64,000 nt of DNA from Pontiella sp. GTDB taxonomy: Bacteria; Verrucomicrobiota; Kiritimatiellia; Kiritimatiellales; Pontiellaceae. The DNA is taken from positions 1 through 64,000 of the forward strand of contig JBNKHE010000004.1 in the NCBI GenBank assembly GCA_050290185.1, given 5' to 3'. The position numbers and the translations under genes were made by a program. Under the pieces are notes generated by a model. It ran no database searches. It was not told the origin of the DNA and saw nothing but the letters and a program-made list of their open reading frames with translations. Positions within the stretch are counted from its first letter, which is position 1. Every line of letters starts with the position of its first letter. Below, piece by piece: positions 1 through 64,000 of the stretch.

Positions 1-159
1 GGTGCCTCATTGATTATATGACGGGTTAATCAACGCGTCTTGGAGGTTTTCCGCCTTTCATGTTTACTGACCCCGTTGCCTGACCCCGTTGCCCGTTGCC
101 GCTGCGCCTTGGTGGAGAGCAGGCTACAGACGGCGCGAATGGTGGTGAAGGGGTGACGG

Positions 160-345
160 TTACTTCCGATAAAACACGAGTGCCCCCTTCATTCCATTGC
201 TTTTTTGAGTCTCCTCGATTTTGAACACTTCCCACCCATTTTGGCTGTTAGCCTTCATGGTGTCTGCCAGATCGACTCCTGCATCAGGATTGTCAGCAAT
301 GGATGAAAAATCAGTGTGCGGAATAAATTCGATTTTATAGATCAT
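160..345 (-). CDS. small hypothetical protein, DUF4177-like
   Basis: 61 aa with the YKIEF...NGWEV...LVFYRK pattern typical of DUF4177 proteins; GGAGG RBS upstream; last gene of a tightly packed operon. Confidence 0.55.
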   Translation of the reverse strand: MIYKIEFIPHTDFSSIADNPDAGVDLADTMKANSQNGWEVFKIEETQKSNGMKGALVFYRK

Positions 346-358
346 ACCAATACCTCCG

Positions 359-1597
359 TTATTTCATGTTTTCATCATACCATAGAAGAAAGGATGTTTT
401 CTTTCGAGACTTCGCGGTGTCAATGGCATCAGCAACCTCATTAATCGTGGATGCTTTAGGCGAGTATATGCTGTTGTAGTAATTAATCACGGCAGTGGCG
501 TTAGTCGAATCTAGTGTCTTCAATTCAGAAATAAAGTTTGTAAATTCCAGGGAAGCTCGCACCGCGGCTTCTCTTGCGGTCTTCTTCTCCTCCTCCTTGA
601 TGGCCTTCTTGATGGCCTCGTCGGTTGCTTGGGCTTGCGGGTTTGCATCGTTGAGCATGGCGACGCGAACCCCTCGCCGCAACACCAGGTTTTCCGCCGG
701 CTCGCCCGTGGCAAAATACTGCAACCAGTCGATTTTCCCTGATTTCACATTGTCGGCTTTGATATTGCTTTGCAGGGAGGCAAAGAGGGATGGAACGTTT
801 ACGGTATAGCTTTTGTTTGTCGTAGTTGAACCGCCGTTTCTAGCTTTTTTGACTTCGATGTTTTCATGAACAATGACCGGCGCGATGGAGGCTTCTTTTC
901 GGTTGAATCCAAATTTTACCGCCGTTGGAGCCGTGCCCGTCCATTTGATGCTAGCACCCAACGAGGTGTCCGTGCCAAAAACCACCGGGCGAACCAGACC
1001 GGGGTCGGGAAGAGCCACCTTCACAGCTTTTTTCGGGAAGTAATCAGTAGGCGTGACTAGTCGCCATATTGCTATAAATGGGATTATAATGCGCTCATCC
1101 TTCAACCAAAACTTCGCCCAATCCACCCTCTCTACAGTTGGATGGTTGTCGAGCTCTAGTCCTTGGTATTGTTTGAACCCGTAATGATCTGTGTTGTTGG
1201 TATTTTTGACAACAACCGACCCTAAGTGATTGGATCCAAACGGCATGCCGGAGGCCACCGAACTGTTGTTCGTTACTAGCACCGCATCGGGATCGCTGTA
1301 CAGTGCGGTCAGCATAACAGATGCCGCGCCGAGGGCATAGGTGTGATCCGCTCCAAACGCAAAATTATAAAATGGATTACCTTTGCTTTTGAAGCTGGCG
1401 CTGGCGGGAATGGTCTTCCCTTCCTCGAAGGTCGGGGCGATGATGAATTCAGAGCGGTCAATGGATACTTCGGTGCGCGCCGGCGCCGTATCCATGTCGA
1501 CTCCCAAGTTGGAGCGGGTCACAAAAAGTACGCTATCGTGGCCGACGCATCCCTGAAGGAGCACAACGACTCCAATCCATGCATGTTTTATCTTCAT
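359..1597 (-). CDS. hypothetical lipoprotein
   Basis: 412 aa, lipobox LLQGC; two similar segments (VLFVTRSNLG / VVFGTDTSLG) and a QYFATG motif. Confidence 0.7.
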   Translation of the reverse strand: MKIKHAWIGVVVLLQGCVGHDSVLFVTRSNLGVDMDTAPARTEVSIDRSEFIIAPTFEEGKTIPASASFKSKGNPFYNFAFGADHTYALGAASVMLTALYSDPDAVLVTNNSSVASGMPFGSNHLGSVVVKNTNNTDHYGFKQYQGLELDNHPTVERVDWAKFWLKDERIIIPFIAIWRLVTPTDYFPKKAVKVALPDPGLVRPVVFGTDTSLGASIKWTGTAPTAVKFGFNRKEASIAPVIVHENIEVKKARNGGSTTTNKSYTVNVPSLFASLQSNIKADNVKSGKIDWLQYFATGEPAENLVLRRGVRVAMLNDANPQAQATDEAIKKAIKEEEKKTAREAAVRASLEFTNFISELKTLDSTNATAVINYYNSIYSPKASTINEVADAIDTAKSRKKTSFLLWYDENMK

Positions 1598-1600
1598 GGT

Positions 1601-1984
1601 CTATTCCTTTCCTGTCTTGGCAGTTTCCGTAGTTTCCGTTTCGATTTTAAAGGGGGGCAGACTTCCGAAATGGATATCGAATGGATCTCGGCTGGGCCAT
1701 TCCAGCCTCAGGCTTGCGTCGTCATAGAGCAAGAGTTCCGTATTCCTGCACCATCCGGCCGTCAAATATCTCTGACTGGATCCTAGGCCGACTCCCAATC
1801 CAAGGGTGTCCACACCCGTGTAAACAGCGGACTTGCCTTCATTGGATGGGGGTACGCGCACCCGCATGTGACCAAACCCATAAAGGTGGGTTGTTCCGGT
1901 TTCCCGGTCAACATACTGGAGTGCACACCCCGCGACCAGCGCGGATACAAGACCCAAAACCATCCATGACAGTATTTTAAACAT
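1601..1984 (-). CDS. hypothetical lipoprotein
   Basis: 127 aa, lipobox LVAGC; overlaps the upstream gene by 8 nt and ends 3 nt before the next start. Confidence 0.65.
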   Translation of the reverse strand: MFKILSWMVLGLVSALVAGCALQYVDRETGTTHLYGFGHMRVRVPPSNEGKSAVYTGVDTLGLGVGLGSSQRYLTAGWCRNTELLLYDDASLRLEWPSRDPFDIHFGSLPPFKIETETTETAKTGKE

Positions 1985-2819
1985 TCCAAAGTGAGCGGAT
2001 GTATTTCAGGTAGGCGGTTTTGCTGTAGGTTTTGCCTTGGTGGATGCGTAGATAGTCGAGCACCAGCTTGTAGGCGATGGGTTTGATGGCGTTATTATCT
2101 TCCCAGTAGCCGATATGGCTGATGGGATTCCCCATGCTGATTACGCCGCCGATTTCCGTGACATAGTCCATGTCAACGGCGGCCTTGTAATGTGGGTTCA
2201 GTTCCCGTAGCGGATATCCAATGATGTCTTCGTCATCGAGAATATTGATCCACGCTCCATTGGGGCGTTCGATCTGCACCGGGCGGTCGGCGTTGGCCGG
2301 ATCGCCATAGCGCAAAGCCCAAACTGCAAGAGGCGACCCCAAGGTAAACAGGTTGGTTGCCGTCAGTTCGGCTGCATGGTCGTAAAGATAGTTGGAAGCA
2401 ACGATCGTACCCAAACTGTGCGTCACAAACGTAAATTCCAACTCGTCGTTTGCATATTCCTCTTTGACGGCATCAACCGTGGACTGCACCCTCCCGTCAA
2501 TCTCGTGGTAAACCTCGTCGCCCTCCCCGGTCTTCTGGTATGCAATGGCGTCTCCGGCGAAAGAGACCAGGAATTTGCGCAACTTGACCATATCCAGATC
2601 ATGCTTGCTATTCACCCGCCGCCACAATTCCGCCTGGGGACCGGAGGTGATCGGAGCCCACAGGACTTCCCGGCAGATGAGATCCGGCGGGGATAGGGAG
2701 GCATCCTTTTTCTTGAGCAACGCAGCAAAGGTATCCTGAAGTTTTTCCGCGCTCTTGTGGGAGTAGCCGGCTTTCTGCTCGCCGATGCCGTGAAGGTAGA
2801 TGACCGCTTGTTTCTTCAT
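1977..2819 (-). CDS. alpha/beta-hydrolase fold protein
   Basis: YLHGIG oxyanion motif, THSLG nucleophile elbow, FTLGSP, DIIG and C-terminal H-x-x-YW; AAGGAA RBS. Confidence 0.8.
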   Translation of the reverse strand: MKKQAVIYLHGIGEQKAGYSHKSAEKLQDTFAALLKKKDASLSPPDLICREVLWAPITSGPQAELWRRVNSKHDLDMVKLRKFLVSFAGDAIAYQKTGEGDEVYHEIDGRVQSTVDAVKEEYANDELEFTFVTHSLGTIVASNYLYDHAAELTATNLFTLGSPLAVWALRYGDPANADRPVQIERPNGAWINILDDEDIIGYPLRELNPHYKAAVDMDYVTEIGGVISMGNPISHIGYWEDNNAIKPIAYKLVLDYLRIHQGKTYSKTAYLKYIRSLWNV

Positions 2820-3368
2820 TCAATTCCTTTTGGTTTTGGAATGACTACCTGAACAAATCGAATGTGTTCGTATACCTTTGAATCACGGCTGTCAAAATAG
2901 TTTCTTGAAAATGTATTTACGTACTTTTCGTACGTCTTTTTTTTCAACGCATCCATCATCACCTCAACATTTTACAGCGTTTTAATACGGACTACTTATA
3001 CGCATATTTATCCGCATATCGGAACTGGAATGGGGGAAAAGATCTGAAATCAGGAAATAGGGTTGGTCGACATTTCGACATAACTCGAGTGCGGTTTTCG
3101 GCGATGCGAGAGAATTTGAATGAGGGTTGTTGGGAGCTTGGAGCGGGTAAAGGGGGCGTCGTTTTTAGGATTCTCGACTCCAACGATCAACATGTTGCTC
3201 GCTAATTTCATCAGAGGCTGATTTTCTGATCACCCATGCAGCCGGGCCGAAGGCCAAGCCGGAAGAGAAACAACCGGATCCGAATAGGTCAAACGGCCAG
3301 TCCGAGTGGCCATATGTTAAACGGAAATGGCTTCTCCACATATGGGAGCAGACCGGAGTCTGAACACC

Positions 3369-4004
3369 TCACGTGAAAAAGAAGCGACGCACTCCCAGCA
3401 CTCCTCCGCCGAACAGGCAGCAAAGAGTGATGGCTGCGGGTTCGGGAATGGCATACGCCTCCACATTATCAATTCCATGCCACGCAGATGCCCCGGTGCC
3501 AACCACCGTGAACGTGGTGAATCCCGTCGAGGACACGAAACCACGGAACTCAGTCGCATCGGAAGAAGGCAAGCTATAGGTGCCCTCTTCCACCCCGTCG
3601 ACCCAGATAGCGACATTGATTCCAAGAGCTGAACTATGGGGATTGATATCAAACCCCAGCGCACGAATGGGGCTGCTGAATGTGAATACATGATAGCTGT
3701 TGGTGGAACCATCGAGCAGGCTTCTTGCATAACCAGAGCCATCAATGGTGGTTGACGCATTCCCGTTCGGGAAGGCATTCAAGGAAGGTCCGGAAAGCGT
3801 ATAGGAACCCCGATCAATAACGCCCGCAACTTTGCTGCCGGCATTCAGGTTATCCACAATATCGCCAGCGCCTCCTCCTGCCGCCGTCTCCCATACCGCT
3901 CGGTCGCTGAAACCTACAAGTGTTGCCTCCGTTTCAGTGCCTAAGAAAAAGACCAACAAGAAAATGCCCAACATAAGTCCGCACAGATTCTTTCCGGGTT
4001 TCAT
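3369..4004 (-). CDS. PEP-CTERM sorting-domain protein
   Basis: Signal peptide; C-terminal IPEPAAITL, TM helix and RR. Confidence 0.85.
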   Translation of the reverse strand: MKPGKNLCGLMLGIFLLVFFLGTETEATLVGFSDRAVWETAAGGGAGDIVDNLNAGSKVAGVIDRGSYTLSGPSLNAFPNGNASTTIDGSGYARSLLDGSTNSYHVFTFSSPIRALGFDINPHSSALGINVAIWVDGVEEGTYSLPSSDATEFRGFVSSTGFTTFTVVGTGASAWHGIDNVEAYAIPEPAAITLCCLFGGGVLGVRRFFFT

Positions 4005-4756
4005 GATCAGATCTCCATTCATATTTACGTGCTATACGTTGTGTCGCGGACAATCGCAGGACTGTGGCACAAGCATATGGGACACCCACAGTCTTATTAT
4101 GATTTTTTAAATCACATCAAGGCGTGCAGAGAAAGAGTACCGTGAGATTGGCCAATGCGATCGACCGGTCACGGACTGAAAGGATGCTAAACATGTTTGC
4201 GACCATCTCCCACACAAATTTCGAGCTCCTCAGAACTGGATGTGCAATGCTTATTGCATGAAAAAGCAACGGCTCCTCATCACTGGCTGGATGCTCCTTT
4301 TGTCATGCCGACTTCCTGCGAAAGAAATGCAAAGCATGACGCCGACGGCCCGGCTATCCAAGAAAATGACAAAACGGCACGATTAATGGCATAAGAAGAG
4401 CCATACTGAATTCCTAAGACTCAAGCCAATAACCAAGGGACAAGATACAGGATCATACCAACGTCGGGCGAGACGGTCATGCGCAGGATGGGATCTCTTG
4501 AAACAGGGCGGTCGTGGCACGGGCGGAGCAACCGGGATGACATTCTGATATGTTCCCAACCAGGGGGGCCATGGAATGCGACGAGGGCGTCGCTTCCATG
4601 TTGACAGATTCCCAGACATCGGAACGTGGACAAAAACTTAGGGTTTCTCTGCCGTGACATTTCCCCCGGACTATTGCAATGTCCCTCACTTTACGAGTTA
4701 TGAGCCTTTATGCTCATCGTTCGATTAGCAAATTTTAAATAATAGGGACGCGAATT

Positions 4757-5590
4757 ATGCTTTCACTTCTAATTTCATTACTGGTTTCAACCGGACTGGC
4801 TGTCGGGTTGCCCGCAGTGGGTGTAAACAAGGGCACCACGATCTTCTTCAGCATTGTCGGATTTATTGCAGCGTTTTATCTGGTCGGGTTTCTGGTCCGC
4901 AAACGGATTGCGAAGGTCCAGAAAGAGCTCGAGGATATCATGAAAACCGCCCAGCAGCGGATGCAGCGCAAGGTTCAGCAGTTCCAGACCAGGCCCGGCG
5001 GAAATATTAAGCTGCTGCAACGCCAGATGGAGGCGGATCAAAAGGTCGTTTATCAGCAGGGTCTTGATTTTACCGAGCGCCTTGAGCCCTTCCGGAAGTG
5101 GTCGTTGATGATGGGCCGGCAGATTGCGACCATGCGCATGCAGTTTCTCTACCAGCTCAAGGAATTTGAGCAGGTCGATGAGATTCTTAACGCGAGCGGT
5201 CTGTTTTCAGGCCCGTTGATGATGGAATCCATGACCGTGGCGATGAAAATGGCGCGCCAGTATAAGAACAAGGATGTGGCCGGGGCAGAAAAAACCTTCA
5301 AGCGCCGCATTAAATGGTTCAGGGGCGATCGCGGCACCCTGCTCTACGGCCTGATGACCTGGATTCTGGTCAAGGAGGGTAAAACCGACGAAGCGCGCGA
5401 TCTTTTGCTTAAAGCGAAGGATGCGACATACAATGAGACCTTCACCCGCAACTGGGAACAACTCTCCAACGGCCGGGTCAAAAGTTTCTCCAACGAGGGG
5501 CTGGGCGATCAATGGTACGGCCTCTATCTGGAAAATCCGCCGCAGCCCAAGCAGCAGCGCGTGCGCGGAAATAAAGGACGCGGATTCTAG
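4757..5590 (+). CDS. membrane-anchored hypothetical protein with TPR-like C-terminus
   Basis: Two N-terminal TM segments, a coiled coil and helical repeats. Confidence 0.7.
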   Translation: MLSLLISLLVSTGLAVGLPAVGVNKGTTIFFSIVGFIAAFYLVGFLVRKRIAKVQKELEDIMKTAQQRMQRKVQQFQTRPGGNIKLLQRQMEADQKVVYQQGLDFTERLEPFRKWSLMMGRQIATMRMQFLYQLKEFEQVDEILNASGLFSGPLMMESMTVAMKMARQYKNKDVAGAEKTFKRRIKWFRGDRGTLLYGLMTWILVKEGKTDEARDLLLKAKDATYNETFTRNWEQLSNGRVKSFSNEGLGDQWYGLYLENPPQPKQQRVRGNKGRGF

Positions 5591-5634
5591 CGGCCGTCCA
5601 ACGCCCGGGGATTATCCCGGGAAAAGGTCGAACG

Positions 5635-6087
5635 ATGAATAGTCAGGCCAGATATGAGCAGCTTTTCGGCACGCTGGATTCCTTATGCCAGGACGAGCCC
5701 GATATTATCGCGCTCATGGCCTCGATTGCCTGCGAACTCTACCATGCGTTTGATCGCTTCAATTGGGTGGGATTTTATAGAAATATCGATGGTGCCTGCC
5801 TGAAGGTCGGCCCCTACCAAGGCACGCACGGATGCCTTACTATCCCTTTCTCCAAAGGAGTTTGCGGAGCGTGCGCGCGTGAAAAGAAGATACAGCATGT
5901 GCCCGATGTCGCTGCGGTTGCCGATCACATCGCCTGCTCCACCACCACCCGCTCGGAATTGGTGATCCCCATGCTCTCAAATACGGGTGAATTGCTGGGA
6001 GTCCTGGATATCGACTCGGACACGCTGAATGCCTTCGATTCAACCGATCTGGCGGAACTCCCGAAAATAAACCGCTATTTCCAGTAG
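5635..6087 (+). CDS. msrC: GAF-domain free methionine-R-sulfoxide reductase
   Basis: NWVGFY, GPYQG..GC..I...KGVCG, HIAC...SE, LGVLDIDS motifs. Confidence 0.85.
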   Translation: MNSQARYEQLFGTLDSLCQDEPDIIALMASIACELYHAFDRFNWVGFYRNIDGACLKVGPYQGTHGCLTIPFSKGVCGACAREKKIQHVPDVAAVADHIACSTTTRSELVIPMLSNTGELLGVLDIDSDTLNAFDSTDLAELPKINRYFQ

Positions 6088-6170
6088 GCGCCGATGCATC
6101 CCTCCCCTCTTTGAACACCCCAATCCCGCACTCATCACCCAATCAACCTTTAAAATACAGGCCTACTATT

Positions 6171-6842
6171 ATGAATCCATGGATCTTACTCGACGAAGTC
6201 ACCGTGCCGGAAAACGGCGGCACCATGAAGCTGTTCCAGCGTGCATTTGAGTTTTCGATTTCGGTCAATAACGAGGAACTGATGAACAGCCGGATGCATG
6301 GTTCGGAGGATGCGCTGGCGGAACTGGCCTGCAAAAGGGTGGCGGACCGGGAAACGCCACGGGTGTTGATCGGCGGACTGGGCATGGGCTTTACGTTGAG
6401 CGCTGCATTGGCGAATCTGGGCGCAAAGGCCGAGGTGGTCGTGGCCGAGCTGGTTCCCGCCGTGGTCCAATGGAACCGCACCCATCTGGCGGAACTCGCG
6501 GGACGCCCGCTCGACGATCCGCGCGTAAAAGTGAGAGAGTTGGACGTGCGGCTGGTGATCAAGCAAGGCAAAGGCAACTTCGATGCCATCTTGCTGGATG
6601 TCGACAACGGGCCAGATGGACTGACGCATGAAGGCAACGACCGTCTGTACACGCACGGAGGTCTGTCCGCCGCCAAAGCGGCTCTCAAGCCGGGAGGTAT
6701 TCTGGGAGTGTGGTCGGCCGAGCCGGATAAGTCGTTTTCCAAACGGCTGCGGGGTTCCGGGTTCAAGATGGAGGAAGTAACGGTGCGTGCCCGCGGCAAA
6801 CGCGGCGGACGACGGCACACCATTTGGCTTGCTGAAAAATAA
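6171..6842 (+). CDS. spermidine synthase-like SAM-dependent methyltransferase
   Basis: VLIGGLGMGFT SAM-binding motif, FDAILLDVDNGP. Confidence 0.8.
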   Translation: MNPWILLDEVTVPENGGTMKLFQRAFEFSISVNNEELMNSRMHGSEDALAELACKRVADRETPRVLIGGLGMGFTLSAALANLGAKAEVVVAELVPAVVQWNRTHLAELAGRPLDDPRVKVRELDVRLVIKQGKGNFDAILLDVDNGPDGLTHEGNDRLYTHGGLSAAKAALKPGGILGVWSAEPDKSFSKRLRGSGFKMEEVTVRARGKRGGRRHTIWLAEK

Positions 6843-6921
6843 TTTTCTCTCGTAAAGGGTTTCCGTGCTTTGATTTGATGTGGGATTGAACACGTTCTGG
6901 CAATATCTGTCGAAGATTGCC

Positions 6922-7236
6922 ATGAAAAAGACCCGAGTAACTATTCCATGGAAACAAGGATTGCATGTCCGGCCGGCCGCCAAGCTGGTTCATCTTGCAA
7001 ACAGCCATAAATCATCCATCCGCCTCAAGGTGAACGGAAAAATCGCCGATGCCAGGAGTATTATCTCCATCATGCTGCTCTGTGCCACTTTCGGCGCCCT
7101 GCTTGAGGTTGAAGTGAATGGTGAGGATGAATTCTTGGCTGCTTCTGCCATCGAACAGTTTTTCGAAGCCGACGACGCCCCCGCGGATACGTTGACGACC
7201 AACGGTTCCTCGGAGGAGAACAGGATTGAGGAATAA
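6922..7236 (+). CDS. HPr family phosphocarrier protein
   Basis: GLHVRPA (His15 motif) and DARSIISIM (Ser46 motif). Confidence 0.9.
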   Translation: MKKTRVTIPWKQGLHVRPAAKLVHLANSHKSSIRLKVNGKIADARSIISIMLLCATFGALLEVEVNGEDEFLAASAIEQFFEADDAPADTLTTNGSSEENRIEE

Positions 7237-7563
7237 AGCCAGCAGGTGCTCCTGTTACGAAATTCTCCTGAAAAAAATATTCCCTCGTAGCATCCAAATA
7301 ACAACGGATATCGCGCCTCTCACGCCAGCACTGGCGGTAGACGCTTCCTTCGGATATCAGCCCAGATGAGACCGTAACTTGATCGATCCGTTCCGGCCTA
7401 GTTCAGGTCCCCATAGCGCCAGGAAACAAGTCTACTTCAACTCGCTTAAGAGCATATAAAACCCGTATCAAGATAGTATTTTTTACTAGATAAAATAATA
7501 AAACAACGGTATATATTATGTGGATTTAATTCGGTTGTTTGCATTAATCCCCAGCCGATTTAG

Positions 7564-7965
7564 ATGCAGAGGGTGATTACCGTGAACTACACATTCAGAA
7601 TGGATGAGCAAACACAGACCGTGGTGGTGGCCATCCCCTGTATTCTACTTACGCTGGAGATCAGGAAAGAAATATTACTGGGTGTGGCGCGCAGCCTAAA
7701 GAATTTCCATTTTACAAAGGTTCTAATTGACCTAACCGCCGCCTCCTGCCAGCAGGATGAACCCATGACCGGAGCACTGGAACTGGTCAATTTCATGAGA
7801 ACACTTGGCATACCTCCCCACACGAAACTTGCATTCGTCTGCCCGGAAACAAATGAATACCGGCACTACTTTGAGGATGTCGCTCAAATTGATGGATGGA
7901 ATCTCCAGTACTTTCCCGATCCCCAGACGGCGACAACATGGCTGGCACATCCGCGGGCAGACTAA
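7564..7965 (+). CDS. hypothetical protein, SpoIIAA/STAS-SEC14-like
   Basis: 133 aa with KVLIDL...KLAFV...YF.D...A..WL pattern. Confidence 0.5.
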   Translation: MQRVITVNYTFRMDEQTQTVVVAIPCILLTLEIRKEILLGVARSLKNFHFTKVLIDLTAASCQQDEPMTGALELVNFMRTLGIPPHTKLAFVCPETNEYRHYFEDVAQIDGWNLQYFPDPQTATTWLAHPRAD

Positions 7966-7977
7966 TCACCGACGATT

Positions 7978-9411
7978 TCAGCCGCCTAGCATAACGCGGA
8001 CAACATCGGCGGCAGAATAGTCGAGCAGGCCGGCCGGGCAGAAGCGCCCGATATCCACGAGGTCATCCCCCATGGTGATGAGGCATTTTTCGTCGGAACC
8101 ATCGGGCAGGCGTTGCGGCATACCGATATTGGCGGCGAGGGCATTGCACAGACACTTCCGCCCCACGGTATCTTCTTCCTGCCCGCCCTTGGCCACATAG
8201 GCCGCAACGGGTTCGGCGGAGCATCGGTAGCCGACTTTTCCGTCGGGCCGACGATAGGGCTGCCGCAGAAAGCCAATGTCACAGATCCGGCGGCGCTGCC
8301 GGTAGACCGTTTCTTCAGAGAGACTGCCGGCGAGGTCGGCAACCTTGAACGGGAAGCCGGTGGGTGATGCCTGGGGGTCGGTAAAGATGTTCGCCTTGCC
8401 GGCCAGCGCCTCCTGAACCAGTTCACGACGCACAGAGGAAAGCAGTCCGGATTCCCGGCATAGCGCGAAGGCCGTTCCGGCCTGCACACCGGCAGCACCT
8501 TCGTCCAGTGCGCGCTGCAGACCTTCGGGCGATCCATACTGCCCTGCCAGCCAGAAGGGCAGGCCCATATCGCGGAAGGCCGCCAGGTTGGCGACATCGC
8601 GCGGCCCATAAACGGGTTCAGCATCGTCGCTGAACGTCATCTTTCCACGTGGCGGCGCATTGTGCCCACCCGCCACATTGCCTTCGACCACGAACCCTTC
8701 GATGCTTCCGCTCGCTTTCCGGAGAAGGATAGACGCCAGAGCTTCAGTCGATACAATCGGCAAAAAGTCAGGCCTAACCAACGGCTCCGGCAAGGTCGCA
8801 TCCTCGATGAACATTGCGGGATCGAAGGTCAGGTTGAAGACTTCGTTGCCACCATCGGCTCCGGTGATATTGATGGGATAGTCAACAGGTTCATGGTGCA
8901 CCAGTGTATCCAGAATGCCCGGTATAGCCAGGGGGATGCCAGCGCCCATGATGACCACTGCGGCGCCTGCCAGCATGGCGCCATAGATGGAGGGCAGGTG
9001 CGGAATCTGGATTTTCTCAAGATAATTGATGCCGACCGGATTGGAATGCCCTTCCCGCGCAAGAAAGACCTCTACAAAATTGCCTACAATGCATAGCTCC
9101 AGCGATTCGCGACAACTTTCGAGGCTGTGCATGGGTACTTTCCGGAATGGCTCGCCTTCCGACAATCCGCCGGGAACGAAAAAGGCATCGAGGATCCGAT
9201 CCGCCATACCGGTAAACGGGAAATGCTTAAGCGCACGGCAAACATGGCCGCCCGGATCTCCGGCCTGAAGCTTACGTGCCACGACCACATCGAGCGCCGT
9301 CCCGGATACGACACCCAGCTGGCCGAGCTCCGATACCGCCCGGGCAAGCCGCCAGTCCGATATGCCAAAGCCCATGCCGCCCTGAATAATTTTTGGAGCT
9401 TTCATCTTCAT
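7978..9411 (-). CDS. nitronate monooxygenase family flavoprotein
   Basis: IIQGGMG, VEG..AGGH, GVQAGTAF...ES motifs. Confidence 0.85.
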   Translation of the reverse strand: MKMKAPKIIQGGMGFGISDWRLARAVSELGQLGVVSGTALDVVVARKLQAGDPGGHVCRALKHFPFTGMADRILDAFFVPGGLSEGEPFRKVPMHSLESCRESLELCIVGNFVEVFLAREGHSNPVGINYLEKIQIPHLPSIYGAMLAGAAVVIMGAGIPLAIPGILDTLVHHEPVDYPINITGADGGNEVFNLTFDPAMFIEDATLPEPLVRPDFLPIVSTEALASILLRKASGSIEGFVVEGNVAGGHNAPPRGKMTFSDDAEPVYGPRDVANLAAFRDMGLPFWLAGQYGSPEGLQRALDEGAAGVQAGTAFALCRESGLLSSVRRELVQEALAGKANIFTDPQASPTGFPFKVADLAGSLSEETVYRQRRRICDIGFLRQPYRRPDGKVGYRCSAEPVAAYVAKGGQEEDTVGRKCLCNALAANIGMPQRLPDGSDEKCLITMGDDLVDIGRFCPAGLLDYSAADVVRVMLGG

Positions 9412-9500
9412 CGCTTATAAACATGATACTTCACTACGGAAATAGCCATACAAAACAGACGTGAGACGGTCGATTCTGATGGATCGTTTGGAATGGGTTC

Positions 9501-10487
9501 CTAATAGGATCCGCGAATGTGATCGAAGACCTCGGTACGGTAAAAGCCGGCGAGTGCGCGGTGGAGATCGTCAGACAACGGAGGCACGTCGGCAATTGCG
9601 GCGTTTGATTTGGCCTGCGCAGGCGAACTGGCGCCCGGAATGATCGTACTGACCGCATCGTGGTCGAGCACCCAACGCAACGCCAGTTGCGCCATCGTTA
9701 ACGATTCCGGCACAAAGTCCCGTTTGATCGCATCGGCGAGCTCCACGCCTTTTTCGAACGGTAGCCCGGCAAAGGTTTCGCCGACATTGAAGCAGGCACC
9801 GTCACGGTTGAAGTTGCGGTGGTCATTTTCTGCGAACTGCGTTTCCCTGGTAAACTTACCGGTCAGCAGACCGCTGGCCAACGGAAGGCGCACGATGATG
9901 CCGACGCCCTTGTCTTGCGCCTGCGGAAACAGTTCCTGAACCAGTTTTTGCCGGAAAACATTGAAGATAACCTGCAACGCGGCGATCCCCTCCTGTTCCA
10001 GGCAAAGCAACCCTTCTTCAACGCTCTCCACACTGGCGCCGAAAGCTTTGACGAGCCCTTCATTTCTGAGCGTACGCAACCACTCGAACACATCTCCTTG
10101 ACGCAGGGCGTCCATGGGAATGCAGTGCAACTGCAGAAGATCGAGCGAATCGACGCCCAGCCGCTCCAGGGAGCCTTCGACCGATTTGCGCAGGGCCGTT
10201 TCGGTGTAACGGTCGGGATAGACCTCGCCGCTCCGTCCAAACTTGGTGGCCACACGCACCGGTGTTTCGCACTGTTTGAGAAATTCACCGATGATGGTTT
10301 CGCTTTTTCCGTCGCCGTATACATCGGCGGTATCGACGAAGCGGATACCCTGATCAACGGCAGCCTGCAATACTGCAAAACCGTCTTCGTTCGAGAACGA
10401 CTTCCCCCAGTCGGCTCCCAACTGCCAACACCCCAGCCCCACTTCTGTTGTTTCAAATCCGTTTGCACCCAGTTGCCGTGTTTTCAT
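9501..10487 (-). CDS. aldo/keto reductase
   Basis: GLGCWQ, DTADVYG, ATKFG, SLERL..D.LDL.QLH; start moved to MKTRQ after a GAAGGAG RBS. Confidence 0.9.
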   Translation of the reverse strand: MKTRQLGANGFETTEVGLGCWQLGADWGKSFSNEDGFAVLQAAVDQGIRFVDTADVYGDGKSETIIGEFLKQCETPVRVATKFGRSGEVYPDRYTETALRKSVEGSLERLGVDSLDLLQLHCIPMDALRQGDVFEWLRTLRNEGLVKAFGASVESVEEGLLCLEQEGIAALQVIFNVFRQKLVQELFPQAQDKGVGIIVRLPLASGLLTGKFTRETQFAENDHRNFNRDGACFNVGETFAGLPFEKGVELADAIKRDFVPESLTMAQLALRWVLDHDAVSTIIPGASSPAQAKSNAAIADVPPLSDDLHRALAGFYRTEVFDHIRGSY

Positions 10488-10519
10488 ATGCGTCTCCTTC
10501 GGCCATTGCGGCCCTTTAT

Positions 10520-10700
10520 AAAATCGATCTACTACAACACAGGCTTTCGTAGCCAAAATCAAGCGTAACGCAGGAGACGCTCTCCCCTTTGCCTGGCTTT
10601 TCAAGGGCCTTTTGCAATATCAGCCTTTTCCGCCACTCTCTAAAACCCATCCCGGTCTCTTGATAAAAAAACGCGAAAGCACCCGGGAACTGGCTCCGGC
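10520..10700 (-). pseudogene. AraC-family HTH remnant
   Basis: FYQETGMGFREWRKRL..QKALE....GESV..V.LDFGYES matches an AraC C-terminal domain; there is no room for an N-terminus between miaE and the AKR gene. Confidence 0.6.
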
Positions 10701-10735
10701 CCCCTCGACCATTCATCCAATCCCCGCTAGTCCGA

Positions 10736-11353
10736 TCAGGCAGGGATACCGCTGTGGAAGCGAAATTGGGGATCCGGTGATTCGATGGCGTTGCGCTCGA
10801 TCTCGGCGAAATAGGCGACGCGCTCCGCGATGGGGTCCCCTGCATAATTTTCGGCAAGTGTGAGGTAGTCCCTGAAGTGCCTCGCCTCGGATTTGAGCAG
10901 CGACCCGAAAAAGTCGGCGATTTCTTCGTCCATATGCGGGGCCAGCGAAGCAAAGCGTTCGCAGGAACGTGCTTCAATAAACGCCCCGACGATCAGGGAA
11001 TCGACCAGTTGCCCCGGCTCCTGCTTGCGGATCTCGGCATTGAGCAACCCGGCATAGCGCGAAGGCTTGAGGATTTTGTAGACGTAACCGCGGCGTGTCA
11101 GCAACTCGTGCACCTTTTCAAAATGCCGCAGTTCCTCGCGGGCGAGCTTCGACATTCTGGTAAGCACGTCGGGCTTGTCGGGACAGCGGAACATGAGTTG
11201 AATGGCATTACGGGCGGCGCACTGTTCCAGATAGCAATGATTGAGCAGAAGCACTTCCTCGTGTTTCAGCGCTTCATCGATCCATGCCTGCGGCGTGCGG
11301 CACGGCAAAAATTCCATTAAGGCGTCCAAATCCGCCCGACTCACCAACTCCAT
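10736..11353 (-). CDS. miaE: tRNA-(ms2io6A)-hydroxylase
   Basis: FLPC.TP..W, H..LEQCAA, LAREELRHF, IEARSCERF, SEARHF diiron motifs. Confidence 0.9.
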   Translation of the reverse strand: MELVSRADLDALMEFLPCRTPQAWIDEALKHEEVLLLNHCYLEQCAARNAIQLMFRCPDKPDVLTRMSKLAREELRHFEKVHELLTRRGYVYKILKPSRYAGLLNAEIRKQEPGQLVDSLIVGAFIEARSCERFASLAPHMDEEIADFFGSLLKSEARHFRDYLTLAENYAGDPIAERVAYFAEIERNAIESPDPQFRFHSGIPA

Positions 11354-11586
11354 TATTTCTCCCCCGTTTTCAGTGCCCGAATTAAACATGAAGCATAGCC
11401 GGAACTCAATATCGGGCTGGCATGTGAATTACGAGGCGGCGAACGGCATACACATCGTCGTGATTCGCTGGGCCGCACACGGACGTACACTCCCGGTTCG
11501 ACTTTTAAAACACTCCATGCTATGTTCAACACTCAATGAAGGAAGGGTTGCACGTTGTCCGGTAATCTCGGTTAAAGGTCTGTTTC

Positions 11587-12411
11587 ATGAAGGTCCGTAC
11601 AGTCAGCATCATAATGATAACCGCCTCCCTCGGGATTTCCGCAACCTATCTCGGCATGCGGCATGTCCCTGCACCATCCCCTACCGAAACCAAGCCGACT
11701 GAATCAGGAACGGCAGAGAGCATGCCCAAACCCATGGCCCGCGAGGTGATCGCCCCCCACCGGGATCCCATTCCTGCAAAGACGCCGATCGCGCAACGAA
11801 AGGTCATTCCGCCAAAACCAACGCACACAGCGACCGTAGAAACGAAAAAAAAACCTAATTCAACACCCGTAGCGCAACAGCAAAACATACACCAGTACTG
11901 GAAACGCGCGGAGGAAAACTTCAACCGGCAATGGGACAAACTCGACGTCGAACAGGATCCGGCCAAACGGAATCAGTTGATTCGGAATATGGCCCAATAC
12001 GTCCGTATGGATACGCTGAGCGCCATTGAGTGGGCCTTAAGTCTTGCCGATCCGGAAGAGCGGCGACTGGCGCTGGAGTCCATCAACAAATATGCCCTTA
12101 CAGGCATTGGTGCGAGGATCGGGATGGACCAGACAGGCTTCCCGGCGATCCGGGAAACCACGGCATTAAGTGCCGTCGCCTCAACCGGTCTGGTTGAACC
12201 GGGAGATTATATTGTGGGTATGCAGGATGAATACGGACAGTTTGTGGATTTCAAAGGCCTTTCCATGCAGCAGATTATCCAGCACTTGCGGGGGGAAGCT
12301 GGAACCGATGTGCTCCTGTACATGGAACGGCTGTTGCCCCAGGACGGGGATGCAAAGACCTTCGAGGTTCCTGTCAAACGCTCGTTACTGGTTATCCAGC
12401 CCCCTAAATGA
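11587..12411 (+). CDS. membrane-anchored protein with C-terminal PDZ-like domain
   Basis: N-terminal TM, Pro-rich linker, GIGARI...GD.IV....LRGEAGTDV as in S41 protease PDZ domains. Confidence 0.65.
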   Translation: MKVRTVSIIMITASLGISATYLGMRHVPAPSPTETKPTESGTAESMPKPMAREVIAPHRDPIPAKTPIAQRKVIPPKPTHTATVETKKKPNSTPVAQQQNIHQYWKRAEENFNRQWDKLDVEQDPAKRNQLIRNMAQYVRMDTLSAIEWALSLADPEERRLALESINKYALTGIGARIGMDQTGFPAIRETTALSAVASTGLVEPGDYIVGMQDEYGQFVDFKGLSMQQIIQHLRGEAGTDVLLYMERLLPQDGDAKTFEVPVKRSLLVIQPPK

Positions 12412-12462
12412 CACGCGCCTAATACGGCAGAGATTGGGAAAGGCCATCGCAAGTTCGCACGA

Positions 12463-12861
12463 TCAGGCCATCTGAGGCTCTTCCATTTCCAGCCATAGCC
12501 GGGCATCGGCCAACGAATGGAACATACGCATTTCAAAGGAAACCCGCTTGCTTACAGCACTCACCCATAACTCGATGATGGATTCGGTCAGTCCGGGATC
12601 CACGACGATGGCCGTTTTCGTCCTTGCAGCATCGCGCGGACAATGGCACTGGAAATCCGAAACCATAAATTCAAGCTCACCCAGCCGGATATCGGCACAA
12701 CGTGCTCCTATAATCCAAATGTCATTGGTATAGGGGTATTCTTTGATAGACGTAACGTGATGAATGAGGGATTTCATGACATTGTAGTCAAAATCCTCTT
12801 CGAGCCTGATCAGCAGGAAGTCATCATTTTTATCGATCTTGTACATAACCGATGCAGTCAC
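12463..12861 (-). CDS. hypothetical protein, SpoIIAA/STAS-SEC14-like
   Basis: KTAIVV...MFHSLADARLWL C-terminal pattern. Confidence 0.55.
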   Translation of the reverse strand: MTASVMYKIDKNDDFLLIRLEEDFDYNVMKSLIHHVTSIKEYPYTNDIWIIGARCADIRLGELEFMVSDFQCHCPRDAARTKTAIVVDPGLTESIIELWVSAVSKRVSFEMRMFHSLADARLWLEMEEPQMA

Positions 12862-13116
12862 CGCCCTGCCAACTGGGCCCCAGTACAGGCTTCATACCTG
12901 AACTTTCCCCAGTTGGAATATGTAAAATCTCATATACACACAATTTGCGCAAACATTTTAATACTAAAACAATGAAGGTTATTTTCTTTGTGCTACTTAG
13001 CAATCAAAGATCCGGCAACCGACCGTCTCGGAACGGGAGCATGCCGGGAATACGATAACACCAACGCTTGTTGTGCCATCGGAGCAACGACAGGAATTCC
13101 AGGAAATGAGAGCAGG

Positions 13117-13476
13117 CTAATGCGGCAGCCAGGATCTGTTTACGGCAACAAACCGGTAGGATGCTTCCATCAACCACCGGAAAAAACGTGAATAATTATA
13201 GAGTTTCAGCATCCATACCACACGGTCGGCGATGGCAAGTGACTGAAGCACAGCATGGGCGGCTTTGAGTACGCGGCCATCCGGCAGGACCAGTTGCACC
13301 GCTTTTTTACATTCCGTTTCGCTGACCTGCGGAAAATCCAGCAACGCCTCCTGGTACGAGCGATATTCAACAGCATCGCCGGTGAGCTTCTGCCAACGCC
13401 GGATCCAGCTGAAACAAAAGCCGCATTCGCCATCCCACAACATGGTGGGTTTGATTGCTCGATCCCCCGGACTCAT
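13117..13476 (-). CDS. DCC1-like thiol-disulfide oxidoreductase (DUF393)
   Basis: WDGECGFC DxxCxxC motif; Y.FVA.NR C-terminus. Confidence 0.85.
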   Translation of the reverse strand: MSPGDRAIKPTMLWDGECGFCFSWIRRWQKLTGDAVEYRSYQEALLDFPQVSETECKKAVQLVLPDGRVLKAAHAVLQSLAIADRVVWMLKLYNYSRFFRWLMEASYRFVAVNRSWLPH

Positions 13477-13674
13477 TCCGCCTCCATTTTCAATGAGCAC
13501 TGAAACATAATGGCATCCACCCTGCAAAACCAAAGAAGTCGGCATGGCGCTAAGATTCGGGGCCCGCCGTTTCCATCTCCTCGATTAAACATGTTAACAG
13601 GGATTTTTCTTATTTTAAATTGCCGAATTCCGCCCCTGCTATACCTTCAGCCTCAGTTAAAGACGGGTTACTCC

Positions 13675-13986
13675 ATGATTAGGGAAAGTCTCGAACCTCA
13701 AACGTCATCTTCGGATGATACGGATCATCAGCCCGCGGGCCGTGGTTGCCGCGCCCATTGGAAACTGAATCAATGGCAGATCCGGCAATATCGGCAAGCC
13801 ATCGATGAAAACATGTGGTATATGGGCGAACGTCTCGAACGGCCGGTAGCCTGGGAAGAAGCGGAATACGATTTCCTTCATAATGGCTACTACGGCTGCG
13901 CACCCAAATGGAGGAAGGAATACTGTGCAATGCGATGCCACTATTTTTCCGATTGCGAACTGGGCCGGCGTTTTACGGAAGGGTAA
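13675..13986 (+). CDS. small DUF4032-like protein with Cys-rich tail
   Basis: AIDENMWYMGERLERPV..EEA..DF motif; C-terminal Cys cluster. Confidence 0.5.
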   Translation: MIRESLEPQTSSSDDTDHQPAGRGCRAHWKLNQWQIRQYRQAIDENMWYMGERLERPVAWEEAEYDFLHNGYYGCAPKWRKEYCAMRCHYFSDCELGRRFTEG

Positions 13987-14181
13987 CGGTAAGGATTCAT
14001 TCCTGCTGGCATGGATCTTCCACTCGGCAGCAGCATTGCTCTCGCAGAGAAATCGTCATAACCAGCGCTGCGCGCGCGATATACCCATGGGGAATAACGC
14101 AGCAGTCCACGTCAAAAAAGCATCTGAACACCACGGTGCAGGACCATGCTGGGCAGGTCGGATACGGGCTGGAGAGAACCG

Positions 14182-14967
14182 CTAGTGAGGTGATTCCTTA
14201 TCCAGTTCGGAGAGTATATTCCGAAGCGCTGCCTCGGAAGACAGTTGAGGTTCTGAATCCTTTGCACAGAAGTTGAACAGCTTTTGCAGGCTTTGCTCCA
14301 GGATTTGCATAGTGGTTTCCGTAACGTGGCCAGGATGATCATACAGATCTTCCAGCAACTGTATCAACGCCCGGCTCAGCTTGGCGCACGGCGTGGTAGC
14401 ACCCGAGTCCATCGAGTGTAGCAGCGTCGACCTCATAATCTTATAGATATGGATCAGACATACGCGGCGGGCCTCGGGGCGCGAATCCAGATGCAAGCGC
14501 CTCAGCCAGATATGCAACTGATCCGTGCCTTCGGCGGGTATATGGGCAATCGCAGCCTCCAAAGAAGAACCGCTTTCCGCCACGGGCATCTCTTTTTCAG
14601 GCTCCGCCAGCAACGCCTTGATCTCGTCCACCAGTTCCCGGGGTTTGCAGGCTAGTTTTGAAAAAAACTTCTGCACATTCAACCCATCCATATCTTCGAC
14701 CAAGGTCTGGGTATATCCGCTCGACAAGACAATTACGGGGAGGTGACTGAATTGCCCGTTGCCCCGAAGGAACCGCATGATCTCTACGCCCGTTACGTCC
14801 GGCATATGCAGATCCAGCACCACCAGATCGGGGTTGAATGCAGGCAATTGTGCGATTGCGTCCGCGCCGCTGTGTGCGACACCCACGCAGATTCCTTCGT
14901 TCTGAAGCAAAGTCGTATAAAGCTTCGTCAAGAAAGCATCATCATCAATGATAAATACCTTTTTCAT
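14182..14967 (-). CDS. response regulator (receiver domain plus unknown helical C-terminal domain)
   Basis: FIIDDD, PDLVVLDLHMP, VIVLSS, FFSK. Confidence 0.85.
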   Translation of the reverse strand: MKKVFIIDDDAFLTKLYTTLLQNEGICVGVAHSGADAIAQLPAFNPDLVVLDLHMPDVTGVEIMRFLRGNGQFSHLPVIVLSSGYTQTLVEDMDGLNVQKFFSKLACKPRELVDEIKALLAEPEKEMPVAESGSSLEAAIAHIPAEGTDQLHIWLRRLHLDSRPEARRVCLIHIYKIMRSTLLHSMDSGATTPCAKLSRALIQLLEDLYDHPGHVTETTMQILEQSLQKLFNFCAKDSEPQLSSEAALRNILSELDKESPH

Positions 14968-15271
14968 TTCACCCGGATTCCCATCTTGCATCAAAAAAAG
15001 TCCGCACCCCGGCCAGTTGCAGTATCAGGATTCGTATCCATTCATTGATATCGCCCGGAATCCCGTCCATTCGGCAATGGCGTTCAAGGTTACGTAGATT
15101 GTCCGTCAACCCATCGAGACCGAATGGTCTGGACCCCATTCATAGCTGGCAATGTAGTGGCGCGGCAATCCATACGCAATGAGGATTCCGTCCAAAGATC
15201 CGCAGAGCCCCGTCATCCGCTATGTTGTTTTTTGACTGGTCTTTTCCCCTCCGGTTGGAAATCCTGCACAC

Positions 15272-16231
15272 ATGACCAAGACACAAAAAAGATTACCGGC
15301 CGAATGGGAACCGCAGGGTGCCATACTGCTGGCATGGCCCCACGACAAAACCGACTGGTCCCCGGTACTGGATGCGGCCCGTAAAACCTTCGATGACATC
15401 AGGAAGGCCATCGAGCGCTTTGAGCCGGTCATTCTCGTGCGACCCGATTCATATAACATACCCACCAACGATACCTGGGCACGCGATTTCGGACCCATCA
15501 CGATTGAGGAGGACGGCAACCCGGTCCTGCTTGATTTTATATTCAATGGCTGGGGCGGCAAGTTTCCCGCAGCACTGGACAATGCCATTACCCGCAACCT
15601 GCATACACTCGGCGCCTTTGGAACCACGCCCCTGCACAGCATCGATTTCATTCTCGAAGGCGGCAGCATTGAAAGCGACGGCGAAGGCACCCTGCTCACC
15701 ACAACCGAATGCCTGCTCAATTCAAACCGCAATCCGCATTGCACCAAGACACAGATTGAGGAAAAACTGAGGGTGGAGCTGGGCGTGCACACCATTCTGT
15801 GGCTGGAAAATGGAGCGCTGGCCGGCGACGATACCGACGCACATATCGATACCCTGGCCCGGCTTTGCCCGCACAAAACCATCGTTTATGTCGCCTGCGA
15901 CGATCCGTCGGACGAACATTACGAGAACCTCAAGGCCATGGAGCGTGAACTTACGGCATTCTCCGGCTACCGGTTGCTTCCCCTGCCCTGGCCCGCCGCC
16001 AAATACAACGCCGATGGCGAGCGTCTGCCGGCCACCTACGCCAACTATCTCGTCATCAACGGCGCCGTTCTGGTTCCGACCTACAACGATCCCGCAGATG
16101 AAACGGCTTTGCAAACCGTGCAAAAAGCGTTTCCCGGGCGCGAGATTATCGGCATAGATTGCAACACATTGATCCTGCAGCACGGTTCGCTGCATTGCGT
16201 AACCATGCAGATACCCAGAGGAGTGCTATGA
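15272..16231 (+). CDS. aguA: agmatine deiminase
   Basis: RLPAEWEPQ, DTWARD, LEGGSIESDG, DTDAHID, GSLHCVT. Confidence 0.92.
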   Translation: MTKTQKRLPAEWEPQGAILLAWPHDKTDWSPVLDAARKTFDDIRKAIERFEPVILVRPDSYNIPTNDTWARDFGPITIEEDGNPVLLDFIFNGWGGKFPAALDNAITRNLHTLGAFGTTPLHSIDFILEGGSIESDGEGTLLTTTECLLNSNRNPHCTKTQIEEKLRVELGVHTILWLENGALAGDDTDAHIDTLARLCPHKTIVYVACDDPSDEHYENLKAMERELTAFSGYRLLPLPWPAAKYNADGERLPATYANYLVINGAVLVPTYNDPADETALQTVQKAFPGREIIGIDCNTLILQHGSLHCVTMQIPRGVL

Positions 16232-17106
16232 GCAAACTAACAGTAGGTCTCGTTCAGCAGTCGTGCACCGACGACCGGAATGCCAACCTGGAAAAAAGCA
16301 TAGCCGGCATTCGCAGCTGCGCAAAAAAAGGCGCGCAACTGGTCGTACTTCAGGAGCTGCACACCAGCCTTTATTTCTGTGACCAGGAAGATCCTGCGCG
16401 GTTCGATCTCGCCGAAACGATTCCAGGCCCATCCACCGAAACCTTCGGTGCCCTGGCAAAGGAACTGAAAATTGTGATCGTCATATCACTCTTCGAAAAG
16501 CGTGCCCCCGGCGTCTACCATAACACCGCCGTCGTACTCGAATCGGACGGCTCCATCGCCGGAAAATACCGAAAGATGCATATTCCCGACGATCCGGGCT
16601 ACTATGAAAAATTTTACTTCACCCCCGGCGATCTGGGTTTTGAGCCGATCGAAACATCGGTCGGAAAACTGGGCGTGCTGGTCTGCTGGGACCAGTGGTA
16701 TCCCGAGGCCGCGCGCCTGATGGCCATGGCCGGAGCCGACCTGCTGATCTATCCCACCGCCATCGGCTGGGATCCAGCCGACACGCTGGATGAACAGAAG
16801 CGCCAGCGCGATGCATGGATCACCATCCAGCGCGCCCACGCGGTCGCCAACGGCATTTCCGTGCTCAGCGTTAACCGCGTCGGCATCGAACCCAGCGGAG
16901 CCGTATTCTGGGGCTCCAGCTTTGTCACCGGATGCCAGGGAGAAATCCTTGAACAGGCCGACACCACCATTGAAACCGAAGTGGTCGTCACACTGGACGC
17001 CGCCCGCAGCGAAACCGTCCGGCGCATTTGGCCCTTCCTGCGCGACCGCCGCATCGATGCGTATCAGGGGCTGACACAAAGACTGCTGGACTCATCCTCC
17101 AAGTGA
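16228..17106 (+). CDS. aguB: N-carbamoylputrescine amidase (carbon-nitrogen hydrolase)
   Basis: LQELH, YRKMHIPDDP.YYEKFYF, VCWDQW (E-K-C triad); ATGA overlap with aguA. Confidence 0.9.
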   Translation: MSKLTVGLVQQSCTDDRNANLEKSIAGIRSCAKKGAQLVVLQELHTSLYFCDQEDPARFDLAETIPGPSTETFGALAKELKIVIVISLFEKRAPGVYHNTAVVLESDGSIAGKYRKMHIPDDPGYYEKFYFTPGDLGFEPIETSVGKLGVLVCWDQWYPEAARLMAMAGADLLIYPTAIGWDPADTLDEQKRQRDAWITIQRAHAVANGISVLSVNRVGIEPSGAVFWGSSFVTGCQGEILEQADTTIETEVVVTLDAARSETVRRIWPFLRDRRIDAYQGLTQRLLDSSSK

Positions 17107-17342
17107 GTCGGGTGTCCGGCATCGGCCAACCCACTAAATCCTACCTGCACTGCCGTTACCATCGGCGGGATCAGATGGAGAGGGCCTCTTTGCCTGAACC
17201 CGTCAGGAACCATCCTGATTTCAATGACAGATCCAGATTCATGACGATTTAGTTTAGTCTACCGCTTCGGATGGCGGTCTGTGTGTTCTTCCGCAATAGC
17301 ACAACAGATTTCCAATCCTGTGCAAGCAGTCGCAAACGCAGG

Positions 17343-18608
17343 TCAAATGAAACGATTCGGCGAATAGGGTTCCGGATCGATGTGCGGCGTGTGGCCCAGT
17401 ATCAGCTCGCTCAACAACAGGCCGGTAACCGGAGCCAGCGTCATCCCCAACATGTTGTGACCAGTCGCCAGATAGGCGTTTTCGAGATTGGGGACCTGCC
17501 CGACAATCGGAAGACTGTCCCAGGTCATCGGCCGCCATCCGTACCAGACCTCCGCATCGGCATCGGGAACGGGCTGCTCCACCAGATACGGCCTGGCCGA
17601 ATCCTGCAGTTGCTGGATTCGGACCGGCGGAATGGATTCGTCGAACCCGGCAAACTCCATCATGGAACCCAGCCGAATCCAATTTTCAAAGGGCGATACC
17701 CCCACCTTGTGTTCGGGAAACAGCATGGGATGTTTTGGACTTATGCCAGCCCGCTTCATCGTGATCGAGTAGCCCTTGCCCGGTTCCACCGGAATACGGC
17801 ATCCCAGAAATGGTTCCAATTTGGAACTCCAGGCACCGGTAGCAAACACAAACCGGTCCGCTTCGTAGACTCCGAGCGAGGTGTCGACTCCCGCAATGAT
17901 TCCATGCCGCCTGCGAATTCCGGTCAGCTCGCAGTGTTCGATAAATTCAACGTCCTGCTCCCGCAGCCGGTCCACCCAGGCCTGGTTGAGCAGGTCGGGC
18001 CGGAGCGAAGCGTCACCGGGATAATGAAACGCTCCCGCGAGACCGGGTTTGAGCGCGGCGTCGAAGGCCGGTAGATCCTCGCCTTCAATCCGATCTGCAG
18101 ACACCCCGAAATGATCGGTAAGGAACCGGTCCGACTCGGCGAACTTTTCCATGCTCGACGCACTTTGAAAAACATACAACAGGCCGTTCTCGCGCCATTC
18201 GCATGCCAGTTTTTCATCCTGCATTAACTGTTTGTATTCGCTCAGCGAGGAATCGAGCATCGACTTCAACGGTCCGGCCGCCTTCAGCATTTGCTTGTGG
18301 TTGCACCGGACCGCGAACTGCATCATCCAATGCCATAGCGCCGGCCGCAGGCTTGGGTGAATACGGAACGGAGCGTGCGGATTGAACAGCGATTTGGCCC
18401 CAAGCCACAATGCTTCCGGTTCGGTGAGTGGCAAAACATGGCTCGGGCAGATGTAGCCGCAGTTCCCGTGGGAGCAGGCACCCGCCACCGTGCCGCGTTC
18501 AAGGACCGTGACCTTCATGCCCGCCTTGGAAAGATAGTGCGCGCAAGCGATGCCGATAATGCCGCCGCCCACGATTACGACCTGTTCACCTGATGCATTG
18601 GATGTCAT
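17343..18608 (-). CDS. FAD-dependent D-amino acid dehydrogenase (likely D-hydroxyproline dehydrogenase)
   Basis: GGGIIG FAD motif, GKGYS, W.GWRP, ATGH..LG; in an operon with the epimerase. Confidence 0.85.
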   Translation of the reverse strand: MTSNASGEQVVIVGGGIIGIACAHYLSKAGMKVTVLERGTVAGACSHGNCGYICPSHVLPLTEPEALWLGAKSLFNPHAPFRIHPSLRPALWHWMMQFAVRCNHKQMLKAAGPLKSMLDSSLSEYKQLMQDEKLACEWRENGLLYVFQSASSMEKFAESDRFLTDHFGVSADRIEGEDLPAFDAALKPGLAGAFHYPGDASLRPDLLNQAWVDRLREQDVEFIEHCELTGIRRRHGIIAGVDTSLGVYEADRFVFATGAWSSKLEPFLGCRIPVEPGKGYSITMKRAGISPKHPMLFPEHKVGVSPFENWIRLGSMMEFAGFDESIPPVRIQQLQDSARPYLVEQPVPDADAEVWYGWRPMTWDSLPIVGQVPNLENAYLATGHNMLGMTLAPVTGLLLSELILGHTPHIDPEPYSPNRFI

Positions 18609-19546
18609 CTGATTCCGTTTCTGTATGGATCATCTTCATGGCGAAGTAGCGTTCCCTCGGCACAGACAAAGGCCCGGCCGCGAATGGTGGGGACAATTTT
18701 CCCCGCCTCGGACAGACGATAGGTAGCCTTGAAAGTACTTCCGATGAAACTTTCCTGCACCCACTCTTCGCCGGGCTCCAGTTTGCCGTCGGCGGCGAGA
18801 CACGCCACCTTGGCGCTCGTTCCCGTGCCGCAGGGCGAACGGTCGTAGGCGCCGCCGGGGCAGTAGACAAAATTGCGGCTGCGGGCGGATGACGAAACCG
18901 CCGGACCGAAGAATTCGATATGGTCAATCTCCCCGCCGTCTTCTCCCGTAATCCCCTGCTCCCGCAACGCCGCCATGACGTTTCCGGCGGCACGCGTCAG
19001 TTCATCGGCATGCTGCAACTCCAACGGAAATGGAGATTGGCCCACGAGGAAGAACCAGTTGCCGCCCCAGGCAATGTCGCCCGTCACCGTTCCCAGTTCG
19101 GGGACTTCAACTTCCACGGCGGAGCGGTAGCGGTAACTGGGAACATTTTCAACCGCCGCCTCGTGGGCATGGATCAAATCCACCTCGACGATACCCACCG
19201 GTGTTTCGATGCGATGCCGGCCCAGCTTGATCCGCCCCATGTACGCGAGGGTAACGGCCAAACCGATCGTCCCATGCCCGCACATGTTGAGGTAGCCGCG
19301 GTTGTTGAAAAAGATTACGCCGGCGGCACAGGTCGGGTCCACCGGTTCGCACAGCAACGCCCCCACCACGGCATCGGAGCCGCGCGGTTCCAGCACGGCG
19401 AAGCTCCGAAAATCGTCGAAGTCATCCGCGAAGCGTTTCCGCCGCTCCAGCAGGCTTCCGGTTCCGAGATCCGGCCCGCCCTCCACGATCACCCGGGTGG
19501 GCTCGCCTTCGGTATGCGAATCGATGTATCGAACCGGTGTTTTCAT
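18605..19546 (-). CDS. 4-hydroxyproline 2-epimerase (proline racemase family)
   Basis: IDSHTEGEPTR, MCGH and DRSPCGTGT catalytic Cys pair. Confidence 0.9.
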   Translation of the reverse strand: MKTPVRYIDSHTEGEPTRVIVEGGPDLGTGSLLERRKRFADDFDDFRSFAVLEPRGSDAVVGALLCEPVDPTCAAGVIFFNNRGYLNMCGHGTIGLAVTLAYMGRIKLGRHRIETPVGIVEVDLIHAHEAAVENVPSYRYRSAVEVEVPELGTVTGDIAWGGNWFFLVGQSPFPLELQHADELTRAAGNVMAALREQGITGEDGGEIDHIEFFGPAVSSSARSRNFVYCPGGAYDRSPCGTGTSAKVACLAADGKLEPGEEWVQESFIGSTFKATYRLSEAGKIVPTIRGRAFVCAEGTLLRHEDDPYRNGIR

Positions 19547-19548
19547 GA

Positions 19549-20499
19549 TCAGCCCTTTGCACCGTCCCATTTGGACCACCACGTGCGGAACAGTTTCCAC
19601 TGTTCTTCGAGGAAGGCCTTCTGGCTCGGCGACAGCGCATCGCTCTGGTTGAAATGGTGGACATACTCGGGATTGCCTTCCAGCACCATCAGGTGCTTGT
19701 AGTACAGTACCAGATCAGCCCCTTCGTCGAAGGTGGAGAGGACGGTCAGCGCATCACTCAGCTCCCGGGCCAAACGACGCGCCTCGGGATCGCCTTCCGC
19801 CGCTTTTTCGCACAGCTCCACGTAGCGCAGCACTTCACGCGGAAGCGCATTGCCGACACCCGTGATCGAACCGACGGCACCGCAGTTGACGTATCCGTGA
19901 AGTACTTGTGTATCCACGCCCACCATGAGCACGAGATCAGGATTGCCGGCCGTGATCTTTTCCGCCGCATAGCTCAGCGAGGCCGAGCCGCCAAACTCCT
20001 TGAACCCGACGAGCGACGGATATTCACCGTGCAGCTGGAAAAACAGGTCGGCCTTGGTTTCATAGCCATAGTAGGGACTGTTGTAGATAACCGCGGGCAG
20101 TTCCCCGCCGGCTTCGAGTATCGCGGAAAAGTGGGCATGCTGGGCCGCCACCGAAGAACCGCGCGACAGGACGCGCGGAATAAGCATCAGACCGGCCGCA
20201 CCGACCTTGCGCGCATGAGCCGCGTGATCGCAGGCCAGCTTTGTATTCTGGGCGCCGGTCCCGACCACGGTTGGAATTCCCGCCTCGACCAGCCGCCGAA
20301 CCCCTTCCTGCCGCTGGGTGTCGGAAAGCAACGGCCAGTCGCCCATGGAGCCGCAATAGACCACGGCGCGCATGCCGAGTTCGACCAGTTCCTTCCCCTT
20401 GGCCACCAAGGCATCGTAATCCGGTTCGCCCGCTTCGGAGCACGGCGTCATCAGCGCCGGCATGCAACCGCGGAAGATGTTTGTTTTATCGGCTGTCAT
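19549..20499 (-). CDS. DHDPS-family 1-pyrroline-4-hydroxy-2-carboxylate deaminase
   Basis: PALMTP, GSMGD, IYNSP, GFKEF; gene context. Confidence 0.8.
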   Translation of the reverse strand: MTADKTNIFRGCMPALMTPCSEAGEPDYDALVAKGKELVELGMRAVVYCGSMGDWPLLSDTQRQEGVRRLVEAGIPTVVGTGAQNTKLACDHAAHARKVGAAGLMLIPRVLSRGSSVAAQHAHFSAILEAGGELPAVIYNSPYYGYETKADLFFQLHGEYPSLVGFKEFGGSASLSYAAEKITAGNPDLVLMVGVDTQVLHGYVNCGAVGSITGVGNALPREVLRYVELCEKAAEGDPEARRLARELSDALTVLSTFDEGADLVLYYKHLMVLEGNPEYVHHFNQSDALSPSQKAFLEEQWKLFRTWWSKWDGAKG

Positions 20500-20529
20500 C
20501 TTGCGTTCATCCTTTCGCAGTTACCTGCT

Positions 20530-21396
20530 TTAATTCGTATCAACGGCGTTGCCGTCCATCAACTGCGCCACGTTCGGGCGCTGCGACCGGATATGCCGCC
20601 GCAGGACCCGCTTGGCCTCGGTCAGATTGCCCTCCAGCAACGCGCACAGAATGGCCCGATGCTGCGCTGCCATCTCCGCCACGACGGAGGCTTCCAGCGA
20701 GGCATAGTCGAATAGCGTGGCGTAGTACTGCCCGTGAAGGGCAAAGAACTCCGAAATGTAGCGATTGCCCGCCTGCCCGATCCAGTAGCTGTGCAGCGAA
20801 TTATCGATCCGTACCCGCCCATTCCGGGTCGGGGTATTCCTGGCAATCAGACGTTCAAGCTCCCTGGCGTCAAGCCGGTCGGCCGACAGCTCCAGCGCAC
20901 GGAGTTCGAGCAGCTCGCGCACTTCGAGGTATTCCCCCATGCGCGCTTCGCTGAAGGCATGTATTCGCCATCCCCGGCGCGGCACGTGTTCCACCACCCC
21001 CCGGCCGCTCAGGCGATTCAGGATCGCACGGACCACGGCGCGCCCCACGCCCAGCTGTTCAGCGGATTCCTCTTCACGCAGAAAGACCGACTCGCCGCGC
21101 AAGGAGGCGCGGATCACATGCTGGGTCAGGGCGGTCTCCACATCTGGCTGCGGTACAACGGCAACCGGTGTGTACTTGACCGCACACCCCTTCTTTGCAG
21201 GATTGAGCACCAGCTGACGCTGAGCGTCGCGCAACATCCATCCCTCCTGCAGCAGTGCGTCTACAGCCGTCCGGGCGGGCTGGATGCTCGCACCGAAACG
21301 CTCGGCAATCGCCGTCAGCGTCAATCGATAGGAAGGCAGTTCACCCCGCGAGGCCAACCCCTGCAACTCGGCTTCAATTTGCTGGGAAATCGTCAT
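20530..21396 (-). CDS. GntR/FCD regulator with two tandem winged-HTH domains
   Basis: HTH1 LTAIAERFGAS.QPAR.A; HTH2 EE..AEQLGVGRAVVRA.L; FCD YLEVRELLE...H. Confidence 0.85.
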   Translation of the reverse strand: MTISQQIEAELQGLASRGELPSYRLTLTAIAERFGASIQPARTAVDALLQEGWMLRDAQRQLVLNPAKKGCAVKYTPVAVVPQPDVETALTQHVIRASLRGESVFLREEESAEQLGVGRAVVRAILNRLSGRGVVEHVPRRGWRIHAFSEARMGEYLEVRELLELRALELSADRLDARELERLIARNTPTRNGRVRIDNSLHSYWIGQAGNRYISEFFALHGQYYATLFDYASLEASVVAEMAAQHRAILCALLEGNLTEAKRVLRRHIRSQRPNVAQLMDGNAVDTN

Positions 21397-21428
21397 TTTA
21401 TATCCTGGAAATCCGCGCCCATCTTTTT

Positions 21429-21452
21429 GTTGATATTGAGCGCAATATCAAC
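21429..21452. promoter_or_regulatory. perfect inverted repeat, candidate GntR operator
   Basis: GTTGATATTG-AGCG-CAATATCAAC in the divergent gntR/ALDH intergenic region. Confidence 0.7.
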
Positions 21453-21515
21453 TAGCCTCCCGATGTTGTCAATCAAATCCTTATGATTTAGAAACCGAAA
21501 AGGCAGGAGAACCCC

Positions 21516-23042
21516 ATGGACAAAAACACCGGAGCCCCCGTTCTGATCAATGGAAACTGGAAAGCCGCCCGCGCATCCGGCACCTTCACCGCAACGAACC
21601 CTGCAACCGCCATGCCGTTGCCGGAAACCTATCCCGTGAGCACCTGGGCCGATCTCGACGAGGCGCTGACCTCCGCAAGCGCAGCCGTCAGCGAACTGCG
21701 TGCTATACCCGCTACGCGAATCGCCACCTTCCTGCGCCGCTACGCCGAATTGATCGAAAAAAACGGCGATACCATCTGCGCCAAGGCCGCCGAAGAAACC
21801 GGACTCCCCTATGCACCGCGCCTACGCGACGTGGAGTTGGCCAGAACGTGCGCCCAACTGCGCCAGGCGGCCGATGCCGCCGAGGACGGGAACTGGCGCA
21901 AGCCGGTCATCGATGCGGCCACCAATATCCGATCCGTCCTCGAACCCATCGGTCCGGTAGCCATCTTCGGCCCCAACAATTTTCCGTTGGCGTTCAACGG
22001 CATCAGCGGCGGCGACTTTGCGGCCGCCATCGCGGCGGGCAATCCCGTAATCGCCAAGGCGCACCCGCTCCATCCGGGAACCTCGCGCCTGCTGGCGGAG
22101 TGCGCCCTCCAAGCACTTACCGATAGTGGACTGCCAGCGGCAACCGTTCAGATGGCATATGCCATGCAGAATGAAGACGGATTGCGGCTGGTTAGCGATC
22201 CGCGGATCGGGGCGAGTGCCTTCACCGGATCGCGCACCGGCGGCATGGCGCTGAAGGCGGCAGCCGACGCCGCGGGCAAACCGATCTACCTGGAAATGTC
22301 GAGCATCAACCCGGTCGTCATCATGACCGGTGCCTTGCAGGAACGCGGTGCCGACATCGCGGGCGAGCTTACCACCAGCGCCCTCATGGGAGCCGGACAG
22401 TTCTGCACCAATCCCGGCATCGTGCTGATCGAGGGTGGCGCAACCGCCGAAGTCTTCATCGCCGATCTTACCGGCCGCTACGACGCCGCGCCTTGCGGCA
22501 CCCTGCTCGGCGAAACAGTTGAAGCCGGCCTAGCCGCCGGCATCCAAACCTTGACCGGCAACGGCGCCCAACTCGTTACCGGCGGCAGGAAGGCCGACCG
22601 CGAAGGCTTTGCTTTCCGCAACACGCTGTTGCGGGTGGATGCAAAGCATTTTCTGGACAACGCCGAAGCGCTTCAAACCGAGGTCTTCGGCAACGCGACC
22701 CTGATCGTGGTGGCGGATGGTCTTTCGGAAATCGCGGAGGTCCTCCGCGGACTCGAAGGCAACCTGACCGGATGCATCTACTCGGCGCTGGATGGGCGCG
22801 ATGACGCGGCCTATCCCGAAATCGCCAACGTCATGCGCCCCAAAGTCGGGCGGTTGATCAACGACAAGATGCCGACCGGCGTGGCCGTCAGTCCGGCCAT
22901 GAACCATGGCGGACCGTTCCCGGCGACGGGCCACCCGCATTTCACCGCGGTCGGCATTCCCGCATCGCTGGTCCGCTTTACGGTTCTGGCCAGCTACGAC
23001 AACGTCCGGCCGGATCGCCTGCCCGAAATCCTCCGCGATTGA
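21516..23042 (+). CDS. aldehyde dehydrogenase (alpha-ketoglutarate semialdehyde dehydrogenase type)
   Basis: GPNNFPLAF, KAHP.HP, FTGS, EMSSINP, GQFCTNPG, HGGPFPAT. Confidence 0.9.
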   Translation: MDKNTGAPVLINGNWKAARASGTFTATNPATAMPLPETYPVSTWADLDEALTSASAAVSELRAIPATRIATFLRRYAELIEKNGDTICAKAAEETGLPYAPRLRDVELARTCAQLRQAADAAEDGNWRKPVIDAATNIRSVLEPIGPVAIFGPNNFPLAFNGISGGDFAAAIAAGNPVIAKAHPLHPGTSRLLAECALQALTDSGLPAATVQMAYAMQNEDGLRLVSDPRIGASAFTGSRTGGMALKAAADAAGKPIYLEMSSINPVVIMTGALQERGADIAGELTTSALMGAGQFCTNPGIVLIEGGATAEVFIADLTGRYDAAPCGTLLGETVEAGLAAGIQTLTGNGAQLVTGGRKADREGFAFRNTLLRVDAKHFLDNAEALQTEVFGNATLIVVADGLSEIAEVLRGLEGNLTGCIYSALDGRDDAAYPEIANVMRPKVGRLINDKMPTGVAVSPAMNHGGPFPATGHPHFTAVGIPASLVRFTVLASYDNVRPDRLPEILRD

Positions 23043-23113
23043 TCGCATGAGCATGGGGCCCCATGGTATGATCACGGGCACGTTTAAAAGGATAGCGCCA
23101 AGGAAGAGACATC

Positions 23114-25213
23114 ATGACCAATCCGTACCGTCGCAGAAAAACCGGGACACCGCGCTTCAGGTATTTTCCTGAAGCCTCCGGTCTGCTATTGCTAGTGGCC
23201 GCCATGAGCTTCATGAATCCATCAGCCCGGGGTGAAGAGTCCCTGCCGAAGCAACCGGCGCTGGAGCCGTTTCCCCTTGGACAGGTGGTGCTGGATGTCG
23301 CTACGGATGGAAAACCGACCCCGTTCATGAAGCACCGTGACAAGTTTATGGAGGGGTTGGCCAAGAGCAATCCAGACGATTTTCTCTACAACTTCCGCGC
23401 TACCTTCGGCCAACCGCAGCCGAAGGACGCACGGCAACTGGGCGTATGGGAAGACCGGACCTGCAAACTGCGCGGACATGCCACCGGCCACTACCTCAGC
23501 GCCATCGCGCAGGCCTATGCCAGCACCACCTACGAACCCAAACTGCAGGCCGTTTTTAAGCAGAAGATGGAAACCATGGTCGAAGCGCTCTACCAACTTT
23601 CCAGCATGTCGGGACAACCGGCTAAATCCGGAAAAGGCCATACATCGGACCCGACGAAAGTGCCGACCGGTCCGGACAAGGAAGACTATGATTCCGACCT
23701 GGGCAAGGATGGAATCCGCACCGACTACTGGAACTGGGGCGAAGGCTTCATCAGCGCCTATCCGCCGGACCAGTTTATCATGCTGGAGCACGGGGCGAAC
23801 TATGGCGAAGGGAACGACCAGGTCTGGGCCCCCTACTACACCCTGCACAAAATCCTCGCCGGACTGATGGATTGCTACGAACTCGGCGGAAATCCCAAGG
23901 CGCTGGAAACGGCAAAAGGCATGGGGATCTGGGTCTACAAACGGCTCGCCGCCCTACCGGAAGAAACCCGCGCAAAAATGTGGGACAGCTATATCGCCGG
24001 CGAGTATGGCGGCATGAACGAAGCCATGGCCCGCCTCGGCCGGCTGACCGGCGACCAACGCTTCCTGAAATGTGCGAAGCTTTTCGACAATGCCGCCTTT
24101 TTCGGCGATGCAGACCATAAGGGATTGGCGGACGATGTCGACACTCTCGGCGGCCGCCATGCCAACCAGCATATCCCGCAGATCACCGGCGCCCTCGAAA
24201 TCTACACGGCCACGCACGATCCCCGCTACTACCGCGTAGCCGATAACTTCTGGGACATTTGCACGCAGCACTACATGTATTCCATCGGCGGGGTGGCCGG
24301 CGCACGCCATCCAAACAATCCGGAATGTTTTACGGCCGAGCCGGACAGCCTCTTTAAGAATGGCTTTAATGAAAATGGCCAGAACGAAACCTGCGCCACC
24401 TACAACCTGCTCAAGCTGGGCCGACGCCTCTTCATGTACGATCCCGCCCCAACGTACATGGACTACTACGAGCGCGCACTCTACAACGATATCCTCGCCT
24501 CGGTCGCCGAGCACGACGCCGGCAATACCTATCACATTCCGCTGAACCCGGGCGCCACCAAAAGCTTCAGCAATGCCAACATGGATGGCTTCACCTGCTG
24601 CAACGGCACCGCGCTCGAAAGCGCCACCAAGCTGCAGAATACCATCTATCTCAAAACGGCCGACAACAACGCGCTGTATGTGAATCTCTACATCCCCTCC
24701 ACCCTGACGTGGAAGGAACAAGGGATCCGAATCACGCAGTCTACCAGCTACCCCTATTCCGACACGGTCAAACTGACCATTGACGGGTCGGGCGCCTTCG
24801 ACCTAAACCTTAGGATTCCCCAATGGACCAAGCACGGCGTGGAACTGAAGTTCAACGGAAAGACGACCAAGGTTGACGCGGACCCCGGAAGCTATCTCAG
24901 GCTGTCGCACAAATGGGAAAGCGGCGATACGATTGAACTGAGACTCCCGATGGATTTCCATCTTATGCCGCTGGTGGACCAGCCGAACATTGCGAGCATC
25001 TTCTACGGCCCGGTCCTGCTGGCGGCCGAGGAACCGGAAGCGCGCGACGACTGGCGTAAGATCAAACTGGATCCAAACGACATCGGCGCAGCCTTTAAAG
25101 GCGATCCATCCACGCTGCGCTTCGAGTCCGACGGCATCCGCTTCAAGCCTTTCTTCGAAACCTATGGGCATCATTCGGTCTACCTCGACATTGTGCCGCA
25201 ACCGGCTCCGTAA
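23114..25213 (+). CDS. beta-L-arabinofuranosidase family glycoside hydrolase (GH146/GH127-type), secreted
   Basis: LRGH..GHYLS, WAP.YT.HK, E.GGMNE, HAN.HIP, ETCATYN, TCCNGT; signal peptide. Confidence 0.85.
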   Translation: MTNPYRRRKTGTPRFRYFPEASGLLLLVAAMSFMNPSARGEESLPKQPALEPFPLGQVVLDVATDGKPTPFMKHRDKFMEGLAKSNPDDFLYNFRATFGQPQPKDARQLGVWEDRTCKLRGHATGHYLSAIAQAYASTTYEPKLQAVFKQKMETMVEALYQLSSMSGQPAKSGKGHTSDPTKVPTGPDKEDYDSDLGKDGIRTDYWNWGEGFISAYPPDQFIMLEHGANYGEGNDQVWAPYYTLHKILAGLMDCYELGGNPKALETAKGMGIWVYKRLAALPEETRAKMWDSYIAGEYGGMNEAMARLGRLTGDQRFLKCAKLFDNAAFFGDADHKGLADDVDTLGGRHANQHIPQITGALEIYTATHDPRYYRVADNFWDICTQHYMYSIGGVAGARHPNNPECFTAEPDSLFKNGFNENGQNETCATYNLLKLGRRLFMYDPAPTYMDYYERALYNDILASVAEHDAGNTYHIPLNPGATKSFSNANMDGFTCCNGTALESATKLQNTIYLKTADNNALYVNLYIPSTLTWKEQGIRITQSTSYPYSDTVKLTIDGSGAFDLNLRIPQWTKHGVELKFNGKTTKVDADPGSYLRLSHKWESGDTIELRLPMDFHLMPLVDQPNIASIFYGPVLLAAEEPEARDDWRKIKLDPNDIGAAFKGDPSTLRFESDGIRFKPFFETYGHHSVYLDIVPQPAP

Positions 25214-25255
25214 CGATTTAGACCATGTATTCAATTCAGCCAACAAGGAGAACCA

Positions 25256-27958
25256 ATGATGACTAAACTCACCTTCGCGCTACTGGGCCTTTGCGCCGCA
25301 ACCGCCATGGCTGAATCCCCCGCCAACATGGCTTTGGTCGCCGAATCCTCGACCTCCTATGTCTCGGGCGATACCACGGTCGGCGCACTCAACGACGGCA
25401 TCGAGCCTGTGCGTTCGGACAATCGCGACCAGGGAAGCTACGGCAACTGGCCGAAGCAGCGAACGGAATGGGTGCAGTATGAATGGAGCAAGCCCATCAG
25501 CACCGACGCCATCGAAGTCTACTGGTGGGACGACCATCAAGGGGTCCGGCTGCCATCGGCCGCCCGACTGCTTTACTGGGACGGTGATACGTTCGTCCCG
25601 GTTGAAGCCAACGGAAAAATCGGCGGGGAAAGGGATCAATACAACGAACTGAAATTCACGGAAGTCACCACCACCAAACTCAAACTTGAAATCGACGGTA
25701 CGGATCAATTCTCGACCGGCATTCTGGAATGGAAGGTGTTGGATTCCGGCCAGTCGCCAAACTTCGCCCCCACCGTTTCGGCCAACGAGGACCGGACCGT
25801 CGTTCTCGGCGGAAAAACCTATCTGGGCGGCGCCGTCAAAGTCCTGAAAGGAGACGGCAATGTAAAATGGAGCAAGCAGTCCGGTCCCGGCACGGTGACC
25901 TTCGACGACCCAACCCAAATCGATGCCTCCGCCACCTTCTCCGAGGAGGGCAACTATGTGCTGAAGCTCACCGCATCCGTCGATGGTTTGCAGGGATCCG
26001 ACACGCTCAGCGTACAGGTCGTGCAGGGCCCGCCTGCCGAAAACCTGCATCCGGTCGACACGCAGCCCTACGAGATCGATAGCCCGCTCTGGAACGATCG
26101 CGCCAAGCAGATCATCGTCCACTGGATCCCCCACTGCATCGACAAGATCAACGATCCGAACCTTCCCGAAGGCGGCATCAACAACTTTGAAGAAGCCGCC
26201 AAAAAGCTACAGGGCAAATCCCACGAGGACCACAAGGGCTATGTCTTCTCCAACGCGTGGATCTACAACACCCTGGAATCCATCTGCGTGGCCCTGATGG
26301 TCGATCCCAAGGGCGACCCCCAAATCATCAAGGCGCAGCACGCCATGAAGAAGACGCTGGACGACTGGATTCCCAAGATCCTGGCGGCGCAGGAGCCGGA
26401 CGGCTATTTGCAGACCGTCTTTACCCTGCGCGATTGGCCGCACTGGTCGCCGGAGCACCGTGCAGACCACGAGGGCTATGTCGCCGGCTACTTCCTGGAA
26501 GCGGCCATTGCCCACTACAAGCTGACCGGCGGCAAGGACCTGCGCCTCTACAACGCCGCCAAGAAGCTGGCCGACTGCTGGGTCGCCCATATCGGCCCCG
26601 AACCGGGCAAGCAGGAATGGTTCGACGGTCATCAGGACATGGAAATGGCGCTGGTACGCTTCGGCCGCTTCGTCAACACCATCGAGGGACAGGACAAGGG
26701 CGAGCCCTATATCCAACTGGGCAAGTTCCTGCTGGACTGCCGCAAGAACGGCAGCGAGTACGACCAGAGCCACGTGCCGGTCATTAAGCAGTACGAAGCC
26801 GTCGGCCATGCGGTGCGCGCATCGTACAGCTACGCCGCCATGTCGGATGTGGCGATGGAGACACATGACGTCGACTACCAGAGCGCGGTCATGAGCCTGT
26901 TCGACAACCTGATCAACCGCAAATACTACGTCACCGGCGGCATTGGCAGCGGCGAAACCTCGGAAGGCTTCGGACCCGACTATTCCCTGCCCCATAACGC
27001 CTATTGCGAGTCGTGTTCGAGTTCCGGCCTGATCTTCTTCGAGCAGAAGCTCAACATGGCCTACCACGATTCGCGCTATGCCGATCTCTACGAGGAAACC
27101 CTCTACAACGCGCTGCTCGGCTCGCTGGATCTCGAAGCGGAAAACTTCTACTACCAGAATCCCCTGACGCAATCCAATGCGCGCTATCCGTGGCATGTGT
27201 GCCCCTGCTGTATCGGCAACATTCCGCGCGTCCTGCTGCGGCTGCCGACCTGGACCTACGTCAAGGATGCCGACGACCTGTACGTCAACATGTTCCTGGG
27301 AAGCCGCATCACCGTGCCGGGCATCGCGGGAACCGACGTGGAGATGGTGCAGAAGAGCGCGTATCCGTGGAGCGGCAAAGTAGCCATCACCCTCAACCCG
27401 ACCAGGACCAGCACCTTCGGCCTTCGCATCCGCGTGCCCAACCACGAGGTCAGCGAACTGTATACGGCGACCCCCAAGGCCAATGGCATTTTGTGGATCA
27501 AGCTCAACGGCAAAACGATCGAACCCAGGATTGAAAAGGGCTATGCCGTGATCGAGCGCACCTGGAAGAAAGGCGACAAGGTCGAGTTCGAACTGCCGAT
27601 GGAGATCCAGCGAATCCATGGCAGCGACAAGATCGCCGCCACCCGCGGCGAAGTGGCCCTGCGCCGCGGCCCGCTGATCTACACCTTCGAGTCCGCCGAC
27701 CAGAACCTGAACCAGACCCTTCCGGCTACTGCGGAATTAAAGTCGGTGTGGAAACCGAAAATGCTGAATGGCATCGTGGCCATCGAGGGTAAATGGGCCG
27801 ACGGCTCCGACCTGCTGGCGATCCCCTACTATGCCCGTTGCAACCGCCTCGGCGACAGCAAGGGCCATGGCGGTTTCGGTGGACCGGGCGCCGAAGGCGG
27901 TGGTGACGGAAACCGTTCCGGCGGCCCGGCATCCAAGGTATGGATCGAGGAAAAGTAA
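25256..27958 (+). CDS. GH127 beta-L-arabinofuranosidase with N-terminal discoidin-like and PKD domains
   Basis: HEGY.AG..EAA, GHAVRA.Y, YVTGGIG, YCESC, CPCC.GN, RGPL.Y. Confidence 0.9.
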   Translation: MMTKLTFALLGLCAATAMAESPANMALVAESSTSYVSGDTTVGALNDGIEPVRSDNRDQGSYGNWPKQRTEWVQYEWSKPISTDAIEVYWWDDHQGVRLPSAARLLYWDGDTFVPVEANGKIGGERDQYNELKFTEVTTTKLKLEIDGTDQFSTGILEWKVLDSGQSPNFAPTVSANEDRTVVLGGKTYLGGAVKVLKGDGNVKWSKQSGPGTVTFDDPTQIDASATFSEEGNYVLKLTASVDGLQGSDTLSVQVVQGPPAENLHPVDTQPYEIDSPLWNDRAKQIIVHWIPHCIDKINDPNLPEGGINNFEEAAKKLQGKSHEDHKGYVFSNAWIYNTLESICVALMVDPKGDPQIIKAQHAMKKTLDDWIPKILAAQEPDGYLQTVFTLRDWPHWSPEHRADHEGYVAGYFLEAAIAHYKLTGGKDLRLYNAAKKLADCWVAHIGPEPGKQEWFDGHQDMEMALVRFGRFVNTIEGQDKGEPYIQLGKFLLDCRKNGSEYDQSHVPVIKQYEAVGHAVRASYSYAAMSDVAMETHDVDYQSAVMSLFDNLINRKYYVTGGIGSGETSEGFGPDYSLPHNAYCESCSSSGLIFFEQKLNMAYHDSRYADLYEETLYNALLGSLDLEAENFYYQNPLTQSNARYPWHVCPCCIGNIPRVLLRLPTWTYVKDADDLYVNMFLGSRITVPGIAGTDVEMVQKSAYPWSGKVAITLNPTRTSTFGLRIRVPNHEVSELYTATPKANGILWIKLNGKTIEPRIEKGYAVIERTWKKGDKVEFELPMEIQRIHGSDKIAATRGEVALRRGPLIYTFESADQNLNQTLPATAELKSVWKPKMLNGIVAIEGKWADGSDLLAIPYYARCNRLGDSKGHGGFGGPGAEGGGDGNRSGGPASKVWIEEK

Positions 27959-27967
27959 TACCGATTA
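27691..27967 (+). repeat. direct repeat copy 1 (3' end of the GH127 gene)
   Basis: Aligns by eye with 32974-33253 (about 19 substitutions and one 3-bp indel). Confidence 0.95.
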
Positions 27968-28077
27968 CTGAGAGGTTTTGATGTTTTCTCCCATGCAGGC
28001 CTGCGTTGCGTATCGCAGCCGGCCCGGCTGCCCAGGGAGAATGTAATAACCAATCGATAAACGGTATACAACAATCT

Positions 28078-29082
28078 TCATTCCATCGGCTTCAGTGCAT
28101 TGATCTCGGCCTCCAGATCCGTCAGGCCTGCCAAAATCTCGTCAAAGGTCGGTCGCCGCCCAAAGATCATATCCTGCATCGCAGCATAATCCTTGCGCAT
28201 GGCCTCCAGAATCCGGACCGGAGGTATCAGCTTGAGCGTTCCAGGGCTCGCCAAATCATATTGAGCCCAACCTCGTGGATAAAAACGTTTCTTGAACTCC
28301 ACCACGCTTTTTAGCAGGGAACAATCCGCCAATGCCGCTGCCTTAACCTCCGACTGTGCCATTAAATACAGATCGTAATAATGTCGTGAATAGCGAGCCG
28401 GCATGGCCGACCCGTCCGGACGATGCACCTCGTGATGAAGAATCGTCGCCTTTTCCCAGAACGTACGGTGTGCATCAATCGCCCGGACCGGGCATTCCGA
28501 ATCCTCAAACTGATCCGGAAAATCTTCGGCGGCATACGGGCATACCGTATGATCCGAATGCGGAAGCCAGGACGCCAGCGGCCCGATCTCCAGTTGGATG
28601 TAGGGTAGCAGGTTTCCGGCATCCGATGTTTCCGGATAGCGCACCCGGACAATATGCCCCAAATCTTTTTCTCCCGCATTTACCGCGATTTTGCATTGAT
28701 CGCCCAAAACTTCATCCAGCATACGGAACAGGTCGCCGGCAATATATTCCCGCGCCAACTCGTTTATGCGATCATTCAACCTGCCCTGCTTGCTATTGGA
28801 ACGCTCGGCCATCGGATCTTCGTCCGTCACCGCCCGCCAATCCAGAACCAGGTCGATATCCTCGGAAAAGCGGTCGATCAGCCCGAACACCTTCGACAGA
28901 CTGGTGCCCCCCTTGAAGATCAGCAGCTTCGACAATTCAGCGTGTTCAAAAATGCGTTTCAACGTCCAGCAGACCCAGAAGTCCTTTTCGATAACCGCCA
29001 CCGAACCCAGGCCGCGGCGCTCCGCCGTTACGGTGAACAGTTCACTCCGCTGATTGGCAGACAACGCGGCGACCCGGTTCAT
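28078..29082 (-). CDS. abiEii: AbiEii nucleotidyltransferase toxin (type IV TA)
   Basis: EKDFWV, FKGGTSLSK....RFSEDID, RTFWEK, SRHYYD. Confidence 0.92.
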   Translation of the reverse strand: MNRVAALSANQRSELFTVTAERRGLGSVAVIEKDFWVCWTLKRIFEHAELSKLLIFKGGTSLSKVFGLIDRFSEDIDLVLDWRAVTDEDPMAERSNSKQGRLNDRINELAREYIAGDLFRMLDEVLGDQCKIAVNAGEKDLGHIVRVRYPETSDAGNLLPYIQLEIGPLASWLPHSDHTVCPYAAEDFPDQFEDSECPVRAIDAHRTFWEKATILHHEVHRPDGSAMPARYSRHYYDLYLMAQSEVKAAALADCSLLKSVVEFKKRFYPRGWAQYDLASPGTLKLIPPVRILEAMRKDYAAMQDMIFGRRPTFDEILAGLTDLEAEINALKPME

Positions 29083-29690
29083 GGATTAACCTCTTCCGCT
29101 ATGGTGCGGATGATTTCATGAACCCAGGCCGGTGCGGCCTTCGTATCCCGAACCATCTTCTTCCACAGGGAGGCCGGAACCGCACGGGAAAGCTTGTCGC
29201 GAATGTCCGAATCGATCCGGTCGCGGCCCAGCGACTTCAGCGCCTGAACAACCAGCTCGCTTTCACGATGCTTGAATCCCGACTCCTTCAACGCCCGTTT
29301 CTTGAAGATCAACGCCCGGCTTCCGATTTCATACGTCTTGGCCGGGCCGTCGGACAAATAAACGGCCTGCGCCGGAACCTGCGTCGAAAGCCCCAAAAGA
29401 TTCAGCGCCGTATTTTCCGAAGGCTGGATGCGCCATCCGGATTTACGCGCCAGCGCCTGTGCAACCTGATCAAGATCCGGCCCCATCTGCTGATTCAGGA
29501 GCGTACTGATCCGCGGATAATCATACAACCCGCGCAGGACACGCCGAATCGTTCCATTTTCCTCCAGACGCATCAAAGCCAAACGAATAGCACCATCGCT
29601 TCCATAATCGGAAAAATCAATTTTAGAAAACGACCAACCCCGACCGGAGGAGTATATTCTCTTAATAATCTTGTTTTGAATGGATTGCAT
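29079..29690 (-). CDS. abiEi: AbiEi-type antitoxin (DUF6088)
   Basis: N-terminal wHTH L.RL...G.IRR..RGLY; ALN.LGLSTQVP...YLSDG; ATGA overlap with abiEii. Confidence 0.85.
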   Translation of the reverse strand: MQSIQNKIIKRIYSSGRGWSFSKIDFSDYGSDGAIRLALMRLEENGTIRRVLRGLYDYPRISTLLNQQMGPDLDQVAQALARKSGWRIQPSENTALNLLGLSTQVPAQAVYLSDGPAKTYEIGSRALIFKKRALKESGFKHRESELVVQALKSLGRDRIDSDIRDKLSRAVPASLWKKMVRDTKAAPAWVHEIIRTIAEEVNP

Positions 29691-29730
29691 AAATATCTAG
29701 TCGCATTATTTGTAACAAAATGCACTCATT

Positions 29731-29756
29731 ATTTATTACAAAATTTTGCAATAAAT
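29731..29756. promoter_or_regulatory. inverted repeat upstream of abiE, candidate AbiEi operator
   Basis: ATTTATTACAAAA/TTTTGCAATAAAT, 13-bp arms with 1 mismatch; a weaker palindrome lies at 29703-29723. Confidence 0.6.
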
Positions 29757-29791
29757 CTACGGGCCGTACCACAGGGACCAAGACAGGATAA

Positions 29792-30092
29792 TTGGACAAA
29801 ACACGCGAACCACCGCAGACGGTGTGAATGGTTAAGACAGAATGATTGAATGACAGAATGATTTTCTAATCAGGAATGGAATAATCCTGCCGGCCAATTG
29901 GTCGCACTTGCTTCGAATTGCGTGGTTCATCTCGGTTTTAGGTTAACACCAAGGAAAGGGGCCGGGACGCGCAGCGAGACGGCCGAACAGGCAGAAACGA
30001 CCAGCGGGAATGGCAAAACCCTTTTTCTTAAAACAGGAAAACAGGATCGTCCAAAAGCAGCCAATCCAGGAGTACATCATTTCATAGGACCG
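29792..30092. repeat. mosaic intergenic repeat (modules C, D, B)
   Basis: 29792-29892 matches 49030-49128 inverted; 29901-29945 matches 49132-49176 direct; 29952-30092 matches 33254-33392 and 51255-51357. Confidence 0.85.
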
Positions 30093-30471
30093 ATCCTGCC
30101 CCCTGAGTTAAGCACGAACTAGTCTGGTGCAGGAGCAGGCGAGACGCCTGCGATACACTATTACCGCCGCCATCCTGGTGGCTCCAGAGCCCACTAGAAA
30201 CGGGCGACACGAGAAATGTGCTGCAGACCTGCCCGGATGCATGGAACACGAAGCAAAAAAATCTCTGAAATTCAATTAACTTAGTGCCATTCAAGACCGA
30301 CCCCGTCCCGACCCAGTTTTGTGTAGATGTATATGCCGATATGTTTGACACCTTTCTACACCTTTTAAGTGTGTTTTATATTTAGCAGATGCACCTTGTC
30401 TTTGAAAATATGATGCGATAAAACCCAGCCCGTTTTTTAATGAGAGATTCAACATTGAAAATTGGTTAACC

Positions 30472-32967
30472 ATGAGGTCGAAAATGACAATAAATAAGTT
30501 GCTTCCAGTGCTACTCATCGTGCTGGCTAACGTGTCTATGGGAGCTACCCACTATGTATCATCTACAGGTTCACACACATCACCATACGATACTTGGGCA
30601 ACGGCGGCGACCAACATTCAGGATGCGGTGGATGTGGCTATTGCCGGTGACACGGTTTTGGTTGCCGATGGCGTTTATGTGCTGAGCAGCCAGATTTCGA
30701 TTACGAATGCGATTTCGCTGGTGAGCCAGAATAATCAGGGCGCAACGATCGATGGGAACGGCAGCGTTCGATGTCTTCGTATCACCGCATCCGATGTGCA
30801 GGTTGACGGGTTTCGTATTCAGAACGGAACGGTGAATAAGGGTACGGGCGGGCCCGCCTATGGAGGCAACCTATATTGTGATGACAACAGCGCTGTTATT
30901 GAGAACTGTGTAATTTCCGACGGATACGCGGCCGCTTCATCCAACGGAGGGGCCAAGGGGGGAGGTGCCTACAATGGGACGTACCTGAATTGTGAATTCT
31001 TAAACAATGAGGCCGTTTTTTATGGATTTCCGTATCAGGGGGGCACAACGATTCAGGGAGGAGCGGTGTTTGGAGGTGTACTTACGAATTGCAACGTTAT
31101 CGGAAACGCTTCCTCAAGTAGAAATATGGGACCCCAAGCCTACGGGGGCGGATTGGCCCTCTGCGAGGCGGACGCCTGTCGTATTCAAAGCAACAATACC
31201 TATAACACCGGCGGGGGCGTGTTCAGCAGTACCCTCAGGAATTGTCTGGTGGTTGGAAACGAAGCGAATAGCAGCGGATCGGGCGCACGCGACAGCGCTC
31301 TGGAGAACTGCACGGTCGCGGATAATATCGGCCAGGGAATATACGGCGGCTCCGCCACGAACTGTATTATCTACAGCAATACGGTTGCCAACTGGGCCGG
31401 GACCGTCAGCGTTGCTTACTCATGCACCACGCCGGATCCGGGCGGGGATGGCAACACAACACAGTTTGACGGGTTCGAAAACGGCTATGTTCCTGTTTAC
31501 AACGCGGAGATTGCCAACACAGGGATCTACCTGAGCTGGATGATCGGGGCCGTTGACCTGGCCGGGGCAGCGAGGGTCATTAACGGAAGCGTGGATATGG
31601 GGTGCTATGAGCTGCCCGGCCTCTATCATTACGTGGTCGAAAGCGGATCAACACCATTGTTTCCATACGACTCATGGGCAACGGCCGCCACAAACATTCA
31701 AGACGCGGTCAACGCCTGTTCCAATACCATGAGCGATGTTGTGTTAATCGATGATGGAGTCTATGTCCTGACCCAGCAGGTGCTTATTGCCACAGACAAT
31801 GTAATCGTCCAAAGCGTCAATGGTCCCGGGGCAACGACGATTGATGGCAACGGCTCTGTCCGCTGCCTGCGGATCACCGGGGCGGATGTGTCTGTTGAAG
31901 GGTTCCGGATTCAGGGAGGATATCTATACGGTTCTGGATATAACGTCGCTTTGTATGGCGCGAATGTTTATTGCAACAATGATACGTCAACGTTTCGAAA
32001 CTGCATTATTGCCAATGGCATTGCCTTTACGGCCGGATATTCAAAGGCCCGCGGTGCTGGCGCATACAACGGCACGTATATCAACTGTACGTTCTCTAAT
32101 AATGTAGCGAAATATGCCGGAAGCAGCTACAGCAGCAAGACGGAAGTTAAGGGCGGGGCGGTCTACAGTGGCATACTGGAGAATTGCGCTGTTGTTAACA
32201 ACAGCGCAACCCGTCCAAATAATTTTGGCCCCCCTACTTATGGTGGTGGAGTTTTCAGCAGCGAAGCAACAAGGTGCATCCTTCAGGGAAACTACGCCCG
32301 AGCGGGTGGCGGCGCCTATAGCAGTACGCTGAAGAACTGCCTTGTTGTGGAAAACGAAACGCACAGCGGGGGCGCGGGGGCAGGTGTGAAAAACTCCACG
32401 CTGGAGAGTTGCACGGTCGCGGACAACATCGGGCAAGGCATGAGTGCCGGTTCGGCCACAAACTGTATCATCTATGGCAATACCGTAAGTAACTGGGCGG
32501 GGACAGTCGATATTGCGTACTCATGTACAACACCCGATCCAGGCGGCACAGGGAACATCCTCTCCTTTGAGGGCTTTGACTCGGACTACTATCCCCAGCA
32601 GGGATCCGTAGTGCTCAATGCAGCGCTCGAAATGTCGTGGATGGCAGGTGGCACGGACTTGCTCGGGTTCCCCAGAGTGATTGATTCCGGTCCAGACATG
32701 GGCTGTCAGGAGTACTTCGGTACCAGGGGGATTGACAGCATCGAGGTACAGGGGAATGACGCCATCCTAACGTTCGATCTTTTTGATGGAGTGAATGGTA
32801 TGCTGCAGGCAACGGATGATCTCACCAACGCCTGGACAGATGTAACGTCCTTTTCAGGAGCCGGGACGATCTCGGTCACCAATGATGCAAGTGGTAGTCC
32901 CTGCAAATTCTTCCGTCTGAAGTACGTTAGTCCCTACACAGTCGGCGTTGGCGTTGCGTCCCCGTAG
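30472..32967 (+). CDS. secreted right-handed beta-helix protein, two tandem units with choice-of-anchor-Q-like ends
   Basis: Signal peptide; duplicated HYV...WATAATNIQDAV...IDGNGSVRCLRI...DL.G..RVI...DMGC.E; C-terminal KFFRL domain. Confidence 0.8.
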   Translation: MRSKMTINKLLPVLLIVLANVSMGATHYVSSTGSHTSPYDTWATAATNIQDAVDVAIAGDTVLVADGVYVLSSQISITNAISLVSQNNQGATIDGNGSVRCLRITASDVQVDGFRIQNGTVNKGTGGPAYGGNLYCDDNSAVIENCVISDGYAAASSNGGAKGGGAYNGTYLNCEFLNNEAVFYGFPYQGGTTIQGGAVFGGVLTNCNVIGNASSSRNMGPQAYGGGLALCEADACRIQSNNTYNTGGGVFSSTLRNCLVVGNEANSSGSGARDSALENCTVADNIGQGIYGGSATNCIIYSNTVANWAGTVSVAYSCTTPDPGGDGNTTQFDGFENGYVPVYNAEIANTGIYLSWMIGAVDLAGAARVINGSVDMGCYELPGLYHYVVESGSTPLFPYDSWATAATNIQDAVNACSNTMSDVVLIDDGVYVLTQQVLIATDNVIVQSVNGPGATTIDGNGSVRCLRITGADVSVEGFRIQGGYLYGSGYNVALYGANVYCNNDTSTFRNCIIANGIAFTAGYSKARGAGAYNGTYINCTFSNNVAKYAGSSYSSKTEVKGGAVYSGILENCAVVNNSATRPNNFGPPTYGGGVFSSEATRCILQGNYARAGGGAYSSTLKNCLVVENETHSGGAGAGVKNSTLESCTVADNIGQGMSAGSATNCIIYGNTVSNWAGTVDIAYSCTTPDPGGTGNILSFEGFDSDYYPQQGSVVLNAALEMSWMAGGTDLLGFPRVIDSGPDMGCQEYFGTRGIDSIEVQGNDAILTFDLFDGVNGMLQATDDLTNAWTDVTSFSGAGTISVTNDASGSPCKFFRLKYVSPYTVGVGVASP

Positions 32968-32973
32968 AAAAGG

Positions 32974-33253
32974 GTCCGCCGACCAAAACCTGAACCAGGC
33001 CCTTCCGGCCCATACGGAATTAAAGCCGGTGTGGAAACCGAAAATGCTGAATGGCATCGTGGCCATCGAGGGTAAATGGGCCGACGGCTCAGACCTGCTG
33101 GCCATCCCCTACTACGCCCGTTGCAACCGCATCGGCGGCAGCAAGGGCCATGGCGGTTTCGGAGGACCGGGTGCCGAAGGCGGTGGTGACGGAAACCGTT
33201 CCAGCAACGGCCCATCATCCAAGGTATGGGTAGAGGAAAAGTAATACCGATTA
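32974..33253 (+). pseudogene. duplicated 3' fragment of the GH127 gene (direct repeat copy 2)
   Basis: Encodes SADQNLNQALP...KVWVEEK, near-identical to the GH127 C-terminus; no 5' part. Confidence 0.9.
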
Positions 33254-33392
33254 GAAGGAAAATGGCCGTGACGCGAAGCGAGGCCGCCGACCAGGAAGCA
33301 ACGACCATCGTGAGTTGCCATGCTTCTGACAACTGGAAAACAGAATCGTCCAAAAGTCGCCAATCCTGAAATAATCAGCTCACAGGACCGCC
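33254..33392. repeat. intergenic repeat module B
   Basis: ggccgtgacgcgaagcgag...gaaaacagaatcgtccaaaag..gccaatcc...caggaccg also occurs at 29952 and 51255. Confidence 0.8.
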
Positions 33393-33423
33393 GCAACAAA
33401 CAGACTAAACCATGAGAAACACT

Positions 33424-33906
33424 TTAGTAATAGATTATTTCCTCGTCTCGATATCTCCATTGACGAAAACAACCAAAGAGTGGTTCGCTGAATACTCTCC
33501 AGCCCCTAAGTTCATCAAACTTTCCTAAACCACCTATAATTAGCATTATCGGAGAGTCGATGAAGTTTTCCTCATAACGTGCTATATTTCGTAATGCTCG
33601 CTTATCTCGCCAGCTAAGATAGCTTGAGTTGTTGGGATGTGAGTGCCAATCACCTATGTAAGTGATTTCCCCATTGAATTGATTAAAATAATCCCCGACG
33701 CGGCTTTCGTCCGACACATAATCTGGCACGAAACCTAACCTGCCATGGATGGCATTTGGTCCAGGACCAAGAACATGTGTTATGACGACATCCGACTCAT
33801 CAGTCGCTAGGTATCCCATTAGTACCCCGCCACTTTCCTTAGGGGTTTTTACACAGGCATATTGGATCATTTTTTCATACTCAGATTTCGGGATCCATAT
33901 GCTCAT
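33424..33906 (-). CDS. JAB/MPN+ (JAMM) metalloprotease, Prok-JAB
   Basis: PKESGGVLMG ... YIGDWHSHP....LS..D JAMM motif; start MSIWIPK overlaps the end of the E2-E1 gene. Confidence 0.92.
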   Translation of the reverse strand: MSIWIPKSEYEKMIQYACVKTPKESGGVLMGYLATDESDVVITHVLGPGPNAIHGRLGFVPDYVSDESRVGDYFNQFNGEITYIGDWHSHPNNSSYLSWRDKRALRNIARYEENFIDSPIMLIIGGLGKFDELRGWRVFSEPLFGCFRQWRYRDEEIIYY

Positions 33907-35668
33907 AGGGTGCACAACTTTTGCATTTTTTAATCTTATCAAATGAATATCCGTTCCACTTTGGGAATAACCCGATTCCACTAGAGCGAAGGGATAAAAT
34001 ACCTATGTCATCAACGAGCGGGGGATATGCTCCAGCAATGCCCTCGCAGAGGGTAGAAACAGCCATACGAACTCCAGCCAATGACACTTCTTCAACGTCA
34101 AAGCTTGCTGCATGGAACGTAATATCGCCACAGCCCACGGGTTGTAATTTATCGCCGTTAGGATCAAAGGCTGGAAGCTCAATGTTATCCTCATTTTCAG
34201 GCTCATTCTCAGCTTTCTCCAGAGCTTGCCAAAAGCATAATAAACAACCTGTTTGAGCTGGTAGAACTCTTACTACATGCCCTCCCCAGCCCCCAGGACG
34301 AGAAGCAACCGTCACATAAGGTACCGATAACTCTTTGGCATAAAGAGATAGCATTTGATTAATTCCTCGTTCAGCCGTGGCGTCGAATACTAGATCCACA
34401 CCGTCAAGCATCCTAAAGAGACTTTCTTTTTGTCCAACCTCAGGAGTACCGAGCATAACTCTATCATCTTCTGTCCCAGATAAATGATGATCAATGCTTA
34501 CGTTCGTTAATGGGTAATTACTAGTAATATAATCAATAAGAGCCTTCACCTTACCCTTGCCCATTGCTTGAAGGCCAATTGGCCAGCGACAGATCGTACC
34601 AGCACTTATGAAATCCCCATCTAAGAGTCGAATCTCTCCTATTCCAGCCCTAGCAAAAGCAATGGCACTAGGTGCTCCAACACATCCCAAACCTATAACG
34701 GCTATCTTTTTTCCCCGCAGTGGATTTAGCTCTGGGATACGCTCAAAGATGTCGCACTCTCCAGCGTATTCAACTTTGATAGGGTTGATGATCAAATCCT
34801 GTTTGTTGATCTGAGCCACATAATAAAACAACCATCCATCACGTATCCCTCCTCTTGGGTTCTCCTCTGGAACACAAACAGCAAAAAGCGCATGCTTTTT
34901 CTTTTTGATCTCCAGTTGGAGCCACGAAAAAAGATCTGCGGACATAGCTCTGATACTTTCAACAAAAGCCTCAGAAGATGGCAGGCTAGGAAGACGGAAC
35001 CATGGACATTGCACACGTTTATACTCTTGGGATTTTATCCATTGGTGAATCATCGGGTTAATCGACACTCCATCAATGGGAACGTTTCCATTATCAAAAG
35101 CCACAAGAAGCCATCCCACGAAGGGGCGACCTTTTTGAATATGTTTATAATCACCGGCCACCGATAAGTGCAGAAGCCCTCTGTTTGTCGAATCTGGAAA
35201 TACCCAAGAGCTATCAAACATAATTTGCTGTCTGGCTCCCCTGTAAAACTCGGTCCATGGTTCTGCTTGATGATCTTCGCCTTGCAACCGTTCGTCTTCA
35301 TACTTTCGCGTAGCGACCCGCTCCCATTTTCCAAGCTGCTTAGTGATCAATCCCGCTGCTGTGTCGTTGGGTTGCCAGTGGTCAGTACCCCTTGCCAAAA
35401 GACATAACTCTCCCCCAGGACTATAGTGCCTGAGATCTTCGCCCAACCCTGGAACAATAACTGTGGGGCGTAAATATGGATATAAGTCAGGATACAGCAC
35501 GCTTCCAACACGCTCTTTGCCGAAAATGCTAACGCGAATATTTACCTTTAGCTTTCCTCTCTTTTTTTCAGCCTCATCGATTTCGGGATGAAGTCCGGCG
35601 CTCCGGAGAGCGCCGATCTCTTCTTCCTCGATCGCGGGGTATTCCATCCACCACGGACACGCCTTCAT
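33881..35668 (-). CDS. E2-E1 (ThiF) fusion ubiquitin-like transferase
   Basis: N-terminal E2: YPD.YPY.RP...RHYSPGGELCLL...W; C-terminal E1: IAVIGLGCVG, LLDGD, R, VFDATA, GCLLC, PVGC, CKSC. Confidence 0.9.
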   Translation of the reverse strand: MKACPWWMEYPAIEEEEIGALRSAGLHPEIDEAEKKRGKLKVNIRVSIFGKERVGSVLYPDLYPYLRPTVIVPGLGEDLRHYSPGGELCLLARGTDHWQPNDTAAGLITKQLGKWERVATRKYEDERLQGEDHQAEPWTEFYRGARQQIMFDSSWVFPDSTNRGLLHLSVAGDYKHIQKGRPFVGWLLVAFDNGNVPIDGVSINPMIHQWIKSQEYKRVQCPWFRLPSLPSSEAFVESIRAMSADLFSWLQLEIKKKKHALFAVCVPEENPRGGIRDGWLFYYVAQINKQDLIINPIKVEYAGECDIFERIPELNPLRGKKIAVIGLGCVGAPSAIAFARAGIGEIRLLDGDFISAGTICRWPIGLQAMGKGKVKALIDYITSNYPLTNVSIDHHLSGTEDDRVMLGTPEVGQKESLFRMLDGVDLVFDATAERGINQMLSLYAKELSVPYVTVASRPGGWGGHVVRVLPAQTGCLLCFWQALEKAENEPENEDNIELPAFDPNGDKLQPVGCGDITFHAASFDVEEVSLAGVRMAVSTLCEGIAGAYPPLVDDIGILSLRSSGIGLFPKWNGYSFDKIKKCKSCAPYEHMDPEI

Positions 35669-35821
35669 CTATCCCACATCTCTTCCACCACCGGGTCTTG
35701 GAGGTCTATTTGGTGGACGGTGTGGATTGGGTGGCGGTGTTGCCGGAGTCGCGGGATTACCCGGACCATTGGGATTTGCCGGTGTTGCCGGATTCCCTTT
35801 GCCTTTACCGTTATCATTCAT
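35669..35821 (-). CDS. 50-aa Pro/Gly/Asn-rich peptide ending GGGRDVG; candidate disordered modifier
   Basis: MNDNGKGKGNPATPANPNGPGNPATPATPPPNPHRPPNRPPRPGGGRDVG; AAGGT upstream; TAG stop directly abuts the E2-E1 ATG. Confidence 0.7.
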   Translation of the reverse strand: MNDNGKGKGNPATPANPNGPGNPATPATPPPNPHRPPNRPPRPGGGRDVG

Positions 35822-35909
35822 AACTACTGTACCTTGCCGGGTTTTGGTTAACCCTGTTTTCCCCTCGGCCAGAAAACAGATCCTTGCGGTATTCGCAAAA
35901 CTGCACAGA

Positions 35910-36323
35910 CTATCCCGAAAGAGTAAATGATCTAAGACCCATGGCTTTATCCAGTATAGGATGAATCCATGGAAGACCTCGTGGCGTTTGGGCATCCAGA
36001 AAAAGATGAGAACCATGTGCGGCAGCCAACACCTTGATCATTCGGCCTTTTTTTGAGGATTTAAGCGATGAGTGGTGAGAGGCAATCAAACAAGCCATCC
36101 CCATTCCCAAACTATGGCATCCCTTCCGGTGCCACGAGCTGGTTGCTGGTTCCATTAGGTCGGCAGCCATGCCGCCTAATCCACCGACGACCACTGCGCA
36201 TATCAGTTCGCCTACATTCAATTCCTGTTGATCGCCATTTCGGATGCTCTGTAGCTGAATAGCCGCATCCAGCATGCCACCGATGGCCATTGCCCAGCCA
36301 ACATGTGTTTTTTTATTTGCCAT
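35910..36323 (-). CDS. YdjM-family (LexA-regulated type) membrane metal-dependent hydrolase
   Basis: N-terminal TH, GG..AD..EP....HR..CHS, SHLFLD..TP.GLP; TM segments; GAAAGG RBS. Confidence 0.8.
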   Translation of the reverse strand: MANKKTHVGWAMAIGGMLDAAIQLQSIRNGDQQELNVGELICAVVVGGLGGMAADLMEPATSSWHRKGCHSLGMGMACLIASHHSSLKSSKKGRMIKVLAAAHGSHLFLDAQTPRGLPWIHPILDKAMGLRSFTLSG

Positions 36324-36381
36324 TTCTAACCTTTCAAGTTGGATTTCTTCACAATAACGGGCGAAATCTAACAAAGGCGAA

Positions 36382-36398
36382 GTGACATATGGTGTCCC
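36382..36398. promoter_or_regulatory. candidate WYL-regulator operator
   Basis: GTGACA-TATGG-TGTCCC imperfect palindrome about 60 nt upstream of the YdjM start. Confidence 0.5.
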
Positions 36399-36432
36399 TA
36401 TGAAAAAAAGTTTGCCAAAAAATCAGAACGAT

Positions 36433-37425
36433 TTACCGGCAGGAGAGCTCAGCCATGGCGTGGATTTCCTCCGCAACCAGCTGTTTTAGCTTTGCAGGCC
36501 GGATCACACGGGCGTGTTTGCCCATACCCAATACCCACTGAATGACATTGAAATACGGACGTTGTCCGCTGGCACTTACCCGGAAAGTTACTTCGATATC
36601 GCCGTTCTTCAACTCTCGAATCTTTTGCTTTGCATGCCACTGGCGGTCTTTCACTTCCAGAGACCATTGGTTACTGATACGAATACATACTTCTTTCATA
36701 TCGTCCATCGATGCGAATCCGCCGAAAGAGGATTCTACCAATTCCACCGGATCAAAATCATGCGGACGACGGAATGTTTCTCCGGTTTCGGTTACCTCAA
36801 GTATACGACCGATAGCGAACTGGCGAATTGCTTTATAATGGTGGTTGTAAGCAAAAACGTACCAATCACCATGGATGTTGGCGATGTGGTAAGGATCGAT
36901 GCGGTGGGTTCGCTTACCTGTAGCCCTCTTGCTTTGATAGCCCATTTCGATGGTGCGGCGTTGGAGAACGCTCTGGCATACCGATTCCCACAGTAAAGGA
37001 TCTACCGGAATCGCTGGAGGAGCTACGAAACTGAATTCACTTAGGATTTCTTCAGGATCAATACTGGTTTGTTCTCCGAGGGCTTCCGTCAGGTGAGTAT
37101 ATACCTGTTCCAGCTTATTGGTTATCGGCAGGTCTTTGTATTGGGCCAAGGCATGGCGAGCGATGAGAAGCGAAAATAAGTCGCCTTGTTTCAATGGAAT
37201 AGAGGGGATTGCCCAAGAGGGTTCTGTGTAGTAATAGCCTTTTTTGTTGCGGTCATATTCAAGAGGCGCGTTCCATCGGTCTTTCAGGAATGCAATGTCC
37301 CGTTTAATGGTTCTCTCCGCTACTTCCCAAGCGTGGGATAACTCAGAAATGGAGGGAAACTCTTTCGAACGGATGCGTCGGTCAATATCATACAGCCGTT
37401 CCATTTGTGTTTTACAACGACTCAC
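36433..37425 (-). CDS. HTH-WYL-WCX transcriptional regulator
   Basis: ERTIKRDI..L, GYYY, IDPYHI....GDWYVFAY, IRQFAIGRI, WVLGMG..A.VI.P..L; GTG start after GGAG. Confidence 0.92.
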   Translation of the reverse strand: MSRCKTQMERLYDIDRRIRSKEFPSISELSHAWEVAERTIKRDIAFLKDRWNAPLEYDRNKKGYYYTEPSWAIPSIPLKQGDLFSLLIARHALAQYKDLPITNKLEQVYTHLTEALGEQTSIDPEEILSEFSFVAPPAIPVDPLLWESVCQSVLQRRTIEMGYQSKRATGKRTHRIDPYHIANIHGDWYVFAYNHHYKAIRQFAIGRILEVTETGETFRRPHDFDPVELVESSFGGFASMDDMKEVCIRISNQWSLEVKDRQWHAKQKIRELKNGDIEVTFRVSASGQRPYFNVIQWVLGMGKHARVIRPAKLKQLVAEEIHAMAELSCR

Positions 37426-37492
37426 CAGGGATTCTCCAGCAAACTTCAACCAAGTTCGTGTAAGTGACAGTTTTCCAGCCACACATCAAAGC

Positions 37493-37755
37493 AACAGGGT
37501 CACTCCTATGAAATGATGTTTTCATTCAATCACCCCTGTAGCTTACCAACAGCAAACTCTTGAATAGTTTGAGACTTTACCTGCTTGCCTAAAATGACAC
37601 AAAGCAATTCCCACCTTCGCTTAAAGCTTCGGCGGACGAGCAGGAGCAATGGTATGCGGGGGATATCCCCACACCCATGAGGATCAATCGGTTATAAAAC
37701 GAGGATACCCCTCCGCGCCCCTCAGGACCCTCTGTGGTGAACTTTTTGCACTGAC
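37493..37755. repeat. intergenic repeat module A, copy 1
   Basis: tgatgttttc..caatcacccctgtagctt.ccaacagcaaactcttga...caaagcaattcc...ctctgtggtgaac also occurs at ~39007 and ~48548. Confidence 0.9.
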
Positions 37756-37900
37756 TTGCGCCAACGAAGCAACGCCCTCCATTCCAGCGCTTATCGATCG
37801 ATTCAAAATCGGGAAAAGCATTGGGGTCAGCCAGAGCTTCAACACGTCTCGCGCAAATAATTGATGGCAGGAAAATCCCCCATACGCATCCTCTGCTGGT

Positions 37901-38836
37901 CTACTCGTCGAAAGGAATCAGCAGTTTCTGACCGGGAGACACCGTGGCATCACCCAAACCGTTCAGTTCGCGAATCTCCTTCTCCGTCACCCCGTATTGT
38001 CGGGCGATGTCTTCGAGGGTTTCTCCGGGGTATACGACCCGCACTTCCGGGCCGGAGCACTCGCTAACCTGTTCGGGTACACGATCCATCATCACAGGAA
38101 CCGGTTCCACCGCCGGAGGTTCCTCTACATACGACTCATCCTTCCAGATGAACAGCTTCTTTACGACCCAGGCGGTACCTTTGAAGACGTATCCCAGCGG
38201 ACCAAGCACCTGTTCCTGTTTTTGTGCATTGAGCGTTACCTCCAGCGATGCGTAGTCCACCTTGCCCTTCATGGACTTCAGCCGGGCCGTCATCGAATCG
38301 ATATCACCCTGCAGCCGGGTCAATTCCTTCTCTATCGCCAGGATATCCTTCACATCCGCTGCCTTCTCAAGCAAGGCTTGAAGCCGATCCCGCAGTTTGA
38401 TCTTGGTTTCCAGACGGGCCTGGGTGTCGATATAGCGTTCCGTGACATCCTCCGAAGACAGGCTTTTAGCAATGACCTCACCCATGCCCTCAAGGCCGCC
38501 CACGACCTGCTGAAGCTTTTCCGATGGAACACGCAGGGTCAACGTCACGGAGGGCCGATCCTGATATTTCCGCTGGTGGCTGGACTCCACATAGCCTCCC
38601 ACCGCCTTGGCACATGCCGTTACATCCTCCTGGGTTTCAGCCACACCGGCGACTTCCAGCGTAATGGCCCCCCGCCAGATGAGCATCCGGTCCGACTGCA
38701 CTTCGTCCGCCGCAACGTTCAGGGCGGAATTTCCCGAAAGTGGAGCCCCGTACATGGCTATATCGGAACTGCTGTTTTTAGACATGCATCCTGAAAGCGC
38801 CAGCCCTGCCAGCAAAACGATTGCTGAGTATTTCAT
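37901..38836 (-). CDS. DUF4349 lipoprotein with C-terminal LysM domain
   Basis: Lipobox LSGC; LRVP, EDVTERYID..ARL; V.PGETL.DIARQYGVT..EI.ELNGL...V.PGQ.L.IP. Confidence 0.88.
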   Translation of the reverse strand: MKYSAIVLLAGLALSGCMSKNSSSDIAMYGAPLSGNSALNVAADEVQSDRMLIWRGAITLEVAGVAETQEDVTACAKAVGGYVESSHQRKYQDRPSVTLTLRVPSEKLQQVVGGLEGMGEVIAKSLSSEDVTERYIDTQARLETKIKLRDRLQALLEKAADVKDILAIEKELTRLQGDIDSMTARLKSMKGKVDYASLEVTLNAQKQEQVLGPLGYVFKGTAWVVKKLFIWKDESYVEEPPAVEPVPVMMDRVPEQVSECSGPEVRVVYPGETLEDIARQYGVTEKEIRELNGLGDATVSPGQKLLIPFDE

Positions 38837-38940
38837 TCAGTTTCCCCTTGTGATTGCTGTCGGCCAAATCACCGGCATTGTATTTTGACACATTACGGTT
38901 TCGAATCACCTTCATCAATAACGGCAACTGGATCAGTCCA

Positions 38941-39445
38941 ATGACCTGAGCCTCTTGGCGAAAGAGGCAGGCGTACTATGCCGGCAACGAGCTTTGCGAA
39001 GTGGCAAATGATGTTTTCATCCAATCACCCCTGTAGCTTGCCAACAGCAAACTCTTGAAGAGTTTGAGACTTTACCTTCTTGCCCAAGATGAAACAAAGC
39101 ATTTCCCACCTTCGCTTAAAGCTGCGGCGGACGAGCAGGAGCAATGGCTTGCGGGGGATTCCCCCCACACGCATGAGGATCAATCGATTTGAAACGAGGC
39201 TTCTCCTCCGTGGTTGCCGCTTCGCTGCCGCCGCTCTGCTCCGGCCTCACTTCGTGTCTCAGTGCCCTCTGTGGTGAACCTTTTTTGACTATGCCATTCG
39301 GCTTGGTCGCCACCTCAGCCCAAGGATTCATTAGGCCCAGGTCGCCCCTTCGGGGGTGCGGCACCAGGCTGCTCAGTTCCGTAACAGCCCCCTACTGTTT
39401 TTATCTCCCAGAGACGCAGAGGTCACAGAGTACGGAATTCCAGGA
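38941..39445. repeat. mosaic intergenic repeat (modules F, A copy 2, E)
   Basis: 38948-39008 matches 51362-51422 inverted; 39007-39290 matches 37510-37755; 39332-39445 matches 51120-51231. Confidence 0.85.
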
Positions 39446-39536
39446 AAGAACAACCTGCCGTCCGAGGTGTACGACAGGCTGCCGTGACCGCGCTACGCAA
39501 TCCCGAAGGATCGCGTGCGGGTCGGATGAAGCGGGT

Positions 39537-41867
39537 TTATTGCGCTTCGAGGCGGAAGAATTCCGCGTTGTATGCCCCGGCCGCCACGTTGGTCACGATG
39601 GTCAAACCATTGCCGTAAACGGTCGCATTCGTCGTCCAGGAACCGGATGCCAGATTCGGCTTGCTCAGAACGTGGTAGGTTATCCCGGACTCGGAAACCC
39701 ACATCAGGTTTGCGGTTCCCGCACCTACCCCGATCAGTTGGAGCACCGGTGCGACGGAAGGACCTGCTCCAAATCGGAGCTGCACCTTGTCGACATGCGC
39801 TTCTGTAATGCTGGTATCGTTGGTCGGACTGTTCCCATTCTCCTGGATCATCAAACCAAGCGTGGAGCCGATCGCCGGACTGCCGTTCGTAAACGTATAG
39901 GAGCCGGACCATTCACCGATCGCCCATGAGACATCGGGGACCGTCACTGCGGAATCAATGATGTTCGTGACGCCATCCACGGCATTGCTGTAGCACAGCG
40001 AAACGATAACGCCTGCGGGCCGGTCGGCAAGCACCCATTTGAAGTCGAACCGGTCGCCTTCCGCAATGACATGGTCCGTCAGGTTGACGATCTTCATATA
40101 CCTCTGCGTATTCAGATAACGCGTTCCCTCGGGCGAGGACGTGCCGTAGCGGGTGCTGGCTGTAGCGCCTGCCAGCTTTGTCCAGTTGTCGATCTGGGAG
40201 AAGTCGGAGACGGTGGTCGTATTGCTGGGACTGCCGTTCACCAGCTCGAAACCACCGTTTCGGATTCCGGGGGCAATCAGGTACTGGCCGGAATAGTAGT
40301 CCGGAATCGTTGTAAACGAAAAGTCCACGATGTTGGTCACGCCATCCGTGCGAATGACTTTGAGCTGAACCGTGTAATCCGTGTCGTAGGCCAGGGTGTT
40401 GGCATAGGTGAAGGTCGTGGTCCCGGTGGAGGGGACAGCTTTCGTAGCCGCTACCACGTTCGAGTTGACCAGCATTTCGTAGCTGCTAATCAGCGAGTTG
40501 AAATCCACCTGGATATCCGTAGCAGTCACCACAATGCCCGCATCCACGGCAACGTCGATTACGCCGTCGGACGGAGACGACGAGAAGATCACATCGTCAA
40601 CATCGTTTGTGGTAAGAAACTTAATTTCAGCCACGTTACCATACGCCGCCCCGTAGCAACGGAAGTAGCGGTATGCGGTAGAGCTTCCCGTATACACCCG
40701 GTTCCAGACAGTAGGAGGAGTCCCCGAAACAGTGGCCAGGGTATCCCAGCTGAAACCGTCAACAGAGCCTTGGAACTGGGCCCCATTCATCCGTGGCGCA
40801 TTGCCCGAACGCGGATAGAAATCGACCGCCGGACAGGCCCGTTCGTTGCCCGCTCCCACATCGATGCCAACCCAGGCACCACTCGAGGCGCCGTCGTAGG
40901 CCGTGTCCGGATTGCCGTCAAATACGGCTTCGGGAAGCGTATAGATGCTGTTTTGATACGTTCCTCCGCCATCGGATATGACGGAGAAGTTTGTCACGGT
41001 TCCGGACAGTTCCGTGGATCGATCGCCTTCACCGTTTTCATTCTCGCCCGCAATGGCGAAATAGTAGGTCGTTCCTTCCACCAGGTTGGTGACCCAGTAT
41101 TCCAGCGCATTCGTGGCCGCCACGGCGACATAGTTCGTACCCGAGGTTTCGGACTGGTAGACTGTGTAGTTCGTAGCTACAGCGGCCTCGTTCCAAAACA
41201 GCTTGGCGGTAGTGCCGTTCATCCAGATCTTCCGAACGGTCGGTGCCAGCGGAACCGCGGGTGGCTCTGCGACAAACCGAATCTCGGAGAATCCCGCTCT
41301 AGTGGAGTTGGGATCGAAGGTTTCGATCACCGTGTAGCGCACATCGGTAACGCCAGTAAGCGTGCTACCGAAGGAATACTCTTCGCCGGTGTAGCTTGAT
41401 GAACTCGATGCCTGGGTAAAGCTCATATCTCCGTAGAAAGTCCAGTTGGTCCCATTATCGGTGGAATACTCCACCGTGGCATCCGAGATACCGCGCTGAG
41501 CTTCGACGTAGGAATCCCCTGTCCAGACCTCGTTGTAATTCCAGAGATGGAATCCGGTCAGGTTATACGCGCCGCCAAGCGTGTAGGTGATCGACGCGAC
41601 GCCGCTCGGATCGCCATCGGTAGGGTTGGTACACCATGTACTTCCGGCACCGGTATCGTGGGATGGATAGACCGAAGGGATGGCATCACCGGTTTGCACG
41701 ATGGTGGCATCGGATAGGCCGGCCCCGTTTACCGAGTTAATCGCAGCGCGTTGGGCCGATGTGGCTACCGCACCGGTTGGGTCTACAATAATGTTGGTTT
41801 GGGCACTGGCACTGATGGCCAGCATCAGCGTAGCAAAACCGCCCGCTATCATCTTCATTGTTTTCAT
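39537..41867 (-). CDS. secreted multidomain protein (discoidin/F5-8-like, FN3, Ig-like, C-terminal FFRL domain)
   Basis: Signal peptide; L.G.HLWNYNE...SEIRF; FN3 YYFAIAG.N..GEG; FDG..DT...NVAEI.F. Confidence 0.75.
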   Translation of the reverse strand: MKTMKMIAGGFATLMLAISASAQTNIIVDPTGAVATSAQRAAINSVNGAGLSDATIVQTGDAIPSVYPSHDTGAGSTWCTNPTDGDPSGVASITYTLGGAYNLTGFHLWNYNEVWTGDSYVEAQRGISDATVEYSTDNGTNWTFYGDMSFTQASSSSSYTGEEYSFGSTLTGVTDVRYTVIETFDPNSTRAGFSEIRFVAEPPAVPLAPTVRKIWMNGTTAKLFWNEAAVATNYTVYQSETSGTNYVAVAATNALEYWVTNLVEGTTYYFAIAGENENGEGDRSTELSGTVTNFSVISDGGGTYQNSIYTLPEAVFDGNPDTAYDGASSGAWVGIDVGAGNERACPAVDFYPRSGNAPRMNGAQFQGSVDGFSWDTLATVSGTPPTVWNRVYTGSSTAYRYFRCYGAAYGNVAEIKFLTTNDVDDVIFSSSPSDGVIDVAVDAGIVVTATDIQVDFNSLISSYEMLVNSNVVAATKAVPSTGTTTFTYANTLAYDTDYTVQLKVIRTDGVTNIVDFSFTTIPDYYSGQYLIAPGIRNGGFELVNGSPSNTTTVSDFSQIDNWTKLAGATASTRYGTSSPEGTRYLNTQRYMKIVNLTDHVIAEGDRFDFKWVLADRPAGVIVSLCYSNAVDGVTNIIDSAVTVPDVSWAIGEWSGSYTFTNGSPAIGSTLGLMIQENGNSPTNDTSITEAHVDKVQLRFGAGPSVAPVLQLIGVGAGTANLMWVSESGITYHVLSKPNLASGSWTTNATVYGNGLTIVTNVAAGAYNAEFFRLEAQ

Positions 41868-41999
41868 GCTTCCTCCGCTAATTGTCCTTATCGGACGTTC
41901 CCCTTTTCACGTCCTGCAATCCCGTACCGCAGGAGGTATCCTTTTCTTGGATTGTCGAGTTCTAGCATGCGGCAAGGAGTGGCGCGACCCGCATTCATA

Positions 42000-42097
42000 T
42001 TACCAAGTTTAGTTCGTTTGCTGATCGCGGATCTGCCAGATATAAACAATACGAAAAACATGGAGATCTACGAGCTTCCGACACCTAAACTTGGTAA
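42000..42097. promoter_or_regulatory. inverted pair of CTAAACTTGGTAA sites, candidate LacI operator
   Basis: TTACCAAGTTTAG at 42000-42012 and CTAAACTTGGTAA at 42085-42097 in a divergent promoter; identical site at 47611. Confidence 0.7.
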
Positions 42098-42186
42098 ATG
42101 AAGCCACGCTCAACAAAGCGGTAGAGCTAATGTTTAGATAGGGCATTTCGCGGAGGGTTTGAAATGGTCAAGCGAGGGGATTCACC

Positions 42187-45102
42187 ATGAGGAAATTGGC
42201 GTTCTTATTCATCGTCGTCGCGGGCATTGCCCATCCGGCAAAAGCGGCATTCACGCATCCGGGCATTCCGTTGACGACGAACGACCTGAATGCCGTCAAG
42301 GCCAAGGTCGAGGCCGGCGCATTCCCGTGGAAGCAGGGCTACGACGCACTGGCCGCTGACAGCCATTCACAACTCGACTACACCATGCAGGGGCCGTTCG
42401 CCGAGGTGGGCCGCAACGTAGATGGAACCGGATACAACCCGAACCGTTATGAGTGGATCAATGACATGACGGCGGTCTTCAACCTGTCGCGCATGTGGTA
42501 TTTCACCGGCAACACCAACTATGCCTCAAAAGCCCGCGACATCCTCGTGGCATGGGCGAATACGCAGACCAATTTCTACGGATACGAATCCAACCTCGAC
42601 CTCGGCGACCAGGCCTACCGCTATGCCGGCGGCGCGGACATCCTGCGCGGCACCTGGTCCGGCTGGACACAGGCCGATACGGAAGCGGTGTCGAACCTCT
42701 TCGCCACGGTCTACTGGAACGGAGCCTTCAACGATGGCGACGCCCTCGGCCCTGCCAACAAGGGGGCGCTGTCCATGGTGGCCGGCCTGTCCATCGCCAC
42801 CTTCTGCGACGACCAGCAACGGTTCGACCACTGCCTGCACCTGCTTCGCACTGCGGGACCGTCCGGGTTCCAGAACACGCTGCCCACCGGACAGATCGGC
42901 GAATCCCTGCGCGATCAGGGGCACGCCTACGGAGAATGGCTCTCCTTCGCGACCATGGCGGAAATCTTCTGGAAGCAGGGCATTGATGTCTACTCGGAAC
43001 TCGACAACCGACTGCTGGCGGTCGGGGAATACCACGCACGCTTCAACCTCGGACTTGAAACCCCGTACCTCCCCTATGGCACCACCGACCGCTATTATCT
43101 TTCCAACACCTACACCAACACCTGGCCGAATGGGCAACGGGGCTACAGCCTAATCCTGGGCGCCTATCAAACGCGCCTTGGCCTGAGTGCCCCCTACGTC
43201 GAAGAACGTCTGAACCAGCTTCCCGTGAATGCGGACAGTTTCACCTTTCTCAAGGCGTCCGACCACTCCACCGCATCGCCGCCGCCCGCCTCGTCGGTCC
43301 CGGTTCCAGTTCCGGTCAGCACGGGCTTGTCCAATGCCGATATCGGGGGTTCCACCCCGGCGGGAAGCGGTGTATACGGCAACGGTATCTGGACGGTAAA
43401 GGGAGCCGGGAGCACGATCTACACCGATGGTGCCGACAGCTTCCACTTTGTCTATCTGCCGGTTACCAACAATTGCTCCGTCGTTGCCAAGGTGTTGTCG
43501 CTGGACACCAACCTGCCGAACGCCAAGGCCGCGGTCATGATCCGCGAAACCCTCGATGCCGACACGACCAAGGCGTGGGTCGGCATCAAAGCCAACCACA
43601 GTGCGGAATTCTACATCAGCAGCGACTGGACCGCGTTGCGCGGCGGCTCGAACTATGCCAAGGGAAGCCGCACCATTCCGTCGTTTCCCTACTGGATCAA
43701 GGCCGAGCGCATTGATGACACGGTGGCCCTTTACATCTCGCCCGACGGAACCAGCTGGGCCTGCATCGGCAACGCGGTTTTCGGAAACATGGGCGACACG
43801 GCCTACATTGGACTGGCCGTTAGCTCGGGCAGCAACGGAGCCCTCAACACCTCGGCCTTCAGCCATGTACGCATGACCGGCGGCGATGGCGGCGGCGCGG
43901 TCACCGTTCCCGAGGCACCATACTATGCCCTGGCCACGCCGGACACGCAGAAAGCAATCCTGCGCTGGATCGAATCGGCCGATGCCGATAGCTACAACGT
44001 CAAGCGTTCCATCGTCTCCGGTGGGCCCTACACCACCGTGGCCACCGGCATCACCAACGCCAGCTATGTCGACACCGGCCTGCTGGGCGGAACGAACTAC
44101 TACTACGTGGTGTCCGCGGTAAACAGCGCCGGCGAAAGCGCCGACTCTCCCGAAGCCGCCACAACGCCCGAATCCATCCCCGATCCGAAACTGGCCGGAA
44201 CGGTCATTGGAACCACGGGGACATGGAGTGGCCTTCCGAACTATCGGGAAAACGCGCTGGACGGCGATATCGACACCGCCTTCGACTCCAACCTGAGCTA
44301 CGGCGGCTGGGTGGGCCTCGATCTCGGCGAGCCATATTTCATCAGCCGGATTCGCTACGTTCCGCGTGCCTCGCACCCGCAGCGCATGATTGGCGGCGTG
44401 TTCCAAGGTTCCAACAACGGCAGTTCCTGGACGACCTTGTTCACCGTGACCATCCAGCCGACCGTGGGCGTCTATACCGAACAAGCGATTGCGGATACCA
44501 ACACCTATCGCTACGTGCGCTACTACGGGCCGTCCGGCGGCAACTGCAACGTGGCTGAAATCGAGTTCTACGGCGGCCAGTACATCATTCCGGCCCCACC
44601 AACCGGACTGGTGCCCGCTAGCGGAGACCAACAGGTTTCCCTCTCGTGGAACCCCATTGCCGATGCGAGCAGCTACAAACTCAAGACATCGCTGAACAGC
44701 GGCGGTCCATTCAGCCTGATCGCCCACACCTCGAACACCAACTTCGTGGATCTGGGGCTAACCAACGGCACCACCTACCACTATGTCGTCAGTGCGGTCG
44801 GCAGCGGCGGAGACAGCAACAACTCCGCCGAGACCAACGCCATACCCTCCTCCTCAATCATTCCGGGCGAATACATCATTGCGGCGAATGCCGTCACGGC
44901 GGGAAACCATATCGAACTGACCCTCTCCAACTCCGTACCGGGTCATCGGTATCAGGTACTTGCCAGCGATTCGCTCACACCAACCGATTGGCAACCCACG
45001 GGCGTTTCGGAAGCCGGCAACGGAAGCAACGTGGTGCTGACGCTCCCGATTTCGGGCATGGATTCCAACCGCTTCTTCAAGCTCGATGTCCAGCGGCTAT
45101 AG
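42187..45102 (+). CDS. secreted alginate-lyase-like (PF05426-type) protein with FN3 and discoidin domains
   Basis: FTHPGI....DL..K......PW, ESLRDQGHA; FN3 YYYVVSAVN..GES; substrate uncertain. Confidence 0.7.
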   Translation: MRKLAFLFIVVAGIAHPAKAAFTHPGIPLTTNDLNAVKAKVEAGAFPWKQGYDALAADSHSQLDYTMQGPFAEVGRNVDGTGYNPNRYEWINDMTAVFNLSRMWYFTGNTNYASKARDILVAWANTQTNFYGYESNLDLGDQAYRYAGGADILRGTWSGWTQADTEAVSNLFATVYWNGAFNDGDALGPANKGALSMVAGLSIATFCDDQQRFDHCLHLLRTAGPSGFQNTLPTGQIGESLRDQGHAYGEWLSFATMAEIFWKQGIDVYSELDNRLLAVGEYHARFNLGLETPYLPYGTTDRYYLSNTYTNTWPNGQRGYSLILGAYQTRLGLSAPYVEERLNQLPVNADSFTFLKASDHSTASPPPASSVPVPVPVSTGLSNADIGGSTPAGSGVYGNGIWTVKGAGSTIYTDGADSFHFVYLPVTNNCSVVAKVLSLDTNLPNAKAAVMIRETLDADTTKAWVGIKANHSAEFYISSDWTALRGGSNYAKGSRTIPSFPYWIKAERIDDTVALYISPDGTSWACIGNAVFGNMGDTAYIGLAVSSGSNGALNTSAFSHVRMTGGDGGGAVTVPEAPYYALATPDTQKAILRWIESADADSYNVKRSIVSGGPYTTVATGITNASYVDTGLLGGTNYYYVVSAVNSAGESADSPEAATTPESIPDPKLAGTVIGTTGTWSGLPNYRENALDGDIDTAFDSNLSYGGWVGLDLGEPYFISRIRYVPRASHPQRMIGGVFQGSNNGSSWTTLFTVTIQPTVGVYTEQAIADTNTYRYVRYYGPSGGNCNVAEIEFYGGQYIIPAPPTGLVPASGDQQVSLSWNPIADASSYKLKTSLNSGGPFSLIAHTSNTNFVDLGLTNGTTYHYVVSAVGSGGDSNNSAETNAIPSSSIIPGEYIIAANAVTAGNHIELTLSNSVPGHRYQVLASDSLTPTDWQPTGVSEAGNGSNVVLTLPISGMDSNRFFKLDVQRL

Positions 45103-45245
45103 GGAAAGCGCAGAACCTCCAAGGAATTGTTACGATCGCAACGTGTAGGGAGGGGTCTGCGGCCCCGCCGCCGCGATCATGGACCGAGTCTACATTGTTC
45201 TAAACCTAAATGCGGGTATAGGCCACGAATGGTTATGAAACCACT

Positions 45246-45381
45246 GGTGTAGAGAACGCTGAACCACGAAGTGGACAGCGTTGCCGCGCGCCACGGTCAA
45301 CGTTTGCCGTTTCACTGCCGTCGCGTTGCGCCAGCCTCACTTCGTGTCACTCGCTGCACTCGCGTAAACGTTCTCTACACC
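45246..45381. repeat. 136-bp element with 13-bp perfect terminal inverted repeats (MITE- or attC-like)
   Basis: GGTGTAGAGAACG ... CGTTCTCTACACC; inner CACGAAGTG/CACTTCGTG. Confidence 0.6.
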
Positions 45382-45403
45382 CGGGGCTCTGGCCCACGAG
45401 TGA

Positions 45404-47560
45404 TCATAACCGCGACGGCATCATGGAACCATCGATCCAGGTACCGCCTACCTGGATTTTGCTTTGTATCCGAGGGCTCTCCCTGCGAGGATCATTCATG
45501 TGGGAAATCAGGGAAAAAATGCCCATGCGTCCGACCTCCCTGGAGTTGTGGTCGATCCCGGCATCAATAGGTGTATCGAACATCGTGGTCGTGGCCAATG
45601 CGATCTCGTCGGGAACACGGATTCCCAACTCCTCCAGCATCGCGGGCAATTCGCCATTGTCGGTAATAATGGCATCCGGCCTTTCCTTCTGGATCCATGC
45701 CGCCAGCTTTTTCCGGTGCTGGGCCGGATTTTTAAGCGGCAGAAAAAACTCGGGGATCTGGACGGATTGCATGCGTTGAGCCCAGTAAAAACCCGCGCCC
45801 AAGGTTCTCTGTATAGCGCGATCGCCGACAAATGCTATTCGCCTATACCCTCTGTTCAGCATGTTTTGCAGCGCCAATACACCGTTGGCCATATCATCGC
45901 AGGTCACCGTATAGGGCAGATCAACGGGATACGAAACCCCGAGTCGAACCGTAACGTAGTCCTGCCATGGAAAGCCATCCAGATCGTCCGCCACCGGCAC
46001 GGAACAGGGAGGGACGAGTATGCCCCGGATGTTGCGGGTCTTGAATATCCTGTCGAGCCGTTGCAGGGGAATGTCCTTCGCGGCAAACTTCTCGAGGTGA
46101 TAGCCATGCCGTCGTGCGCCATCGACAGCTCCCTCCCAGTATTGTTGAAATTCTCGGTAGGAATACAACTTTTCAGGATCCGCCCACAAATTCAGCCAGG
46201 CCAGTTCGCCATGGACTGGATTTTCCTGGGTAATCCGGCATTGCTGTCCCATGGCCACAAGCATGGGATCGGGCACATACCCCATCGCCTCCGCCTTCTT
46301 CTGGATGCGCTTGCGCATGGCCTCGGAAATTTGCGGACGGTCGCGCATGGCCAGCGAAACCGTCACGTGCGACACCCCGACCTCCCTGGCGATATCCCGA
46401 TAGGTTACGCGCTTGCCGGAAGTGCCCTTCTTCGTTTTTTGCGATTTCAGCTTGGGCCGCCCCTTGGGCACGGTCCAGTTGCCCTGCCTCTCCGGCCCGC
46501 GCCTTCCGGTCCGGTCCGGCAACATGTCGCCATCGACCCATTGCCCCGTGACCACGCTCTGCTTGCAGATTTTTGAAATACCCCGCCCTACCTCGTTCAA
46601 CAAGAAAATCAGGATCAGCGCGGCAATCCGTCCGATTTCCTCGGGGTGTTGGTCAATGCCGGCATCGATGGGCGTATCGTACACTGATGTAGTCGCCAAG
46701 GCGATGTCTTCAGGAACACGGTAGCCCAGATCCATCAGGTTTTTCCGCAGGGGGACGAGATTCGTGATGATCGCGTCCGGGCGTTCCTTTTCGAGCCAGC
46801 TCTTCAAGGCGGGGAGATGCTCTTTGGTTTCCACGGGATGAACCAACAGCAACGGCACCCGCATGGATTTGGGAATCTCCTTCTGCGCCCAAAACACCCC
46901 GGCGCCGAAGGGGAGTTTCTGATCCTTCTCCGTAACAAAACCGATCCGCCGATATCCCCGCTCCCGCACCCTCTCGAACGCCAGGATGCCGTTGCCCACC
47001 TGGTCGGCCGTCACCGAATGCATGAACGGCTTCTCCGACTCCAGGCCAAAGCGGACCATCGCGAATTCATTGACAGGAAACCGCGTCATGTCCAGAACCG
47101 GTTTCGAACTCTGCATTACCAGAAGACCCTGAACATTCCGTTCCCTCAACCTAGCTAGCAGTTGGTCCATCGACAGCCCCCTGGCAACTACCTCCTCGAA
47201 GGCATAGCCCAGCTTGGCCGCGGCTTCGGCCGCCCCCTTGTAGTACAAAGCGAGTTCACCAAACTCATACAACTCATCGGGATCCTGCCACAGGTTGAGC
47301 CATGCCAGCCGGATCGGTGGCCGTTCGGAATTATCGACCCGGCTGTAATCCGAAAGCGCCGCCATTTTCCCATCGCGCACATAGCCCATCTCCTGCGCTT
47401 TCTGCCGGATACGCCTGCCCAGCTCTTCCGAAACCATCGAACTGCCACGCATCCCATGGGATACCGAAGCGAGCGAAACGCCCAGTGCATCGGCAACTTC
47501 CCGCAAGGTAACCCTGCGACCGACCCCGGCATGTTTCCCATTCCCCTCTCGATTTCCCAT
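45404..47560 (-). CDS. tandem double LacI-family regulator (HTH-SBP-HTH-SBP)
   Basis: RVTLREVADALGVS.ASVS and RVTYRDIAREVGVSHVTVS; both halves have LAWLNLW.DP, RGYRRI.FV, ERPDAIIT, PIDAGID. Confidence 0.9.
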   Translation of the reverse strand: MGNREGNGKHAGVGRRVTLREVADALGVSLASVSHGMRGSSMVSEELGRRIRQKAQEMGYVRDGKMAALSDYSRVDNSERPPIRLAWLNLWQDPDELYEFGELALYYKGAAEAAAKLGYAFEEVVARGLSMDQLLARLRERNVQGLLVMQSSKPVLDMTRFPVNEFAMVRFGLESEKPFMHSVTADQVGNGILAFERVRERGYRRIGFVTEKDQKLPFGAGVFWAQKEIPKSMRVPLLLVHPVETKEHLPALKSWLEKERPDAIITNLVPLRKNLMDLGYRVPEDIALATTSVYDTPIDAGIDQHPEEIGRIAALILIFLLNEVGRGISKICKQSVVTGQWVDGDMLPDRTGRRGPERQGNWTVPKGRPKLKSQKTKKGTSGKRVTYRDIAREVGVSHVTVSLAMRDRPQISEAMRKRIQKKAEAMGYVPDPMLVAMGQQCRITQENPVHGELAWLNLWADPEKLYSYREFQQYWEGAVDGARRHGYHLEKFAAKDIPLQRLDRIFKTRNIRGILVPPCSVPVADDLDGFPWQDYVTVRLGVSYPVDLPYTVTCDDMANGVLALQNMLNRGYRRIAFVGDRAIQRTLGAGFYWAQRMQSVQIPEFFLPLKNPAQHRKKLAAWIQKERPDAIITDNGELPAMLEELGIRVPDEIALATTTMFDTPIDAGIDHNSREVGRMGIFSLISHMNDPRRESPRIQSKIQVGGTWIDGSMMPSRL

Positions 47561-47608
47561 AGACAACCCCCAAGCCCCTGAATAGGAAAAAACCCAGGCC
47601 GACGCAAC

Positions 47609-47623
47609 AACTAAACTTGGTAA
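47609..47623. promoter_or_regulatory. third copy of the candidate LacI operator
   Basis: AACTAAACTTGGTAA, identical to the reverse complement of 42000-42014. Confidence 0.7.
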
Positions 47624-47745
47624 ATCCAAAGTTGATGGACGCTGGTGAACCAACGGAGTAGAAATCGACAATTCCTAGCTTAGGAATCTCGTTGGGGAAT
47701 GGTCCATGACGGGTTGAAGAGGTGAAACAGATGGAAAGGAAAAAC

Positions 47746-48408
47746 ATGAAAATGAAAGCAGTATTAACGGTCGGGCTGCTCGCGACTCTGGCTCAGTATG
47801 CCAGTGCCAGCGTCATCGTCCAACCGATCAGCGCGACCAGCCCGAACCTAGCGGCTCGACCTATCGAAAGCTCGTACGACGGATCCGGGTTGACCGACAC
47901 TACCATTGTCGAGACCGGTGACGCGATTCCTGTCTCCTATCCCGGGCATGACAAGGACAATGCCGCCAGCGAGTGGCAGACGAGTGCCCAGGCCAATACT
48001 GTACAAATTACCTTTGATTTGGGCGGTCCATACGACATCACAGGCATCCACCTCTGGAATTGCAACGAATACTGGTCCGGTGGAGGAGATGAAACGGATA
48101 AGGGGATTCGGGATGCGACCGTATCGTTCTCGACGGACAACGGAATAAACTGGACCTCGCTGGGCACCATGACCTTTACACGCGGCGTCGCCAACGACGC
48201 CTACGCGGGCGAGGATTACGCGGCTGTTATGAACGGCGCAACGCAAGTCCGTTTCGATGTACAGAGCAACTGGTCTGCCGATGGCCAAAGCGGCCAAACC
48301 GGCATTTCGGAAATCCGTTTCGTTGCCATTCCGGAACCCGCCACGCTGGGTTTGATCGGTGTATTCGGAGTCGGCACGATCTTCATCCGCCGCCGTCTAA
48401 TGATGTAG
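47746..48408 (+). CDS. PEP-CTERM protein with discoidin-like domain
   Basis: Signal peptide; IPEPATLGL..TM..RRR; domain homologous to the N-terminus of 39537-41867. Confidence 0.88.
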   Translation: MKMKAVLTVGLLATLAQYASASVIVQPISATSPNLAARPIESSYDGSGLTDTTIVETGDAIPVSYPGHDKDNAASEWQTSAQANTVQITFDLGGPYDITGIHLWNCNEYWSGGGDETDKGIRDATVSFSTDNGINWTSLGTMTFTRGVANDAYAGEDYAAVMNGATQVRFDVQSNWSADGQSGQTGISEIRFVAIPEPATLGLIGVFGVGTIFIRRRLMM

Positions 48409-48445
48409 GACCTGCCGAAAAAAGAATGCTTAAGCGTTCCGAAGC

Positions 48446-48480
48446 GCCGCGGTGGACAAACCTGCCCATCGCGGCTTCTT
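48446..48480 (+). terminator. putative intrinsic terminator
   Basis: GCCGCGGTGG/CCATCGCGGC stem followed by TTCTT. Confidence 0.5.
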
Positions 48481-48547
48481 AACGAAAGTCGAATCCGTAC
48501 ATAGCGTCACAAAAACCAGACCGTATCATGACCTATCAGGAATTCAG

Positions 48548-49200
48548 AACAGGGGCAGTTCTATGAAACGATGTTTTCTTCGTCATCCAATCACCCCTGT
48601 AGCTTACCAACAGCAAACTCTTGAATAGTTTTGAGACCTTACCCACTTGCCTAAGATGAAACAAAGCAATTCCTACAGAACGAATGTGAGGGAATGGCCG
48701 CTCCATAAGTCGCTTCTCTTAGACCATGCTAAAAGCACTTTCACTGTAGCTCAGGTCCCCATATGAATAAGGATCAGTCGGTTTTAAAACGAGTATCCCC
48801 TCCTCCGTGATGCTCAGTGACCTCTGTGGTGAACTCTTTTTTTACTGAGGGGCTCGAGAACAAAGCAGCGCCTGCATTTACTGTAGAGGGTTTCTCACAC
48901 AAAGCCACAAAGGCTGTATTGTTTCCTGGGATCTCCGCGCCTTTGCGTCTTGGCGCGAGGATATGACAGTTCAATTGAGAACTCCCGTCCTGCCGACCGG
49001 CAACAGTGACAAAGACAGGATTATTGGGTGACAAGATCATTCCATTCATGGTTGTAAAATCATCCTGCCATTCAATCATTCTGTCCTAACCATTCACACC
49101 GGCTGGTTGGTTCGTGTGTTTTGTCCAACGAGTCGTACTTGCTTCCAATGGTGTGATTCATCTCGGTTTTAGGTTATAGGCTCAGGTCATAGGACCGCCC
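48548..49200. repeat. mosaic intergenic repeat (module A copy 3, C inverted, D)
   Basis: Matches 37493-37755 and 29792-29945. Confidence 0.85.
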
Positions 49201-49234
49201 CCTGCCAGGTTCACTCGCCCCTTGCCTGCGGGTT

Positions 49235-50542
49235 CTATTCAAAGGGATCCAGTCTGAGGGATGCCTGTATTTTCTCGCGGTGCTCCGGCAATACACGGGC
49301 CTCGTCGGCGTAGTCCCGCCAGTTGCGTACAACGCGCCGGACTTCATCAATGATCGTTTGGGCGCGACCCCGCTTCATTGAAGCACCTTCTGCACAGCGC
49401 TTGAAATCCTCCAGGACAAACCCGTCTTGCTTGCCGTTCAATGTCATTTGATGGGATGATGTCCATCTTCCGGCGGGCTGGTAGCTGTAGGTCATATCGA
49501 AGGCCGGTGAAAGCGACCACTGCCCGGATTTATCCATCAGAAATGCGATATTCTTCACATGGTCGTCCTGGTTGCGGCCAATCATGTTGAAGACCATTCG
49601 ACGAAACTGTTCTTCGACCGCACTCATGGGCTGGCCCAACTGCCGGATCACCTGCAAAGCCTGCTCATAGCCGTATGCCCCGGCGGCATTGAAGTCGAAA
49701 TGCGCCATGCCGCACAGCGACTGCATGTGCAGTTTTTCGCCACCATCCAGACGATCGAAACGCTTCGCCATGAAATGACGCCGGCCATTCTCCTCGAACA
49801 GGCGGCACGGGCCCATCTGGATCCCGGCGGCGACCGCCATGTTGTAATAGGCATACTCGATCGCACCGTAGCCCTTCGGGTCCTCCATTTCCTTGTCCTT
49901 GTTGCCGCTCACCCCGTCAAACTTCATCAGCCAATATTCAAATCCCTTGCCGGCCTTCACCTGACCCGAGCAGACTTCGTTTGTCTGCGGATTCCAGGCG
50001 ATGACCGCCTTCGCCCGCGCCCCGCCCGCGGAGGTGCCGACGCGCAGAATATCCCTCAACGCCCGCTCCTTGCTTTCGTCATGAAAAGAAACCTGAAGAT
50101 GGTCGCGGTGCGTCAACACCTCCGAAGCCAGCTCAACCAGCTTGCCGACTTCAACGTGCGAACTTTCGCGCACCGCCGGCCCGGTCACCGGCGCATACTC
50201 CAGCGCGCCCATACCGCGCGAACCGGTATAGCACAAGCGCTCTACCGCGTTGAACGACTCAGGCGTGCGACCTTGCCGCGCCAGCCAGGCATTGATCAGT
50301 GCATTGCCGAACCGGTCCGGCAACGAGTCCGCCAACAGCCCCGGAAGCCCGTGGAAGGTTTCCCGGCGAAGCGTGGGGAACGAATAAAGCCGCGTGGAAA
50401 GAGGCATCATCAGCGGAGCCACCTCGATCCCGCTTCCGGCAAAGGCGGAATCATATTCAAACGTTGCCGTCCCGGCATCGTCCTCCACGGCCACCGCACC
50501 GATCGTACGGCCCCACAACCTGACCTCGGCAACCGTGCTCAC
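49235..50542 (-). CDS. hipA: HipA family kinase toxin
   Basis: Couple-HipA N-terminus, DSLPDRFG, SAGGARAK, KRFDR, NQDDHVKN, LSPAFD. Confidence 0.93.
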   Translation of the reverse strand: MSTVAEVRLWGRTIGAVAVEDDAGTATFEYDSAFAGSGIEVAPLMMPLSTRLYSFPTLRRETFHGLPGLLADSLPDRFGNALINAWLARQGRTPESFNAVERLCYTGSRGMGALEYAPVTGPAVRESSHVEVGKLVELASEVLTHRDHLQVSFHDESKERALRDILRVGTSAGGARAKAVIAWNPQTNEVCSGQVKAGKGFEYWLMKFDGVSGNKDKEMEDPKGYGAIEYAYYNMAVAAGIQMGPCRLFEENGRRHFMAKRFDRLDGGEKLHMQSLCGMAHFDFNAAGAYGYEQALQVIRQLGQPMSAVEEQFRRMVFNMIGRNQDDHVKNIAFLMDKSGQWSLSPAFDMTYSYQPAGRWTSSHQMTLNGKQDGFVLEDFKRCAEGASMKRGRAQTIIDEVRRVVRNWRDYADEARVLPEHREKIQASLRLDPFE

Positions 50543-50886
50543 GATTCATCCCCCCACGTCCAGGGCCCATCATCCGAGGACTTCCTTTTACCGCTGGCCC
50601 GTTTCCGCGCCTTGCCCTTTAGGTTAATCAGATCCATGGGCCGCGGTCCGACTTCCGGTACCAATGTTTCCAGCCGGTCCAAAAGCTCCAAAACCCGCAA
50701 GATCCGGATAAACGTCGACAGCTGCGTCGTGGCCCCCGCTTCGATCCGCTCCACGGTCCGCTTGGAAACACCGGCCTGCTCCGCCAAGTCCGCCTGGGTA
50801 AATTGGAGCTCGATCCGCCGCTGTGCCAACCGGCGGCCCAGCTCCTCTAAAATCACCTCATCGATCAATAATCCTTCAATCTTCAT
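50539..50886 (-). CDS. hipB: HipB/XRE-family antitoxin
   Basis: TQADLAEQAGVSKRTVERIEAG HTH; GTGA overlap with hipA; AGGAGG RBS. Confidence 0.88.
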   Translation of the reverse strand: MKIEGLLIDEVILEELGRRLAQRRIELQFTQADLAEQAGVSKRTVERIEAGATTQLSTFIRILRVLELLDRLETLVPEVGPRPMDLINLKGKARKRASGKRKSSDDGPWTWGDES

Positions 50887-50916
50887 CGGAAACCCTCCTT
50901 CGCATGGATTATGTAT

Positions 50917-50974
50917 ATCGTAATATCTGACGATTAAAAGCATTTAATAGGTATATTTCGTCATATATTACGAT
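50917..50974. promoter_or_regulatory. two candidate HipB operators
   Basis: ATCGT-N8-ACGAT (50917-50934) and TTCGT-N8-ACGAT (50957-50974). Confidence 0.7.
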
Positions 50975-51065
50975 TTCTGTTCGTTTGATATTTCGTCGCG
51001 CAAAACAAACGTCCAAAACCGATCAAGGAACGTGAAAACGTCATTGGTGCGGTCGCACCGGTTTA

Positions 51066-51422
51066 GAGGAAAAGGCCGGGACGCGTAAGCGATCTCTACC
51101 GCTTTGAAACAGCGGCATTTGGCCCAGCTCGCCCATTCGGGGGTGCGGCACCAGGCTGCTCAGTTCCGTAACGCCCCCCTACTGGTTTTATATCGCAGAG
51201 ACGCAGAGATCGCAGAGTAAAAACCCCAGGATGCAATGTTTTGCCCCTTTGAGCTGAAAGGGCCGGGACAGGCGATCGAACGGGCAGCAACGATCAGCGG
51301 GAGTGGCAAAACCCTGCTTCTGACAACAGGAAAATAGAATCGTCCCAAATCTGCCCATCTGTTGCCACTACGCCAAGCTCGTTGCCGGCATCGTAACGCC
51401 AGCCTCTTTCGCCTATAGGCTC
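51066..51422. repeat. mosaic intergenic repeat (modules E, B, F)
   Basis: Matches 39332-39445, 29952-30070/33254-33365 and the reverse complement of 38948-39008. Confidence 0.85.
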
Positions 51423-51432
51423 ATTTACGAAA

Positions 51433-53235
51433 CTACTGGAAGGATATCCTGAAGCCCACCGCGGTCGCGAACGGCATCTTGTAGGGACATTGGATGACCA
51501 GTGCATCATCCAACTGCTTCCATTTGACCTGCCCCCTGTATCCGAGGAGTTTCACCTTCCTGACACGTCCTTCGAGGAGGTTGGCGTTTTTGCCCAACGA
51601 AGTGATCCGGAGTTCGTCCTTGGCTTCGGGGACCGTCATGCACCACGCATACAGATCTCCGTTTTTCCCGACGGTGAAGCGGAAATCCGAATTGGAGAAG
51701 CGGTGATTGGCCTGGCGACCGCCGATCTTGCCGCCGGGCAGGACGTTGAGCTTGCCGTCGGCGCCTTCGCCCAGCACCTTCCAGGCATGGCTTCCGTAGA
51801 TGCCTTCGCCGTTGATGCGCATCCACTCGCCGATTTCCTTGAGCATTTTTTCGCTACCGTTGTCGAGCGATCCGTCGGGAAGCAGCGAGACGCACAAGCC
51901 GACGTTGCCGTCGCGCGAAACCTCTTCGAGGAGGTAGCGAATGACGGCATCGGCGCTGTAGGTGAATCCGGGACCGTAGAACCAGTCGCCCACCGGGGTT
52001 TCCGCAATCCAGTCCTGATCCGTCTTGATGCCACGGGGAATCCCCCCTTCCTGGGTGTTGACGGTGCCGTTCGTCTTGCGGCGGAACTTGACGATGCTGA
52101 ACACATCGGCCTTGCCGCGACGCGCCAAAGTCTTGTTGTAGAAGTCGGCGATCACGTGCTGCATGGCGTCGCACTTGTAGCCGGTACCGGTGCCCCGTCC
52201 GCTAAATGGTTGCTGGTCGGTGCCGTCGGTATAGATGAAATCGGGCTGGTATTTATCAACCGCATCCATCATGCGCAGGGCCCACCATTTGGCGTACCAT
52301 TCGTCGTAGGCGAGATGGTTCTGAAAAATCCCGGCCGGCGGTGGTGCCCAAGCCGAGTAGGCAGCCCCGGTGACGCCCTTGTATTCGCGCAGGTTGATTC
52401 CGTAGAGCAGGCGGGGATCGAGGCCTTCCCACCATTTTCCTTTGCCATCGGCGAGCGTGAGATTGCCGTCGTAGGGATTCCCGTCCTCGTCATGTCCGAA
52501 TGCGGTCTGCCACCACCACCACGAATATTCATGATGGAAGGTGACGCCAAAACGCATTCCTTCAGCCCGACAGGCTTTCGTCCATTCGCCGAGCAGGTCG
52601 CGCTTGGGGCCCATGCGCGTGGCGTTCCACGGCTGGTATTTCGAATTCCACATATCGAACTGGTCGTGGTGAACGCCTTGGATGATCAGGTAGCGTGCGC
52701 CAGCATCCTTGTAGATTTCAACGAGCTTGCCTGGATCGAGCTTTTTCGGATTCCATTCGCGCAACACATCCTTGTAGCCAACTTTGGTCGGATCTCCGTA
52801 GTTTTTACGGTGGTTGTTGTAGGCCGGTGTTCCTGGAATGTAGAGCCTGCGGGCATACCAGTCGCCGCTCTCCCCGGCCGCCTGCGGGCCGAAATGGACC
52901 CAGATTCCGAACTTGGCCTCGCGCAGCCAGTCCGGTGTGCCGGGATAGTTTTTCTCGATGGATTCCCAGGTCGGTTCGAAGGGCCCCGGGGTAACGGGCA
53001 GATCGAGCTTCACCTCCTCGAACGAACCCGAGTCCGCCATCGGAACCGAATCCTCGGCAAGCGGAGCAGGCACATCGGGAATGGGCGGAAGTTCGTAGGT
53101 CAAGGATGACGCCGCAAACGATACGTTCCCATAGGCCCCGGCACAAATGAGTGCGACACCGTAAAAGCGCGCGAGCCGTGATTTCGCGAAAGCAACCGTA
53201 TTGCCCGTTCCAGCAGTTTGTTCAATCAAAACCAT
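51433..53235 (-). CDS. GH29 alpha-L-fucosidase
   Basis: PDWLREAKFGIWVHFG, HHD.FD.W, PDFIYTDG, VSRDGN, GEWMRING.GIY. Confidence 0.9.
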   Translation of the reverse strand: MVLIEQTAGTGNTVAFAKSRLARFYGVALICAGAYGNVSFAASSLTYELPPIPDVPAPLAEDSVPMADSGSFEEVKLDLPVTPGPFEPTWESIEKNYPGTPDWLREAKFGIWVHFGPQAAGESGDWYARRLYIPGTPAYNNHRKNYGDPTKVGYKDVLREWNPKKLDPGKLVEIYKDAGARYLIIQGVHHDQFDMWNSKYQPWNATRMGPKRDLLGEWTKACRAEGMRFGVTFHHEYSWWWWQTAFGHDEDGNPYDGNLTLADGKGKWWEGLDPRLLYGINLREYKGVTGAAYSAWAPPPAGIFQNHLAYDEWYAKWWALRMMDAVDKYQPDFIYTDGTDQQPFSGRGTGTGYKCDAMQHVIADFYNKTLARRGKADVFSIVKFRRKTNGTVNTQEGGIPRGIKTDQDWIAETPVGDWFYGPGFTYSADAVIRYLLEEVSRDGNVGLCVSLLPDGSLDNGSEKMLKEIGEWMRINGEGIYGSHAWKVLGEGADGKLNVLPGGKIGGRQANHRFSNSDFRFTVGKNGDLYAWCMTVPEAKDELRITSLGKNANLLEGRVRKVKLLGYRGQVKWKQLDDALVIQCPYKMPFATAVGFRISFQ

Positions 53236-53255
53236 GCCTGTTTCCTCTATTCAAG

Positions 53256-56200
53256 TTAGGGGTAGACGAGTCTATAGAAGACGCTGGAATCCGACGAGCT
53301 TATATCCAGCAGCATCTGGTTTGTGGTATCCGAGCCGGGCACCGTATACCACTCGTTAGAGGCCGTGAGACCGACGGAGTTCGATTCCAAGCGCCAGCCC
53401 GTGTGACCGGCTGGCCACGCGAAATCAAGTACGCCACCGCCGGCAACGGAAAACATCACGTTGGTCGGATTCGTATCCGGCCCGGAAGCGAGCTGGAGCA
53501 CATAGGCGTTGAGCGCAACCGGATAGTTTGCCCCACCGGAATAGTTCTGGATGTAAACATCCTGGTAGCCATTGCCGCCCGCCGTAAACGTTCCGACGGC
53601 GGCGGTGCTGTCCCCCGCAACGGCCACCGCACTAGGGGAGTAGCCCGAGGTGTTGTCGTGATAGACCTGGCTACGGGTGGGATAGCGGTCGTCGGAATAG
53701 AAGAGCTGGATCTGGTAGCGCGCGCCTTCGACCAGCGGATCGCCATTGGCGCCAGCCAACCGTAGAATCATGTCTGTGGCGCCCGGAGCAGGGCCGGGGT
53801 CGCCGTTTTCCCAGGCGGAACCATCCAGCACCGACTCAAAGTTGACATCAACGCTCGTGCCGGCTGCATCGAACAGTCCGCTGTTCACCTGGCGACCGCC
53901 CGCTCCCTGAATGAGCCGGGCTTCTTCTCCCGCCGAAAGATCCCCGAGGGAGTTCTGGGCCTGGCGGTTTTCGAACAGCACCGTCCCCGAACCCACCGAA
54001 ACGGAAACCGACTGATTGTCGCTGCGGAAGTTGCCGGCATGCACGAGCGTGCCGGAATGCAGGATGTCCAGGTTGTTCGTAACGGTCACTGGAGATTCCC
54101 AAGTGATTTTGGAGTTTACCGGAACCGATATGGTTTCGTTGGTGAAGCTGACATGATCGAAAATAGATTCGTTGAGCGTACCGTCGTTATGGCTGCTCAC
54201 CGCCAGCCCCACGTAGTATTGGCTGGACATGGCCACAGAGGTCGATCCCAGCAACGACCAGTCCGCACCGTTGTCCGAACGGTAGGCGGTGAACACGTTG
54301 CCCGCGCGCTCGAGCCGGATCCAGTATGGCGCGGCTACGCCGCCCGAATCCGTCACACCCGAAGCGGAACCACCTGTCGAGGACCTTTGCTGCAGTGCAA
54401 CACCGTTAACAGGAGACAGGAAATGGATAACGTACTTGGAGTCGGGGCTGAGCGTATCGCGCATCATGATGCCGGCCTTGGCCCACCCATCCGTGTTGTC
54501 CATACTCAAAACCCGTGCGGTAAGCGATTGATCACCTTGCAAGGCCTGAAAGACATAGCGAAACTCGTCGGCATTGCCCCAGATATCCGCCCCCGATCCG
54601 TTGATCGTAAACGTACCGCCGGACTCGCTGAAGGAACCGGTGGCGCCCACATCGCCGATGTCCTGCGTAAGCCAGACGTTCGAGGGAGCCGCAGCCAGTG
54701 CGGCTGAGACGGGCGTTGAGTCGGCCGATTCACCTGCCCCGTCCGTCGCGCTCACCACATAAGAGTAGAGCGTTCCCGCCGAGACGGCGGTATCAACATA
54801 GGCCATGTCCACGAGGTTCGATGCGATGGTCGTGTAGGTTGCACCGCCGTCGGTCGAGCGCTTTACGTTGTAGGTCGCGGCGGCGGTTGGACAGTACCAC
54901 GAAAGCCTCATCTGGTTGGTGGACGGCGTGACGGTCAAGCCCGTAGGAATGGGACCTCCGACGACCGAAGCAGGGCCGATCTTGAAGGCAATCGCGGTTC
55001 CCGAGGGGATCGTCGGCATGGCGGACGGGCAGGTGACCTCCAAACCACTGGCCGTTTGCGACCATGAGAGCGTTTCGGCGCTGCCCAGCATGGAAACCGA
55101 ACTGATGTCGCCGAGCAGATATCCGGCACTGGTGGCAAGCGAACTGATGTTCAACGTCGTGCCGGCCGAAGGGACGTTGAGATAATAGGCATAGAGACAG
55201 CCGTTTGAACCCACGGTAAATCGGAAATCGCCTTCCGTCGCGACGGCCCAGGCGCGGCTTCCGTAGATGCCTTCCCCATTCATGGCCATCCATTGCCCAA
55301 CATCTTCGAGCATGCTGATCGCCCCGTTCTCCAACGAACCGTCGGGACGGTTGGGGATGTTGACCATCATGGCGCCATCACGCGACACGGCTTCAAGCAG
55401 GCGGTGAACAACGGTACCGCCCGTGTCGTAGTTAATGTTGGGCTCGTAGAACCAGGGGCCGTACGACAGCTCTGCGAACCACGGCTGGTCCGACTTGATC
55501 GACGAGGAGTAGTTGCCTTCGTAGGTCGTGCCGATGTTGTCTCCGTTGTGGAACTTCACGACCGCCAGCGTGTCGAGCTGGCCGTGGCGTTCCAGGGTGC
55601 GGTTGTAATAGTGGGCAATGACACGCTGCATGGCGTCGCACTTGTAGCCAGTACTGGTCATGTAGCCATCGAACGGCTGGGTCGAATTCCCATCGGTATA
55701 AATGAAGTCGGGATCATACTGCTCCACCACATCGATCATGCGCAGCGCCCATTGTGTGGCATACCAGTGGCAGTAGTCGAGGTCGTTGGTGAAGATGCCC
55801 GAAGTCGGATTCCAGTAGCCCTGATTCGGCGTGCTTATGCCCTGGTACTTGTGGACATCCTGATTGTAGAGCATACGCGTATCGAAGTTTTCCCACCAGG
55901 TTCCGGCGCTGTTAGTTGCGGTGACGGCGTCGTAGGGAACGCCGGCCAGCGGCCCCGAACTGTCGCTGAGAAAATCAGGTTGCGTGAACCACCAGCTGTA
56001 TTCGTGGTGGAACGCCACGCCCATGTGCATGTTGAGATTGGTGAGGGCGCTTTTCCATTCGGTCATGGTATCGCGCTGGGCGCCGAAGTTGACAATGTTC
56101 CAGGGATTGTAGGTCGAATTCCAGTTGTCGAAATTGTCGTGGTGCACGCCCTGCACGAGCACAAAACGCGCGCCGGCATCGTGGAAGAGCTGGGCCAGCG

Positions 56201-56678
56201 CGGCCGGATCGTACTGGTTCGGATCCCATGCGTTGATCACGTCCTTGTAGCCGTTCGTCGTAGGATGGCCGAAATTGGCTAGGTGATTGTTGTAGACCCA
56301 GGAACCCTGCTGGTACATGTGCTGTGCAGACCAGTCAGCGCTTTCGAGGTTCGCCTGCGGGCCAAAGTGGAACCAGATGCCGAACTTCGCCTCGCGCAAC
56401 CAGGCCGGCGTGCCGTTGCCGGGAACATTGGAGGAAATGGAATTCCAGTCCGGCTCAAACGGGCCGTTGGTTTCGATGTTGAAATCCATCTGCACTTCCG
56501 GAAAATCCGCCGGATCGCCCATGGGCATCGAATTGGCCGGCGCGGAAGAAACCGTCGGTATGGGCGGTAGCACGGGTAAATCATACGCCCATGTTTCAGA
56601 CAACCCCGACATCAAGAACGCTCCTGCAAGGAGAAAGCTCTTTATCAACTTGTTTTTTACATTATTACACTTTTTCAT
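53256..56678 (-). CDS. multidomain secreted GH29 alpha-L-fucosidase (FN3, DUF1349-like, C-terminal VFYRL domain)
   Basis: PAWLREAKFGIWFHFG, HHDNFD.W, PDFIYTDG; start placed at MKKC from the signal peptide. Confidence 0.88.
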   Translation of the reverse strand: MKKCNNVKNKLIKSFLLAGAFLMSGLSETWAYDLPVLPPIPTVSSAPANSMPMGDPADFPEVQMDFNIETNGPFEPDWNSISSNVPGNGTPAWLREAKFGIWFHFGPQANLESADWSAQHMYQQGSWVYNNHLANFGHPTTNGYKDVINAWDPNQYDPAALAQLFHDAGARFVLVQGVHHDNFDNWNSTYNPWNIVNFGAQRDTMTEWKSALTNLNMHMGVAFHHEYSWWFTQPDFLSDSSGPLAGVPYDAVTATNSAGTWWENFDTRMLYNQDVHKYQGISTPNQGYWNPTSGIFTNDLDYCHWYATQWALRMIDVVEQYDPDFIYTDGNSTQPFDGYMTSTGYKCDAMQRVIAHYYNRTLERHGQLDTLAVVKFHNGDNIGTTYEGNYSSSIKSDQPWFAELSYGPWFYEPNINYDTGGTVVHRLLEAVSRDGAMMVNIPNRPDGSLENGAISMLEDVGQWMAMNGEGIYGSRAWAVATEGDFRFTVGSNGCLYAYYLNVPSAGTTLNISSLATSAGYLLGDISSVSMLGSAETLSWSQTASGLEVTCPSAMPTIPSGTAIAFKIGPASVVGGPIPTGLTVTPSTNQMRLSWYCPTAAATYNVKRSTDGGATYTTIASNLVDMAYVDTAVSAGTLYSYVVSATDGAGESADSTPVSAALAAAPSNVWLTQDIGDVGATGSFSESGGTFTINGSGADIWGNADEFRYVFQALQGDQSLTARVLSMDNTDGWAKAGIMMRDTLSPDSKYVIHFLSPVNGVALQQRSSTGGSASGVTDSGGVAAPYWIRLERAGNVFTAYRSDNGADWSLLGSTSVAMSSQYYVGLAVSSHNDGTLNESIFDHVSFTNETISVPVNSKITWESPVTVTNNLDILHSGTLVHAGNFRSDNQSVSVSVGSGTVLFENRQAQNSLGDLSAGEEARLIQGAGGRQVNSGLFDAAGTSVDVNFESVLDGSAWENGDPGPAPGATDMILRLAGANGDPLVEGARYQIQLFYSDDRYPTRSQVYHDNTSGYSPSAVAVAGDSTAAVGTFTAGGNGYQDVYIQNYSGGANYPVALNAYVLQLASGPDTNPTNVMFSVAGGGVLDFAWPAGHTGWRLESNSVGLTASNEWYTVPGSDTTNQMLLDISSSDSSVFYRLVYP

Positions 56679-56768
56679 CAAAATCTTCCCTGGATGATCC
56701 CAAGCCTGTTGCGGGATTCCCCCTGTTCCCTGGACCGTTGGTTCCGGTCCTTGCTTCATTGAGCGGAA

Positions 56769-56800
56769 AGGCTTGCAATGCCATATCGCACTGCAAGCCT
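56769..56800 (-). terminator. hairpin after the PEP-CTERM gene
   Basis: AGGCTTGCA/TGCAAGCCT stem; weak U tract. Confidence 0.35.
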
Positions 56801-56822
56801 CCTGATATTTCCCCGTTTCGAT

Positions 56823-57590
56823 TTATAGCATCAAGCGGCGGCGCACAAACAACACACCAACACCGAACACGCCGATCAGACTGATCGTGGCCGGCTCCGG
56901 AATCGCATACAGCGAATAGGCTGCCAGCGAGGTGTCGGCATTGCCGACCGCATCCGTTGCCTGGACGAAAATGTCCTGATAGCCCGCATCAGCCGTGAAA
57001 GTTCCCATCACCATGACGGCATTGGTTGTACTGAACGAGACCGAGGAACCGCCGGAGAAGCCACTTGAGAAGTCGCTCCAATAGGCCTGGGTACGGGTTT
57101 GCGAGTCACCGGAACGTTGGTCGACCGCAAACAGCGACACCGAATATTCCTGCCCGATGGTCAGGTTGCCGAGACGAAGCGTGAGTGGACGGGTAGCGTC
57201 GCTCCCATTATTGTGCCATGTATTGCCGCGCAGAGTGTCATCCCATTGCGAATCACCGCTGGTGCCAGGGAAAATACTGACGTTCCACTGGCTGCCGCCG
57301 TTGTAGAATCCGCTGGTGGAACTTGCCGCTGCCGGCATGTCCGCATCACCCAGGGATGAAGCCATTCCGGCAAACACGATGCTTTGCCCTCCTGCCGTGG
57401 CCACCGTATGCGAAGAACCATCGCCGATGTTGCCCGCCTCAACCAATGAGCCACCCGCATTGTACTGGATATCCAGATTCGCTTTATCGGTGGCGTCATA
57501 CGTCGACGAGAACGTTATGACTGCTGCATGGGTCGATGCAACCATCGCAGCGCATGCTACCAGCCATGCTGTTTTTTTCACTGTTTTCAT
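56823..57590 (-). CDS. PEP-CTERM protein
   Basis: Signal peptide; IPEPATISL..TM..RRR; domain shared with the N-terminus of 58076-60142. Confidence 0.88.
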   Translation of the reverse strand: MKTVKKTAWLVACAAMVASTHAAVITFSSTYDATDKANLDIQYNAGGSLVEAGNIGDGSSHTVATAGGQSIVFAGMASSLGDADMPAAASSTSGFYNGGSQWNVSIFPGTSGDSQWDDTLRGNTWHNNGSDATRPLTLRLGNLTIGQEYSVSLFAVDQRSGDSQTRTQAYWSDFSSGFSGGSSVSFSTTNAVMVMGTFTADAGYQDIFVQATDAVGNADTSLAAYSLYAIPEPATISLIGVFGVGVLFVRRRLML

Positions 57591-57757
57591 GCTTTTTCCT
57601 TTCATTCTTACACGCCGGACGGTTTTTATTTTCAACCAAACAAGCCGGCCCTTGTTCGGAAAATCGTGTTGTTCTTTTGCCAAATTTCGATCGCCCCGCT
57701 GAAACCGATGCCAAGATCTGCGGCTCAAGCAATCCTTCCCCTACTTATGATCAACGC

Positions 57758-57875
57758 AAACCGGCCCGTCGTTCCGACAGATACTTTGAGAAAAATGACA
57801 CTGGATTTCCGCGCGTGGTCCAGAAGGATGGAAAAACGCCCCGCAATACAAGCGGAACGACGTTGATAGAGCTAC
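57758..57875 (-). promoter_or_regulatory. duplicated upstream/promoter block, copy 1
   Basis: 118 bp matching 60315-60432. Confidence 0.75.
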
Positions 57876-58030
57876 TCAGCCGCAATGCCCTCTTCACTGT
57901 CGGCTCCAAACTCTCTTCGCTTTATTACTTGTTGCGCATACCGGGCGCTTTGCGTTGAGACCGAATGAGCCAGCCCCGTCCGATTCAGGTTATTCTGTTC
58001 CTAACAGCGAAATTCGATTGAGCGTTTTAT

Positions 58031-58062
58031 CGGCAGGCGGCGATGGAATGCGCCGCCTGCCG
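58031..58062 (-). terminator. GC-rich hairpin after gene 58076-60142
   Basis: CGGCAGGCGGCG/CGCCGCCTGCCG perfect 12-bp stem; no U tract. Confidence 0.4.
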
Positions 58063-58075
58063 GTATCCATAACGC

Positions 58076-60142
58076 TTAATTGCCCTCGATTTTGAAGAAT
58101 GCCTGGCTTGATCCCGCAGGTACCGTCGCCATGGAGGACGCGCCCGCCCCCGGGACATTGGTCACCGCAGTCCATGTGCCGCCGGAAAGATTCGGCTTGC
58201 CCAGAATGCTGTAGTTCACGCCGAGTTCGGATTCCCACGTCAATGTGGCCGAACCGCCTGCAACGGCGAACGATATGATATTGGGAGTAACCACCGAGCC
58301 CGTCGCACGAAGGACATAGGCGTTGATACCGACCGGAAAGTTCGCTCCGCCGGACGTGTTTTGGATGTAGACATCCTGATAGCCTTTACTGCCGGCGGTG
58401 AATGTTCCGACGATGTACGTGCTGTTCTCCGCCGCCACGGCATCGCTGGGAATATACCCCACCGTATTGTCATGATAGACTTGGCTGCGGCCGGCGCTCG
58501 CGGGACGGTCATCGGAATAGAAGATCTGGATCTGGTATTGCCGACCTTCTTCCAGCGGCGCACCGTCAACTCCGGTAAATCGAAGAACCATGTCCGAGGC
58601 ACCGGGAGCCGGGCCGGGATCTCCGTCTTCCCAGGCAGAGCCGTCCAGCACCGCCTCGAACGCGGCGGAGACCGTGGCGCTCGAAGAGTCGAACAACCCG
58701 GCATTGACCTGCCGTCCGCCGGATCCGGCAATCACCCGGGCCTCTTCGCCCGCCAAAAGATCCCCCATGGCATCCTGCGACTGGCGGTTCTCGAATACGA
58801 TGACTTCGGCTCCGTTGGTCACGGAGATAGTCGCGTTGTCGGACCGGAAGTTTCCGGCGTGAAGAAGCGATCCCGACTGCAGAATATCCGCATCGTTCGT
58901 AACGCTTACCGGAGTCGACCACGTGATTTGAACCTGCGAATAGGGATCGTTCGGGTCGGTCGGGTCCGTGTCGTTCAGGAACTCGTCGATATCGAGGACG
59001 GTGTCGTTATCAAAATCCTCCGATCCGCTGCCTGCGGTGAAGGTAATGTTGGTGAAGAAATGGATCTCCCAGGCATCGACGATGCTGTCTGAATCGGCAT
59101 CCGGCCCCAACAGGCGATCGGTTGGATCCGTATCTGCGGTTTCTTCTTCCTCGTTGGTGGCATAGTCGCCATCATAGTCGCCGTCTCCGGTTTGGACGAG
59201 ATTACCGAAGTGGTTTGTTTCCCAGCTGTCCAGCAGACCGTCTGCATCCGTATCAATCGGAGTCGAAAGGTTGTTCGTCGGATTCGATCCTCCATTGAAT
59301 TCCGCCAGGTTGTCGTAGGTATCGTTGTCCGGATCGCCTGAAGCCCCGTTGTCGGGATTAATCGTCCCGTTGTCGTTGTCATCCAGTCCATACTGCAACT
59401 CCCAAGCTCCCGGCAACCCATCGCCGTCATTGTCCGCTGCGGAACCAATCCTGAAAAGGGCATAGGCGGCCAGGGTGGTGTCGTCGTTGCCGATTCCGTC
59501 GGTTTCCTTGATGAAGATGTCCTGATAGGTGGCATCCGCCGTAAAGGTCCCGATCACCATGATCGCATTGGTTGTACTGAATGAATCCGAGATTCCATTG
59601 GTGAAGGTTCCACCTGAAAAACCGCCCGAATACGCCTGGGCACGGGTTTGCGAATCGCCACTTCTCTGGTCGACCGCAAACAACGAAATCGAATAGGGCT
59701 GCCCGATGGTGAGATTGGCGACACGAAGCGTCAGGGGGCGAGTTGCATCGCTCGGGTTGTTATGCCACGCGTTTCCGCGCAAGGTGTCGCCCCACTCCAC
59801 GGCATCCGTTGCGTTTGTAAAGATGCTGGCGTTCCACTGGGAACCGCCGTTATAGAATCCGCTCGTGGAACTTGCGGCTGTAGGCATATCCAGATCGCCA
59901 AGGGACGAGGGCATCGCTGCGAACGTGATGTTGCTGCCACCCGCCGTGGTAAACGTTTTCGCAGAGCCGTCTCCTACGTTCCCGGCCTCAACGAAGATGG
60001 CCGTCGGGGTGTTGAATTGAATATCCAGCACCGAGGTGTTTGTCGCCACAACCGGCGTATCAAACGTTACCGTTGCTGCCTGGAGCGACACCGATAGCAT
60101 TACCGGTGCTGCCAGCCATATGGTTTTCCAGCATCTTTTCAT
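58076..60142 (-). CDS. secreted protein with Asp-rich Ca-binding (TSP3-like) repeats and C-terminal FFKI domain
   Basis: Signal peptide; three D.D.DG/S..D/G.WE...EF/EE...T.PT units. Confidence 0.8.
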   Translation of the reverse strand: MKRCWKTIWLAAPVMLSVSLQAATVTFDTPVVATNTSVLDIQFNTPTAIFVEAGNVGDGSAKTFTTAGGSNITFAAMPSSLGDLDMPTAASSTSGFYNGGSQWNASIFTNATDAVEWGDTLRGNAWHNNPSDATRPLTLRVANLTIGQPYSISLFAVDQRSGDSQTRAQAYSGGFSGGTFTNGISDSFSTTNAIMVIGTFTADATYQDIFIKETDGIGNDDTTLAAYALFRIGSAADNDGDGLPGAWELQYGLDDNDNGTINPDNGASGDPDNDTYDNLAEFNGGSNPTNNLSTPIDTDADGLLDSWETNHFGNLVQTGDGDYDGDYATNEEEETADTDPTDRLLGPDADSDSIVDAWEIHFFTNITFTAGSGSEDFDNDTVLDIDEFLNDTDPTDPNDPYSQVQITWSTPVSVTNDADILQSGSLLHAGNFRSDNATISVTNGAEVIVFENRQSQDAMGDLLAGEEARVIAGSGGRQVNAGLFDSSSATVSAAFEAVLDGSAWEDGDPGPAPGASDMVLRFTGVDGAPLEEGRQYQIQIFYSDDRPASAGRSQVYHDNTVGYIPSDAVAAENSTYIVGTFTAGSKGYQDVYIQNTSGGANFPVGINAYVLRATGSVVTPNIISFAVAGGSATLTWESELGVNYSILGKPNLSGGTWTAVTNVPGAGASSMATVPAGSSQAFFKIEGN

Positions 60143-60314
60143 TCCACTCTCTCCTCTTCAGCATTCGATTATTTCGACTCGCCCGCCCATCGGGAAAGAC
60201 CGATTCTGTTTGGTAAAACCAACCCCAATGCCACACAGCAAAACCCCACACCACCCCGATGCGAACATGAACACGTGAATACCTGGAAACTTCTCCCTCT
60301 ATTAACGCAAACGG

Positions 60315-60432
60315 AAACCGGCCCGTTGTTCCGACAGATATTTCTAAAAAAATGACACGGGATTTTCGCGCGAGGTCCAGAAGGAAGAAAAAATGCCCCG
60401 CAATACAAGCGGAACGACGGTGATAGAGCTAC
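60315..60432 (-). promoter_or_regulatory. duplicated upstream/promoter block, copy 2
   Basis: Matches 57758-57875. Confidence 0.75.
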
Positions 60433-60525
60433 GCATCCGTTGCTACTTCCGTTTCTACAGGTATTTAGGAAATAGATGCAGCATTTCCAAAAGCGACGAC
60501 CCGACCGAAGGATAAATTCAGGCGG

Positions 60526-60870
60526 CTATTCCTGAATCAGGGATGTGGCTTCATTGAGCAAAAGGTAGACCAGAACCCAATCGATCCAGACTCCCGCTGC
60601 GTAGTTCGAAACCTCGATTTGCCCCAATCCATCTAGAAACTGGGCTTTGACCAACGCCCGGCCTTGGGACAAATGGGCTTGGGCTTCGGCAGGTTGATCA
60701 AGCTGGGCGCAAGCCATCGCGAGCATGATATGGCTTATCGCAATCCGAGTTCGGGAAGACTCCAAATAATTCAGGCTTTTCCGAGCCCAGACTTCCGCAT
60801 CACGGAAATCGCCCCGCCTATATTCGTAGCTGGGCAAGGACAACATCCACCAGGAGGTGCCGACCTCCAT
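60526..60870 (-). pseudogene. TPR-like fragment resembling the C-terminus of PVC Ser/Thr kinases
   Basis: YEYRRGDF..A...MLAMA..QL....EA...L...W.DW....LLL.EA pattern; no kinase domain present. Confidence 0.45.
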
Positions 60871-60902
60871 GGGGATGTGTCCTCAATCACAAATCATTCC
60901 AA

Positions 60903-63900
60903 TCAGGGTCCGGCCGGGCGCGACACCTGCAGCCGCATAAAGCCGGATGTGCTCGTCGACAGGGAGTTGGTATCCTCAACCGTAACCGATCCCGGAATGT
61001 TTTCCGCACCGGTACTGCTCCAGATCCGGCTCCATGTGTTTGTCAGGTCGGAGGTGCAATCGACCCCATAGAACAGGGAAGGATCGCCAATTCGATCAAA
61101 GGTGATGGTGAATTTCAGTGCATTCGAACTGGTACCTGTGGCACAGAACGGAAGGGAGTCGGCATTTAGCGGATCCCGGCCCGTCGCGTATTCCAAAAGG
61201 TTATCGCCACCGTCATGATCGGGATCGGCGGAATCGGCGGCGGAATCCACCGCCTGCGAGGTTCCGAAATTCGCCAGTCGCCAGACTTCGATCAGCGTAT
61301 GGGCCGTGGCGCTTGCGATGGCGGAGTCGCGGCTGTTTCCATAGGTATTCACCGCACGAACGGTGTAGAAGGAAGTTTCCCCGGGAGCGGCGTTGGTATC
61401 GGTATATCCGGAACCGCTGATTCCTGATGCGACAAGACTGAATATCCCGGTGACGGAATCCGACCGCCAGATCTCATAGGTGTCGGCCGATTGGACCGCA
61501 GTCCAGTTCAACTGTATGCCGCCGCCGGCAGCCGCAGTCGCGGAAAGGTCGACCGGCGTAAGCGAAGCAGCCGAAACCACAACATTGCTGAAGACCGCAT
61601 CGCAGAGGCTGCCGTCGTCATGGCTCGACACGGCCAAACCTACAAAGACCCCGGCCGACATGGGGATCTCGACACTGCCGAATGCAGTCCACGGTCCGGC
61701 GGCGGAATCCCCATAGTAGGAGGTAAAGGTGTTGCCCGATCGGTTCAGGCGCAACCAGCGCGGTGTCGCGGCACCGCCGGCAGTCCCGTCATAGTTCGTG
61801 CTCACACTTCCTGTCGCCGTCCGGGATTGCATCAGATTCACGCCGTTCGTCGTCATGAGATTCATCGCGAAACTGCTGTTGGGATTAATCCCTTCTCGAA
61901 TCATGAGGCCCGCCTTGGCAGCGCTATTGGTGGGGTTCATGCCGACCAGTTGTGCAACAATATCGCAATCGCCGAACACGCCCTGCCAAGCGAAACGGAA
62001 CGCATCGCTGGATTCTTCGATACCAGTCCCGGATCCGCCAAGCGTGATGGTATCGACCGAATTGGAAAAACTTCCTGGTATGGCGACATCGCCGATGTCT
62101 TCGCTTTGCCATCCCGAAAGGTAGGCGGACGACAGCGGCTGCAGGATGCCCGCGAATCCCCCGGTCGCGTTCATCGGCACGGTATACACATCGTCGGCTC
62201 TCACGAGGCGGGTTCCGACGAGAAGATCGGTGGCCGCCGCTCCCGGTAGCGGACTGTCGGCATACTCGAGCAACGCCCACTCGCCGCTTCCAAGAAAATC
62301 AAAGGGCAGGTCCAGACTTCCCTCCACCGACTTTCCGATCACCCCTACCCTCCAGGAATTTCCGGATCTTCTCGCAACGGCTACGTTGCCTTCGAACGAA
62401 GCCGAAAGCACGGCGGAATCGTCCCAGACCGTCGGGAACGAACGATAGAAATCAAGGCCGGGTTGTCCGTAATAATTCCCAGGGCTGTCGCAAAAGACTG
62501 TGAGCGGACTGGGGTAAACCACGGGCAAGGCCAGCTCTCTTGCACGGGTATTCATCACCTGCGCCGGCCAGGTCGCGGAAAAGTCCGCGGGATGGCGGTT
62601 CAAAAAGCCGCCTGGCGTGTAATCCATCGGCCCGAGGGTTGCCCGGGTCAATGCCAGACTGGCCTGATGGTCGGACGTGATCGATCCATCAAGCTTGTTG
62701 TACTCGTTGCCGCGGATCCCTTCCTGCGTGATGAAGTTCGGCCACGTGCGGGCCAGACCGGTGGGATGGTAGACCCCGTGGCAGTCGACCAGCAGCTGGC
62801 GCGCCGCCGCCTCTTCCACCAGCGTATTTACATATTGGACGGTCTCCTGGGACTGGCTATCGAAGAAGTCCACTTTGACGCCTGCAAAGCCGTAGTTCTG
62901 GATGAGGTCGAGCGTGCTTACGACACCACGGTTTTTGACATCGGTGGAGTGCAGCCAGATAATAAGCTTCACGCCCTTGGAGTTGGCATAGGAAATCAGT
63001 TCAGGAATGTCGACGAAAGGCGAGACCTGGTCAAAGTCCCCATTCAAATACCAGTCCCAATCCATCACCTGATACTTCCAGCCCATCTCCGCTGCCAAAT
63101 CGATATAATCCTTGTGTGACTGAGTAGTGCCCCGGGCCTGAGTCCCGGTGTAGGTCGGATCGTAAGGATTCACGCCGGTCCACCAGACATCCCACGCCGA
63201 AGCACCGGGCTCGATCCACGAGGTATCCGCGATCTCCGAAGGCGCGGCCAGCGTTGCCACGAGATCGTTTTCCATCAGATCCGCCGGCTTCCGTGCCAGC
63301 ATAAGCACGCGCCAGGGGCTGTTGCGCGGCGCCGTCGACACCACCTGGCCGTTGCCATCGGAGCGTTTCGACACATTCGCCTGAGCCCACGTGCTGCCGC
63401 TTCCCTGAAGGCACATGCCGCTCCAGTCCCGCAGGTCCGATTCGGTCACGGAAACAATCGCGTTGGACGGCCCCGCTTCGACGAGAAGAGGCACCACCCC
63501 ATTGTAGCCCGATGGCAGATCGCTCAGCACCTGCGGGTTGTAGACACTTTCATCGGTGATGTGGGGGCTGCCAATCCGGCAGTCCCAATCGGAAGCGAAA
63601 TGGAACTGGGAGAGTTCGTTGACGACCGTGAAGGTCCCCATTCCGGACGCTTCCGGAATCTCGTAGCGGAAGGCCACCCCGTTGTTGTAGGCGCGAACAT
63701 AGAGTCCGAAGGTTTTCCCATCGAACGACGAGAGAACAAAGTGCCCCTCGGTACATCCTCCCGACACCTCGCGGCGCGGCCCAAAGAGATTCTCCCACGA
63801 GTCGTCGATGTTGGTGTACGTTGCATCCATGATGGTCGTTCCCGGCCCGAGCAGCGTCCCGTTGCCGAATGCGAGTCCCAGCGCCGAACGTGCAACCACC

Positions 63901-64000
63901 GTATTCCCATCCATGGCCACTTCATACGAGAGCCTACCCTCGTCCGACAGGGTGACGGCCACCTGTCCATCGGGTGAGGTCAGATACCCGGTCGTGCCCG
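60903..64000 (-). CDS. GH97 glycoside hydrolase, multidomain, 5' end outside the window
   Basis: SPDG N-terminal motif in frame at the window edge; RAYNNGVAFRY, SPWRV, SWIEPG..AW.WW, GVKVDF, RTWPN...EG.RG.E, GPMDYTPG. Confidence 0.9.
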   Translation of the reverse strand, partial: GTTGYLTSPDGQVAVTLSDEGRLSYEVAMDGNTVVARSALGLAFGNGTLLGPGTTIMDATYTNIDDSWENLFGPRREVSGGCTEGHFVLSSFDGKTFGLYVRAYNNGVAFRYEIPEASGMGTFTVVNELSQFHFASDWDCRIGSPHITDESVYNPQVLSDLPSGYNGVVPLLVEAGPSNAIVSVTESDLRDWSGMCLQGSGSTWAQANVSKRSDGNGQVVSTAPRNSPWRVLMLARKPADLMENDLVATLAAPSEIADTSWIEPGASAWDVWWTGVNPYDPTYTGTQARGTTQSHKDYIDLAAEMGWKYQVMDWDWYLNGDFDQVSPFVDIPELISYANSKGVKLIIWLHSTDVKNRGVVSTLDLIQNYGFAGVKVDFFDSQSQETVQYVNTLVEEAAARQLLVDCHGVYHPTGLARTWPNFITQEGIRGNEYNKLDGSITSDHQASLALTRATLGPMDYTPGGFLNRHPADFSATWPAQVMNTRARELALPVVYPSPLTVFCDSPGNYYGQPGLDFYRSFPTVWDDSAVLSASFEGNVAVARRSGNSWRVGVIGKSVEGSLDLPFDFLGSGEWALLEYADSPLPGAAATDLLVGTRLVRADDVYTVPMNATGGFAGILQPLSSAYLSGWQSEDIGDVAIPGSFSNSVDTITLGGSGTGIEESSDAFRFAWQGVFGDCDIVAQLVGMNPTNSAAKAGLMIREGINPNSSFAMNLMTTNGVNLMQSRTATGSVSTNYDGTAGGAATPRWLRLNRSGNTFTSYYGDSAAGPWTAFGSVEIPMSAGVFVGLAVSSHDDGSLCDAVFSNVVVSAASLTPVDLSATAAAGGGIQLNWTAVQSADTYEIWRSDSVTGIFSLVASGISGSGYTDTNAAPGETSFYTVRAVNTYGNSRDSAIASATAHTLIEVWRLANFGTSQAVDSAADSADPDHDGGDNLLEYATGRDPLNADSLPFCATGTSSNALKFTITFDRIGDPSLFYGVDCTSDLTNTWSRIWSSTGAENIPGSVTVEDTNSLSTSTSGFMRLQVSRPAGP

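Follow-up and report, generated by a model that had tools for sequence, protein, structure and literature searches.

The analysed stretch of DNA (64,000 nucleotides, hereafter the window) carries on its minus strand a candidate three-gene cassette, composed of a gene for a short proline-rich peptide, the putative 'ubiquitin' of the system, followed by genes for a Cap2-like E2-E1 fusion and for a Cap3-like JAB peptidase. Two further genes on the same strand, encoding a YdjM-like protein and a WYL regulator, precede the peptide gene (Table 1).

Table 1. Features of the cassette and its upstream neighbours in the window, with the supporting matches (Pfam unless stated otherwise).
Feature	Position	Strand	Evidence
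Cap3-like JAB/JAMM metallopeptidase	33424..33981	-	Prok-JAB 2.7e-11; PADLOC JAB 9.8e-27
Cap2-like E2-E1 fusion, 595 aa	33881..35668	-	ThiF 1.9e-16; PADLOC E1-E2 up to 2e-31
Proline-rich 50-aa peptide gene, tail R-D-V-G, proposed conjugatable tag	35669..35821	-	Sequence, conservation, coding signal, modelled dock
Shine-Dalgarno-like AAGGT, 9 nt 5' of the peptide ATG	35831..35835	-	Sequence
YdjM-like predicted membrane metal hydrolase, between regulator and peptide gene	35910..36374	-	YdjM 3.7e-08
HTH-WYL-WCX regulator (CapW/BrxR/PafBC type)	36433..37482	-	WYL 4.6e-15, WCX 9.2e-10; PADLOC WYL 2.2e-31; PafBC 1.2e-09 and other WYL proteins

The peptide frame opens with an ATG at 35821-35819, runs for 50 codons, MNDNGKGKGNPATPANPNGPGNPATPATPPPNPHRPPNRPPRPGGGRDVG, and is closed by a TAG at 35671-35669, which directly abuts the ATG of the E2-E1 gene at 35668 (TAGATG). 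In a mechanical list of open reading frames, it is visible only as the end part of a longer, 115-aa ORF (35669-36016) that starts within the preceding gene. The original prediction had picked out this internal frame, with its ATG and the AAGGT upstream, as well as the abutting TAG and a duplicated GNPATPA motif (residues 9-15 and 21-27), and the sequence agrees on all these points. The peptide contains 15 prolines (30% Pro), rather than the 16 originally counted. Beyond Met1, Val49 is its sole hydrophobic residue, in line with the proposed absence of a hydrophobic core. No match to any family was found for the peptide in Pfam or PADLOC, and a search of Rfam over positions 27000-40000 matched no family. 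Promoter and terminator scans gave counts at chance level (5 versus 6.3 and 8 versus 5.5, respectively). A weak terminator-like stem was observed in the gap that separates the YdjM-like gene from the peptide gene (35900-35882). An attC-like structure was also considered for the flanking repeats and was ruled out (z scores of -1.3 and -1.0).

The E2-E1 protein exhibited the motif RHYxP..GE.C89LL in its N-terminal, E2-like domain and, in its E1 domain, a GLGCVG motif at 326-331 followed by D429-ATAE. A zinc tetrad is formed by C475, C478, C582 and C585, and a further cysteine, C513, is located on a flexible loop. Among 25 homologues, the Cys89 motif, GLGCVG 326-331, Asp429, Cys475, Cys478, Cys585 and Cys513 were invariant, and Cys582 was conserved in at least 90%. 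The enzyme is distant from the solved Cap2 by sequence (E 6.6e-08, over the Rossmann part only). Its AlphaFold2 model (mean pLDDT 79.8, pTM 0.75) had as its best PDB match Cap2 of Enterobacter cloacae (7TO3_A, E 4.6e-22, 601 columns). Further fold matches included BubCD, UBA5, Atg7, ThiF, PaaA and MccB; among these, UBA5, ThiF, PaaA and MccB cover the E1 part alone. Cys513 lies within a low-confidence loop of the model (505-521), at the place that Ledvina et al. (bioRxiv 10.1101/2022.03.31.486616) give for the E1 catalytic cysteine of Cap2, on the crossover loop by a disordered stretch.

The conserved start of the JAB protein is probably Met26 (about 33906). Its motif residues are E49, H113-x-H115, S123 and D126. 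E49, H113 and H115 were invariant in the 16 JAB proteins compared, and S123 and D126 were present in 15 of them, the remaining one (L014) being deleted in that region. The catalytic residues of the E1, E2 and JAB activities are all intact in the window cassette.

To describe the surroundings of related cassettes, Pfam was run on 94 neighbouring ORFs from 17 related loci. A JAB gene adjoined the E2-E1 gene downstream in the 15 loci with a scanned downstream ORF; no JAB match was obtained at L019, and L032 ends within the enzyme gene. Regulators were found beside the cassette as a CapH/CapP-like HTH protein plus an M78 peptidase in nine loci and as a WYL protein in L022 and the window, where the WYL regulator is likely the controller of the cassette. 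DUF2188 was observed in four of the 17 loci. The YdjM-like gene was considered as a component of the system, but no YdjM match was obtained among the 94 ORFs, and its membership is uncertain. No CD-NTase (SMODS) was detected in the window cassette genes or among the neighbour ORFs, nor was any conserved nucleotide-activated effector family, and no Ubl was found in the window cassette. No target, E3 or reader was evident.

The neighbourhoods of related loci included GmrSD, restriction-modification genes, HipA, integrases, a recombinase and type IV secretion genes, and 12 of the 19 plasmid records with an E2-E1 match were typed as conjugative. No family member was detected in 400 further genomes sampled from the phylum of the window, seven of which belong to its genus, and in another phylum 2 of 401 genomes had one. 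On this genomic evidence, the cassette looks like a rare accessory element that is transferred horizontally.

Searching with the window E2-E1 yielded 87 homologues at E <= 1e-10. A contig scan with the single E2-E1 protein returned no locus, and the same scan with the homologue alignment returned 31 (L004-L008 and L009-L034). Eight of these were set aside, either for a match at the contig edge (L005, L015, L018, L027 and L030) or for a short or weak match (L008, L033 and L034). All 23 related loci having upstream DNA contained a proline-rich ORF whose end coincides with or adjoins the E2-E1 start. Read by eye, GGAG, AGGAG or GAGG stood 5-10 nt before the peptide ATG in nearly all homologous loci. 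In 26 of 29 loci, the E2-E1 start lay between -8 and +6 nt from the peptide stop, with forms such as TAATG, TGATG and ATGCTGA; one further locus had a gap of +28 nt, and in two the script found no start.

After removal of three near-identical duplicates, 21 peptide sequences were aligned. Arg47, Val49, Gly50 and six prolines were invariant in all of them, and the peptides ended in VG (16/21) or in VG plus AC or GC (5/21). Peptide length across the family ranged from 31 to 59 residues. The conservation of the C-terminal residues, on which the original prediction had staked its proposal, was thus complete in this alignment (R-x-V-G in 21/21), and, as far as the aligned sequences indicate, the prolines and this C-terminal motif are the only invariant features of the peptide. 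The GGG stretch was confined to a Geobacter-like clade, which includes the window, and other clades exhibited PPKDRPVG, PPHPRPVG and similar tails. Since GGG is limited to one clade, the terminal Gly (or the Gly of VG where two residues trail) would be the conjugation site, and the internal GGG, originally offered as an alternative site, was dropped. Chain formation through the lysines of GKGKG does not hold as a family feature either: the lysines are not conserved, and 3 of 27 peptides have none.

In nine loci, variable sites over the last 28 codons numbered 10, 12 and 28 at first, second and third codon positions, respectively, and pN/pS was 0.23 in the peptide frame versus 2.9 and 1.9 in the two other frames. 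Because third positions vary and pN/pS is low in this frame only, the micro-ORF is almost certainly a real protein-coding gene under purifying selection, as judged from these substitution patterns. The gene mostly lacks annotation, and in one RefSeq entry the annotated enzyme start extends across it. A database search with a peptide profile returned four proteins among the 8000 candidates sharing most words, which says little on family size.

A tblastn search of plasmids with the E2-E1 protein gave 19 records, of which 10 were inspected. The same proline-rich ORF was found in five, belonging to Actinomycetota, Alphaproteobacteria and Bacteroidota, and the other five showed CBASS or other architectures. 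In Arthrobacter sp. FB24 the peptide tail reads ...PPGPRPVG and in Iamia sp. SCSIO 61187 ...PPDHRPVG. On pNGR234a of Sinorhizobium fredii NGR234, the ORF (...PPSHRPVG) is unannotated and lies 5 nt before the E2-E1 gene; on the Sphingobium fuliginis plasmid (...PPPHRPVG) it lies beneath an over-long annotated ThiF start; and on the Hymenobacter sp. NBH84 plasmid (...KDRPVGQQ) it is annotated as a hypothetical protein. In all three annotated CBASS plasmid loci, from Gloeocapsa, Deinococcus and Nitratidesulfovibrio, the peptide slot was occupied by a nucleotidyltransferase (CD-NTase) gene, with tails reading ...PGGFA, ...GSGSSG and ...SGASGA, respectively. A Ruminococcus plasmid carried in this slot a 134-codon frame with a weak DncV_C match, and a Bradyrhizobium plasmid showed a different architecture.

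Type 6a systems (fused E2-E1-JAB) were sought with PADLOC PDLC00827 in 401 genomes, and the loci found proved to be of the CBASS Cap2 type. Five such Cap2-type loci had a long upstream ORF, with tails reading ...GGSRWGK, ...ASGRFA, ...GGGRFA, ...GAGRFA and ...GGGRFATTGEYLD. All five ORFs were cut by the locus edge; SMODS (Pfam) exceeded the cut-off in one and was weak in another two, and the last two gave no match. By gene order, the peptide gene appears to occupy the slot of the cyclase gene, and the tail PGGGRQVG resembles the cyclase tail PGGGRFA.

A blind test on 401 genomes of another phylum revealed one new family member, L061, in which a Pro/His/Glu-rich ORF overlaps the enzyme start and ends in a variant tail, ...RRYG followed by RACL. 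In a quick tree, 24 peptide-linked E2-E1 proteins and eight CBASS Cap2 proteins were split by one branch, whose SH-aLRT of 91 is below the mark of 95 given for the tool, in a tree with long branches and no finished careful search. This branching suggests a single origin of the peptide-linked enzymes, the key branch remaining below that mark.

A complex was modelled from the E2-E1 protein (25-row alignment), the peptide (own alignment), ATP and Mg. The ipSAE was 0.64 (0.64, 0.67 and 0.59 in the separate runs), and all three controls gave 0.00. When this score was calibrated, 116 of 157 solved complexes attained the mark applied to it, as did 2 of 215 mismatched pairs; own alignments and ligands fall outside the calibrated range. 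At least 57% of the contacts agreed between runs, and the pLDDT of the peptide was 43-46. Confident contacts came from peptide residues 41-50 only and lay in the E1 adenylation site of the model. Gly50 contacted positions 328-331 of the P-loop as well as 430 and 432 (P-loop and Mg-Asp motif); Val49 contacted 455-458, 518, 520 and 525; and Arg47 contacted 432. Most of the contacted enzyme positions were invariant or nearly so in the 25-homologue alignment. The question whether RDVG docks in the adenylation site, raised with the original prediction, was thus answered positively by the model, which places Gly50 by the P-loop and the Mg-Asp motif and scores well above its controls. The model supports a substrate-like dock of the tail in the E1 site, short of showing it; the fold of the partner is uncertain, and the pass may stem from likeness to the solved Cap2-cyclase, ThiF-ThiS and UBA5-UFM1 complexes. 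For Cap2, Ledvina et al. (bioRxiv 10.1101/2022.03.31.486616) report that the last seven residues of the cyclase alone occupy the adenylation site, and that an AMP conjugate forms when a 12-residue tail is fused to an E1 domain.

The cassette shares with type II CBASS the E2-linker-E1 architecture, the JAB gene directly downstream and the substrate gene directly upstream (Ledvina et al., bioRxiv 10.1101/2022.03.31.486616; Jenson et al., PMC10097602). Recognition of the substrate (proposed, for the peptide) through a disordered tail ending in Gly or Ala and regulators of the WYL or CapH/CapP type are further points in common. Type II CBASS differs in having a CD-NTase and a cyclic-nucleotide effector, neither of which was found in the window or in the 17 related loci; the substrate here would be the tail alone, a proline-rich peptide of 31-59 aa, whereas in CBASS it is the CD-NTase. 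Operons of this general kind were classified by Iyer, Burroughs and Aravind in 2006 (PMC1779556): type 6a consists of a fused E2-E1-JAB plus a metallo-beta-lactamase, and type 6c, whose prototype is pNGR234a, combines E2+E1 and JAB with a metal-binding protein. Types 6a and 6c carry E2+E1 and JAB without a nucleotidyltransferase, and no Ubl or small peptide is named for 6a-6c in the consulted passages of that paper. The type 6c prototype on pNGR234a is a homologue of the window E2-E1 (25% identity, 97% coverage), the JAB gene of this plasmid lying outside the incomplete PLSDB gene table. The predicted metal-binding protein listed for type 6c is characterized by two Cys, a His and an acidic residue (PMC1779556), and the window has in its place a YdjM-like metal hydrolase. 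Lau et al. (2022, bioRxiv 10.1101/2022.04.27.489752) noted that CapH/CapP regulators occur next to 6a systems and DUF2188 operons.

UBA5 ranked among the closest structural neighbours of the E1 domain. The tail of mature UFM1 reads ...R-V-G. In the UFM1 precursor, the dipeptide Ser84-Cys85 is cut off, which exposes the single Gly83 (PMC12076054). The UFM1/UBA5 pair relies on a single terminal Gly instead of a di-Gly, and the dipeptide compares with the VG+AC, VG+GC and VG+QQ ends observed here. UFM1 differs in that it has a beta-grasp fold, its E2 and E3 are separate proteins, and it is processed by a cysteine protease.

Pup is a small, intrinsically disordered bacterial modifier whose side-chain carboxylate is joined by the glutamine-synthetase-like ligase PafA. 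Unlike in the Pup system, the machinery here is of the E1/E2/JAB type, attachment would go through the main-chain carboxylate of Gly, and the tail reads R-x-V-G rather than GGQ or GGE; no PafA or Dop was seen within the cassette. Bil and Bub are bacterial E1/E2/JAB cassettes whose output is thought to be conjugation, but they employ folded ubiquitin-like proteins, none of which is present here (bioRxiv 10.1101/2023.09.26.559546 and 10.1101/2024.11.21.623953). Compared with ubiquitin-like modifiers in general, the peptide family exhibits the C-terminal Gly (21/21; terminal in 16, with two residues after it in 5), and the peptide shows no sign of the beta-grasp fold (30% Pro, one hydrophobic residue, no Pfam family, pLDDT 43-46 in the complex).

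Overall, these comparisons and the complex model indicate that the peptide is probably a foldless modifier, which would undergo activation at its terminal Gly followed by conjugation, the JAB peptidase trimming it or reversing its conjugation. The core of the original prediction, a disordered modifier activated at its C-terminal Gly and trimmed or deconjugated by JAB, has passed all the computational tests applied, among them its own criterion of C-terminal conservation; its internal-GGG site and lysine chains were abandoned. In the proposed mechanism, a regulator responsive to DNA damage or infection (WYL here, CapH/CapP-like elsewhere) would release transcription, and translational coupling would lead to the joint production of the peptide and the E2-E1 enzyme. 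The E1 domain would bind only the last ~10 residues of the peptide and adenylate Gly50, which would then pass as a thioester from the loop Cys513 to the E2 Cys89 and on to an amine on one or more target proteins. JAB would remove the two-residue extensions of some family members and reverse the conjugates. A trimming role is suggested for some loci because AC, GC and QQ extensions are found there; in loci without extensions, JAB likely acts in deconjugation, by analogy with Cap3. Adenylation, the thioester relay and conjugation are inferences, as are the identity of the targets and a role in defence or for mobile elements.

The peptide could instead be functionless in itself and act as a translational leader, whose slow, EF-P-dependent proline runs would make E2-E1 synthesis depend on completion of the ORF. 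Every peptide has PP pairs (1-11), stop and start abut or overlap in nearly all loci, and in some arrest peptides conserved residues adjoin the stop codon, as they do here. We nevertheless regard this as unlikely: the Geobacter-like clade has only 1-3 PP pairs, and yet R-x-V-G and the rest of its tail are conserved in protein sequence despite variation at all 28 third positions; the motif stands two residues before the stop in six copies and four before it in L061, which argues against a stop-linked arrest motif; and the tail is like those of Cap2-activated cyclases and docks in the E1 site of the model. Coupling and a substrate role are in any case compatible and do not exclude each other. 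The dock gives binding geometry only, and would also be expected of a pseudo-substrate or regulator of the E1 site, or of a peptide that is charged without transfer while the real cargo is something else. Such an arrangement seems improbable to us, as the E2 Cys89 and the E1 loop Cys513 are invariant and an intact isopeptidase-type JAB is always present, all of which would be costly to keep without transfer; moreover, inspection of the 17 loci by eye revealed no further conserved gene whose product ends in Gly or Ala.

MccB (rank 27) and PaaA (ranks 42-49) figure among the fold matches of the E1 domain, and the substrate is short and made on the ribosome, as would be expected of a RiPP-type precursor whose C-terminus is adenylated by an E1-like domain (as in MccB/MccA and PaaA/PaaP), with JAB as the maturation protease. 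Those matches span the E1 part only (283-410 columns), versus the full length for Cap2, and MccB and PaaA begin with a peptide-clamp domain and lack an E2 domain. The window enzyme instead has an E2-like domain at its N-terminus, which contains an invariant Cys and is not a peptide clamp. As, in addition, no conserved exporter or immunity gene was found among the 94 ORFs of the 17 loci, we consider a RiPP pathway very unlikely. Purifying selection on the frame weighs against a functionless remnant of a CD-NTase tail, decaying in a degenerate CBASS operon, even though the peptide gene sits in the slot of the cyclase gene, has a similar tail and is accompanied by no cyclase or effector. R-x-V-G (R-R-Y-G in L061) has been kept in Thermodesulfobacteriota, Acidobacteriota, Actinomycetota, Pseudomonadota, Bacteroidota, the window genome and metagenome contigs, and the peptide-linked enzymes group together with their catalytic residues intact, so that we give such decay hardly any credence.

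The literature searched contained no description of a proline-rich peptide substrate for a Cap2-like enzyme; as far as these searches reach, the peptide-substrate system is apparently undescribed in print. Operons of types 6a and 6c, which have Cap2/Cap3-type enzymes but neither cyclase nor Ubl, were listed as early as 2006 with no substrate assigned, and the overlooked gene of 31-59 codons would supply one. If the peptide is conjugated, a bare tail suffices for ubiquitin-type tagging, a minimal, genetically encodable pair of tag and ligase would be at hand, and the targets of defence-island cassettes would become directly testable. We lean, by a narrow margin, towards the broader view that foldless, polyproline-type peptides joined through their terminal Gly by an E1-E2 cascade may constitute a further kind of prokaryotic modifier beside beta-grasp Ubls and Pup, with a tail of ~10 residues sufficing, and that conjugation to phage, plasmid or host proteins may be the output of a widespread, DNA-damage-induced and horizontally moving cassette. 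Should this broader view be true, the ubiquitin fold would be dispensable for E1-E2 chemistry, for which a tail of ~10 residues would be enough.

About 4 kb from the E2-E1 cassette, an AbiEii nucleotidyltransferase toxin (334 aa, match 6.7e-41) and a DUF6088 protein (203 aa, match 4.4e-36) are encoded together, as a pair of the type IV toxin-antitoxin or abortive-infection kind. Between this pair and the cassette lies the gene of an 831-aa, secreted-looking protein, the two halves of which are alike; a 157-nt repeat is found within the gene at 31300 and 32401, with 75% identity.

The cassette and its adjoining gene blocks were flanked by two pairs of dispersed direct repeats. Partial copies of both repeat types were adjacent to each other elsewhere in the genome (G000:C1:60102-60328, G000 being the window's own genome), and further copies were present on the window's contig. 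Single-strand folding of the flanking repeats revealed nothing unusual (z -1.3 and -1.0).

Features near the cassette and the companion gene in related E2-E1 loci
Feature	Location	Strand	Remarks
AbiEii toxin and DUF6088 protein	window 28078-29690	(-)	overlapping genes
831-aa protein	window 30472-32967	(+)	
Direct repeat pair 1	window 27691-27967 and 32974-33253		about 280 nt, 92-94% identity
Direct repeat pair 2	window 37511-37698 and 39006-39194		about 190 nt, 91-92% identity
DUF2188 gene	L010, L013, L014		upstream of peptide gene
DUF2188 gene	L017		downstream of JAB

The peptide gene was also examined in other loci. In L037, on plasmid p1 of Sphingobium fuliginis, RefSeq begins the ThiF-family gene approximately 130 nt too far upstream (locus 3695-3828); the over-long frame crosses the peptide gene in a different frame, and alignment supports a start near 3821-3835. 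In L061 (G358:C1), a distant family member from another phylum, a Pro/His/Glu-rich ORF lies upstream of the E2-E1 frame and ends in ...DRPRRYGRACL, with Tyr in place of the tail Val, and with Gly followed by four more residues.

Among the related loci, the JAB of L014 (5725-6228) lacks the segment in which the JAMM motif has its Ser and Asp, and may be a degenerate copy or reflect an assembly fault. Finally, a DUF2188 gene was found beside the cassette in four loci; DUF2188 operons are among the systems regulated by CapH/CapP (HTH and M78 peptidase type regulators) that are listed by Lau et al. 2022 (bioRxiv 10.1101/2022.04.27.489752).
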